A DNA stretch of 64,000 nucleotides, taken from positions 124,001 through 188,000 of the forward strand of contig NIVC01001003.1 of the NCBI GenBank assembly GCA_002269645.1, in the 5' to 3' direction. The notes beneath the pieces are model-generated. The model was not told the origin of the DNA. It saw only the letters and a program-made list of their open reading frames with translations, and made no database searches. Each line of letters begins with the position of its first letter. Positions within the stretch are counted from its first letter, which is position 1. A program made the position numbers and the translations under genes. This document shows positions 1 to 64,000 of the stretch, piece after piece. The DNA comes from Macrostomum lignano (Eukaryota).

Positions 1-340
1 GGCACAAGATGAGAATCGCGCAAGGTAAGAATGGGCAAAAGATGAGAATCGCGCAAGGTAAGATTGGGCACAAGATGAGAATCGCGCAAGGTAAGAATGG
101 GCACAAGATGAGAATCGCGCAAGGTAAGATTGGGCACAAGATGAGAATCGCGCAAGGTAAGATTGGGCACAAGATGAGAATCGCGCAAGGTAAGATTGGG
201 CACAAGATGAGAATCGCGCAAGGTAAGATTGGGCACAAGATGAGAATCGCGCAAGGTAAGATTGGGCACAAGATGAGAATCGCGCAAGGTAAGAATGGGC
301 ACAAGATGAGAATCGCGCAAGGTAAGAATAGGCACACAAG
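1..340. repeat. 33-bp minisatellite (GGCACAAGATGAGAATCGCGCAAGGTAAGATTG), ~10 copies, runs off the window
   Basis: Direct periodicity; source of the MRIAQGKIGHK ORF. Confidence 0.97.
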
Positions 341-442
341 ATGAGAATCAGCGATACGGTGAGAATCGATGAAATGGACAACGGCAAGAATCGCGAGCAG
401 GAAATGAGCAGCAGGAGAAGCCGTCTGCATTCCAGGACTCAC

Positions 443-679
443 CCAGCCGCCGGCTCTGACAACCCAGGCCGATGCGGTTTTGCGGAAATAATCCAGCGAC
501 CAGTTGTAGACCTGGCAGAATGCCAAGCGGTCTGAGCACTCGGCCGCCGTCAGAGCCAGCTCTGTGCAGAACAGCAGAATGCTGCAGCACTGGCCTCGGA
601 TGTCGCCACGCCTGTGCTGCCTAGCGATCGCTTTGAGCTGATTCTCGAACTGTTGGCGGCTCATGCTGTGCAGATTCAC
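443..679 (-). CDS. Bcl-2-family protein, exon 3 (BH1-like/BH2 region)
   Basis: Acceptor ...cgcctcag|GTG at 680/679. 79 codons VNLHSMSRQQFENQLKAIARQHRRGDIRGQCCSILLFCTELALTAAECSDRLAFCQVYNWSLDYFRKTASAWVVRAGGW. W-x2-DY-x6-W(V)xxxGGW matches helices 6-8/BH2. A phase-0 GTGAGT donor sits directly after GGW, the conserved Bcl-2-family intron position. Confidence 0.8.
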
Positions 680-932
680 CTGAGGCGGGATTGGAGCAGA
701 TGGGATTGCTATCTCATTCTATCTAGGTCAAATAAGGAGGGGGGGCATCCCAAGCCGGAAAAAGCACAACTCCGAAGAGCGCTTTCTTATCATAACTCTG
801 AAAGCTTTAGCAACGCCCAACGCTATTTTGGTTTTCGGAGTTGTGCTATTTCGGGTTAATGATATTTCAGGTTTATGATAGTTCGGGTTTGTGATGGGAA
901 GTGATTTCGGAGTTGTGATTTTTCGGTTCATG

Positions 933-2753
933 CCCGGCGGTAAAAATCACGTCGAAATGACGTCGATATTCGCCTTTCAAAAACTTGCGACAAATGAGTA
1001 GTCGTTTGAACCTTCATTTGACGTCGAAATTTCGATATGAAATTTTTATCTTCTTTTTTGCAGAAATAATTATTAGTGATATTTGAAAAATATTTTTTCA
1101 ACGTGATTTTCAGTGTATTGAAAGGATCAATAAATTCAGTAAAACTGACACAACGTTTTTTTTGTTTCAACGCATCGCGAGATACACCTTTTTAAAAATA
1201 TCGCCATGCTGAATGTCGATCTATTATTTGTCAATTGCAGACTTCCAAATTATTTTACTGCGATTCATACGTAAATCTTTAACGTAAATTTTCTGTAACA
1301 AACATGGCAATTCATATTCTTTCATTGCGTTTCATTATTTTTTCGATAATTAATGTAATATACAATTTATGCGTTTAAAGTTCGATGTTTTATAATACTG
1401 TTGCTTATAGGACGGATAGGTTTAACTTTTTATACAGGATAAGTGAATTAATAATAAAGTAGCCATAAATTAGCAACTTTTTACGTTTTAGTACAGCTTA
1501 TTGGAAATTAATAATAGTGTAATATTTAATAAACAATAATAGATTAGCTTTTATAAATGTAATAAAAGCACAATTCTATAGCTAAAAGAATGTTTGTTAT
1601 GAAAAATTTTTTAGGAAATTTAGGACATAGACGTAATTATAATTTTAGCCTAAATAGTATATATAATTATCCCATTTAAACATTAATTATTTAATTATTC
1701 ATTCTAATATATGTTTGTTACATTCTAAATAAAAGCATAGCCCAACCCATAACTGCTCATGAAATAACTAGAACAGCTATAGCATTTAAGTACCTTATCA
1801 CCAGCATCTAGACTCTAGAGCATGAAATACTACTCATACTATAATTATCTATTTTTTCTATGTAATGAAAACAGGATATACTATGTAACTATGCTATAAA
1901 AACTTTTATAAATGCTCTATATGGCCCAGGAATATATAGAACATTGTATAGTATTTTACTTGTTTAGTAAAGCCGCTGCTTACTCTACCAAAAATTCCAG
2001 CAAATGCCCCTCTGTCTACTCGGCGGCTGAGGACGTCCTACGTGACCGCACAAGACGCAAAAGCTGAATTTCCGTGTGGAGTAACCGCGCAGACGCCGTT
2101 GATTTTCAGTGTTTCCCTTTCACGATTACAATATGTTGAATTACATTTAGTTGCATTTGTTGACATTGTTGTTCCTTATTTTTCCATCGTCTATTTTCTA
2201 TTCTTGATAGCTTTGATGCTATTTCTATGATCGTTTCCAATTGCTGGTGAATTGAATATACACTGTATACTTTTTCATGGTTGCAGGATAATAGGATCTG
2301 GTTTGGATAGCAAATGAAACGTCATGCAGCCTTGCTTGGCATTTTATGCTTAAATATTTCTTTCCTATTTAGGTAGATTAGTGACTTTAGTGTATGGATT
2401 AACATTTATGTTTCGTCAGCTTAGTTCGTTTGTAGATCGTACATGTAGTTCGTCAGTTTATAACTATTGAAAAAAATAACTTTTTATAACTATGAAACTA
2501 ATGCACTACAGTATATTATTAATATTAATTAGTATATGTAGATAAAAATCGTCAATTTGTCGAAAATCGCCATCTACTTGCGGTCATCATGAATATGAAC
2601 GACGTCGACTTTTCGCCATCAATAGTGGAAAACGCGACGTCGCACACTCTACATCTGATGGCGAAAATTTCGACGTCGAAATCGTGGTTCAAATCGACAT
2701 GAAATTTCGACGTCGCTTTTCGACGTCATTTCGACGTGATTTTTACCGCCGGG
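933..2753. mobile_element. Non-autonomous DNA transposon (CACTA/EnSpm-like) with 34-bp TIRs and 2-bp TSD
   Basis: CCCGGCGGTAAAAATCACGTCGAAATGACGTCGA at 933 is perfectly inverted at 2720-2753. Flanked by TG on both sides. Subterminal CGACGTCG motifs, AT-rich non-coding interior. Confidence 0.8.
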
Positions 2754-2769
2754 TGATGGCGACCCCCAC

Positions 2770-3705
2770 TATAGGACTATTCAAGAATCTGTTGAGGTCT
2801 ATAATAAAGACTATTCGAGACAGTGGCGCAACCAGGGGGGGGGCGGGGGGCGGTCGCTATTGAGGTAAAATAAGAACTATTTAAGAAGCTGTTGAGGTCA
2901 AATAAAGACTATTCGAGAAGCTGTTGAGGTCAAATATAGACTATTCGAGAAGCTGTTGAGTTCAAATATAGACTATTCGAGAAGCTGTTGAGGTCAAATA
3001 AGAACTATTTAAGAAGCTGTTGAGGTCAAATAAAGACTATTCGAGAAGCTGTTGAGGTCAAATAAGAACTATTCGAGATGCTGTTGAGGTCAAATAAGAA
3101 CTATTCGAGAAGCTGTTGAGGTCAAATAAAGACTATTCGAGATGCTGTTGAGGTCAAATAAAGACTATTCGAGAAGCTGTTGAGGTCAAATAAAGACTAT
3201 TTGAGAAGCTGTTGAGGTCAAATAAAGACTATTCGAGAAGCTGTTGAGGTCAAAAAAAGACTATTCGAGATGCTGTTGATGTCAAATATAGACTATTCGA
3301 GAAGCTGTTGAGGTCAAATAAAGACTATTTGAGAAGCTGTTGAGGTCAAATAAAGACTATTCGAGAAGCTGTTGAGGTCAAAAAAAGACTATTCGAGATG
3401 CTGTTGATGTCAAATAAGAACTATTCGAGATGCTGTTGAGGTCAAATAAGAACTATTCGAGATGCTGTTGAGGTCAAATAAAGACTATTCGAGATGCTGT
3501 TGAGGTCAAATAAGAACTATTCGAGATGCTGTTGAGGTCAAATAAAGACTATTCGAGAAGCTGTTGAGGTCAAATAAGAACTATTCGAGATGCTGTTGAG
3601 GTCAAATATAGACTATTCGAGAAGCTGTTGAGGTCAAATAAAGACTATTCGAGATGCTGTTGAGGTCAAATAAAGACTATTCGAGAAGCTGTTGAGGTCA
3701 AATAC
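2770..3705. repeat. 32-bp minisatellite (GTCAAATAAAGACTATTCGAGAAGCTGTTGAG), ~27 copies
   Basis: Direct periodicity; interrupted near 2821-2860 by a GC-rich CAGTGGCGCAACCAGGGG MITE-end-like fragment. Confidence 0.95.
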
Positions 3706-4514
3706 TCGTAAGGGCACAATTTGAATAGTTGTCAAAATCATCTGAAGAATATACTCGTAAAGTCAGTATTTGCTGACTATCTTGCTACTGCCAAAAATTT
3801 CTGCGCACTTTAATTCGATATAAATAACCGTGAATCGAATGTTAATAATATTAATACTTATACTACCGCCCAAAGCCAGGCGGTGAGCTAAAAATATCGA
3901 CAAATGTTTATGAACATCTTAATTGCCAACGGACTGAAAGTCACCAGTCGGACAGACAAATTTAAACTTTAAATTCTGTTATAGAAGTTATAGAATAATA
4001 GCAATTATCGATTCGAGTTAAGAATAATTGGATTCTCTGTTTTACATCTATAAATTGTAGAAATACGGCTGGAGTAACTATACATGTGCAATTAGTATAA
4101 AATACCTCGTCATCTAGTTAGACTGACTTAGACCCTAGCGGCTTACCTCAACTCCCTTTCCTTCAAGTTAAGGGCCCCCAAACCGGGGATTGAAAGAATC
4201 GGGGGCGCCGAGATGACCTCAAACTGACCTTGACCTCAACCTTGTCCGCTCGGGGCCAGTGGGCGGCGCCACAACAAGCATAAGCTGTGTTTGCAGATTG
4301 AATTTATTATTAATATCGTCTGACATCTTTGGCATAATTCCATGCAGTCTAATGCTCTATAGCCTCAAGTGTAATTGCCTACTTGCACGTTGGACTGAGT
4401 ATTTTCTGACGAAATTGTATGCTGTCCAATGCTGATATGTATTAATACATGCATTGTCTGTCCCTAACTCTTGCCTCTAGACCTGGCCAAGGTCAGCCAA
4501 TTTTCATAGTTCTT

Positions 4515-6040
4515 ACCTCCCTATATCCTTATCTCCTCTCTCCTTATCTCCCCTCCCTCCTTATCTCCTCTCTCTCCTTATCTCCTCTCTCTCCTTATCT
4601 CTCCTCTCTCCTTATCTCCCCTCTCATTATCTCCCCTCTCTCCTTATCTCCTCTCTCTCCTTATCTCCCCTCTTTCCTTATCTCTCCTCTCTCCTTATCT
4701 CCTCTCTCTCTTCTTATCTCCCCTCTCTCCTTATCTCCCCTCTCATTATCTCCCCTCTCTCCTTATCTCCTCTCTCTCCTTATCTCCCCTCTTTCATTAT
4801 CTCTCTTCTCTCCTTATCTCCTCTCTCTCTTTATCTCTCCTCTCTCCTTATCTCCCCTCTCATTATCTCCCCTCTCTCCTTATCTCCTCTCTCTCCTTAT
4901 CTCCCCTCTTTCCTTATCTCTCCTCTCTCCTTATCTCCTCTCTCTCTTCTTATCTCCCCTCTCTCCTTATCTCCCCTCTCATTATCTCCCCTCTCTCCTT
5001 ATCTCCTCTCTCTCCTTATCTCCCCTCTTTCCTTATCTCTCCTCTCTCCTTATCTCCTCTCTCTCTTTATCTCTCCTCTCTCCTTATCTCCCCTCTCATT
5101 ATCTCCCCTCTCTCCTTATCTCCTCTCTCTCCTTATCTCCCCTCTTTCCTTATCTCTCCTCTCTCCTTATCTCCTCTCTCTCTTCTTATCTCCCCTCTCT
5201 CCTTATCTCCCCTCTCATTATCTCCCCTCTCTCCTTATCTCCTCTCTCTCCTTATCTCTCCTCTCTCCTTATCTACCCTCTTCTTATCTCCCCTCTCTTC
5301 TTATCTCCCCTCTCTCCTTATCTCCCCTCTCATTATCTCCCCTCTCTCCTTATCTCCTCTCTCTCCTTATCTCCCCTCTTTCCTTATCTCTCCTCTCTCC
5401 TTATCTCCTCTCTCTCTTTATCTCTCCTCTCTCCTTATCTCCCCTCTCATTATCTCCCCTCTCTCCTTATCTCCTCTCTCTCCTTATCTCCCCTCTTTCC
5501 TTATCTCTCCTCTCTCCTTATCTCCTCTCTCTCTTCTTATCTCCCCTCTCTCCTTATCTCCCCTCTCATTATCTCCCCTCTCTCCTTATCTCCTCTCTCT
5601 CCTTATCTCCCCTCTTTCCTTATCTCTCCTCTCTCCTTATCTCCTCTCTCTCTTTATCTCTCCTCTCTCCTTATCTCCCCTCTCATTATCTCCCCTCTCT
5701 CCTTATCTCCTCTCTCTCCTTATCTCCCCTCTTTCCTTATCTCTCCTCTCTCCTTATCTCCTCTCTCTCTTCTTATCTCCCCTCTCTCCTTATCTCCCCT
5801 CTCATTATCTCCCCTCTCTCCTTATCTCCTCTCTCTCCTTATCTCTCCTCTTTCCTTATCTCTCCTCTCTCCTTATCTCCTCTCTCTCTTTATCTCTCCT
5901 CTCTCCTTATCTCCCCTCTCATTATCTCCCCTCTCTCCTTATCTCCTCTCTCTCCTTATCTCCCCTCTTTCCTTATCTCTCCTCTCTCCTTATCTCCTCT
6001 CTCTCTTTATCTCTCCTCTCTCCTTATCTCCCCTCTCTGC
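4515..6040. repeat. Polypyrimidine CTCTCCTTAT-type array, ~1.5 kb, in Bcl-2-like intron 2
   Basis: Almost G-free tract; the 557-aa LSP-rich ORF 4449..6122 is an artefact of it. Confidence 0.95.
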
Positions 6041-6209
6041 CTCGCCCACTGGCTCTGTCTCCTTCACTTTTCTTCTCTTAATCTATCTATCTAATTATTC
6101 TTTCTGCGTTTTCAAATTATAATTGAATCCACAATGATACAAAATCACAAAGAATAAAAAACTAGTTGTAACTCACTCATAACTACGAGCGTACACTGAG
6201 TAAAATCAC

Positions 6210-6336
6210 CTGTCTAACCCTCCGAATAACCGCGAATCCGTGCCGAGTAGAGCGCAGCTCAGCCGTCACAGCGAACAAAGTCGCCGCAGCTGCTAGGCAC
6301 TTTTGACATCGTTCGGCTACGGCCGGACTGCTCTCA
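6210..6336 (-). CDS. Bcl-2-family protein, exon 2
   Basis: ttttag|T acceptor (phase 2) and CAG|GTGATT donor (phase 0). 127 nt, (V)ESSPAVAERCQKCLAAAATLFAVTAELRSTRHGFAVIRRVRQ. Phases join exon 1 to exon 3 in frame. Confidence 0.7.
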
Positions 6337-6440
6337 CTAAAAGCGAATTTTGTCGTGGTAAACGGAATGAGTAAACGGAATGAGTAATAATATGTGCGTG
6401 TAAATGGTCAGAAGCTTCGTCATCTAATTAGTAAACTCAC

Positions 6441-6880
6441 ACTCTGCCGCCACTGTTTTCGAGCACTTCGACCATCTGAGCGGCCTGCTCAGTGCTGAGT
6501 CTGGGCCCCTCCAGCGCCAATCGGAAGCACTGTCGAACAATGAGCTGCGAATCCTGCTCAATGTTGTGCACCCGTCGAGTACTACTAGCCCGAGGAAAGT
6601 AGGGCCCCGAGTCGGCGTCGACCGTACCATCCGCTGCTACATCGCCGCCACTAATCATCGACTCGTGGGGAATCTCTAACGCCAGATCGAAGGTCACGAT
6701 ACTGCTGCTTGTGGACGCGGAGTTCCGACTGCGAGACCGGCGCCTGGCTAGGAGGCCACTGCCAGCGGCTGCCAGATTAAGACTGCCAGATCGCGTCTTC
6801 ATGATGGAGCGTCCAGCTGCTGTTGCTGCCGCTGTCGACGAACTGGACGGTGCTGATGGCGATGCTGGTGTAGATGACAT
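6441..6880 (-). CDS. Bcl-2-family protein, exon 1 (Ser/Ala-rich N-terminal extension plus BH4-like helix)
   Basis: ORF 6437..6880. ATG at 6880, GT|GTGAGT donor at 6441/6440 (440 nt, phase 2), 104-nt intron to exon 2. Confidence 0.72.
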
Positions 6881-7829
6881 TTCCTCTGCAATAAGTCGAA
6901 ATCAAAGCAAATACCGCTAAGAAATTACGGCGGGGTGGAGGCGATTCTTAGAAGACTTTAAGAAAGGGCCTCGGCTTAGCACTAGCAGACAGTAGGTGGG
7001 GGTTGGCTGTTTTTTTCAATTCAGTTTGGTTTTTCAGGCCTGTGGTTGGCGCTATATAATCGAGTCTATTTTTAGCTCAGCCTCAACTGACCAATAGGAG
7101 GAGAGTAGCAGGGAAAGGGTTTTTATGACCCGCCGGTCCCAGCGAATGTGCGATCGCGCGATCCTTAATAAGGGTAAGGGTGAGGCGTGGGAAAATAGGA
7201 TCGGACTTAGTCGCGCCGACCAATAAAGAAGAGAGTTATTTGGGGCGGAGCGGAACTTGGGCTGGGTATCAAAGGGAACCAACCAACCAGCCAGTCATCA
7301 AAAAGATAGTCAAGACAGACACCGTCACCAACCCCCTTTCAAAGGCACCACGAGACGAAGAAAAACATCAACAGGTTCAATGCAGGACACAATATAGGAG
7401 TTTAGAGTTCAATTCTTATCGCTATATGATATTGGAGTCTGGACAGAGCTAACCCTTTGTCGAAGGAAACCGTTTGTGTGCCGCTTACATCCGAGAATTA
7501 TGTATGTAAACAGAGGAGTAGAAAAATACTTGAAGCTAAAAGCCATATGGGTGGGGATGGGAAGTAAAAAGACACTTTACTTTACTTTCGTTTCAACTAT
7601 CGTGCATCAGGTCAAGTTTATTTTTCTAGGTTCAAAAACCCTGTGTTAAGTCGATGTGTTATCGTATATGAATGTAAAACAGACAAGATACTATCGTAGA
7701 TCATATATTAGATAAGATTAAAAAATCGAAAGTTCGCATAGCCCAGAGCCATTTTTCTCTATTTAGACAATAAATTGGCTACGAGTATTAATAAGCTTGC
7801 TAATAATGGAATTAAATAGGTCACGATGA

Positions 7830-8230
7830 ATATTGAGTGGGAGATAGAGAGAGAGTGAGAGTGCGAGAGTGAGAGAGGGAGAGAGGGAGGGAGGGAGAAA
7901 GGGAGAGGGGGTAGTGGGAGAGTGGGAGAGAGGGAGAGAAGGAGAGTGGGAGAGAGAGAGAGAGGGAGAAGGAGAGTGGGAGAGAGAGAGAGAGGGAGAA
8001 GGAGAGTGGGAGAGTGGGAGAGTGGGAGAGAGGGAGAGTGGGAGAGAGGAAGAGGGAGAGTGGGAGAGGGAGAGTGGGAGAGTGGGAGAGGGAGAGTGGG
8101 AGAGAGGGAGAGAGGGAGAGTGGGAGAGTGGGAGAGTGGGAGAGGGAGAGAGGGAGAGTGGGAGAGAGGAAGAGGGAGAGTGGAAGAGGGAGAGTGGGAG
8201 AGTGGGAGAGGGAGAGTGGGAAAGGGAGAA
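7830..8230. repeat. Polypurine GGAGAG(T/G)G low-complexity array
   Basis: Direct inspection. Confidence 0.92.
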
Positions 8231-8827
8231 TGGGACGTCAAGTCTTTATGAATACAAACTCCAGAGAAATCAATAGGATAAAAATGGTATTCCTCAGAGG
8301 CCACCGCAAACAAGGACAACTAAAGTATATACACAGGGTACGTTGCTTTAGTTGTCATTTCCGCGGAACAGGGGGCAGAGTGGGCACTGTCCTCCCCCCT
8401 GACACTTGGAGTTCGGGAAGGGGATTTTTATCGACAATAAGAATAAGAATTCGAGCAATGCAGTTGTGTATTCCTTTGAAATGGGCAGTATCGCATATTA
8501 TAATTGCATGCGTATTATAATTGAAGTGGAATGTATAAAGCCGTATAAATTTAAGATACTCGTATCCTACCAAGAGTTCTTTGTTATGAACTCCATTTGG
8601 GTACATGGGAGGGTTACAAATCGCGTTAAAGCCCTCACGCACAAATTGGAAATTTTTATCCGCAAAAGTCAAAACTACATGTATACTTCAAAATATCATA
8701 AATTATGTATGCAAAAAAAAGTTGATTTTAAGTCGGTTGAGTGGTCTTTATATACTAGGGAGCATAATTGGGAAAAGCGAAGAGGTGTTTAGAAAAGGGA
8801 CGTTATAGAACGACTTATCAGAGAATA

Positions 8828-9136
8828 GTGCTGGCGCCCCTGGTGCTGGCGCCCCTGGTGCTGGCGCCCCTGGTGCTGGCGCCCCTGGTGCTGGCGCCCC
8901 TGGTGCTGGCGCCCCTGGTGCTGGCGCCCCTGGTGCTGGCGCCCCTGGTGCTGGCGCCCCTGGTGCTGGCGCCCCTGGTGCTGGCGCCCCTGGTGCTGGC
9001 GCCCCTGGTGCTGGCGCCCCTGGTGCTGGCGCCCCTGGTGCTGGCGCCCCTGGTGCTGGCGCCCCTGGTGCTGGCGCCCCTGGTGCTAAAGCCCCTGGTG
9101 CTAAAGCCCCTGGTGCTAAAGCCCCTGGTGCTAAAG
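8828..9136. repeat. 15-bp minisatellite (GTGCTGGCGCCCCTG), ~20 copies
   Basis: Near-perfect periodicity; 3' copies carry the variant GTGCTAAAGCCCCTG. Confidence 0.97.
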
Positions 9137-10044
9137 CCTCTATTGCCCACCTTAATCAAAACCAAAAGGCATTTAAAGCATTTAGAAATCATAATTGATG
9201 CAGCGGTGCAGACTTACCTTGAAATTGAATCGCAGACAGAGGGCCAGAGCTAGTTATTATTGTGTTAAATTGCACGCATTAGGGCGATGGCAAGTTTTAG
9301 CGCAATATCATAGATAAAAAATATTGCTTTAGAGATAATCTGCCCGTTTAATTCAATCGTGTCGCGCCAATTAATTAATTAACGTTTGTTATAAAGCTAA
9401 GACAACGGTCTCGTCAACGGTACGCTATTTAGAGAGAAGAGCTTCTAATTCCTCTACAACCCCTGCGTGCACCGATTTAAATAAATTAAACCTCTCACAG
9501 ACACATTCGAAACGCACACCGCACGGCAGGGGGTCTGAAGGGGGTAAGGAAAGAGCAGAATTAAGAGTTAAGTCACGTGAAAAAACTTGGATTCGCCGCC
9601 TTGTGGGGTGGGGTGGCTTTTTGGACGAGGGATTCACCGCCTGACCTCATAAACCCTTCTTTACCCTTCTACCCCCCATGTTTATGGCCCGGCGCGTGAT
9701 GAGACTGTCCTGGTAGTATGGGGAGGTGGGGTGGGCGCGCTAGAGCCAGTCTGGGCCAATAAGAGCGCACACGGACTGGCTGCATGTAGCGACACACAGC
9801 GAGGCTGTGGCTGGAGGGATTTGGCTTGGAGTGGCTAGATTGCTAGACGCTAGTTCTGAACTCAAAATCACTGGCTTTGTTTACCGGCTAATAAGGACGG
9901 AAGAAAAGCAAAGTAAATATTATTTACTGTTTCTTAAGCTTTATGTGCTCAAAGCTATTCAGTAATCATGCGGTATTAATGACAATGTGTAACTAAAGAA
10001 ATATAACATCAAAATGTTAACTTTTTCAGTATTGAAAAGAGCAG

Positions 10045-11865
10045 CCTTTGCAGTGTCTTAGGGGCGACATTTCAGTGTCTTAGAGGCGCCATTGCAGTGT
10101 TGTAGAGGCGCTACTGGGGTACCTCTCATTTCGCCGATTCATTCTCGTTTCGCCGATTCTCGTTTCGCCGAATCTTATTTCGCCGATTCTCGGTTCGCCG
10201 ACATTCTCATTTCGCCGATTCTCATTTCGCCGACATTCTCATTTCGCCGATTCTCGGTTCGCCGAAATTAGTTTCATAACCATCTGGACATTAGACCATA
10301 GCCCGTAAGCCCAAATGGGCTGCAAAAAGCTATATTACCAATACAATACTTTATTTTTTCAAGCCATAGACATCTAAATCACACTTGCATTAGTGTAGTT
10401 GTCTATGGTCTAATGTACAGATGGTTATGAAACTAATTTCGGCGAACCGAGAATCGGCGAAATGAGAATGTCGGCGAAACGAGAATCGGCGAAATGAGAA
10501 TGTCGGCGAACCGAGAATCGGCGAAATGAGAATGTCGGCGAACCGAGAATCGGCGAAATGAGAATGTCGGCGAAACGAGAATCGGCGAAATGAGAATGTC
10601 GGCGAAACGAGAATCGGCGAAACGAGAATCGGCGAAATGAGAGGTACCCGCGCTACTGCAGTGTCTTAGAGGCGCCATTTCAGTATCTTAGAGGCGACAT
10701 TTCAGTGTCTTAGAGGCGCCATTTCAGTGTCTTAGAGGAGCCATTGCAGTGTCTTAGGGGCGACATTTCAGTGTCTTAGAAGCGCCATTTCAGTGTCTTA
10801 GAGGCGCCATTTCAGTGTCTTAGAGGCGCCATTTCAGTGTCTTAGAGGCTCCATTTCAGTGTCTTAGAGGCGCCATTTCAGTGTATTAGAGGCGCCATTT
10901 CAGTGTCTTAGAGGCGCCATTTCAGTGTCTTAGAGGCGCCATTTCAGTGTCTTAGAGGCGCCATTTCAGTGTCCTAGAGAAGCCATTGCAGTGTCTTAGG
11001 GGCGACATTTCAGTGTCTTAGAGGCGCCATTTCAGTGTCTTAGAGGCGCCATTGCAGTATCTTAGAGGCGCCATTGCAGTGTCTTAGAGGCGCCATTTCA
11101 GTGTCTTAGAGGCGCCATTTCAGTGTCCTAGAGGCGCCATTGCAGTGTCTTAGAGGCGCCATTTCAGTGTCCTAGAGAAGCCATTGCAGTGTCTTAGGGG
11201 CGACATTTCAGTGTCTTAGAGGCGCCATTTCAGTATCTTAGAGGCGACATTTCAGTGTCTTAGAGGCGCCATTTCAGTGTCTTAGAGGAGCCATTGCAGT
11301 GTCTTAGGGGCGACATTTCAGTGTCTTAGAAGCGCCATTTCAGTGTCTTAGAGGCGCCATTTCAGTGTCTTAGAGGCGCCATTTCAGTGTCTTAGAGGCG
11401 CCATTTCAGTGTCTTAGAGGCGCCATTTCAGTGTCTTAGAGGCGCCATTTCAGTGTCTTAGAGGCGCCATTTCAGTGTCTTAGAGGCGCCATTTCAGTGT
11501 CTTAGAGGCGCCATTTCAGTGTCCTAGAGGCGCCATTGCAGTGTCTTAGAGGCGCCATTTCAGTGTCCTAGAGAAGCCATTGCAGTGTCTTAGGGGCGAC
11601 ATTTCAGTGTCTTAGAGGCGCCATTTCAGTGTCTTAGAGGCGCCATTGCAGTATCTTAGAGGCGCCATTGCAGTGTCTTAGAGGCGCCATTGCAGTATCT
11701 TAGAGGCACCATTGCAGTGTCTTAGAGGCGCCATTGCAGTATCTTAGAGGCGCCATTGCAGTATCTTAGAGGCGCCATTTCAGTGTCTTAGAGGCGCCAT
11801 TGCAGTATCTTAGAGGCGCCATTGCGGTGTCTTAGAGGCGCCATTGCAGGATCATAGAGGCGCCA
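10045..11865. repeat. 22-bp minisatellite (TTTCAGTGTCTTAGAGGCGCCA)
   Basis: Direct periodicity; split by the foldback insertion at 10117-10649. Confidence 0.96.
10117..10649. mobile_element. Foldback/MULE-like non-autonomous element, 533 bp, 9-bp TSD
   Basis: Ends GGGTACCTCTCATTTCGCCG ... CGGCGAAATGAGAGGTACCC. Long TIRs built of TTTCGCCGA subrepeats. TSD GCGCTACTG at 10108-10116 and 10650-10658. Confidence 0.9.
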
Positions 11866-12374
11866 CTCAACCATAAAAAAGCGCGCAACCTATTTCAGCA
11901 AATTTGGCTAGCAACGTGAACGTCAACTACTAAAAATTATAATTTACTAAACTACCGTAATCTGAAACAGCTGAACAGCAGTATTTCGTTCTATGATATA
12001 TTACCCATGCATAGTCTGGTCTGGTATGTTGGCAGCACCTGCAGCGTCCTGCAAGCAATGGCATCCATGAATGCCATGCAGCGTTAGCCAAACGTCAAAG
12101 TCAATTTACTCTGTATCTATTTCATTTTGAGTGGCCCTGCGGTGAAGCTCTGTTTGGTTGAAGCCAATCCTCTCATTTATTATAGAAGAAAGTTACTTTG
12201 CTATTTTTCCCTCTGTTGCCATGTCCATAATGGTTTTCTAAGTGATTTTTAAGCTAAAAAATTAAGTAAGGAAGCTCTTGTCAGTAAAATATTACTGTAT
12301 CAAATTTATGAATTCTGACATCCTGTATTGAACACGAACACTCATGGATATCAAAAGCTTGCCACCGAAAGTTT

Positions 12375-14270
12375 CTCCAGTGTGTGGATCTAGTGTCTCC
12401 AGGGTGTGGATCTAGTGTCTCGAGTGTGTGGATCTAGTGTCTCCAGTTTGTGGATCTAGTGTCTCCAGGGTATGGATCTAGTGTCTCCAGGGTGTGGATC
12501 TAGTGTCTCCAGGGTGTGGATCTAGTGTCTCCAGGGTGGATCTAGTGTCTCCTGTGTGTGGATCTACAGTGTCTCCGGTGTGTGGATCTAGTGTCTCCAG
12601 GGTGTGGATCTAGTGTCTCCAGGGTGGATCTAGTGTCTCCAGGGTGGATCTAGTGTCTCCAGGGTGGATCTAGTGTCTCCAGGGTGGATCTAGTGTCTCC
12701 TGTGTGTGGATCTACAGTGTCTCCGGTGTGTGGATCTAGTGTCTCCAGTGTGTGGATCTAGTGTCTCCAGGGTGGATCTAGTGTCTCCAGGGTGTGGATC
12801 TAGTGTCTACAGGGTGGATCTAGTGTCTCCAGGGTGGATCTAGTGTCTCCGGTGTGTGGATCTAGTGTCTCCAGGGTGTGGATCTAGTGTCTCCAGGGTG
12901 GATCTAGTGTCTCCAGGGTGTGGATCTAGTGTCTCCAGTGTGTGGATCTAGTGTCTCCTGTGTGTGGATCTAGTGTCTCCAGGGTGGATCTAGTGTCTCC
13001 AGTGTGTGGATCTAGTGTCTCCAGGGTGTGGATCTAGTGTCTCCAGTGTGTGGATCTAGTGTCTCCAGGGTGTGGATCTAGTGTCTCCAGGGTGGATCTA
13101 GTGTCTCCAGTGTGTGGATCTAGTGTCTCCATTGTGTGGATCTAGTGTCTCCAGTGTGTGGATCTAGTGTCTCCAGTGTGTGGATCTAGTGTCTCCAGGG
13201 TGTGGATCTAGTGTCTCCAGTGGGTGGATCTAGTGTCTCCAGTGTGTTGATCTAGTGTCTCCGGGTGTGGATCTAGTGTCTCCAGTGTATTGATCTAGTG
13301 TCTCCGGGTGTGGATCTAGTGTCTCCAGGGTGGATCTAGTGTCTCCGGGTGTGGATCTAGCTCGTACAGTGTCTCCAGTGTGTGGATCTAGTGTCTCCAT
13401 TGTGTGGATCTAGTGTCTCCAGTGTGTGGATCTAGTGTCTCCAGTGTGTGGATCTGGTGTCTCCAGTGGGTGGATCTAGTGTCTCCAGTGTGTTGATCTA
13501 GTGTCTCCGGGTGTGGATCTAGTGTCTCCAGTGTGTTGATCTAGTGTCTCCGGGTGTGGATCTAGTGTCTCCAGTGTGTTGATCTAGTGTCTCCGGGTGT
13601 GGATCTAGTGTCTCCAGGGTGGATCTAGTGTCTCCGGGTGTGGATCTAGCTCGTACAGTGTCTCCAGTGTGTGGATCTAGTGTCTCCATTGTGTGGATCT
13701 AGTGTCTCCATTGTGTGGATCTAGTGTCTCCATTGTGTGGATCTAGTGTCTCCATTGTGTGGATCTAGTGTCTCCAGTGTGTTGATCTAGTGTCTCCGGG
13801 TGTGGATCTAGTGTCTCCAGTGTGTTGATCTAGTGTCTCCGGGTGTGGATCTAGTGTCTCCAGTGTGTTGATCTAGTGTCTCCGGGTGTGGATCTAGTGT
13901 CTCCAGGGTGGATCTAGTGTCTCCGGGTGTGGATCTAGCTCGTACAGTGTCTCCAGTGTGTGGATCTAGTGTCTCCATTGTGTGGATCTAGTGTCTCCAT
14001 TGTGTGGATCTAGTGTCTCCATTGTGTGGATCTAGTGTCTCCATTGTGTGGATCTAGTGTCTCCAGTGTGTTGATCTAGTGTCTCCGGGTGTGGATCTAG
14101 TGTCTCCAGTGTGTTGATCTAGTGTCTCCGGGTGTGGATCTAGTGTCTCCAGGGTGGATCTAGTGTCTCCGGGTGTGGATCTAGCTCGTACAGTGTCTCC
14201 AGTGTGTGGATCTAGTGTCTCCATTGTGTGGATCTAGTGTCTCCATTGTGTGGATCTAGTGTCTCCAGTT
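12375..14270. repeat. 20-22-bp minisatellite (GTGTGGATCTAGTGTCTCCAG(G/T)), ~1.9 kb, with higher-order structure
   Basis: Direct periodicity; variant CTCGTACAG recurs at 13361, 13650, 13939 and 14185. Confidence 0.96.
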
Positions 14271-14769
14271 TGTGAATTTACAGTCTTTCCTTCAACCTGC
14301 GCCTGCAGCGTATATCACACACTATATTGGTGAACCTATTCACCTGACGCATCATCTAAGCGCGACCGTCTGTATATCACCCTTTAGAGGTGAATTTCTG
14401 GCTACGAAGGTACGAGCTATGTCAGATCATGAGATTAAATCAGAACTCATGCCAGACAGACGCGGTGCAAATGCACGCGTTTAAGGCTTGCTTTTAAGTG
14501 CGGAGCAGACATGACGAAATGCTGCATGGATAGAGTTTTGTCACTGGGAATGGTGGCAATGTACTTATACCGCTGTTGCAGTACGCGCCAGGGCTAACCC
14601 CGACAGACATGCAGATATGAGTCACCGCAAGTCAGTATTATAGCTAACCCGAGTCCTTTTGCAACCGCCCCAAAACTCCTCTCTGAGGCTGAGGCTGAGG
14701 CTTTTTCCTCTCAGTAGGCAACGAATTCAGACCTGGATATATTCCTCACTTTATCAAATAAATCTCGAG

Positions 14770-15860
14770 AGAGTGTACCCATGAAGACTTTACCTCGAGA
14801 ATGTATCCATGGATACTTCACCTCGGGAATGTACCCATGAATTAGACTGCACCTTCAGAATGAATGTACCCATAGAGACTTCATCTTCAGAATGTACTCA
14901 TTAGAGACTTCACCTTCAGAATGTATTCATTAGAGACTTCACCTTCAGAATGTACCCATAGATACTTCACCTTCAGAATGTATTCATTAGAGACTTCACC
15001 TTCAGAATGTACCCATAGAGACTTCATCTTCAGAATGTACCCAAAGATACTTCACCTTCAGAATGTACCCATAGAGACTTCACCTTCAGAATGTATTCAT
15101 TAGAGACTTCACCTTCAGAATGTACCCATAGAAACTTTACCTTCAGAATGTAAGCATAGAGACTTCACCTTCAGAATGTACCCATAGATACTTCACCTTC
15201 AGAATGTACCCATAGAGACTTCACCTTCAGAATGTACCCATAGATACTTCACCTTCAGAATGTATTCATTAGAGACTTCACCTTCAGAATGTACCCATAG
15301 AGACTTCACCTTCAGAATGTACCCATAGAGACTTCACCTTCAGAATGTACCCATAGATACTTCACCTTCAGAATGTACCCATAGATACTTCACCTTCAGA
15401 ATGTACCCATAGAGACTTCACCTTCAGAATGTACCCATAGATACTTCACCTTCAGAATGTACCCATAGAGACTTCACCTTCAGAATGTACCCATAGATAC
15501 TTCACCTTCAGAATGTATTCATTAGAGACTTCACCTTCAGAATGTACCCATAGAAACTTCACCTTCAGAATGTACCCATAGAGACTTCACCTTCAGAATG
15601 TACCCATAGAAACTTCACCTTCAGAATGTACCCATAGAGACTTCACCTTCAGAATGTACCCATAGAGACTTCACCTTCAGAATGTACCCATAGAGACTTC
15701 ATCTTCAGAATGTACCCATAGAGACTTCACCTTCAGAATGTACCCATAGAGACTTCACCTTCAGAATGTACCCATAGAGACTTCATCTTCAGAATGTACC
15801 CATAGAGACTTCACCTTCAGAATGTACCCATAGAGACTTTACCTCAAGAATGTACAAGTA
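14770..15860. repeat. 28-bp minisatellite (CTTCACCTTCAGAATGTACCCATAGAGA)
   Basis: Direct periodicity with degenerate flanks. Confidence 0.96.
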
Positions 15861-16329
15861 GACTTCTCGTCAAGAATTTACTAAAAAAGTCTTCACCTCA
15901 AGATTTACCTCGAGAACGTACCCTTGGAGAACTACCATTCACATAGAGAACAAACTCAAGGAGAATCGATAATGTGCTTTGAAATACCTAATTAAGTTGA
16001 CTACTTTGTCCGAAAATCAATGTTCAATAAGCGGATCATTCAACTAATACAATCATCAAATTGTCTCATTCGACTCTCGTTGCGTAAAAATTTCGACCCA
16101 AACAGCTCTAATAGTACGTTCGAGTCTCAAAAAAACTTGAGCTGCTTACAGCCGAAGCGCTGTACATCGGCAGTGCAGAGAGGCGTCACGTGGTTTCCGC
16201 CGCTCGCCCCACACAGCTTGCACGGTGAATTCAATTGTCCCTGCCGCGACAACTATACGAGCTATTAATAGTATAACTGTCTATCCGAAAAATCAGGGAA
16301 TCATAATGCGCTATTCGCTCTACTACGAA

Positions 16330-16585
16330 GTAGTATGATACAAGGAAAACGGTCGATATTTTTATTGTCAAGTATAATTATTGCCACGCGGGGGGGGGAA
16401 GAGTCGCACTGGTCTGAATATTTTAGAGGCATTTTTTTAGCGCCTGACTTGTCTGCCCACGTCGTCTCGTTGTGTTGGCACTCAATTCAAACCGTTGAGG
16501 TTCGCCACACAGGGAATCGAACCCACGGGGGATCTTTGGAGCGAGATGAGGACGCTTTGTACGCTTGCAACTTGCAAACATTCGG
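16330..16585 (-). mobile_element. Possible tRNA-derived SINE fragment
   Basis: Pol III B-box-like GGTTCGATTCCC (rc at ~16512-16523) preceded by an A-box-like AGCGTACAAAGCG; no full cloverleaf seen. Confidence 0.3.
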
Positions 16586-16607
16586 GTAAAGTTCAAGATG
16601 TCTTGGG

Positions 16608-16671
16608 CACAGATACTATAAACATATATACATAGTATAGTATCTATAGTATAGTGTTTTTAGTATCTGTG
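16608..16671. mobile_element. Ultra-short 64-bp MITE with 11-bp TIRs and 8-bp TSD (P/hAT-type)
   Basis: CACAGATACTA ... TAGTATCTGTG; TSD GTCTTGGG at 16600-16607 and 16672-16679. Confidence 0.82.
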
Positions 16672-17494
16672 GTCTTGGGAGCCCTTTCAGGAGCGAGTTT
16701 TCCCCCAGTCGTTTCGGATATTCGGGGTTCGGATATCCCCAGATCAACAGCAGAATTCCTTGCCAGGAAGATCGCATGAACGGATCTCTTAAAGTGTTTG
16801 TTGTTGTATTGAAAGCAGCCTGCAGCGAATGACGGGTCCATTTGTAGAGGAGAGATGGGGAGCAGACTGTGAAACAAGCAGGGAGGAAGAGAGCTAACCA
16901 GCGAGGAAATAAGGGGAGTGGGAAGGAAAAGTGTCAAGGGGAGTTTCGTCCCTTTGGGACCAAGCAATTGGGCGGAGCTGCTGCTGCTGCTGCTGGCTTG
17001 TGCTCACGGGTCGCCGCCTCCAATATACACAGTGAAGAAAGAAGCATTAGCAAGAGCTCACAGAAACGCATATAGACTGAACATTTTTGTTTTTTTTTCC
17101 TTGCCTTTTGTAAGCAAAATTTCTAAAACTTAAAAATTCACTTTAACCAGATTCAATCATTATTGAATCCAACTGCAAAGCTTTGTACGAGTAGAAGAGG
17201 CTAGCGGCGCTGTAATGTCCTGCTCCTGCGGAATCAACACCCTGCCCAGGGCGAGTCGACGCGCATCGTACATCCCGCTGGCCCAGGCGATGCCGGTGTC
17301 AACAACTGGAGAGACTAACTGCTTAACAATGCAGCAGAGGCTGAGAGCTTCATCGTCGCTGACCGGCGATACTTGTACTGAATTGTTCTGGCCGCCTGCT
17401 GGAGTCGAAAGGAACACGGTTGGTTTTTTGCAACTGAGCCTGTTCGAGAAACTGGGAAAATGACTAATGCCTTAATTGGGGGTGCTTACTGGTT

Positions 17495-18045
17495 GGGGAG
17501 TGAGGTGGCTGTCTTATTGAAGGCTGTGGCAGGCTAGGGAGTGAGGCGGCTGTCTTATTGGGGCTGTGGCAGGCTAGGTAGTGAGGTGGTTGTCTTATTG
17601 GGACTGTGGCAGGCTAGGGAGTGAGGCGGCTGTCTAATTGGGGCTGTGGCAGGCTAGGTAGTGAGGTGGTTGTCTTATTGGGACTGTGGCAGGCTAGGGA
17701 GTGAGGCAGCTGTCCTTTTGAAGGCTGTTGCAGGCTAGGGAGTGAGGCGGCTGTCTAATTGGGGCTGTGGCAGGCTAAGGAGTGAGGCGGCTGTCTTATT
17801 GGGGCTGTGACAGGCTAGGGAGTGAGGCGGCTGTCTTATTGGGGCTGTGGCAGGCTATGGAGTGAGGCGGCTGTCTTATTGGGGCTGTGGCAGGCTAGGG
17901 AGTGAGGCGGCTGTCTTATTGGGGCTGTGGCAGGCTAGGGAGTGAGGCGGCTGTCTTATTGGGGCTGTGGCAGGCTAGGGAGTGAGGCGGCTGTCCGATT
18001 GAGGGCTGTGGCTGAGGGCTGTGGGGAGTGAGCTGGCTGTCTTAG
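17495..18045. repeat. 40-bp minisatellite (GGGAGTGAGGCGGCTGTCTTATTGGGGCTGTGGCAGGCTA)
   Basis: Direct periodicity, ~13 copies. Confidence 0.95.
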
Positions 18046-18291
18046 TAAGGGGAAGGTTAGAAATAAGGTGGCTGCCTAACAAAAAATTGGTTATACTTAT
18101 CCATCGATAAGCAATGATTAATCCATCGATTTTTTAGCTGCCATCTCTCACGTGCGGCCAGTCTAACGCGCCCATTGCTCGGCGCAATCAGGCTTGGCTT
18201 GCTAGTAGCAGCGGGTCACTTGCTGCGACAGAAAACTGGGCGGCTGCAGCCTCTGGATTTGGGGTGAGATTGGGCTGATGAGAACAATAGT

Positions 18292-18945
18292 CTCCCAGTC
18301 TCGATGTTCCCAGTCTCCCAGTCCCGATGTTCCCAGTCTCCCAGTCCCGATGTTCCCAGTCTCCCAGTCCCGATGTTCCCAGTCTCCCAGTCCCGATGTT
18401 CCCAGTCTCCCAGTCCCGATACCTTCAGTTCTTCAGTCTCGATATACCCAGTCTTTCAGTCTGGATATCCCCAGTCTCTCAGTCCGGATATCCCCAGTCC
18501 CTCAGTCCGGATATCCCCAGTCTCTCAGTCCGGATATCCTCAGTCTCTCAGTCCGGATATCCTCAGTCTCTCAGTCCGGATATCCCCAGTCTCTCTGTCC
18601 GGATATTCCCAGTCTCTCAGTCCGGATATCCTCAGTCTCTCAGTCCGGATATCCTCAGTCTCTCAGTCCGGATATCCCCAGTCTCTCAGTCCGGATATCC
18701 TCAGTCTCTCAGTCCGGATATCCCCAGTCTCTCAGTCCGGATATTCCCAGTCTCTCAGTCCGGATGTCCCCAGTCTCTCAGTCCGGATATCCTCAGTCTC
18801 TCAGTCCGGATATCCCCAGTCTTTCAGTCCGGATATCCCCAGTCTCTCAGTCCGGATATCCTCAGTCTCTCAGTCCGGATATCCCCAGTCTCTCAGTCCG
18901 GATATCCCCAGTCTTTCAGTCCGGATATCCCCAGTCTCTCTGTCC
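18292..18945. repeat. 23-bp minisatellite (CCCAGTCTCTCAGTCCGGATATC, 5' subtype CCCAGTCTCCCAGTCCCGATGTT)
   Basis: Direct periodicity; open in all three + frames because the unit lacks stops. Confidence 0.95.
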
Positions 18946-19694
18946 CAAAATCCCCATTCGGTTTCTTTCACAAAATTCTCGCTATAATAGACGTGTTGCT
19001 GAAAACACTAGAGAAAGATTTACAACAGATTCCTTTGCGAGCTGTCTGCCTTCCACGAGTTTGGGCATAGAAATTGTCCTGTGCTTTATACACTGCGCTG
19101 CAGAACTTGTATCAAAATAAGTAACCACGCCATCATGCAAAGCAACTTTCTTCCGAGCAGGCGAGCAAGCCAAAATAAAACCGTGGCTGAAACTTTGCTT
19201 CTTTTATCCTGACTTGTAAGCTACTTTGCTTGCCGCTCTCACTTACTTGTGTATGAAAAAGGCGAGCCCAACCCCGTGTCAAGTCGTGTCAAGTCAAACC
19301 CTCGGGGATTCGGGGGCCAGCGGGCCAGCATGGGTGATGGAAGGCCGACCAGATTTTACCCAATTAATTAGGGATTTTCGTCGGACTCGAACTCTCGGCT
19401 GGAGAAAAGAAAACTGGGCGATTCCCCGTCAGTCGCTTTGCTGCAAAGCTCGGGTAGCTCAGGCGGAGATTAGAGAAGCGTGTTTACTAATAATAAGATC
19501 GAACGCAGCAAGGGTGCAGGCTGGTTCTGGTAGAGTTTAATACGACCGTAAAACTTTTACGATGTCAATTTTTTCACCAAACCTGAATCTTCACGAATCT
19601 TCAGGAAACGGTAGAATTTTCACGAACACGCCTTTTAAGAAACGTGAATCTTCAGAATCCCAAAAACGAATCGAAAACTTCCCTAACCAGAATC

Positions 19695-20185
19695 TAAACC
19701 AAGCCCGAATCTTCACAAACCCGAATCTTCACAAACCCGAATCTTCACAAACCCGAATCTTCACAAACCCGAATCTTCACAACCTGAATCTTCACAAACC
19801 CGAATCTTCACAAACTCGAATCTTCACAAACCCGAATCTTCACAACCTGAATCTTCACAAACCCGAATCTTCACAAACCCGAATCTTCACAAACCCGAAT
19901 CTTTACAAACCCGAATCTTCACAATTCAGAATCTTCACAATTCAGAATCTTCACAAACCCGAATCTTCACAAACCCGAATCTTCACAAACCCGAATATTC
20001 ACAAACCCGAATCTTCACAAACCCGAATCTTCACAAACCCGAATCTTCACAAACCCGAATCTTCACAAACCCGAATCTTCACAAACCCGAATCTTCACAA
20101 ACCCGAATCTTTGCGAACCGAAGCTTCACAAGCCCGAAATCTTCATAAATCAGAATCTTCACAAACCTGAAACTTTACAGACCCG
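19695..20185. repeat. 16-bp minisatellite (ACAAACCCGAATCTTC)
   Basis: Direct periodicity. Confidence 0.95.
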
Positions 20186-20654
20186 AATCCTAACCTACTC
20201 GAATCTCTCTACTCTCTCTTCGTCCCTCTACCCTCTTGCTACCATCTCTTTACCCTCTCTAAAATCTATCTCTCCTGCCTTTTCTCTAGCCTCTTTACCT
20301 AATTCCTATCTCCCCTCGTACCTTTACCAGTGATATCATCCCTTAAATTTTCTCTCCCGAATTCAGGAGACATAGGAAAATCTGCAAAACTGAATTCCTT
20401 ATTCTCTCAGGGTTTAAAAGTACAGCGCGGGGTGTAAAACTGAGGGGCCCGCAACGCGACAGTTAAGCAACCGGCGCACTACAGTATTAAGTTTCTTTCC
20501 GAGCTGTCGGGATGGGGGCACGGTTCATACCGGATTGCGCGTCTCGTCTGGTGGAGTTTGAGAGGATTAGGGATGAGCACAGCGGCTGTGGGGACGATGG
20601 CGGGTTGCTAACCTTGCTTGCTTTAAATAGAGCTTTGGGAATGTGTCAACCGAC

Positions 20655-21801
<1,147 letters not shown>

Positions 21802-22361
21802 AATGTCGCGGATCCTACCTTATTCCCGCAGCCCCATTACATACTAACAATCTATTCCAACAATAGTTGGCACCCATCCATTCATCAGCAGAGTTTGCGT
21901 AACGGTAGCATTTTGCCCCTATAGTGGAAGGGAAACACTTGAAGAACTTTTGAATTCAGCAGCAGCCGGCAGAAGCAGCTAGAGATTGCCAGAGCAGGAA
22001 AATCCTTGTCGGAGAGAGCCAAGCAAGGGCTCAGTCTCCTAATTTGTCATTTTGGCGTGCTTGAATGGCGCCAGGTGCTGCAGAGCAGCTCTGAATGAAT
22101 AATCAGCCTCTTCTTGCAGGATGAGCTGCGTCCGATAAGAGGGTGCAGACGCAATCCTAAGTGGAGGAGGAGCGGTGGGAGGGGCTGGCCCAGGGCGCCA
22201 AACGCACCATTGTTTTCTTGGCTTTTCAATTGTCTGCTTTTCCACCGTCTCACCGCTTGGGAGCGAAGGGCGGGGCAGGCGGACGCTGAATTGGCCTGAG
22301 CTGTCAGTCTGAGCTGGCACACGCCAATCAAGGAGTAGGGGCTGGACTTTAAGCGACTGTA

Positions 22362-22990
22362 GGTGCTGTGACCCCAGCTCACTCCAATCCGATCGGTGCT
22401 GTGACCCCAGCTCACTCCAATCCGATCGGTGCTGTGACCCCAGCTCACTCCACTCCGATCGGTGCTGTGACCCCAGCTCACTCCACTCCGATCGGTGCTG
22501 TGACCCCAGCTCACTCCACTCCGATTGGTGTTGTGACCTCAGCTCACTCCACTCCGATCGGTGCTGTGACCTCAGCTCACTCCACTCCGATCGGTGCTGT
22601 GACCCCAGCTCACTCCACTCCGATCGGTGCTGTGACCCCAGCTCACTCCACTCCGATCGGTGCTGTGACCTCAGCTCACTCCACTCCGATCGGTGCTGTG
22701 ACCCCAGCTCACTCCAATCCGATCGGTGCTGTGACCCCAGCTCACTCCACTCCGATTGGTGTTGTGACCCCAGCTCACTCCACTCCGATTGGTGTTGTGA
22801 CCCCAGCTCACTCCACTCCGATCGGTGTTGTGACCCCAGCTCACTCCAATCCGATCGGTGTTGTGACCCCAGCTCACTCCACTCCGATCGGTGTTGTGAC
22901 CCCAGCTCACTCCCACTCCGATCGGTGTTGTGACCTCAGCTCACTGCAACCCAATCGGTGATGGAACTCCAGCTCACTGCAACCCAATGG
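22362..22990. repeat. 33-bp minisatellite (GTGACCCCAGCTCACTCCACTCCGATCGGTGCT) abutting the M13-like start
   Basis: ~18 copies; the last two degenerate copies merge into the M13-like ORF. Confidence 0.95.
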
Positions 22991-23906
22991 TGCACTCGCT
23001 GAACCCACAGACGCAAGCCCGGAACTTCCCTCCAGTACCTCTCGGACTTCGTCGCCAGTTTGGCACCTCGCCAGCCATCGCGTCCTTGGCGACGACCTCT
23101 GGCAGCATGACAACGGCCGCTACGTCGCTTCGAGGACCAGACGAGCGTCTACTGATACCGTCGCTGACTGCCGAGAGGCAACGTCGGGCGCGTCTGCAAC
23201 GTGGCACCAACGCTCCTAGTAACGATGAGGAGTGCTGGCCTCTTCTGGCAGTCAGCTTGACGCTTTGTGCCGTCTCCCTGCTGCTGCTGGCCATCGGAGG
23301 CCTTTTTCTTGGCGTCCACCTTCGACAGCGATCTCGCGGGTCCCCACCTTCTCCAAACGAATCAACCGTCTCGCCAGAAGCGGCGGCTGCAGCGGCGGCG
23401 GAGGCTGAAACAGCTGATTCATCAACTGCGGTCACTTGGCAGCCGGCATCTACAAGCCAACCTCCTGGATCGACATCAGCTGACATCAAGGATTCGTACA
23501 GTAGAAAATTCGAATACGGCTTTGACTATGACGTCATGGGAGCGAGGATTCGAGCTCTAATAGACAGGCGCGTCAGGCCTTGCGACAATTTTCATAATTT
23601 CGCGTGCGGTCGCCTCGGTGAGTACCTGGACGACTCTGCCCACCGATTTCAGCTGCCACGGGCCAGCGACCTGCTCCAGCTGGCCGGAGTTCGGCTTCGT
23701 TCCGAGGTAAAGATTGCCATGGAAACCGGCGCCGCGCCGCCGAGTCTGATGACGGCTTATCAACGCTGCATAATCTCTGGCAGCTCAACTGGCGCCTGCT
23801 TGCGCGCCCTGATCTGGTCAGCGCCGGAAGCGGTCAAGTCATTGACGCAAGCTCACCAGCTCAATGTGACCGCGCTCCATATGTCGTTGTCAGATCTGTT
23901 CGCCAG
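22987..23906 (+). CDS. Neprilysin/M13 peptidase-like type II membrane protein (pseudo-peptidase), exon 1
   Basis: Cytoplasmic N-terminus, TM (WPLLAVSLTLCAVSLLLLAIGGLFLGVHL), stalk, then IDRRVRPCDNFHNFACG matching the M13 N-terminal PCxDFYxFACG motif. AG|GTGAGT donor, phase 2. The start codon choice (ATG 22987) is uncertain. Confidence 0.8.
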
Positions 23907-24252
23907 GTGAGTGAGAACGGCAGCTACCTCTGTAGCAACAGCTCCTATAACCTGACGCTGCACAACTCACTTAATTCACTTCCTTGGGCCATCCTAATTC
24001 CAACAAGTTTGTACTTAATCACGGAGCGAGGATGGAGGAACGGTAAGGCGTCCTTATCCTCGCACCTAAGCTCTAGGGCTCGGTTCTGACTCTGTCAAAG
24101 CATAAGGCTAGAAAACCAAACAAGAGCATGCCATCAACTGAATGCCACGAGCCACGAGTCATCAAACTGAAACAACCTACCTCCAGCTCTCCAGCCCCCA
24201 AGCCCTCAGCAATTCACCCGACTCATTTTTTATGCTGCCGCAAAACATGCAG

Positions 24253-25069
24253 AGTAGTTTCGGAGCTCCGCAACCTGGTCGCCGCTTCACCCTCGCTGAC
24301 CGGCCACACCCGCCGCTGGATGGACTCGCGCCTATCCCGCCTCTACCTGTACGTGGACTCTGTCGGCAATGGCGGCGCAGCGCCCGCGTCTCTGTCCGCC
24401 AGAATTTTATTCGCCATCAGAGGCGCAAGCGCAGACGAAAGCATCAGCAACGAAACTCATAGCCGATGTCGCAGCGAGTCCTGCAGAACCAGCTCGCCAG
24501 ACTGGTCGTTCGGCTCCGCGTGCATCTGCCTGAGCAATTCCAGCGAAGCGGACATCGCCGTGTCCCTGTCCGCCCTCCGGCCGGAGCTCTACTCGCCCGG
24601 CCTGCCGTCGTCTCTGGCGCACGCCTTCATGGGCGCCAGGCTGGCCGAGGCGGCGTTCGGCGCCGTCGGGCCCGCGCACCGGCGCCGGTACTACTCTACG
24701 GAGAGCGAGGCGCGCGCCTCGGCCGCCGTCGGCTGTCTCAACCGGCAACTCCGGCTGCCATCGGGTGGCCGATCGTTGACCAGGAGCGTCGCCAGCCTCG
24801 CCGGCCTGAGAGCGGCGCTGGCGGCTTTTCTGCGGCCTGATGGTGGCCGCCGCCAGGCTGAGCCAATAGAGCTGGCCGAGTTCTTCATCAACTGGGCGCA
24901 GACTCAGTGCTCGCTGGCCGACGCCTCCGCAGTAGAGAAGTTGATCAACTGGGCTGTCGTCGAATCGTCCGATTTGGCAGCTGACGCGTTTGCGAGAGCT
25001 TTCAACTGCAGCAGTGAGGACGCTATGACGCCTGCGGCTGGTCGGGAAGAGCTTTGCCGATTTCCCTGA
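24253..25069 (+). CDS. Neprilysin/M13-like protein, exon 2 (catalytic-domain homolog lacking HExxH)
   Basis: catgcag|A acceptor matches phase 2. LRPELYSPGLPSSLAHAFMG, FFINWAQTQC and FARAFNC..AM.P...C match M13 C-terminal motifs. Confidence 0.8.
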
Positions 25070-25744
25070 CAGATTCTATTAGTTGTAGATTCCTCTCTAA
25101 CGAGTAGCTCAACGGTTACCCCGCCAAAGTGCACTTGGCCGACCGAAAAGATGACGAAAAAGCCAGGGCCGCTGCACACCTTGTGTGTGAATACGTTCCT
25201 GCGTACGAATCTGTGCTCAGGGGTCAGCCTCGAGTTTAAGTTCTCCAGGAAAGCATAACAGCTTTTCAATATCCGATTCTCCAGTTTAACTAGAACCTTG
25301 CAGAGCCACTCTCTGAGGTGTCAAAATTTACATCGCAGCCTGAAGGACGTTCGGGATATTCAAAACAATGATTGTATAGCTGTACTAATTATATTTAGTT
25401 TTAGATTAACATTTTTTGGCCTCCCTTCATTATTTATCAGCCTGATCGCGCCTAACTTCATATCAAGTGTGTGACCAGTTTTTTTTCATGAGAGAATATA
25501 AGCTATCTTCCGTCCATCAGGTCCTGAGCATTCAAATTTATTCTGTATATTCAAATCTCATCTCATAATCGTACACCGATAAGTATATTACTCCTAATTG
25601 TTTGGTGCGTGCACTCGTAAATTTTGTGTGGTATTACAGTTGTAATCAATATCTGCATTGTAAATTGAACAATTTATGACTTTTATACAATTACAAGCTT
25701 CGAATACTGTGTACCAGAGTTGACGTACGCAGCCCCTCTCACAT

Positions 25745-26298
25745 GGTGGTTAGGTGGGCGCCCCTGTCTTTTAGGTGGTTAGGTGGGCGCCCCTGTCTCT
25801 TAGGTGGTTAGGTGGGCGCCCCTGTCTCTTAGGTGGTTAGGTGGGAGCCCCTGTCTCTTAGGTGGTTAGGTGGGAGCCCCTGTCTCTTAGGTGGTTAGGT
25901 GGGCGCCCCTGTCTCTTAGGTGGTTAGGTGGGCGCCCCTGTCTTTTAGGTGGTTAGGTGGGCGACCCTGTCTCTTAGGTGGTTAGGTGGGCGCCCCTGTC
26001 TCTTAGGTGGTTAGGTGGGCGCCCCTGTCTCTTAGGTGGTTAGGTGGGCGCCCCTGTCTCTTAGGTGGCTAGGTGGGCGCCCCTGTCTCTTAGGTGGTTA
26101 GATGGGCGCCCCTGTCTCTTAGGTGGTTAGGTGGGCGCCCCTGTCTCTTAGGTGGTTAGGTGGGAGCCCCTGTCTCTTAGGTGGGCGCCTCTGTCTCTTA
26201 AGTGGGCGGCCCTGTCTCTTAGGTGGGCGCCCCTGTCCCTTAGGTGGGCGCCCCTGTCTCTTAGGTTGGCGCCCCTGTCTCTTAGGTGGGCGCCCCTA
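25745..26298. repeat. 29-bp minisatellite (GGTGGTTAGGTGGGCGCCCCTGTCTCTTA) switching to a 21-bp truncated unit at the 3' end
   Basis: Direct periodicity. Confidence 0.95.
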
Positions 26299-27005
26299 CT
26301 CCCGTATTCCAGTCTGGTGGATGCCACGCCCAAGAGGGGACAAAACTTTGAGCTGCTGTCTTTCATCGAGCTGGGTTACCTGGTTTTTGGCGAAGTGCAA
26401 TTTTACTGGGGGCGATTGGGAAGGGGGCACGGCCCCCTTTTTTGTCTTGTTGACGCGCTAGAATGCTTAGTTTGCAATTCCTCAACTAATCATTTATTAT
26501 AGCTTCCTGGCCAATGTGAGCAAAATTGTCATTACCTGATTAAGCGCTACCATTTTTAACCCACAGTCAGTAAGAATTGTCATTAGTACAACAGCATTTA
26601 TAGGCTTAGTCTGATCCTATACATTTTTTCACTCGCAGTAATCCATTTTGTCTCATCAGTCAGTCAACAGCAAGAGGAGATTATTGATAAGTTTTTTTCT
26701 ACATGCGTGCATTAGCTCTGCGGGTGGTGCTGATACGAGTAACTGACGCTAATGGAAGCAGCTTGTTACACCATTGTGCTCCGTCTCATTCCGAGAGAAG
26801 AAAGAACGTTCCATGATTTTTGCTAGCTGCCTCACATGACAAAGTTTTTTTATTCCAGACTTTTCAAGCATTTTACATACTACTATCTAGCAAAACAAGT
26901 AGACAGTTTCGATGCGTGAATTGAAATTTAGAAGAAATCAGTCTTGCATATAGTATCAGAGTCGAGACTTGATTCCATTGGTTGGTTACTCAGTCGACTG
27001 GCGTC

Positions 27006-27012
27006 TATAAAG
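27006..27012 (+). promoter_or_regulatory. Candidate TATA box of the lectin gene
   Basis: TATAAAG ~80 nt upstream of ATG 27090. Confidence 0.45.
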
Positions 27013-27089
27013 CGATGATAGCTCACTCAAACCAAGCTACCCCAAGCCCAGAACGTTTGTGGTCCCTACTCAGTTAATCAGCTGATAAG

Positions 27090-27851
27090 ATGAAGCTGCT
27101 CAGCTTCCTGATTGTCGCTCTGTCGCAGACTCCTCTGATCTGCAGCAGCAAATGCAGAGTTCAGTTCCATGCTGTCACGGCTCTCAACTGTGTGAGAAGC
27201 GAGTTCGTGCGAACTCACCCGGAGGTCACCACCCTCAAGACGTGCTCGATGCTCTGCGCCAATGTCGCGCACTGCCAGGCGTTCAGCATGTCCGACGGTC
27301 CGTGCCAGCTGTTCGTGTTTCACAGGTGCAGCAAGAACGTGAGAGACTGCAGCTGCAATCGCACAGCGCAGCTGTTTGTGAGGCAGCAGCCGGGACTGCC
27401 GATGGGAGCCCTGTGTCCTGCTGGCTACGCTGACGACCTGTGCGGCACCAAGTACAAGTTCATGAGCTGTGCGGGAAACTGGACCAGGTGCAAGGAGATG
27501 TGCGACGCGGAGGCTGGACTCGTCATCATGGCCGAGCTGAGTGATGCAGCGGCGCGAGACAAAGTCGGAAAGCTGGCGGCCGAGCAACTGGATGGTGTGG
27601 CGGCCGTCAACACAGTTTACGTGGGAGGCTGGCAGCTGCCGGGCAGCTCGGAGCCGTCAGGAGGCTGGCAGTGGGCCAGCTGCGGTCTCAACATCTCGGC
27701 TGCACTGTGGAGCAGCGGAGAGCCGAACAACCATGAAGGTGTGGAAGATAGAGCTGGGGTCTACCTTAACGGACTCTTGCTTGACCTGCCCACTGACAAC
27801 TATGTGTACTCAGGCGGAGGCTACTGCCAGTGCGTGTCACCGTTTGACTGA
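27090..27851 (+). CDS. Secreted PAN/apple + C-type lectin domain protein (intronless, 253 aa)
   Basis: Signal peptide MKLLSFLIVALSQTPLICSS; PAN-like CSMLCANVAHCQAFS...CQL; CTLD with CPAGY, W..C..MC, VYVGG, WQW, LWSSGEPNN. Confidence 0.88.
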   Translation: MKLLSFLIVALSQTPLICSSKCRVQFHAVTALNCVRSEFVRTHPEVTTLKTCSMLCANVAHCQAFSMSDGPCQLFVFHRCSKNVRDCSCNRTAQLFVRQQPGLPMGALCPAGYADDLCGTKYKFMSCAGNWTRCKEMCDAEAGLVIMAELSDAAARDKVGKLAAEQLDGVAAVNTVYVGGWQLPGSSEPSGGWQWASCGLNISAALWSSGEPNNHEGVEDRAGVYLNGLLLDLPTDNYVYSGGGYCQCVSPFD

Positions 27852-28840
27852 GTCGCAAAACATGGCAAAACTGCGAAAAATATTGCTTGGTTATGATAAT
27901 AATTCTTATTTTTCGTCGAATATTTTTTCGATATTGTTTATTGTCAATTGCAGTAGCAGTTTCTGAGCCTGCCATACAACAACAGCACCCCGATGTCATA
28001 AACTTTTTTTATCTTCTTGCCTAGTCAAGAGGCATCATCTATGCTGGTGGAGTTTAAATTTTGAGAATAATAAAGCCTTTAATAAAGTTGTAAATTTTTC
28101 ATGGCCATGTTGCAATAGAAAAGGCAAGCCCGGTACTAAACTCTGCACAAGCGGATTGAGCGTTTTAGTGATAAAATTTTGCATTCCGTGTATAGGGGAG
28201 ATTTTACGTGTCGCTCCGACATGGACAAGGCTTGCTACGTTTACGAGGCTACTTGTAATATATTATTCTCAAAGTCTCTGTTGTTTTGCGTCGAGTATTG
28301 TGCTGTTGAATATCTACAGTATACTGGTTTAAGCAAGGACCACTAGAAACACAACGGTAACTTCTAGTGGTTCTTGTGTTTAGAGGCTTGGGTACTTACC
28401 TAGACAGTTCAAGGTTTGGGTAATCAGTAATCACCTAGATAGGTTCATTGGTAAAACAGTTAAGCATTTTACAAATCTGGAGTAAGAACGCAAGGCATTG
28501 AAGCGGAAACATTTATGCAGTGCAAAAAAGTACTTCAACTCCTTAATGACGTTTCGAGGTAGCGTGGCTTGTGTACTTTTACATGTCTAAATGTACACGT
28601 ACATGTATAATGATAGAGTTTTGCGATATTTACTACAAAAAGTTGACACTGTGAGCAAAAGGATGCACACCTGTATGCATTGAGATGGTTTTTCAGCAGT
28701 TCAGTAATCTAGAACTATTAGCTACTCTACGTGTAGGCAGATGCGATGGCTTACTGTGAGTAGGATGAGTAGCGTACGAATATTTGAGATCTTCCAATCT
28801 CATTATCGGTACTATACAAAAAGAATAGCTTAGCTCTGCA

Positions 28841-29145
28841 TTAAGCCTTTCCCCGCCGCCTGTTTCTAATATAGTAATTATAGTAGTCTCCTCGGTCGGC
28901 CAGGGTGCCTTCCAGCCGGACGAGCAGCTGGCACAGATAGTGATGTCCGCCCGACTGCCGACGGCCGCGTCGACCGCGTCGACCACGCCTGCTGGCAGTT
29001 TGATGGCAGTTGGCCGGCTTGAACCAGCGATTGCGGAAGACAAAAGCGCAGTTGCCGGCTCTGCTGGATCTCGGCCACCAGGGCTGGTAGGCCACCGGCT
29101 GACCACTGGGCTGAAGCCAAGCCCCGCTGCTGGCTCGGTGTAGCC
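28841..29145 (-). CDS. FREM1: FREM1-like exon 9 (C-type lectin, second half, basic tail with RGD)
   Basis: ctcag|GG CTA gives WIGLHR; GNCAFV..WFKPANC..HHYLCQ; stop at 28841. Confidence 0.85.
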
Positions 29146-29740
29146 CTGAGATCAATTGAATGGCCCTGGGCATTTACTGTTACCGAACTATCGTTAACAA
29201 AGAATTTTTTAATAGAAGTAAAAATAGTTTTTAAGAACTATGGATAAATTTTGTTAGTTGAAACCATCTTCGTTTTCTTATCTTTTGTTTATCACTTACT
29301 TTATATGCTACTTTCCAAATTATAATATTTTTCAACTATTATATTTGTCAGTTTTCAATAGAATTTTGCCAAAAATTGATTGTAAAAATTACAAACCGTA
29401 AATTCAAAACTCGCAACAATCATAAACGACATTGACAAGTTTTCCCAGTTTTCGTACCCAAACAAAATTTTTTTCTTTAAAAAAGAAAAAAGTCTTTTGT
29501 CAGTACCAGTTTTCTCTGTATGCTAACTTAAACGATTGATAATCTTCACAGCCTCTGACCAAATGCAACAATTGATTTTGCGATAAAAACGATTTTTTCC
29601 TATCCACGCAGTTTATTTTTTACTCGGAAATTGGCCTCCAAAAGTTACACGATCTTTGAGTTTAACGTTCCGTTATACTGCAGTGGTCCTTGGTACTGTG
29701 TGCTATTTAAATACTTCAGACATTCAAGCACAGGCCTCAC

Positions 29741-29914
29741 CAATCCAATAGCGTTTCCGACTGCGCAGATGCTGTTTGATCCAGCGCAGCTCTTTGTAGC
29801 TACGGATTTCGGCCAGTCTGGCGCCAAATTTTGAGCACTCGGTCCTGGCCTCGCTTCCGGTTAGGCGGTTACGGAAATATTTCACGCAGGAGACGCCTGA
29901 CATTGCCGTCCAGC
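29741..29914 (-). CDS. FREM1: FREM1-like exon 8 (C-type lectin, first half)
   Basis: GWTAMSGVSCVKYF...EARTECSKFGARLAEI...RYWI G|GTGAGG. Confidence 0.87.
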
Positions 29915-30729
29915 CTGTTGGGAAGATTAGAGGAAGAAAAGAGGAGCTTTTGCCAAAGTGCTCACAACCATTCAGCGAAAATTTATTTATTATGAGAGCC
30001 CTCAACAATAAGCTTGCCAGCCTCCCAGTTTATGGGTTCTCCCAGCCGCAATATAATCAACAAGCGGCCGGTACACTCTACTGCTCTCAGCTGCAACCCA
30101 GCGCTACAGTATTTACAATTTGCAGTATATTTACAGTATTTTTTACAATCGGCAGACGATGTATTTTATTGAAACGAACTGGCCAGGTACCAACAAAACA
30201 CTGGCACTCTCTACCTCATTACTTTTGTAATTAAGCCCTATAAAGAAAAAGTGAGAAACGCATAAAGCAGGGGGGAGCCACCACCGCCAACCCCTCAGCG
30301 TGCGGCTAATTGCGTGCTATTTGCTTTGTAAGTCTGTCGCTCTCTTCTGCCCTTCCCGCAGGCTATGCCGATGAATTGAGTGTCGTTGCTTTTTAACGAT
30401 GCAATTTGAACCAAAACTGAAGAATTGAATGCCGAAAAATGAAGCCGAAGACAGGCTTCTTGCTTTTTCAGTTAGTTAGTCGCACTTGCCCCCCCCCCCC
30501 TGATATAGCGCGCCTCGTGCCAATGCAGTTCCACACTGCAAGGCAAGCTCCCCATTCATGTCGATGCTGTTTATTTTACGAGATGAAATGCCAATTCAAG
30601 CATAGTTACTTTCTACACAAATTTTTGTTTACTTATCGCACATCAAGCTATCGCCAGACTAGCCAAGCTATGAAGCCAAGTTCGGAAGAAGTTTAATTAA
30701 GAAAGGTTGATTGGTGGAGAGAGCCTTAC

Positions 30730-30907
30730 CAGCCGGACAAGAGATCGGCTTGTCTCTATACCGCTGCTGGACCTCCGGACTGCCGCCCGTCTGACTCGCT
30801 AGCACACTCTCAAGCGTGACCCATAGAGCTCCGTTGCAGATGTACTTTCTCCCACTGCCGGGATCCGATCGCTGCTCGCCGCTCAGGTAGATTGTGCAGC
30901 GTGGAAA
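30730..30907 (-). CDS. FREM1: FREM1-like exon 7 (pre-lectin Cys motif)
   Basis: CTIYLSG...RKYICNGALW resembles the vertebrate FREM1 C-x-G...YQCNGIAW segment (recalled); G|GTAAGG donor gives CPAG. Confidence 0.82.
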
Positions 30908-30985
30908 CTGCATGTGCAAGGTTTACCAATACGATGGTGCTTTAGTAAGTCATCCAAGTTTACATGAAGACTAAAATAGACTTAC

Positions 30986-31189
30986 CCCTCTGCTATCTTT
31001 GTAGTTGCCTCGAAGTTCCTCTTCGTGTAACCGTTTCAGCTCTTCACCCGATGGCACGAGAACTTCCGACCTTTCCAGTGAGCCACCGTTCGCAGCCACC
31101 GTCGGCACCACTGGTCGTTTAACTGGAAGCGGCTTGACTGGTTTGGGCGGCCGCGGCTGACCGAGCGGCTCCTGTGGCTGATCGCTGAG
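30986..31189 (-). CDS. FREM1: FREM1-like exon 6 (Pro-rich linker)
   Basis: aacag|CTC ... GGG|GTAAGT; 68 codons, no stop. Confidence 0.78.
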
Positions 31190-31276
31190 CTGTTAAAATA
31201 ATTAACTCTCTGTGGTTTATGTTAAGGTTTAAAAGAACACATTTTTGGGAATCATTTTTGGTAAGTCAACGCCCAC

Positions 31277-31545
31277 CTGTCTGTTCCTGGCAAAGTACTG
31301 CAGGTAGTGTCTGAACAGCGCCATATCATTTGATCTTGACGGCTCAAAACGATCGCTAGAGATGCCGCAGCCGTCATCCATTCTTTTGCGCCTTCGGCTG
31401 TTGGGATTCAGCAGAACCACAACGGTGCTGGAGTTTCTGCCGACCAGACAGTTGCCCGGCGACACAAGGCTGATGCGCAGCTTGGCGCGCTTGGTGTCGT
31501 TGCTTCGTTGGGCAATATGGATTTTGATCTGAGCTGCTCTCTCGC
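31277..31545 (-). CDS. FREM1: FREM1-like exon 5 (Calx-beta end, RRRKR furin-like site)
   Basis: atag|GC acceptor; GERAAQIKIHI...LRISLVSPGNCLVGRNSSTVVVLLNPNSRRRKR; CAG|GTGGGC donor; phases consistent. Confidence 0.82.
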
Positions 31546-31931
31546 CTATGCGTTCCGAATGAAAAATGGAGATGTGTGTGTTTGTTAGACTTCTCTTGCG
31601 CAGACCTACGTCATGCCTAGATAGTTGCTTCTCTTAAGGACAGTTTTTCGGTCCCGGTCACGACTCATTTAAAGCGAATCTGATTCCGAGTGTGAATTGT
31701 AAGTCTGTCCTCTCTTCACTTTGTTGCGCAGGATCATGCATACATATTAGGTCTTTCGTTGGGAAACAGCAGAAAATTCTAAAAGTCTCGTAATTTTGAT
31801 ACAATAAAAAAATCGTTTGCGTATAATTCGTATAATTACGAGCTAGTTCCAACTAAAATTAATTCTAAATATTTGTTTTTTGAGTACTTTCGTTTCACTT
31901 TCCAGCATCTTTACATCATGCAGAAACTAAC

Positions 31932-34159
31932 CCGGATTGAAGTTGAGTATGCTGCCGGAGATTAAGGAGAAGTGGGCTCGGTCGTCTGGGCTGCCAGGTG
32001 ACGTTTCAAAGCGTACGAAAGCAGGCCGATTCAGGGCTCCTTTGCGAAAGACGTCTAGCTTGAGGGTGCCCGAGCTGAGACAGCGGATCCGATATCGACG
32101 CTGTTCGAACCCCACTACTGACCAGGTCAGGTGGACTCGCTTTCTGTCTGACACTTGTCGGCCATCTCGACCGTTGCTAGCAACAATTTCGAATGCGTCT
32201 TCGATCTCATCTGAACTGCGACGGGGATTATTGAAACGGTATGTCAGACGACCGGAGTTAATGTCAGTCTGTGCGAACCCAACAGCACCAGGCGAATCTC
32301 CCAGCCAAAGATGCCCGAGGGCTGGCTGGGCGGCGACGCGGAACACCGCCGTTTGTGGCACAGCCAGGATTGACCGGTTGTCAAACCGGAAGCCGGCTCC
32401 GCTGGCGCTGAATCCTGCCAACTCGCTGGGACATGCCGCGCGCAGAATTGTCACATTACTGTCGTCACCACTGTTGGAAGGCGATCTAACAACGATGCTA
32501 AACGTATGGGTTCGATCGGTCGCCTGTCGCATTACTGCCGGGTCGTCGATTACAAATAGGAAACTATCTCGACCGCTTGGTGAAACATTGGTGCTTCGAT
32601 ATTCCACCATGCTGGAATTCAAATCGGTTTGGCTGAAGGTGTCGTCAGGTCCGAGGCCGACGGATCTGGAGCGCACCAATATGCCATGCTTGGGCAAAGA
32701 AATCAAACGGTAGTGCGGTTCTGGACGGGTGGTAACAGCACTGCGCCCGGTCGTCATCAATAAATTTTCTGGTCCTATGTTGGCCGCCGAATGAGCCGCG
32801 AGAGACAATGGAACCGATTTCAGAAGCCGAGGAGGTGGCACAGATGGAGACAGGGGTAGAAGTCGAACGAACCAGCTGCTGGAAGCTACTTGGTTGTCCC
32901 AAGCAGCATTGAGTTGTATCAAAATGTCAACCGGTTCGCTACAGCAACTAGCATTAAACACTATAAGCCCAGTCGCTATGTCTGATGCTAGCAACTCCGT
33001 CGCCACAGCCGACGAATTTTGTTCGCCTTTCTTACAGAGCTTCCAGCAACTGCCATTCGGACGAATCGCCTGAAGACTGGCTGAAGGAGGCTGCGTACCA
33101 AATACGCGAACCTTGACATCAGTCTCCGCTATGCTGACAGTTGATCCAACCTCTAATTCAGTCGGGTTCGTTATCAACTGAAGCGGAGAATGTGGACTTG
33201 AAGAACTAGGCAGAACTTGAATTTCCAAGCGAGCCAACGAAGCCGAGAATTTTCCATCTTCTGGGACGAACTGAGCTTGCTCAACAGAAACTCCTGAGTT
33301 ACCTTCCTCTAAGTTGCCAGTGAGAGGTGGCACATGGACAAACAGTCGGTTGAGTTGCACATCCCGTTGCGTGATTTTCTCGCCGAGCCTAAGCGGTGTC
33401 AAATTCAAGCGGGTGTGCCGCGACCAACTCAGCAATGTCGAAGCCACAAGCAGTTGAGCTCTGCTAGGAAGCTGTACAAGCGATAGTGTCAAGTTATCCT
33501 TTGGCGTATCTCGATCTCTAATTAGCAAGTGGCGCTCGGTTACGGGCACTGTCTCTCCTGGTCTTAGTTGCAGTCTGTCTGTTGGCTCTACTAGCCTAGG
33601 CGGTAAATCGTTGGTTGTAATGATGGAGATGCGGCATTTTCGGACTACACGATACACTGGGTCCCTGGCCTCGATAACAAAGCTATCAGAAAGTGAGGTC
33701 ACGTCCTGATCCTGCTTATAAACCAGGCTCATGTTTCCTGCAAGTTCGCTCATGGTGAAGTCACGATTTGCATTCAAAGTCACCTGCTCAGCGGTTTCTG
33801 TGCTCAGCCAATGACGGTACAGCGTGCCAATTTCCGGCAGGTCGACGATCTTCAGTTTAATATCTTCTTCGGGTTTGTCGGCGTCGCTCACAGACAGAAT
33901 CAAAGTGTCGAGGATGCGTGTTTCACCTTTTTGAATTGAGAAATCAGACAGGAAAAGACACGGTGGCTCATCTGTCACGGGGTAGATAACAACCCTGACG
34001 GGCACAGAAGTAGAGTCTCGGCGACCATCAGATGCGCGAATTCCAAATGTGTCATTGGTGTGCTCAACGCCGCAATGCTGCGTATGAACGAAGAAAACGT
34101 GGCCGTCTGTTAGCTGCCGTTTGGTGAACTCGAGCACCGTAGTCTCGCTCCCGCTATGG
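31932..34159 (-). CDS. FREM1: FREM1-like exon 4 (CSPG repeats + Calx-beta start)
   Basis: Intact ORF 31927..34194; repeated FSQTDL/FAQTDI..GRLTY motifs; VVGFEQRRY Calx-beta start; G|GTTAGT donor, phase 1. Confidence 0.92.
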
Positions 34160-34238
34160 CTGTAAATTATTTTAGAGCGCAAATTAAGAACCATTGATCA
34201 ATATGAAAGAAAGGAATACGAGATAAAGTTAATCTTAC

Positions 34239-34948
34239 GGCTGCTTCAATCGGATTTCCCCGTATCGGGTGGCTGCGACACAGATAGCTGCAGATCTTCC
34301 GCCGGCGTGTCTGGATCAGTCGCTCGGATCAGGTTGCCAGTAAGTACCGAGCGGCCGCCCTCCGGTACCAGCAGGTGAATGCCCTCGGACACCATGGGTC
34401 CCTTGTTGTCCACAGGCAGAATCGATATGTTCAAGCTGTGCGTTAGCCATTCGCCGTTGTTATATATGTACAGTTGACAAGTGTCCGTCACCGAATCGGG
34501 ACCGATTTCCCCGCCTGTGTGTTGGTAGATAACCCGGCCAGAGCTGAGATCTTCGTGACTAAACTGACTGACGCTGCTAGTCGAAATGGTGCCCCCAGCC
34601 AGGGCAATTTCACCGCGGGTTGGATGTGTCCCAACCAGGTAAGCTGTTGATCCGACGCTGACGCGACCTTGTATAGCCCTTGGCAGCATTTCAGGCGACA
34701 AGCGAACTTGACCACCTTCCGGTACGAGCACCGTGTTGTTGACGAACCCGGCCACAGTTTCGCTGGTCTCCTCCAGTTGCGGCTGCTCCTGTTCTCGTTG
34801 ATGCTGAGATGGGGCATTTTGTACTGGCATTGGCTCCAGTGGCTCGCTGACGTTGATGCTAATAGTACAGTTTGGACCGAAATTTTTGCCATCAGTTGCT
34901 TGCACGGAGAAGGAATCTTGACTCACAGTTGAACCGTTATGTCGATAC
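34239..34948 (-). CDS. FREM1: FREM1-like exon 3 (CSPG repeats), one apparent -1 frameshift at GGGG 34258-34261
   Basis: ctcag|G TAT CGA CAT (YRHNGSTVSQDSFSVQATDG); FSHEDLSSGRVIYQHTGGEIG; DPDTPAEDL. The CC|GTAAGA donor matches the next acceptor phase only if one G is restored. Confidence 0.85.
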
Positions 34949-35875
34949 CTGAGATTGAAGCAATGGCAAGTTGAGTGCTGCTTAAGTTTTGCTTAGATTT
35001 TATTATTGAGACCGGCATCTGACGGACAAGAAGCAGACAGCTAATTATTTCTGGATTTTTATGGTCGGAAAGAAAACAGAAGAGCCAAGCACTTGGTGCA
35101 GTGGATCCTAATTTAGCATCACATAGTTACGCAACCACTCAATAAAGGTTTGAGTATTTTTATCGCTGCTTGGCATCAAATTCTTAGGTTTGCTCCTTAG
35201 CAAGGCGCACATGCTATTTCTGCTGTGAATCGTTTTTTGCCTTCCTCATAATTTAGTTGCTCGACAGTAGCTGACCCAACTGGGCAAACAGGGTCAGCTT
35301 CGCTTAGACTTGAGTCTGCCAGCAGTCCACGCCCCTCCCACGATATTATTTGAGCCATACCAGATTGAGCTTGAGTAATTCTGAGTGTGTTTGCGCACCA
35401 TTGAGTGTGCCTGGCTCAAGTGGTCCCTACTCAAGTGGTCTATAGCGACCGCTTTCATATTTTCTTTCCCACTGTCTACAAGCCTCATGAGGCTTGAGGA
35501 GACGTACTTGGCTCATGACAGCAGGTGATCTCTTCTGCCACTCGTCTTACCTCGAATACTTCATTTTTGGGGCGGGCAATCCGAGAGGCAACTGGAGAAT
35601 AGCGAAAGAAATATTCAAGCCAATGAAATTCAGCTACTTGGCAAGCAGTGAAAGGAAAGCGCACGCAAAGGCTTGCAGAATTGCTGGGAAACTAGAGAGA
35701 CGTAGGAGACGATGAGTTTTTAATTCTATGCTGTTGTTTCGGCATAACGGTCTCGCTTGAACTAGCATGGTGCGTTTGTTTCGAATTAAGCAATGACTCA
35801 ATTCCATGTCTTGGTCTTTTATTAAAAATGATCAAACTACCATTAAATTTGTTTTCAACCATGCACAGTACTTAC

Positions 35876-38177
35876 TGGATGCTGCGTTGTCGAACACGGC
35901 CAACATTGAAGCGTTGTCCGACTTTCAACACCGTCCCCTCTTGAACTAGTTGGCCATAGCGAGGGCCTCTGACCAGTATCAGTTCGAGTCGCTCCGGCCC
36001 AGTATCACTGTCCGTCGCAATCAACTGATGCCCATCTAATGAAGTATGACTGTTTCGTGTTACGGAGGCAACCGCACCAAAGGCGCTGCTGTTGCTACAG
36101 ATTCGAAGTCTCGGCTTCATATCATCGACCGCTCGAACAAAAAACGACAGCTTGTGCGGCAGTGCGCGATTCCGATTGAAGTCGAGCGGCTGTAGCAACA
36201 TTTCAACAGGCCTGCCCGAAGAACCAACGTCTTCTAACGGTGGTACATACCTCACATAGCCATTGTTAATGTCTTCCTGGCTGAACCAAGTCAGTGTTGC
36301 GATCTCCTGAATCTTTGTCGAGGACGAAGACAATCGTCGAGCATCAATCAGACGTCCGGCATCTAGGCTAAGGTTGGCTCCGATAGTAGTGAAATGCGGC
36401 TGGAGCAGCACCTCGTATCCGATTTGACTTGGCGACAAGCCGACTGTCTCATAGTTGAGAATGCTTCTATTGATTCGAAGACCCTCTCGTTGCGTTTCTG
36501 GCAGGGAAAGAATCACACGATGACGAATAGACTTATTTTCCAAGGTGGCCTTGGGCTGAATAACGATTTGTATCACTAATTCAGTTAAATCGGATTGACC
36601 GATCTGGCGGATTTTCAATGAATCCATTTCAGTTATTGAATCTCCATGATTAACGTAGCAAATTGTTCTGGTGAACAAATCTGCAAGTGTGAACTGCTCG
36701 ACAGAACCAACTCTTCCCGATGTGTTGACTTGGTTGTTAGCTCAGACATGATAAGACCACCTGCGACTGGCTGTTGTGTAACTCTGTACTGCAGCTGCAC
36801 CCCATCTGCCAATAGATATTTTAGGACACTCTCATTAATTGCTTCCTCTCCAATGCAAAGCGTTCCAGATGGCGTCAACCGTATCTTATTCGAGATTTTA
36901 GTGAAGACGCAGCGTCCCAGTTTCGAACAACACGGATTGGAAACTGAAAGGAGACACGGATGCCTCGAAAGACGGCGCGCAATCCGATGCTATCGTGTCT
37001 TGGCAAGTTGCCGTTGTGTATATAGGCGATGCGAAACTTCCAGAAGCGAGCCAGCCTTCTAGAGTTAAAAGAACGCAGTGGCGCGCCGTTTATTGTAAGA
37101 CGACCGCTGTAGGGATCGCGTTTAACACGAAAACGTACAGTTTCGGACCAGCTGGCGCTTTGCAGATTGTGCGGTCGGAGCAAAGCAGTTCCGCCTGTAC
37201 AGACTCGCATGGGGCTCGTGAACAGCTGCAGGCGCCTGTGCTGCACTCTGCTGACCAGCTGCAGTGTTACTTCAGGACCCACTCGCAACAGGGTGTCAAT
37301 AGGTCTGAGTCGAAGATGAAATTGAATCCTGTCAGCTGAAGTGACGCCAAGTACTTGAAGAGCGATATGGCCAGAGCGGAGGTCTGCCAGCTCGAAGCCA
37401 TCCAGAGGGATGGATCCGGGCTCTCTGATATCAACGAGGGTAACGTTAAGACCTGTAGATGCAACGACTGTGAACTCCAGTAGCTGCACAACTAGATTAG
37501 TGACGTTAGCTAAAACTAAATTTTTCGGCAGAGTGGCTGGCAGACCGCCTGAGTACGAAATATCAAAATACCGGTGTGGGAGCGCAAAGTCGGTAAAGGC
37601 AGCGAAGCCGCATCCCTGGTTGGTGTCAAACGGATGCTCAGATAGATGTTTTCATACAGCGTCTCCGATGCGCTGGCACCGAACCGCAGCACTTTCACAG
37701 ATACCGGCAGATAGTCGAACTCAAGTCCTACTTTGGTGCCGATCCTTTCATATTTGTACGCCGACAGTAGGAACAGGTGACAGTCAAGCCGGAACTCCTG
37801 CATCACTTGTTCGCGATCATTCAGCAGCCGACCAGCCAGTGGCCAATGCCTGAAGGTGCGCCATTCCCGTCGATGCTCAATTGTACACCTCTCAGTCTGG
37901 GGATCGTAGGCAAATCTGATCGCATTAGAACTGATCGGCTGTGTGCGGCCTCTGGAGCCGTGAACGCGAGGGGCTCAGGCCCAGCCAGCACGAGTCTACG
38001 ACCTTCAGATGCACTTTTAGAGAGATTTACTCGAACCTCCAGCCTCAGTGGCAATACTATTGTGTTGTTCTTTCCAAAGAAATACTGCACTTGTAGGCGC
38101 ACAGAGTCACGGACGCTGAACGGTGATCCTTCGTGCTCGTAATAGACATCACCGTCTCCGAAGAAGCAGTCGAATAC
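35876..38177 (-). CDS. FREM1: FREM1-like exon 2 (NV domain + CSPG repeats), four apparent -1 frameshifts
   Basis: VFDCFFGDGDVYYEHEGSP, TQPISSNAIRFAYD, LAGRLL..DCHLFL and EQFTLADL..ICYVNHG are FREM/CSPG motifs spread over successive frames. Shifts near 37970, 37530, 36910 and 36742. Donor CA|GTAAGT. Confidence 0.82.
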
Positions 38178-38226
38178 CTGAAAGTTATGCCGCATTTTGA
38201 ATTTGAGACACAGGATTGCTTTAAAT

Positions 38227-38768
38227 CAGGGGTCGGCGAGCTCCTGCCCGCGGGCCACATGCGTCCCGCGAAGCCTCTCTATCCGGCCTATGGGACCTTT
38301 AAAATTTCACAATGCGCTCGTAGCAATCCGGCCTGCTCAATGTTTATATCTCTTCCCAGCGCTCTTCTTTCTAATCTATAATTTCTTCTCTTCTCCTCTT
38401 CTCTCCTCTCATCTCCTCTCTTCTCTATTTATTCTCTCGCGTATCTCTCCCTTCTCTATTCATTCTCCTCTCTCCCCACCGGCCCGCACTCATTCTCTAG
38501 GTCAGGGATCGGCAAACTTTTTTACCTCAAGGGCCAAATAGAGAACCCAGCGCAGATTGTGGGCCAGAGGAGGGGGAGAGATGAAGGAAAAGAGAAGAAA
38601 GATAGGCGAATGGAGATAAGGTGAAGGAATAAAGAAGAGAAGAGAGTAGAGACAAGGAGCTAAGAAGAGACACAAGCCTTGAGCGGGCCGGATTGCTTTT
38701 GGGAAGATTCAAAGAGCCGGATAGAGAGGCTTTGCGGGCCGTATGTGGCAGGAGTTTGCTGACCCCTG
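38227..38768. mobile_element. hAT (Charlie-like) MITE in FREM1 intron 1, with internal CT-rich tracts and a nested hAT end
   Basis: CAGGGGTCGGCGAGCTCC ... GGAGTTTGCTGACCCCTG; 8-bp TSD CTTTAAAT at 38219-38226 and 38769-38776; CAGGGATCGGCAAAC inside at ~38502. Confidence 0.9.
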
Positions 38769-38814
38769 CTTTAAATTTTCGGTTAATAAATAGTAACGCA
38801 TGCGTATAACTAAC

Positions 38815-39081
38815 CTTGGGTTTCACCTGACCGACAGTCTGACTGAGACAGTCGGATCCGTCGACCTCAACTTTGCAAACGCCGTCACGGGCAGCCTCAT
38901 TAACCATTAGATGGCTGAAGCGACTCAGATTGGTGCGCCTGCCCTGCGCGACCTCGATTGGCCGCCTTGGACCGTCGGCCAGCACGCGAGGCAGCCGGTA
39001 GCGGTCGGTCTCGGAGCTGGCAGCGAGCAGCGCCCACCAGCAGCATAGGGAAATGGCAACTAGTACCCGGTGGCTGGCCAT
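38815..39081 (-). CDS. FREM1: FREM1-like ECM protein, exon 1 (signal peptide, start of NV domain)
   Basis: MASHRVLVAISLCCWWALLAASS signal; CKVEV...QTVGQVKPK; AAG|GTTAGT donor, phase 0. Confidence 0.85.
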
Positions 39082-41211
39082 CGCGACCAGGAACGGGTGC
39101 CGGAAGTTCTGTGGCTAAGGGGTTATATGTTCCTTCTTGAGCATTGAATTTGTTTGCTTTGCGCTCAATATTATATCGGACTGATGTTAGTACTGATGCA
39201 CTCCAATTGGTCAGTTGATCTAGACCAATGGGCCCATCTCATAAATTTTTCGAGTGTTGCTTCACAATAAGAGAGCGTCTAGAGCGTGTTTCTCCCGTTA
39301 TAACTGCGACAACTTTCCATTGCTACTATCAGTAATACCTACTGTTCAGCCTTGCAAATTTTTTTTTCTGCAAGTTAGCAAAATACGGTTTTAAATACGA
39401 AAACTAGCATCGCATTTTTCTTTGGATGTGTAAAGTTCTATTTTCTTGATGAAAAAATACATTAAAGCTTAGGAGCTGGTGGGTTCTGGTCTTACTTCCG
39501 ATTTCTGACAGAAGGCGTTGATATGCATACCGGATGCAAACTAAACGAACAGAGCTAAAGCACAAAATCTGAACCCGACTGAAACCCGAGAATTATGAAG
39601 GTTATGAGGCTAGTTAACGAATTTGCTTAAATAAAAGCTTTAATTGAAATGCAAGCTAACTCTGTATTGCCCGAGTCAGTTGGCTCAATACATCTATCTA
39701 TACAGAAAAGCCTATAGAGCTCGGAAATTCGGCAGAATAGACAGCCTAAAACAGGCAAAGCAAAGAGATCAGATAGGCAAGACGGATCCAATTAAAATGA
39801 TCAAAAAGGCTTGAGGCAAGTCAGACAATAGAAGCCAGAAAGCAAGCACAACAATGTAGGTCACAGCGACGAATAGCAAGAATATAGAAGCCCCTATCCA
39901 TTCCAGATTAAGACAAAAGCAAGGCGGTTGACACGCGAAGGCAGCCAGGCGGAAAATATTAATGAGCACGACGAATGCCTAAACCGCAGGTGACCAACCC
40001 CAAGGAGCGTGGCAACCGAAAGAGCTGTCTCAGCCATCCTGGCAAGTTAAATCTTTGTATCAATTTGTGCTGCAAGTTGATTACACTGAGTAAACCGCGA
40101 TCTCAGATTTTAAGCCCTCTCTAAAAGTGCAGCAGTCACTATGCTAGGCAAGCTCTGGAGTTCGGAATACCCGTAGAAAGTAGATCGATGTTAAGAAGGT
40201 TAAGAAGGAAATGAAAAAAATTGAAAGGCTTACAAAGTTTGGATCCTTTGGAATTATCTTCGAAGAGAAATCGGAGAAATCGGAGCGGTACACAGCCGTG
40301 GAGTGTTGAACTAAAAGAGCTTGTTCGAGAACGGAGAGTCACACTGAGGCTAGTTTAAGTATGCGTGACCCCATACAATCCAAAACCATTTTCTACAGCT
40401 GTCAATATTTAGCGCAAATTTTTCCTGTGTCAATATGCCACTGACTGTTAGACCCAGTATTGTGTGTTTTTATTCCTTAGATGAAGCACTAAACTTCGTT
40501 GAGCCATTAGAGAAGAAGTCAAGTAGTTGAGAATTTTACACAGCTAGGTAGAGAGCTATCAAGCCTTCGTCAAGTTTTTTAACTCAACACTGAAATTTTC
40601 TGCACCCCGCAGCTGAGACTAGCATCGCATTGTCGTATTGGGTTTGTAAAGCTAAGAACTCAGTTGAGTCAAAGAATCTTTGGACTTGGTCATGCCGTCC
40701 TTTCATAACTACGAGCGTATTGAAGAAAGTCTAGATTTCTTTGATTCATTAGTTTTATTTAATTAATATAGTTAAAAAATAGTACATAGGTGACCAACGA
40801 AGGCAGAGCTGATGCAGACACTTGTGGTCGATGTGCTGATGAAGAGAGGCTTGGCAAGGCTGCACAAAGTTGCAGTACTGATTGGCGCACGGGGGTTGCA
40901 TTGAATACACTTGCGCTTATGGAAAAAATCCGACCTTCTGGCAGAATCGTCGAATATCTCAACGGTCGGGAGGGTTGGCGACTTGGTTCTTCTTTGAGAA
41001 AGTGCGCAACAGAAAGTCAGCTCGAGTTCTGGAATTTCTGCGTGCATCCTTGTACGACCTCATCTTTGATATACTAGCGCCGTTCTTGCTTCCAGCATTT
41101 GGTGTGCTAGCAATGAGCAGTTCTCAACTAGGCAAAGAGCACCACAATCTTATATCATAGTCACAAACTCCAATGCCTACCTTCGCCAGTAGATTGACTT
41201 CCACGTTGCTA

Positions 41212-41714
41212 GAGAGGACAGAAGGGAGAGGAGAGGAGAAGAGAGAGGGGAGAGGAGAGAGAAGAGAATAATAGAGGGGAGAGGAGAGAAGAGAGGGGAG
41301 AGGAAAAAAGAGAGGGTAGTGGAGAGAAAACAAGGGAGAGGAGAGAAGAGAGAGGGGAGAGGAGAGGAGAGAAGAGAGAGGGGAGAGGAGAGGAGAGAGA
41401 GGGGAGAGGAGAGGAGAGAGAGGGGAGAGGAGAGGAGAGAGAGGGGAGAGGAGAGAAGAGAGAGGGGAGAGGAGAGAAGAGAGAGGGGAGAGGGGAGGAG
41501 AGAGAGGGGAGAGGGGAGGAGAGAGAGGGGAGAGGAGAGAAGAGAAAGGAGAGGAGAGAAGAGAGGGGAGAGGAGAGAAGAAAAGGGAGAGGAGGAGAAG
41601 AGAGGGGAGAGGAGAGGAGAGAGAGGAGAGGAGAGAAGAGAAAGGAGAGGAGAGAAGAGAGGGGAGAGGAGAGAAGAGAGGGGAGAGAAGAGAGAGGAGA
41701 GAAGAGAGGGGAGA

Positions 41715-41748
<34 letters not shown>

Positions 41749-41815
41749 GAGAGAAGAGAGAGGAGAGAAGAGAGGGGAGACGAGAGAAGAGAGGGGAGAA
41801 GAGAGAGAGGGGAGA

Positions 41816-41850
<35 letters not shown>

Positions 41851-41881
41851 GAGAAGAGAGGGAGAGAGAGAGAGGGGAGAC

Positions 41882-41912
<31 letters not shown>

Positions 41913-41950
41913 GGGAGAAAAGAGAACAGGAGAGAAAAGAAAGGATAGAG
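41212..41950. repeat. Polypurine GAGAG(G/A) array
   Basis: Direct inspection. Confidence 0.95.
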
Positions 41951-41952
41951 AA

Positions 41953-41991
41953 GCACATGTGGCCCGTGGACCAATGTTTGCCGACCCCCTG
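41953..41991. mobile_element. Single hAT-MITE terminus adjoining the GA array
   Basis: CATGTGGCCCGTGGACCAATGTTTGCCGACCCCCTG resembles the termini of the 38227 element; no matching opposite end found. Confidence 0.6.
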
Positions 41992-42489
41992 ATTTAGGGC
42001 GCCAAAATGAGTCTTAGATGAAGCAAAAATCAGTACAGTACTGACAAACACCTGTACCCAAAATACGGTAATATAGGGACTTTTTGTTTTTGATTCCTGG
42101 AATCGTACCCCCTAAACAATCATGAAATCCCTGGCGACGCTCCAGTTTCAGCTGTTTACGAGTAAAATTGCAGCCAAATTTAGCAGCAACATCTGCTTCT
42201 CCGAGCACAGCTGGCCGGATGCATTTAGGTAGGCGGTTTTGATTGCTTATAATTAATGTTTACCTTGACAGGATAGCAGAATAATGCCGAATATCATCCG
42301 AGAAGAAGGGTGAGTCTCAAGTCTCAGTTCCATGCCGGAATCCGCATTGAATTCGACTCGGGCAGCGATGATTGGCCGCTGCCTACGAATCACTCGGCAG
42401 GCGCGTGAATTCTGACTGCATTTAAGCGGAGCAGTGGACTGGCCTCGGGACTGCGAATTTAATGCCTCACTGTCGCAACTACAGCTAAC

Positions 42490-42637
42490 ATGAAGATTCT
42501 ATTGGTTGCTATCACCATCTGTCTGTTGGTCTTTGCTGCGACTAGCGCCTCAGCTATTAGCAGGAACCGTCCTCTAGTGCAGCCGGTTGCCAAGGCGGAT
42601 CACCTGGCTATCAAGCGACTGGCCAACAGAGTCACTT
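42490..42637 (+). CDS. Secreted Cys-rich cationic peptide precursor, exon 1 (signal + propeptide)
   Basis: MKILLVAITICLLVFAATSASA signal; KR dibasic site; strong T|GTAAGC donor, phase 1. Confidence 0.8.
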
Positions 42638-42724
42638 GTAAGCCGAGCCGTACTAAAGCCGAAGATTCAGTTCAGAAAAATCAAGTGAATTCAACACTCT
42701 CTCTCTCCTTGCTTATGCTTTCAG

Positions 42725-42849
42725 ACAGCTGGACATTCGTCTGCAACCTTTACTGCAGGATACTGGGCGGCCGATACTCCCGGCGCTGCGTCCGCAACTA
42801 TGCCACCACGGTCTTGGCCGAACGTTGTCCCTGCTTCTGCTATAAATAA
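42725..42849 (+). CDS. Secreted Cys-rich cationic peptide precursor, exon 2 (defensin/mytilin-like 6-Cys domain)
   Basis: ctctccttgcttatgctttcag|AC acceptor; 87-nt intron; YSWTFVCNLYCRILGGRYSRRCVRNYATTVLAERCPCFCYK*. Confidence 0.8.
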
Positions 42850-43268
42850 CTAATTGGGTAGTGATGTGGCGAATGCCATAGTTCGCGTTCACGATCGAAG
42901 CAATGATTATAAAACTTTTGTTGTGATTAGAATGTCTGCAAGCCCGATTGCCCGCTTTAAAACTTTGAAATAGACCAAGTTTTTTAATCCAACATTCGGG
43001 AACAACAACAAAATGAGCAAAATCTGTGAAATTTTGGCTTTCGAAGGCTTTATTTAACGGTAACTTGGAAGTCAGTGAAAAATTGAAAAATTGAAAAAAA
43101 ATATTCTACTGCAATTACAGGGAGAAATATTTTATGCCGGAACATTCATATAATTTTTCATTGTTGACATTGTCTGACAAACAAAAATTTTATTCAACGA
43201 ATTCCTTTCAATATCACCCTATATCAGCTTATGTAGAACTAACTGAATGTGGAACCACAGATCATGTA

Positions 43269-44613
43269 CTTCGGCTGTCCGGAAAGTCGTGAGAATGTGT
43301 CAATTAAGCAAGAAAGCAGCAAGCTGTTGACGTGGCACACAGAAATTTTCAATAATAGACTCATATAGTTCTATGGTGAAAATTCTTGTTACTCTAGTAG
43401 CAAAATTGGGGGCAGGGGCGAGCTCAGTGCTCAATAGCAAATGCAACGCGGTGATCAAGCTTGAAAATTTTGACAGCGAGTTCTTCAAAATGGAAGACTT
43501 CCAGGGTTATGCCTATGCTAGATACCGTCTTGGAATCTCCGCTCTCAGCTGCCATGACGAGCTGCTTAAAGTTTATGGAGATGCTGCACCAGGTCAGTCA
43601 ACGGTTTACAGATGGTATTCGAAGTTCTGTGACGAAGCATTTCCCCGGTCTCAGCTCCTCGAACTGGCCGGCCACGGTCAACAAGGACAGCGGAACTGAT
43701 CGAAACCTGCCGAGCTCTTATTGAAGAGGATCCAAAAGTTAGTGTCCGAGACCTCGCTGACTTTTTGGAAGTTGGAAAAACAACAGTGCGCGAAATTTTG
43801 ACTGAGGATTTGCACCTTCGAAACGTTTCTGCTGTCTGGGTTCCGCATGCTTTATCCGAGGAGAACAAGACTGCTCGCATCAATTGTGCCAAGCAAATTC
43901 GCAGGCTTTTTTACAACAAAGGGCATGGAAAACTTTTGCGACAAGTACGTGGTGGAGGATGAGACATGGGTGTACCTGAACAACACTGGCACAAAGCAAA
44001 ACAACAGGTGCTAGCTTGGCCAAGGAGATCATCGGCCCCAGGTTGTCAGGCACTCAGTCGGCAATGCAAAGACAATGCTTCTGGTTGCTTTTACTCCAAG
44101 CAAGCGCTTCTCCATTGAATCCACAGCCCCAAAGCAAACTGTTGATGCAAATGGCATAGTTGAGTTCATTCGGCACACGGGAGACCTATGGCGTACTCTC
44201 GAGTCAAGGCCAATTCATCTGTCGGATGTTCTTTGGCAGTGGGACAATGCGCGACCTCACGTGGCTCGTTCTGTGCAGCAGTACATGGAGTCCCGTGGAG
44301 TTCAGCTGGTGTTTCAGAGTCCTTACAGCCCAGACTTCAATCTGTGCGACCGTTTTTTGTTCAGTTGGATGAAGACTGATTTCTCCAGGCGAGTGTTCAG
44401 CGATCACAATCAATTTCGAGAAGCTGCGTTGCAATAGGCAAGAGGCCTTGACGAAGATTGCTTGAAAAGAGAGGTTCAGCGACTCGTTGACCATTGCCAA
44501 GCTGTAATCAACGCAAGGAAAGATTACATTACCAACTAGTACAGTTATCGTGTTTTCTGATAGTTCTGACTGGTTTTTTAAATACATTCTCACGACTTTC
44601 CGGACAGCCGGAG
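43269..44613 (+). mobile_element. Tc1/mariner (DD34D mariner) element, 1345 bp
   Basis: TIRs CTTCGGCTGTCCGGAAAGTCGTGAGAATGT / ACATTCTCACGACTTTCCGGACAGCCGGAG; TA TSD at 43267-68 and 44614-15. Confidence 0.96.
43490..44539 (+). pseudogene. Decayed mariner transposase
   Basis: TVYRWY..F, TGRP, WVPH.L, DETW, WDNARPH and SPYSPDFNLCD (34 residues between catalytic Asps). Two frameshifts (~43650, ~43920) and two in-frame TAG stops. Confidence 0.93.
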
Positions 44614-44749
44614 TACATCACCTGTTCATAAATTTTACGTTTATTATAAATAATTGGAATCGGAATTCTTTAAAAACAATGCTTGCAACAGAAATCATAG
44701 TAAAAAAAAACAATTTTTGCAAAGAAACTTAAAGGGTTTCACCTAGATT

Positions 44750-45160
44750 ACATGTACAATACATGGTATCACCAGACAAAAGTACATGGTATCACCAGAC
44801 AAAAGTACATGGTATCACCAGACACAAGTACATGGTATCACCAGACACAAGTACATGGTATCACCAGACACAAGTACATGGTATCACCAGACACAAGTAC
44901 ATGGTATCACCAGACACATAAGTACATGGTATCACCAGACACAAGTACATGGTATCACCAGACAAAAGTACATGGTATCACCAGACAAAAGTACATGGTA
45001 TCACCAGACACAAGTACATGGTATCACCAGACACAAGTACATGGTATCCCCAGACACAAGTACATGGTATCACCAGACACATAAGTACATGGTATCACCA
45101 GACACAAGTACATGATATCACCAGACAAAAGTACATGGGATCACCAGACACAAGTACATG
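44750..45160. repeat. 23-bp minisatellite (AAGTACATGGTATCACCAGACAC)
   Basis: Direct periodicity, ~17 copies. Confidence 0.96.
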
Positions 45161-45539
45161 TAAGAACAACTAAAAAACTAGCCTCTTAAATAAAAAATAC
45201 GCGAATAACACGACCGAGAAGACGTGAGAAAGCAAGACAACCATCACAGAATCATTCATTACAAGAACTCCTATTAAAAGTCAAAAGTGAGTATTCATTC
45301 CTAAAAAATCATAGAAAAAAATTCAGTTTTGTACTCATTACAAAAGGCATAAAAAATCTGCGGGTATGACAAACTTAGCTTTTAAGATAATTTCTACAGA
45401 CTTTGATACGCAAGCAAATAACAGCAGAATCAGGAAAGACCTCACTGCAGTTAGCGCTGTCTACAAAGCTTTTTAACACATTACATGCACACTGAATCAA
45501 CACCATAATTGACTTCTGAGAGATCACGCTCTCCCGTAC

Positions 45540-46348
45540 CCGTTTTGGCCATGGACATTTCGCCCCCAACCCAGACCATTTCGCCCATAGTCCGTTTCGC
45601 CCATTAACCAGTAATTGGCTATAGGCGTTTCGGCCAAAATGGTGATTATGTAATTTAGAGATTCAGCCATACATGTATCTTTATTTTCTAGTTTTTAATG
45701 CTAATTTTTAGTTTTATTGTGTAATAAAAGATGATCTGAATTGTTTCTACAACGATTGTGTTATTGCGTTATCGCGATTTTGTTTATTACGATTGTGAAT
45801 TATTATGAGTTTTTTCTTAGTCATTCCTTTCAAAAGTGCGACAATTAAAGCAAATTTGAACAATCAGAGGGTAAAAAAAGGGTTTGGCCTGGAATGAATT
45901 GAATTGAATTGAAGTTACGATGTACAAGTATAATTATTTCTCAGTCAGTCAGTAATGCAATACACTACTATTCTCTTTTCTTTTACTTTTAAGTTACTTC
46001 TCTAAGTTGTGGGCATTCGTTGCCACCTTTGCCAAACTGGAGCAATTGGAGGCGAAACGGTCCATGGCCGAAACGGTCTATGGGCGAAACGGTCTGTGGC
46101 AGGGGCGTAGCCAGGAATTTCTCACGGGGGATGCAGGGGATAGCTGCTGCTACTTGTACTTGCTGGCCTACTAATGGGCAGTTCACAGGAAAATTAAGCG
46201 CCATAAATCAATTTCTTACACCCACCAACCAGGCCCACGGGGTGTACATCCCCGAATCCCCCCCTTGCCTACGCCACTGGTCAAAATGGTCTGGGGGCGA
46301 AATGTCCATGGCCGAAACGGTTTGTGGGCGAAACGACCGCGGTTACCC
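45540..46348. mobile_element. Foldback-element remnant with TTTCGCCC subrepeats
   Basis: GGCCATGGACATTTCGCCCCC at the left is inverted as GGGGGCGAAATGTCCATGGCC at the right; right end GGTTACCC resembles the 10117 element; left end ragged, no TSD seen. Confidence 0.6.
46100..46279. mobile_element. CAGGGGCGTAGCCAGG-family MITE nested in the foldback remnant
   Basis: TIR pair CAGGGGCGTAG / CTACGCCACTG; TSD not retained. Confidence 0.7.
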
Positions 46349-46600
46349 ATTTTAAAATGTATTATTTGCTGCTACTGTTACTAAAAACATTCGCTTTGGT
46401 ATTAATACTTCGAAAACCGAAATAATTAGACTGTTACTGGCTGAAAAGTATTGTTTTGTCTGAGCCAATTTCTACACTTAACTGCCTACTACGGCGCCGC
46501 CCCCGCCCGTTCGCTCATGGCGGCCGCTTGCACGGTAGCACCGTAGCTGTGATATGACCATGCAAAATTACATTTGAAGGCAGACAATTTCACCCACAAG

Positions 46601-46790
46601 CAGGGGCGTAGCCAGGAATTTCCTACGGGGGATACAACAAGGTGAATTTTCTACGGGGGGGATATACCAAGGTGAAAGTGCTATGACAGTCACATGGTGT
46701 AGCATGTATAGCAACAAAGGGCAACGAAAAAGTTTTGGTCAGGCTCTTCGGGGGGATACATCCCCCCTATCCCCCCTCCCTACGCCCCTG
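46601..46790. mobile_element. hAT-type MITE, 190 bp, 8-bp TSD
   Basis: CAGGGGCGTAG ... CTACGCCCCTG; TSD CCCACAAG on both sides. A further right end occurs near 53525. Confidence 0.9.
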
Positions 46791-49700
46791 CCCACAAGTG
46801 CACATGCACTAGAAATCTAAGAAGTTAAATAATATTATAGCTACCATAGGCTTTTCCGTAAATCAATGAACGTAATTTTTTATTAGAGCTTAACAAAATT
46901 TGGTAAGATATAAATAATAAAACCATCTTGTTGCCAGTTTTACTATAAAAAATTTTTTCGAATAACATTTTTGGAGAAAAAAGCAGAGGTTTTATTTAAG
47001 AATATAGTGCAGAACAGTTTATTTCAACTTCTCCTCGGTGTATAATTTTATTCGTCATCAGGGTCGTTCGCAAATTCTAGGAGGAGCAAAAATTTTAACA
47101 ATTTTCCGAACATTTACTATTGTTACTGCCATATTGAAAATAATAGGACACTTTTATCTGTGAATAAAGATAATTTTTGGGTTGAACTTTATCATGCAAA
47201 AGTGTTTTTAATCATCTGGAGGTATTAAGCGATAATTAGCGATGAAAAAATTCAAATTCAATCATTTTACCGATGTTAATTTTTGATTACTACAAGATGT
47301 CTGTAGCTAAAAAAAGTTGTTGTTGTGTTGAAACCTTGCTATATTACATTTAAAATGAAAGCTTATATAAATTTAATTTAAGATTTTTTTAAAGCTTAAT
47401 AAACTGCGCTATAAATTATTTTATAGACGCTTAACTGTACGCCTAGCATTTCCGGTGGGATAGCCTCTTCTCATCTCACAAAATGTATTTTTCAGCTGAC
47501 GTCTAGAATGTGCGCTTAAAATGATACATTTTGATGCAGATAATTAGAAAAACATGTCTTATTATCTTTTTGTAAAAAATTGTTATGAAATAGAGCACTA
47601 TTGTTGATAAAAATAATTAAAAGCAACCATGCATCGCAATAAACTCCTACTTTGAAGCACAAAATAAATATCCTGTAACCACACTAGCATTCTCCATGGA
47701 GCACCTTTTGAGCTGAAATTTTACACAGATATCCAGTAAAGTAAACTGAGCAAATGATTTTTTTTTGTTTATGAAAATACTTCAATTTGGCTATGTATCA
47801 GTTAGTTCATTGGACATATTTATTATATTTTTATTAGAATCCTTGTAACCAAGCTACAGAGAAACATGTGCAAAACTGGACCTTGAAATTTGACCTGAAT
47901 GATCAGCAAATGTGTATCTCGAAATGATTTTTTTTGTTTTCATCAAGTCATTCTATGCTAATTTTTTCTGAAGGGAAAGATACCATATATTTAAAGTCAA
48001 TAGGGGAAGCATTTAGACTTATTCAATAGTCATTAAAATTGCAACTATATTATTATAATATAGTAATAATATTATACATGTATTATATAGTAATATTAAC
48101 TTCTAAGATGCCCTTATAAATTTAATTAAAGACAACAGGCCTTAATTAATTAATCAGCATTTTGAAGAAACTGACCTTATACAGATGGGCCCCAAGCTAA
48201 GAAATGAATGTAGAGCTTATTTCGTGTAAGGTATAAAAATCAATTTATTATAATATTAAATACTCCTAATAAATTGGTTAAATTAGTTATTTACCTTGAA
48301 TTAATTTAATTTAATAATTAAATATATAAATTTGTTTCACTTCTTACTGCATTTAAATAGAGTACCTCTCTACTATACTATAGAAGTATAGTAAAAGTAT
48401 GGTAAAAAAGTATAGTAAAAAAAATTCTTTGGTTTAATCCCAGCTTGCCTCAGTTTTTTAGTCTTAATACGAGCTAGATAGTAAGTGTTGATTAATTTGC
48501 TCCATCACCTTTTGCCACGGAAACAGCACATGTCGGACATGCAACACTCTTCCTGATCCCTGGATTCAAGATGACTGCTTCTGCTTCTTCAATGCTTGAA
48601 AACTGAGCTCATGGAGCTTTAGGTTATGCTGTCAGAGTGCTGCTGCCGGTGCTGTGTGTGTGTATGTGTGTGTCTTCTGCGGGTAGGTTCCCTGTCCCTC
48701 AGTTTAGCCACTGTTGTGGGCTAACTGGAGGAATTGCTGTTGTCGGTGCTGCAGGTGGCACTGCATGGTAGTATTGACGCTGTCAGTGACGCTGGCAAAG
48801 GCTTGGACGAAGCTAGGTGCCGTCATTGTCAGGAGGACATGCGTGTGCTGCTTAGACCAGTGCGCACATTCGACTGGACTTGTATCTGGTGCAGTCTGGT
48901 GTATTCACTGAGATTGTGTGGATCTGCCTCCTCGCATCACCTCAACCAGGCTCAATTTCTTTTGTAGAATTTTCGTGCGCTGCTTAACTGCATCTTGTGC
49001 CTGCTGAGTGATGCCAAGAATTGTGCCACACAATAATTTGGCCCATAAACTACGAGCTACTCGTATATTATACATATGTATGCACAGCACACACACACGC
49101 AGTTCATTCATATTAAATGTACTAGTTAATGGAATTCTCATCTCATGAGCTCTAGTCTATGGACAAACCTGAAATTACTAGAATATCTAGATAGATCTAA
49201 ACTTATTTGAGCAGCGCGCTGCGCTGCGAGCAAATACATGTAGATTCCTTAGCGCAACTAATTAATAGTGTAGTACAGTCTACAGCCTGAAGTAGCCTGT
49301 GTAAGATGCGGAGGGATGATTTTTGCATAGGAAGCCACTACGGTAAGGTTGATGGAACTCTGGGGAGGTGAGAGATTCAAAGCGAGGGACGGAAGCCATG
49401 CATAGTTTGATCATAAGTTTGATTATTGCATGAGTCTGGGGATGCATTAACGAGAGGCGGACGAGAGCATATAAATAAAGCGGGCTAAATATATTAATAC
49501 ACAAAATTACATGTACTAGCTTGTAATTTCAGATTGGTCAGCGACTCCTCCGATTTGTATCCGCGACCGCGTGCCCACAAATCCCCCGGCAGACCCTGTC
49601 GCAGTTGGTGGTTGTGCACAGAATACAATGTTAATTTTCGAGCTTCTCTGCAAAAAATGCGTGATGCACTCAAGATGCGTGCTATAGTCTACTTCTTTGA

Positions 49701-52238
49701 TTGATGGCTGGGTTTTGCCTTTTCGCTTGTGATCATCAAAAGCTTGGGCGTCATTGCTACTGGTGTTTCAGTGTGCGCATTATGTCTGGTTATCATATTA
49801 TGTGCGTGTGCAGTGTCTTTTACCTACATTTTTGTTTGTCTCTGTTTCCTGCATGCTCTTTCGCATTTTTACACCTCGCACATCCTCATTTTTCTCAATT
49901 AACAAGTGAAATCTTTTCTTAAAGACTAATTGCTATTTTAGTTAAGCTAGTAGGTTTTTGGTAATTCAATTCAATAATTCAGAAATAATTCAATTTTGTC
50001 TAGTTTTCAAAAAGTTTCAAAAAATGAATTAATTAAAATGAATTTGAATTATTTTAAGTTAATTGGAGTAAAATGTCTAATAAGTAACTATAATTTTTTA
50101 TTTTAAGTACATGTAGCTTTGGTATAAGTATTAATGTAATGAGTACTTAAAGTAAAATCAAGCAAGTTATAGTTTTCAGAAATTATGCTACAAATAATCA
50201 AATATATACTAGTATCCGAATTCCTTTATTAAGGAACATGCAGTCGATATTAAATCCACAATGTGCTTTTTGGTGTTCAAGGATAGTTCCCTGACTTTTT
50301 CTATTATTAGTTAGATTTTATTATATTTAATGTAAAAATGAACAATTCTATTCAAGGTAAAAATGAACATTCTTTATTTGTCGAATCATCTTGCATTTGA
50401 AAAGATACATAGTGAAAACTTGATTTTTAATTCAACCTTTCAAGACTTATTTAGACTTCTTAATTCAGTGATTAGTTAAACTGATCGAAGTTCTTTCGAG
50501 TGCGTGCTATAATAATTTCGCACTTTTTCGCACACGATAATTTTAAATGTCTGGGATTTAGAGCAGAGTAACAAAATGCTGTGCTCAAAAACATTTCCTT
50601 TGTCAATTTCTTGTTCTTTTATTTTTGCAAAAGAAATTTAACTGCATATTTAAAATAAAAATGGAAGAAAATTTTATTTTCTCTTTAATATTTTTGTCGT
50701 TTATTTTCCGCAACAAAGAATAACAAATAGCCTTGATTTCTTCTCAATTTAAAGTTTTCTTGTGGTTTTAGTAGCAGCTTCTTACAGAAATTGTCGAAAT
50801 AATTTTTTTTGTACGATTATTGGTCGATGTATAAACTTTTTTTGCAATAACAAAAAGTTGTGACCTAGCTTTGAGAACGACCCATCAATCAGCAACAGCA
50901 GGCAAGCATATATGCGTGTTGCTGTGTCCGCCTGTGTGTGCTGTGTGTTGCGGTGATGTACGACTACGAGCGTATTTTTTGCAACACTTTATGTCATATG
51001 AATATTCTTAGATATCTAGTAACAAAATATAGTCTAGTTACAAACAGATAGTGATAGGGTCTAGTAGGCCTATTACAAAATAATAAGAGAACACATCATG
51101 CTGCTCATGCCCATTGACTACCACCCACCCACACAGATACATCAAATGCATCTTATCCAAAAACAACATAAAAATCCTCAGGTTGCTGTCAAATTTTGCT
51201 AAAAAGTATAATAGGCCCTAATTTTCAAAAAATTCATTAAATTTGTAACTGTACTTTTTAGGGTAGGCCTAGGCCTCATAAGTCCAAGTCATAGGCGTTG
51301 GAATCGGAATGGGGGGCCATCAATGGTGCCTAGTCACCCACTTTTTAGCAAATTTTGGTATATTTTACTCCAAATAGGCCTAGTCTAGTGTTAAAGTTGT
51401 TATATTTTTTAAATTTAATCCAATAAATTATTTGCTGATTTTATTTATCTTAGCCCCCCCCCCCTCCTATGTATGAAAGGTAGAGGGTAGAAACTAAAAT
51501 ATAAATTAGATCAAGTCAGATCTGATAGATCAGCAATTAATTGATTATAATAGATGACTAATGATCATCATAAGTGTCAATAGGGAGGGCTTAGGGGTGC
51601 CAGTTATTTTGGTGACAAGCCATAGTCCGGATCATGCTGGGTGCATGCCCAAACAAAAATTGAATAATTACAAATGCACGTCAGAAAAAATGTAGTGCAC
51701 AACGATTCTCAAAAATACGCCAGTGTTGCAACAATAAATGACCTTTTTTACATTGGGACAATAAAGTAATTCTTTTAAATTGTGTAATAGACCATTATTA
51801 CCAGATAATTTGGTTGCTTTTTATGCTTTTTTGGCAATACTATTTTATGGCAAAAAATTAATGCACGCAAAAAATTGTTTAAATGCTCTTTTATAAGCTA
51901 AAAAATGAGAAAGCTTGAAATTTGGACTTAAAAATGAACTTATTCATCTTTTTTCTTCTTCACAATTACTCTTACACGTGATTCTATAAAGTGCATGCAT
52001 GCCAGGTGTACACGCATACTCTCTTCTTAGGAGTGATGCAACGCCAACTGTGCATGCCTAATTTTTAGGCATACTACATGATCCGGAGTGTGGGTGACAA
52101 GTTGTTTCAGTGATAAACATTTTAGTGACAAATAGTCACTTTAGTGACAGGATTGTGTTTAGGATATTTAAGGCAAAAATTATAGTTTTCTTTTTGTATA
52201 GATCATTTAAATTTTCTTAGATTATTCAAACATAATAA

Positions 52239-52867
52239 ATGAGTATAACTTTGGCCATCAACTTTTCCGTCAACTTTTCCATTCACTTTTCCGTCAACTA
52301 TTCCGTCAACTATTCTGTCAACTTTTTGTGTTAGTAGGATAAATAACTTCATCCATCAACTATTCCGTCAAGTATTCCGTTAACTTTTCTATCAACTTTT
52401 CTATGAAGTATTCCGTTAAATTTTTCTGTTAACTTTTTGGTCAACATTTCCATTTACTATTCCATTAACTTTTCTGCCAAATATCTATCACTTTTCCGTT
52501 AACTATTTCATCAACATTTATGCAAGTCCGTACAATATTCTATCAAACTTTTTGTGTACTCTGAATGGAAAGGGATATAATTTTTTGCACAAGTGCAGTT
52601 TCCTTTGGAATTTTTTATACATGCTTTAAATTTGTTGAGTATACATGTACATGCATTATACATTTATGCACAGACTAACAAAGTATAAAAACACATGCAA
52701 ATTAATAATGTTACTTCAGTCACTTCAGTGACGGCAACTTTCAAAGACCTAAATATGCAAATAGTACTATAGAATAAATAATAGTTTATGGAATAGTTAA
52801 AATAAAACTCGACAAGAAAGTTGAGGGAAAAGTTGATGGAAAAGTTGATGGCCAAAGTTATACTCAT
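52239..52867. mobile_element. Foldback-like MITE with internal AACTTTTCCGTC subrepeats
   Basis: ATGAGTATAACTTTGGCCATCAACTTTTCC inverted at 52838-52867; near-TSD CATAATAA / CATAATAT. Confidence 0.65.
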
Positions 52868-53699
52868 CATAATATAAACATATTCAAGGATCCTCATCAC
52901 AAAATGCTGACCTTGAGAAAAGCATAGACATGACTGATAGAGAAAATACACCTTGGATTTTAAAAATATCCAAATTAAAAACATTGCAACTCTGTAACAA
53001 TAAAAAAACAAAATTAAAAAAAAAATACTTTTTAATTTTGGAAACATCTAAAATTTGGGTCTTATATCAGTTATAATAACTAAGATATTTTTTTGCTTGT
53101 GACAATAATGGCTATTACCAAAAATATATTTTTCTTATCACCAAAATAACTTTTGCTTGTGACTAAAATGATTGTTACCAAAACATCTTATTATTAAAAC
53201 AATTGTAATCTGGGCTTAAGGGGCCATGGCCCTCTATTTTTAAAGTGGGAAAGGGGTATCAATGGTACCATGCCTACCTGCTCCTAAAATTATATTAGCT
53301 ATGCAACTTAGTTTTGAGTAAAATGTTTCTTAGTTTTTTAACTTGTCCAAAACAAAAATCTATTTTTAACAGATTTTGTTTAAAGAGAAAATTTTTTTTA
53401 AATAATTAACATTGAACCTTAAACTTAGTTTGTTATATAATAACTAGATTAGCCAAGTTAGCTAGGCCTAGCAGTTGCTCATCTTTATAGGATACACCCC
53501 CCTATCCCCCTCCCTATGCCCCTGCTACATTTATCCTTGCTTTAGCCATTATTATCCCAATTATACAATGTGCATATACCATGGAAAATCTCTTATCTTA
53601 AGCCTCTATTAGCAATTAGCACCCTTATTATAGAACCAACAATGAGTAGAATACATTTTTTTAAATAAACTACATATAGCTTCTCCTTGCAATAATCTC

Positions 53700-54300
53700 A
53701 GCAATTTCTCTTATAAAAATTGACATCTCAACAATCCCTTATAAGCTTTGACATCTTAGCAATGCCCTTCATAAGCCTTGGAATCTCAATAAATCACCTG
53801 CCAGCCTAGAAATCTTAGTAATACCCTAACATAACCCTAAATCCTTGACATCTCAGTAATTCTTCCACTATAAACCTTGATATTTCAGTAATTCTCTTTA
53901 AGAGTCATAAACTCATAGCATTATAGCAATTTATTCGAAGCCTTGACATTGCAGCAATTCCCAAATCAATCTTCTATATTTGACATGACACATTTTTTAT
54001 ATTTGACATAATGCTTCTTTTCTATTTTACATTACTCTTCTTTCTTTTTGAATTGACACATTTTATATGACAATTCTTCTATTAGTGCCACCCCATTGGA
54101 AAGCCAACAAAGAATGTAATACAAATTTTTGAAAAAAACTACATTTAGCTTCTGACCTCAGCCTTTATATCTTAGCAATTTCCCCCTATAAGCCTCAACA
54201 TTTTAGCAATTCCCACCATAAGCCTTGACATTTTAGCAATTCCCACCATAAGCCTTGACCTCTTAGCAATTCCCCCTATAAGCCTTGGCACCTTAGCAAT
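53700..54300. repeat. Degenerate 30-bp repeat (TTAGCAATTCCCACCATAAGCCTTGACATT)
   Basis: Clear copies at 54170-54300, decayed copies at 53700-53960. Confidence 0.7.
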
Positions 54301-54880
54301 TTTCCCTAAGACTACATGAAAATTCTTTTATGCTTTACATGACACTTCTTTTAGGTCTACATTTAGGTCTATTTTTGCAACTTACCTTGGCTAGGCCCCT
54401 TGCCAGCCAGCCAGATTGGCTAGGTGTTGCACATGTGACATGTATGATTCAACTGGTGCAGATCCCAATACTATACCATTGCTAACCAAGTCCAAATCAA
54501 AGCTCCAATTACAAATAGAGCTGCCAATAGAAATATATTCACTTAGAAGTTTTTTGTTGACATTCCTTGCTATTATATATGTATGTTGTAATACAATATC
54601 ATAGCTATCAATATATACTTTTTATATCAATAGCATCTATTCCAGTAAAAAGTACAACTGTACTTTAAAGCTAGGTAATTTCCTTTTGGTCAGGCACTTA
54701 CTTGTCTCAGCCAATTGAACTTTACAGTCATCCAACCCACTTGTGCGCACCTGTTCTTGCAATTCCAAGTAATTCAATTGCACCCAACATTGTGCAAACT
54801 TTTATTGTCCTGTTCATTTCTTCTCAGACCAGTGCACAGTGCTCAGCACTCCGGCATTCTTCGGAATAAAATCTGCAAAT

Positions 54881-55476
54881 ATGAGAAACGACATCAAACG
54901 AGCCAGGCGGGGCGGCTCGCCCCATTCCGTTGAGCCTTCCAAGGTTGTATTCGTTCGCGGCATTCTATCCAATACTAGCGAGCGCGAGGTTCAGCGAGTA
55001 TTTGAACAGTATGGCGACGTGAAGTGCGTATTCCTCATACCCAAGCAGCACCAGGCACTGGTGGAATTTGCCACCCTATCCGAGGCTGAACAATTGATTC
55101 GCCGAGCGGAATCCGGCGAACTTGTGCACATCCGGGATCAGCCAGTTGGCATCGGGTTCTCCAAGCAGGCCCGCATCACCGATCCGAACAAACTCTACCT
55201 GTCGCACGATCCGACTCGCATTCTACTGTTCACCCTGTTCCATATTGAGGTGCAGATTGATTGCGAGACGTTCAGACAAATCTGCGGCCGCTACGGTCGC
55301 CTCATGCGAGTCTGCCTAACTAAAAACGGCATTGACACGCAGGCTATTGTGGAATTCAGTCGAGTTGAAGAGGCCGCCGAGGCCAAGCCGAATCTTAACG
55401 GGGCGGACATCTACGAGAATTGCAATACGCTCCGAGTTGAATATGTCACCGAGATGGCCTACGATGTGCTTGCTAG
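54881..55476 (+). CDS. hnRNP L-like RRM protein, exon 1 (RRM1, RRM2)
   Basis: PSKVVFVRG, QALVEF, ILLFTL, QAIVEF, AKPNLNGADIYENCNTLRVEY match hnRNP L/PTB RRMs. AG|GTTTGC donor, phase 2. Confidence 0.88.
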
Positions 55477-55799
55477 GTTTGCCACCTCTTCTTTCTTAAA
55501 TGCTGCCTTGTCATCGAGAGTATTAGTTGCGTGTTGTTTAATAATGGCTTTGTCCATACTTACACGCACGCACACTTTGTGCCAGCGGTTGGTTTGATAA
55601 CTCCGAAAGCATCTCCATAACTTTAGCGATGTTCCTCCGTTCTCTTGTTCGCTTCTTCCTATTTTTGTTTCCATTAAACTGAAAAAGATTATCTATTATC
55701 AATTCTACTGTAATTACTAACTGACCTCATATGTCAGTTAAATAATTGGTTAATTATTTTAGTTATTAATACTTATTACTATAAATTTTTCTATGGCAG

Positions 55800-56393
55800 A
55801 GATCCGCGCTCGGTTCTGGACGAATGGCCGGTTCGAAATCAGCAACGCGAGCTGCCGTTGCCAACGCCGGGCGGCGCGGCGGCTCACAGGTCACGTGACC
55901 GGTCCCGATCGCGCTCCCGGGATCGCTACGGGCCAGCTCCGTCCCGACGGCCCCGACGCTCTCGCTCGCCGATTCCTAGCAGTGGAGGCGGCGGCGGCAG
56001 TCGCGACGTGGTGTCGAATTTGATCGGCCTGGCCAGCCAGCTGTCGGACATCCGGGTGCCCGGCCTGGACACCAGAGGCATCATGCAGTACCTGCAGGCC
56101 GCCGCCGCAGCTGCCGCTGTCTCGGAGCATCAGGGCGGAGGCGGCGACAGTCGCAGCGGGCGCCGGTCGCGCAGTCGGGATCGGGCCGGCGACTATCATC
56201 GCGCCAGCAGTAGCGGCGGCGGCGGCCGTCAGCAGTCGGGATCCTCATCTGGCTGCATTCTGTTTCTATGCGGCCTGAGCGACCGGATGAACTGCGACAG
56301 GCTCTTCAATCTGCTGTGCATGTACGGCAACGTGCGCCTGGTCAAGTTCTTTGCTAGCAACACCAACCAGGCCATGGTGGAGATGTCTGATAG
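55800..56393 (+). CDS. hnRNP L-like exon 2 (RS-rich linker, RRM3 first half)
   Basis: ggcag|A acceptor; MNCDRLFNLLCMYGNVRLVKF...QAMVEM is diagnostic of hnRNP L RRM3; AG|GTAAGA donor. Confidence 0.9.
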
Positions 56394-56739
56394 GTAAGAA
56401 TTTATACCTGATGTAAAATCAGGCAGAGGCGATTTAAATTAAAAGCGATGTAAAATCGGTAGAATCGGCGTAGATGTCGCTTTTTGACCAAAAATGCGAC
56501 TTACCTATAAAAATTCCTGAGAAAAGTTTACGTAGTTTTTGGTAAACAGTAGGAATAACTATGACTGTATTATTAACGAAAAATGCCTCGTGATACAATT
56601 AGCATTGCGTCTGTACTTTGGATGGGCATTTTTGCGGCTTACCTTGGCTGGGCCCCTCGGCCGGGTGTATGCTCCAGCAAATGTATATTATTTTACTATT
56701 AAAAGCGCAATCAATTCCCAACTACCAAACTACCAACAG

Positions 56740-57301
56740 GGCCTCCGCTGATATGTGCGTTCGCTTTCTGCACAATCGCACAGTGCTGGGCCGTCGCATT
56801 GTGGTGGACTATGCGCGTCAGGACTTTCTCAAGAACACGGAGAATCTCACTAACCTGCCGGATGGTACGCCCAGCGTCAAAGACTTCTTCGCTAGGGAGC
56901 GCTCGTTAAATAGGTTTCTAACGCCGGAAAAGGCTCGCAAGAATCACCCCATGGAGCCCTGCACCACCGTGTACTTTTGGGGCGTGCCGCCGGACAGTAA
57001 CGAGCAGGACTTGTGCAACGTGCTGGAGAATCTGGACGCGCCCAGGCCGCACGATGTGTCATTTTTTAATAACCAAGGCATCCGCAGCGGCCTCATGATG
57101 TTCGATAACGTTCGCGACGCGCTTGACGCCATCTGTCTGGCTAACCATGCCGAAATCACGGTCGGCGGCCGGACCTGCATGCTGAAGCTCACCTTCTCGG
57201 AGTCGCGTAGGCGCGGACCCGACGCTGCTGGCGATAGGAACGGCGGCGGAGGCGGCGGCGGGCGCGGCGGAAGGCCTCGGGGTGGCGGCCGACGACCTTA
57301 A
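56740..57301 (+). CDS. hnRNP L-like exon 3 (RRM3 end, RRM4, RGG tail)
   Basis: caacag|G acceptor; LPDGTPSVKDF...LNRF, SGLMMF...ALDAICLANH, LKLTFS. Spliced CDS is 1752 nt (583 aa + stop). Confidence 0.9.
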
Positions 57302-57974
57302 TTATCTTTTAAAATAAGAATACTGCTTCGGACGGACTCATTAATTTATTACCTTGTTACTTTAATTAGGCCTGCGTCCGGTGAACTATAATAAACGGTG
57401 GCTTTTAAACTGGAATATGGGATAATACAATTAGTTCAATTATAATAATTTCATAGACGTAACAGTAATATTATGTGGGGAAGCTTTGTAGCATTCGTTG
57501 TATTTCGCTGTTCAACAGGTTCGTTGCTGCTACCGTTTTTACTTGCTCGTCTGTTTCTTTGTTGTTGTTGTTGTGCCGTTAAAATTCTAATGCTTTTTTT
57601 GCAACACGTAGGCCTCTTAGGCAAACAGCTATGCTAAAAACGACTATTTCATCTTTCGTTAAGTTTTAACAACAGTTTTTTATGACCATTTGTTTATATT
57701 GGTCAGTCGGCATCTTAGTAAAGTCAATACTACTTACTATTCTCTATTTAAGTAATACGTGCAAAATTATTTTTTGTCTCTTGTTCTGTGTTTTAAAAAA
57801 CTAAAATTATTAACTATTATACGAATTGCTTAATATGAAGCAATCGTTTATTAAAATAATAATATTTAGCCTAGCGCTCTTAATATCAATAACAGTGGCG
57901 CATCGCTTAATGAGCAGCATTTGCTCTTTGTTATTGAGCAATTTAACTTATTTTGCTTTTTGACTTCGGATCAG

Positions 57975-58975
57975 AGCACTCTCCCAGTCCCTATTCCGTC
58001 AGAAGAGCACTCTCCCAGTCCCTATTCAGTCAGAGGATCACTCTCCCAGTCCCTATTCAATCAGAGGATCACTCTCTCAGTCCCAATTCAATCAGAGGAT
58101 CACTCTCTCAGTCCCAATTCAGTCAGAAGAGCACTCTCCCAGTCCCAATTCAGTCAGAAGAGCACTCTCCCAGTCCCTATTCAATCAGAGGATCACTCTC
58201 TCAGTCCCAATTCAGTCAGAGGAGCACTCTCCCAGTCCCCGATTCAGTCAGAGGATCACTCTCCCAGTCCCAATTCAGTCAGAAGAGCACTCTCCCAGTC
58301 CCTATTCAATCAGAGGATCACTCTCTCAGTCCCAATTCAGTCAGAGGAGCACTCTCCCAGTCCCCGATTCAGTCAGAGGATCACTCTCCCAGTCCCCATT
58401 CAGCCAGAGGATCACTCTCCCAGTCCCCATTCAGCCAGAGGAGCACTCTCCCAGTCCCCGATTCAGTCAGAGGAGCACTCTCCCAGTCCCCATTCAGTCA
58501 GAGGAGCACTCTCCCAGTCCCCATTCAGCCAGAGGATCACTCTCCCAGTCCCCGATTCAGTCAGAGGATCACTCTCCCAGTCCCGGATTCAGTCAGAGGA
58601 GCACTCTCCCAGTCCCCATTCAGCCAGAGGATCACTCTCCCAGTCCCCATTCAGTCAGAGGATCACCCTCCCGCTCCCAGTCCCCATTCAGTCAGAGGAG
58701 CACTCTCCCAGTCCCCATTCAGTCAGAGGAGCACTCTCCCAGTCCCCATTCAGTCAGAGGAGCACTCTCCCAGTCCCCATTCAGTCAGAGGAGCACTCTC
58801 CCAGTCCCCATTCAGTAAGAGGATCACCCTCCCGCTCCCAGTCCCCATTCAGTCAGAGGATCACTCTCCCAGTCCCCATTCAGTCAGAGGAGCACTCTCC
58901 CAGTCCCCATTCAGTCAGAGGATCACCCTCCCGCTCCCAGTCCCCATTCAGTCAGAGGATCACTCTCCCAGTCCC
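57975..58975. repeat. 31-bp minisatellite (CACTCTCCCAGTCCCCATTCAGTCAGAGGA(G/T))
   Basis: Direct periodicity. Confidence 0.95.
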
Positions 58976-59117
58976 ATCCGCTACACCGATCGCACCTAAA
59001 CCTGCGAATCCCATTACGCATTTAACGAGTCCAGTAAAGACCAGTGAAGTCAAAATGATTGCATCAAAATGATTGCATCTAGTCAGCGCTTGCTTTTCCA
59101 TTCTCGTGCATGAATGA

Positions 59118-59849
<732 letters not shown>

Positions 59850-60019
59850 TGAAAATCAAGATTAAGGATTGGATACCAAGTGCGGGGCTCTGAAGCCATT
59901 TGTTTTATAGCTCGTATCTAGACTGGAGGCCATGAAGGGATTGAAGTCATTGAAGATATTGGAGTTCCTTGAAGGTGTTGGAGTCCCTGAAGGTATTTAA
60001 GAGTCTTTGGGGGTGTGTT

Positions 60020-61110
60020 TGTGAGTCTCTGAGGGTATCTGAGAGTCTTTGAGGGCATCTGAGAGTCTCTGAGGGCATCTGAGGGTCTCTGAGGGCATCT
60101 GAGAGTCTCGGAGGGCATCTGAGAGTCTCTGAGGGCATCTAAGAGTCTGAGGGCATCTGAGAGTCTCTGAGGGCATCTGAGAGTCTCTGAGGGCATCTGA
60201 GAGTCTCTGAGGGCATCTGAGAGTCTCTGAGGGCATCTGAGAGTCTCTGAGGGCATCTGAGAGTCTCTGAGGGCATCTGAGAGTCTCTGAGGGCATCTGA
60301 GAGTCTGAGGGCATCTAAGAGTCTGAGGGCATCTGAGAGTCTCTGAGGGCATCTGAGAGTCTCTGAGGGCATCTGAGAGTCTCTGAGGGCATCTGAGAGT
60401 CTCTGAGGGCATCTGAGAGTCTCTGAGGGCATCTGAGAGTCTCTGAGGGCATCTGAGAGTCTCTGAGGGCATCTGAGAGTCTCTGAGGGCATCTGAGAGT
60501 CTGAGGGCATCTGAGAGTCTCTGAGGGCATCTGAGAGTCTCTGACGGCATCTGAGGGTCTCTGAGGGCATCTGAGAGTCTCTGAGGGCATCTGAGAGTCT
60601 CTGACGGCATCTGAGGGTCTCTGAGGGCATCTGAGAGTCTCTGAGGGCATCTGAGAGTCTCTGAGGGCATCTGAGAGTCTCTGAGGGCATCTGAGAGTCT
60701 CTGAGGGCATCTGAGAGTCTCTGAGGGCATCTGAGAGTCTGAGGGCATCTGAGAGTCTGAGGGCATCTGAGAGTCTCTGAGGGCATCTGAGAGTCTCTGA
60801 GGGCATCTGAGAGTCTGAGGGCATCTGAGAGTCTGAGGGCATCTGAGGGCATCTGAGAGTCTGAGGGCATCTGAGAGTCTCTGAGGGCATCTGAAAGTCT
60901 CTGAGGACATCTGAGAGTCTCTGAAGATATCTAAGAGTTCATAAAGGTGTCTGAAAGTCTCTAAAGGTATCTGAGAGTCTCTGAAGATATCTAAGAGTAC
61001 ATAAAGGTGTCTGAAAGTCTCTAAAGGCATCTGAGAGTCTCTGAAGATATCTAAGAGTTCACAAAGGTGTCTGAAAGTCTCTGAAGGTATCTGAGAGTCC
61101 CTGAAGGTAT
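60020..61110. repeat. 20-bp minisatellite (CTCTGAGGGCATCTGAGAGT) in CCDC102-like intron 1
   Basis: Direct periodicity with 18-bp variants. Confidence 0.96.
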
Positions 61111-61376
61111 CGGAGAGTCGGTATCAGTTCTTAAAGAATGACATTCGAACTAAAGAAGATCAATGGTTCAGGGTCCCTGACTGCATTGGGGTCATTCAGT
61201 CATTGAGACTCACTGAGAAATTTGTTTGACAGCCCTGATGCTAGGCAGAGGTAATTAGGAAATCCTAAAAATTGATTGTAAGGCCGACGAAAGAGATGAG
61301 CGAGAGAGACTCGTACATAGGCTGAGAACACAGAACCAACAGTATCATGAGCCCCAAACTGCCCTGTCAATACCAG

Positions 61377-61927
61377 GCCGAGAGCAGTCGCCTGGCTCGC
61401 ACAGTCGAGCGTCTGCACGCCGCTCTCAGCAAGAAGCGTCACCAGTTGCGCGCCATCCGACAGCAGTCGCAGCAGCCGCAGTCGGCCTGTCGCAATCAAG
61501 GACCCGACGATGACAACAATGCCACCGATGTAGAATTGGCCGAAGCCGAAGTGGCCGAAGTGGCCGCCGAGCTGACCAGAGCGCGCCGAGAGATCGAACG
61601 CCTGCTGGCCGCGAACTCCGTTGAATGGTCCCGGCGGCAGCTGGCCGAAACTCGTCTAGCCGTCAGCGAAGCCGAGACTCGGCGACTGCGACGCGCCCTG
61701 GCCGAAGTTGACACTAATAACAATAATAACAATGAGGAGGGCGAAGGCGAGGGCGATGCCGCTGAGCCTCGATTCGCTTCCATAGCGGAGCTTCGTCACA
61801 GTCGCCGAGTGTGCAGCCTATTGCGCGACGAAGTCGCCTCGTTGAGGCTGCGAGTTGCTCACCTGCAGTCGATGCTGGTTCGAGCCGAGGAGGCCGGACT
61901 GGCCGCTGTTGGCTGCTGCTTGGACGG
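61377..61927 (+). CDS. CCDC102: CCDC102-like exon 2 (coiled coil)
   Basis: accag|GCC acceptor, phase 0; heptad-rich; GG|GTGAGT donor, phase 2 (an in-frame TGA at 61929-61931 is the alternative end). Confidence 0.8.
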
Positions 61928-62004
61928 GTGAGTTGCATTGCTGACTGAGCTGGGCGTTGGTTTGAGATCTTTGGTGTCTTGGATGTATCCTGGGAATGGG
62001 TGAA

Positions 62005-63310
62005 GGGTGTCTGTGCTGGATGGGGTGTGTCTGTGATGGATGAAGAGTGTCTGTGATGGATGGGGGTGTCTGTGATGAATGAAGAGCTGTCTGTGATGGA
62101 TGGGGGTGTCTGTGATGAATGAAGGGCTGTCTGTGATGGATGGGGGCGTCTCTGATGAATGAGGTATCTGTGATGGGGGGTTTCACAAACTCGAAATTTC
62201 ACAACGTCGAAAGCACCTTCTTTCACAAGGTCGAAATTTCACAACGATGAAAACTACTGCATAGTTCTTGCTATATTAAGTTTTCGATGTTGTGAAATTT
62301 CGACCTTGTGAAAGCATCCCCTGTGATGAATGGGGGTGTCTGTAATGGATGATGAAGGTTGTTTGCGATGGATGGGGGTGTCTGTAATGGATGATGAAGG
62401 TTGTCTGCGATGGATGGGGGTGTCTGTAATGGATGATAAAGGTTGTCTGCGATGGATGGGGGTGTCTGTGATGGATGGGGGTGTTTGCGATGGATGATGA
62501 AGGTTGTCTGCGATGGATGGGGGTGTCTGTGATGGATGATGAAGGTTGTCTGCGATGGATGGGGGTGTCTGTGATGGATGATGAAGGTTGTCTGCAATGG
62601 ATGGGGGTGTCTGTGATGGATGAAGGGCTGTCTGTGATGGATGAAGGGCTGTCTGTGATGAATGAAGGGCTGTCTGTGATGGATGGGGGTGTCTGTGATG
62701 GATGGGGATGTCTGTGATGGATGAAGGGTGTCTTCGATGGATGGGGGTATCTGATGGATGAAGGGTGTCTGTGATGGATGAAGGGTGTCTGTGATGGATG
62801 AAGGGTGTCTGTGATGGATGGGGGTGTCTGTGATAGATAGGGGTGTCTGATCGATGGCCATCTCTATGATGGATGTGTCTGTGATGGATGGGGGTGTCTG
62901 TGATGGATGGGGATGCCTGTGATGGATGGGGGTGTCTGTGATGGATGGGGGTGTCTGTGATAGATGGGGGTGTCTGTGATGGATGGGGGTGTCTGTGATG
63001 GATGGGGGTGTCTGTGATGGATGGGGGTGTCTGTGATGGATGAAGGGTGTCTTCGATGGATGGGGGTATCTGATCGATGAAGGGTGTCTGTGATGGATGA
63101 AGGGTGTCTGTGATGGATGAAGGCTGTCTGTGATGGATGAAGGGTGTCTGTGATGGATGGAGGTGTCTGTGATGGATGGGGATGTCTGTGATGGATGAAG
63201 GGTGTCTTCGATGGATGGGGGTATCTGATCGATGAAGGGTGTCTATGATGGATGAAAGGTGTCTGTGATGGATGGGGGTGTCTGTGATGGATGAAGGGTG
63301 TCTGTGATGT
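62005..63310. repeat. 20-bp minisatellite (GGGTGTCTGTGATGGATG(GG/AA)) in CCDC102-like intron 2
   Basis: Direct periodicity. Confidence 0.96.
62177..62321. mobile_element. Small foldback MITE inserted in the 20-bp array
   Basis: TTTCACAAGGTCGAAATTTCACAAC is inverted as GTTGTGAAATTTCGACCTTGTGAAA; GGGG/CCCC ends; TSD ambiguous inside the repeat. Confidence 0.65.
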
Positions 63311-63458
63311 ATGGAGACCTATAAATGGTTTCCTAGAAGTCATGAATGGTGACTGGGAATGGCTGTCTAAGAGTATCCAAATGATGTGCAAACTTTTAAA
63401 GACGCAGTGCGCAGTTGTCTACTATCTACATAGCGCAATAAATTCAACTGCCGCACAG

Positions 63459-64000
63459 GACGATGGACGACGACGGCTTCAGCCGGCTGTGCGCCGAAGA
63501 CGCCAACGCAAACCGGCTGAATGGCGGCGCTTTGCTGGGCCCCATCGCTACTGAGGCGAATACGAAGTCGCAGTTTATCAGTCCTGTAGACGATGCTGAG
63601 CCCAGCTTTGCCCAGTGCGTTGGCAAGAGCAGCTTTCACCGGGTGAACCATAAGCTCGCCGACAATGTCAATGATCAAACGTGCACCGGAAAAGTCGACG
63701 AAGAAAAAGGCATCGACAATGTCGACGGAGGAAAAGTCACCGACAGTGTCGACGGAAGAAAGGTCACCGACAATGTCGACGGAGGAAAAGACACCGACAA
63801 TGTCGACGGAGGAAAAGGCATCAACAATGTCGACGGAGGAAAAGACACCGACAATGTCGACGGAGGAAAAGACACCGACAATGTCGACGAAGGAAAAGAC
63901 ACCGACAATGTCGACGGAGGAAAAGACACCGACAATGTCGACGGAGGAAAAGACACCGACAATGTCGACGGAGGAAAAGACACCGACAATGTCGACGGAG
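63459..64000 (+). CDS. CCDC102-like exon 3 (partial), open to the window end, with a 9-aa acidic repeat
   Basis: cgcacag|G acceptor matches phase 2; TMDDDGFSRLCAEDANANRLNGG...KGIDNVDGGK(DTDNVDGGK)n with no stop. Confidence 0.62.
63712..64000 (+). repeat. 27-bp in-frame minisatellite (GACAATGTCGACGGAGGAAAAGACACC)
   Basis: Direct periodicity, ~10 copies, runs off the window. Confidence 0.95.

Follow-up and report, generated by a model that had tools for sequence, protein, structure and literature searches.

Mlig016290.g1 of Macrostomum lignano, an annotated secretory-precursor gene from a small family with a candidate six-cysteine peptide

In a 64,000-nucleotide stretch of Macrostomum lignano DNA, which we refer to in its entirety as the window, an open reading frame of 119 codons raises the question of whether it is read as it stands or encodes, after splicing, a small secreted cysteine-rich peptide, and, in the latter case, to which known peptides the product is related and what role it may play. 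A sequence-only reading of the locus had proposed a hidden two-exon gene for a cationic six-Cys peptide of the defensin or mytilin type, possibly an undescribed antimicrobial peptide (AMP). Here, the gene model, the relatives of its product, its predicted fold, and the candidate functions are considered in turn.

Gene structure, annotation, and promoter core

Positions 32466-52849 of the window were found to be 100% identical to NIVC01001003.1 of assembly Mlig_3_7, and the gene is Mlig016290.g1 (BOX15_Mlig016290g1) of M. lignano, a free-living marine flatworm. The proposed 87-nt, in-frame GTAAGC...TTTCAG intron and the 90-aa precursor were borne out by the sequence and by identical public annotations (Table 1). 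Removal of the intron, which interrupts a Tyr codon as T/AC, yields the spliced product of 42490-42849, MKILLVAITICLLVFAATSASAISRNRPLVQPVAKADHLAIKRLANRVTYSWTFVCNLYCRILGGRYSRRCVRNYATTVLAERCPCFCYK. UniProt entry A0A1I8GG96 ("Secreted protein") is identical to this product, as is PAA73604.1 except for an eight-residue stretch read from the 5' UTR, and the same 90 aa were predicted independently by MAKER on the earlier ML2 assembly. A recently duplicated second copy of the gene, Mlig016290.g2 (PAA52855.1), differs at 2 residues and carries an identical intron. The gene models of Mlig_3_7 were built by genome-guided RNA-seq transcript assembly (PMC5730564), and the spliced transcript of Mlig016290.g1 is supported indirectly, through these annotations. 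Because PAA73604.1, PAA52855.1, and A0A1I8GG96 carry exactly the same splice, the gene is neither hidden nor mis-annotated, contrary to what the sequence-only reading had supposed. It is an ordinary annotated, uncharacterized gene, the product of which has already been flagged as an AMP-like candidate.

Table 1. Features of the Mlig016290.g1 locus, in window coordinates
Feature	Position	Strand	Sequence or remark
Inverted CCAAT-type box	42370..42379	+	GATTGGCCGC; ATTGGC core kept at 3/3 paralogous loci (alignment)
Promoter motif	42401..42408	+	GCGCGTGA; invariant at 3/3 paralogous loci (alignment)
TATA-like box	42421..42426	+	TTTAAG; invariant in paralogs; ~40 nt upstream of annotated transcript 5' end
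5' UTR segment	42466..42489	+	Translated by GenBank as LTVATTAN ahead of Met, "partial" CDS
Open reading frame	42490-42849	+	360 nt, 119 aa unspliced
Coding exon 1	42490..42637	+	Signal peptide, pro-region, and the opening 6 1/3 codons for the 47-aa C-terminal peptide
Signal peptide	42490-42555	+	MKILLVAITICLLVFAATSASA; SignalP positive (PMC10414684, S5 File); predicted cleavage following residue 20 or 22
Pro-region ending in KR	42556-42618	+	ISRNRPLVQPVAKADHLAIKR
Intron	42638..42724	+	87 nt, GTAAGC...TTTCAG, phase 1; polypyrimidine tract ahead of AG
Coding exon 2	42725..42849	+	Entire six-Cys domain, SWTFVCNLYCRILGGRYSRRCVRNYATTVLAERCPCFCYK; stop TAA 42847-42849

The openness of the 87-nt intron in the reading frame is a matter of chance and is unremarkable. 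When the interior of the intron was shuffled, the frame was kept open in 27% of cases, which, multiplied by 1/3 for a length that is a multiple of three, gives ~9%. The homologous introns of the two paralogs described below are 106 and 85 nt long and interrupt the same Tyr codon in phase 1; both disrupt the frame and carry stop codons. Members of the family must therefore be spliced, and the intron at this locus is open by accident. Collectively, the matching annotations, the conservation of the intron, and a dN/dS below 1 support the two-exon gene model at 42490-42849 far beyond what chance would give.

Sequence conservation between the three loci extends upstream of the coding region, where it spans ~70 nt and includes the three promoter elements of Table 1. 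The "partial" GenBank CDS runs from 42466, and the assembled transcript therefore begins at or just before this position; the first in-frame upstream stop lies at 42460. At the other end of the gene, neither AATAAA nor ATTAAA was found within 450 nt past the stop codon of Mlig016290.g1, with TATAAA alone present, at 42908.

The secretory precursor and its paralogs

Analysis of the precursor agreed with most of what had been proposed for it. The signal peptide is positive in SignalP 4.1 (PMC10414684, S5 File), and the Lys-Arg dipeptide named as a processing site is present and is invariant in all paralogs. The 47 residues past K42-R43, LANRVTYSWTFVCNLYCRILGGRYSRRCVRNYATTVLAERCPCFCYK, contain 8 K+R and 1 D+E (net charge, +7; pI, 9.5) and six Cys with spacings of 3, 10, 12, 1, and 1, so that a recount reproduced the 47-aa cationic peptide with the array CxxxC-x10-C-x12-CxCxC that had been described.

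Paralogs were then sought across public proteins. A phmmer search of 1.84 billion representative proteins returned only two more relatives, both from M. lignano: Mlig033545 (g1-g3; E = 8e-18) and Mlig029134 (g1-g2; E = 1e-15). When 5.8 billion proteins were searched with a profile, no member outside M. lignano was found and one sequence was added, a mis-extended Mlig029134 model; a scan of metagenome contigs with the mature-peptide profile gave 152 pattern matches, 0 of which were confirmed. Among the proteins searched, this is a small family restricted to M. lignano. Its three loci, Mlig016290, Mlig033545, and Mlig029134, are dispersed on different scaffolds, each in 2-3 recently duplicated copies, and no tandem copies were detected by tblastn in the window or within +/-10 kb around each paralog.

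Identity among the three loci is 52-58%. The six Cys, K42-R43, L44, Y50, W52, G64, Y67, and the ERCPC segment are invariant in the family, as are the hydrophobic core of the signal peptide and the pro-region pattern ISRNxPL..P.A..H.A.KR. Invariant positions account for 23 of the 43 residues of the prepro part and 14 of the 47 residues of the mature part. CxxxC and CxC keep their spacing throughout the family; the last Cys moves by one residue between paralogs, the Cys spacings of which are 3, 10, 14, 1, and 2. The paralogs carry net charges of +5, +3, and +1, compared with +7 at Mlig016290, and the strong cationic charge is peculiar to the Mlig016290 locus and is not a family trait.

To describe the constraint on these sequences, dN/dS was computed pairwise between loci by the Nei-Gojobori method. 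Overall values between loci were 0.35-0.53, and purifying selection has therefore acted on real coding sequence. The mature part had a dN of 0.41-0.49, about twice that of the prepro part (0.18-0.25). By region, dN/dS was lowest in the pro-region (0.17-0.24) and 0.29-0.75 in the mature part, values that rest on tiny counts (~15-30 synonymous sites per region). There was no sign in dN/dS of the diversifying selection that is common in AMP families, which fits an antimicrobial reading of the gene poorly, as does the variable charge of the paralogs.

The product has been encountered before in a published screen. Irvine et al. (2023, PLoS Pathog; PMC10414684) passed WormBase ParaSite proteomes through SignalP 4.1, ProP 1.0, and 11 AMP predictors. 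In the S5 File of that study, fAMP-LP group 60 comprises the ML2 MAKER model, Mlig016290g1, and Mlig016290g2, and the 90-aa product matches the ML2 entry of the group letter for letter. Members of group 60 are scored SignalP "Y" and are positive in 10-11 of the 11 AMP predictors (90.9-100%); the authors state that such predictors are biased toward Cys-rich peptides (PMC10414684). The AMP-like character ascribed to the peptide by the sequence-only reading is thus upheld, and its novelty is not.

ProP did not predict the KR cleavage in group 60 in the published pipeline, and the group 60 peptides were therefore taken as 68-74 aa long, labeled "Peptide >60AAs," and discarded by the length filter (PMC10414684). 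Cys-rich candidates were, moreover, excluded from the assays of that study altogether, and Mlig033545g3 was listed as "Ungrouped 530," an implausible 22-aa fragment unlinked to group 60 (PMC10414684). Whether the precursor is cleaved at KR is uncertain, the dipeptide being invariant yet negative in ProP. Gene structure, fold, and disulfide logic lay outside the scope of the screen; the gene structure is added here, and what is new is the three-locus family with its conserved Cys, KR, intron position and phase, and promoter core. Beyond the S5 File, the main text of the literature searched names neither the gene nor its paralogs, whether by identifier or by accession, and the three family genes are missing from the supplementary tables of five M. 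lignano studies, including those on reproduction-related RNA-seq and on germline and neoblasts.

Comparison with known cysteine-rich peptides and predicted fold

Relatedness to defensins and mytilins, as proposed for this peptide, found no support in Pfam or PDB. In Pfam, the spliced and unspliced products and all family members matched no relevant family, the sole listed match (Peptidase_C3G, E = 0.17) being noise. Sequence and profile searches of PDB gave chance matches at E >= 0.09 and, up to E = 10, neither a defensin nor a toxin, and the mature-peptide profile had no match at E <= 10. What the family does possess is the motif pair of the cysteine-stabilized alpha/beta (CSab) scaffold, with C56xxxC60 and C84xC86 (precursor numbering) invariant. 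The classical six-Cys CSab array, C...CxxxC...C...CxC, has a Cys ahead of the helix, bonded to the strand that follows it, and in most cases a GXC gamma-core in front of the beta-hairpin, whereas both are missing in the Mlig016290 family. No paralog has a Cys between KR and CxxxC, N-terminal to the helix, and a sixth Cys instead follows CxC. The GXC gamma-core is absent throughout the mature peptides, in which GGRYSRRC, GGRYRRYC, or RGRYYYSRC leads up to C3.

Among individual CSab peptides, the scorpion toxin tamapin (alpha-KTx 5.4; 2LU9, 6D8S) resembles the family in having CxxxC in the helix, predicted here, and CxC in the C-terminal paired segment. The hhalign comparison with tamapin gave a probability of 11.6%, with a local alignment of VCNLYCRILGG to RCELSCRSLGL (tamapin sequence verified against 2LU9). 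The C3-C4 loop, however, is 12-14 residues long in the family and 4 in tamapin (4-6 in the CSab scaffold), the family has an extra Cys past CxC relative to that scaffold, and none of these similarities is significant.

Mytilin B of Mytilus (2EEM), a mussel AMP of the CSab type, is likewise cationic and has CxxxC followed by a long loop and a C-terminal R-C-x-C-x-C array, with RGRCYCKC in the place of AERCPCFC here. Its 8 Cys, with spacings of 3, 3, 4, 11, 1, 1, and 2 and four disulfides, contrast with the 6 Cys of the family, spaced 3, 10, 12-14, 1, and 1-2. An hhalign value of 1.1% over 13 columns was obtained, pairing YATTVLAERCPCF with YVSVLYRGRCYCK (mytilin sequence verified against PDB), and 2EEM was not matched by the family profile in PDB at E <= 10. 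Mytilin precursors consist of a signal peptide, the mature peptide, and then a C-terminal extension. Unlike these, precursors of the Mlig016290 family have an N-terminal pro-region and reach their stop 0-2 residues past the Cys array. The two belong to different phyla, and homology between them is undetectable.

A further label attached to the family, the automatic UniProt name ShKT of paralog A0A267ER24, was rejected. Pfam ShK matched 0 of 5 members at E <= 10 and hhalign gave 0.2% (ShK sequence verified against 1ROO); the ShKT array ends in C-x3-C-x2-C, whereas CxxxC stands first in the Mlig016290 family.

A resemblance in overall layout is also seen in another M. lignano gene for a secreted peptide, Mlig016917 (fAMP-LP group 61), which encodes a signal peptide, a KR dipeptide, and a W three residues ahead of CxxxC. 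It has six Cys in the array CxxxC-x5-C-x14-CxCxC, and its two exons are separated by an intron in phase 1, a few codons past KR. An hhalign comparison of the family with Mlig016917 aligned all Cys over 43 columns at a probability of 4.8%, and BLASTP identity was 25%. Mlig016917 was, however, missed by phmmer, and its promoter is unlike that of the Mlig016290 family. On these sequence features, a kinship of Mlig016917 with the family is possible.

The fold was examined using AlphaFold2 (AF2). For the full precursor, predicted without an alignment, the mean pLDDT was 58.6, with W52-I62 modeled as a helix and R66-R69 and C86-Y89 as strands. For the 47-mer, predicted with a five-sequence alignment, the best model reached a pLDDT of 75.5 and the other four 40-69; in the best model this helix recurred, together with one bridge, R66-F87, and there was no beta-hairpin. 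Both runs, at low confidence, thus place a helix on W52-L63 and pair R66-R69 with the C-terminal CxCxC segment. A Foldseek comparison of the 47-mer model with PDB gave four matches at E <= 10, the top one and the only small-peptide match among them being tamapin, which at E = 7.8 is not significant (TMq, 0.42; TMt, 0.57; 30% identity over 37 columns). Matches to the low-confidence full-length model were all at E >= 2 and are meaningless. In the CSab fold that had been proposed for the peptide, two disulfides hold an alpha-helix against an antiparallel beta-sheet. For this peptide the fold is conjectural: both AF2 models contain the helix and pair the residues that follow it with the C-terminal segment, the better model lacks the hairpin, confidence is low, and the Foldseek E is 7.8.

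Since neither the CxxxC spacing, which lies in the predicted helix, nor the CxC spacing varies and the last Cys is mobile, a CSab-type C1-C4, C2-C5 staple with an additional C3-C6 pair would be the likeliest disulfide arrangement, going by the alignment and the models. Taken together, the CSab and mytilin resemblance is a motif-level lead, uncontradicted by the models, and not membership in either group.

Candidate functions of the released peptide

As a whole, the locus is best explained as an annotated secretory-precursor gene for a KR-released disulfide peptide that is a candidate antimicrobial effector, a reading to which we give slightly less than an even chance. The transcript of Mlig016290.g1 begins ~40 nt downstream of the ATTGG / GCGCGTGA / TTTAAG core, and one phase-1 intron is removed. 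The signal peptide would be cleaved off after residue 20-22, and an enzyme of the prohormone-convertase type would then cut after the invariant Lys42-Arg43. The product released in this way would be a 47-aa, aromatic-rich, +7 peptide with three disulfides, comprising a putative CSab-type C1-C4/C2-C5 staple and a C3-C6 tether of the long loop. The peptide is predicted to act as an extracellular effector, perhaps in antimicrobial defense through a membrane or cell-wall target. For the +7 paralog, physicochemistry and the AMP predictors make antimicrobial host defense the leading candidate. A more specific version, in which the Mlig016290/033545/029134 family, possibly joined by Mlig016917, would consist of highly diverged three-disulfide CSab-type defense peptides with the third disulfide shifted to the C-terminus, appears doubtful.

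The same secreted peptide may instead be a lineage-specific, non-immune gland product (seminal-fluid/prostate, pharyngeal, rhabdite, or adhesive-gland), an explanation that we regard as unlikely, albeit a credible one. Searches of 1.84 and 5.8 billion proteins placed the family in M. lignano only, which is consistent with it, as is a small, secreted, and moderately fast-evolving product (mature dN of 0.41-0.49 between paralogs). Two studies also favor it, as they describe many lineage-restricted secreted reproductive proteins in M. lignano (PMC5977470, PMC7336406). The absence of the gene and both paralogs from the reproduction RNA-seq and germline/neoblast supplementary tables is weak evidence against such a role, and no sequence feature indicates a particular gland.

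Alternatively, the KR-cut precursor could be a prohormone or signaling precursor, with either the pro-peptide (ISRNxPLxxPxAxxHxA) or the Cys-rich domain as the ligand; we consider this rather improbable. Several features of the family point in this direction: K42-R43 is invariant, the pro-region is the most constrained part (dN/dS of 0.17-0.24 versus 0.29-0.75 for the mature part), invariant positions are denser in the prepro part (23/43) than in the mature part (14/47), and the charge of the Cys domain varies from +1 to +7. Other M. lignano hormone-like precursors were, in addition, scored as AMP-like by the published pipeline (PMC10414684). There is, however, no Gly ahead of KR as an amidation signal, there are no repeated peptide copies, ProP predicts no cleavage, Pfam and PDB searches revealed no similarity to a hormone family, and the regional substitution counts behind the dN/dS comparison are tiny (~15-30 synonymous sites). 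Toxin and AMP precursors, too, typically combine a conserved prepro part with a mature part that diverges.

A channel blocker of the CSab scorpion-toxin type, directed against prey, predators, or competitors, is very unlikely. It draws on tamapin, both as the top Foldseek match (TMq, 0.42; TMt, 0.57) and as the partner of VCNLYCRILGG in the hhalign pairing with RCELSCRSLGL. Both matches fall short of significance (Foldseek E = 7.8; hhalign, 11.6%), the N-terminal Cys of alpha-KTx is absent, and the C3-C4 loop has 12-14 residues in place of the 4 in tamapin. To our knowledge, no venom apparatus is known in the diatom-feeding M. lignano.

Finally, a non-functional locus, whether a chance ORF with chance splice sites or a decaying pseudogene, at which the stop-free in-frame intron (chance, ~9%) could hint by suggesting an unspliced random ORF, is effectively refuted by the agreement of two annotation pipelines on the spliced product, the retention at three loci of six Cys, KR, intron phase and position, and promoter core, the dN/dS of 0.35-0.53, and duplicated copies that lie only 2 residues apart.

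Innate-immune effectors of flatworms are almost unknown, and the one systematic screen found the canonical lophotrochozoan AMP groups, CSab included, to be lacking (PMC10414684). In that work, BLAST searches in 33 flatworm species returned no CSab, big-defensin, or myticalin homologues, and the authors called the lack of CSab peptides surprising (PMC10414684). Mlig016290 is among the Cys-rich candidates that were set aside there, and it is redefined here as a candidate 47-aa, KR-released peptide. If the diverged CSab reading were true, it would fill this "surprising" platyhelminth gap and provide the first cysteine-rich AMP family of free-living flatworms. M. lignano offers RNAi, transgenesis, and a single-nucleus atlas (PMC11398382; Mlig_4_5 identifiers), and the function of the peptide is therefore directly testable in the animal itself.

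Sequence surroundings of the peptide gene

The peptide gene lies between an upstream annotated neighbour encoding a large Cadherin_3/Calx-beta/Lectin_C protein and a downstream RRM protein gene, neither of which is related to it. The latter is annotated in L001, the recently duplicated copy of the locus, and its counterpart in the window was placed by homology to the L001 gene. A degenerate mariner/Tc1-like transposon remnant was found 0.4 kb downstream of the peptide gene, with ORF fragments in different frames matching HTH_48 (E = 4e-6) and DDE_3 (E = 2e-7). This remnant is missing from L001, so the two copies differ here by an insertion or deletion.

An imperfect purine-rich array (AGAGAGG) is located 0.5 kb upstream of the peptide gene (TRF periods of 7, 19, and 33; GC skew, 0.46), and yields long spurious ORFs, SPL-rich and GEERRE-rich, on both strands and in several reading frames. 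Minisatellite arrays are unusually dense in the window, with ~25 different ones that have repeat periods of 15-44 nt and lengths of up to 1.9 kb, and a (CTAT)n array of 1.1 kb is also present.

Positions of features at the peptide-gene locus and at related loci
Feature	Sequence	Position (nt)	Strand
Cadherin_3/Calx-beta/Lectin_C gene	window	32466-34164	- (opposite to peptide gene)
Purine-rich array	window	41211-41950	
Promoter core (~70 nt)	window	42366-42432	
Promoter core	L003 and L005 (paralogous loci)	about 9870-10000	
Transposon remnant	window	43266-44650	
RRM protein gene	L001	16583-19058	
RRM counterpart	window	about 54800-57300	+
Mlig016917g3	L006 (NIVC01002402.1)	5001-5381	
CT-rich array, strongly strand-skewed	window	4519-6038	
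Other repeat arrays (examples)	window	1-349, 2856-3704, 10659-11865, 12370-14274, 14770-15855, 20654-21801, 57974-58975, 60023-61119, 62321-63314	

Paralog records and Mlig016917

Public records disagree on the names of the paralogs, Mlig033545 (UniProt A0A267ER24) included, with "ShKT domain-containing protein" and "SCP domain-containing protein" among those in use. No ShK or SCP/CAP match was obtained in a Pfam scan of five peptide-family members. Some paralog models are over-long at the N terminus, running through UTR or upstream sequence, as in the misextended Mlig029134 models P0008 (161 aa) and P0009 (144 aa).

Mlig016917g3, a secreted M. lignano peptide of flatworm AMP-like peptide (fAMP-LP) group 61, possesses the cysteine array CxxxC-x5-C-x14-CxCxC, with a W three residues ahead of its CxxxC, and an 81-nt phase-1 intron a few codons past its KR site. 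A distant relationship between Mlig016917 and the peptide family is possible, but their comparison gave an hhalign probability of only 4.8%.

Promoter core of the peptide family

The promoter core is conserved across the three paralogous loci, which share the elements ATTGGC, GCGCGTGA, TTTAAG, and GGAGC. Synonymous divergence among their coding sequences is near saturation, yet the core has been kept, suggesting, from sequence comparison, that regulation is common to the three loci.
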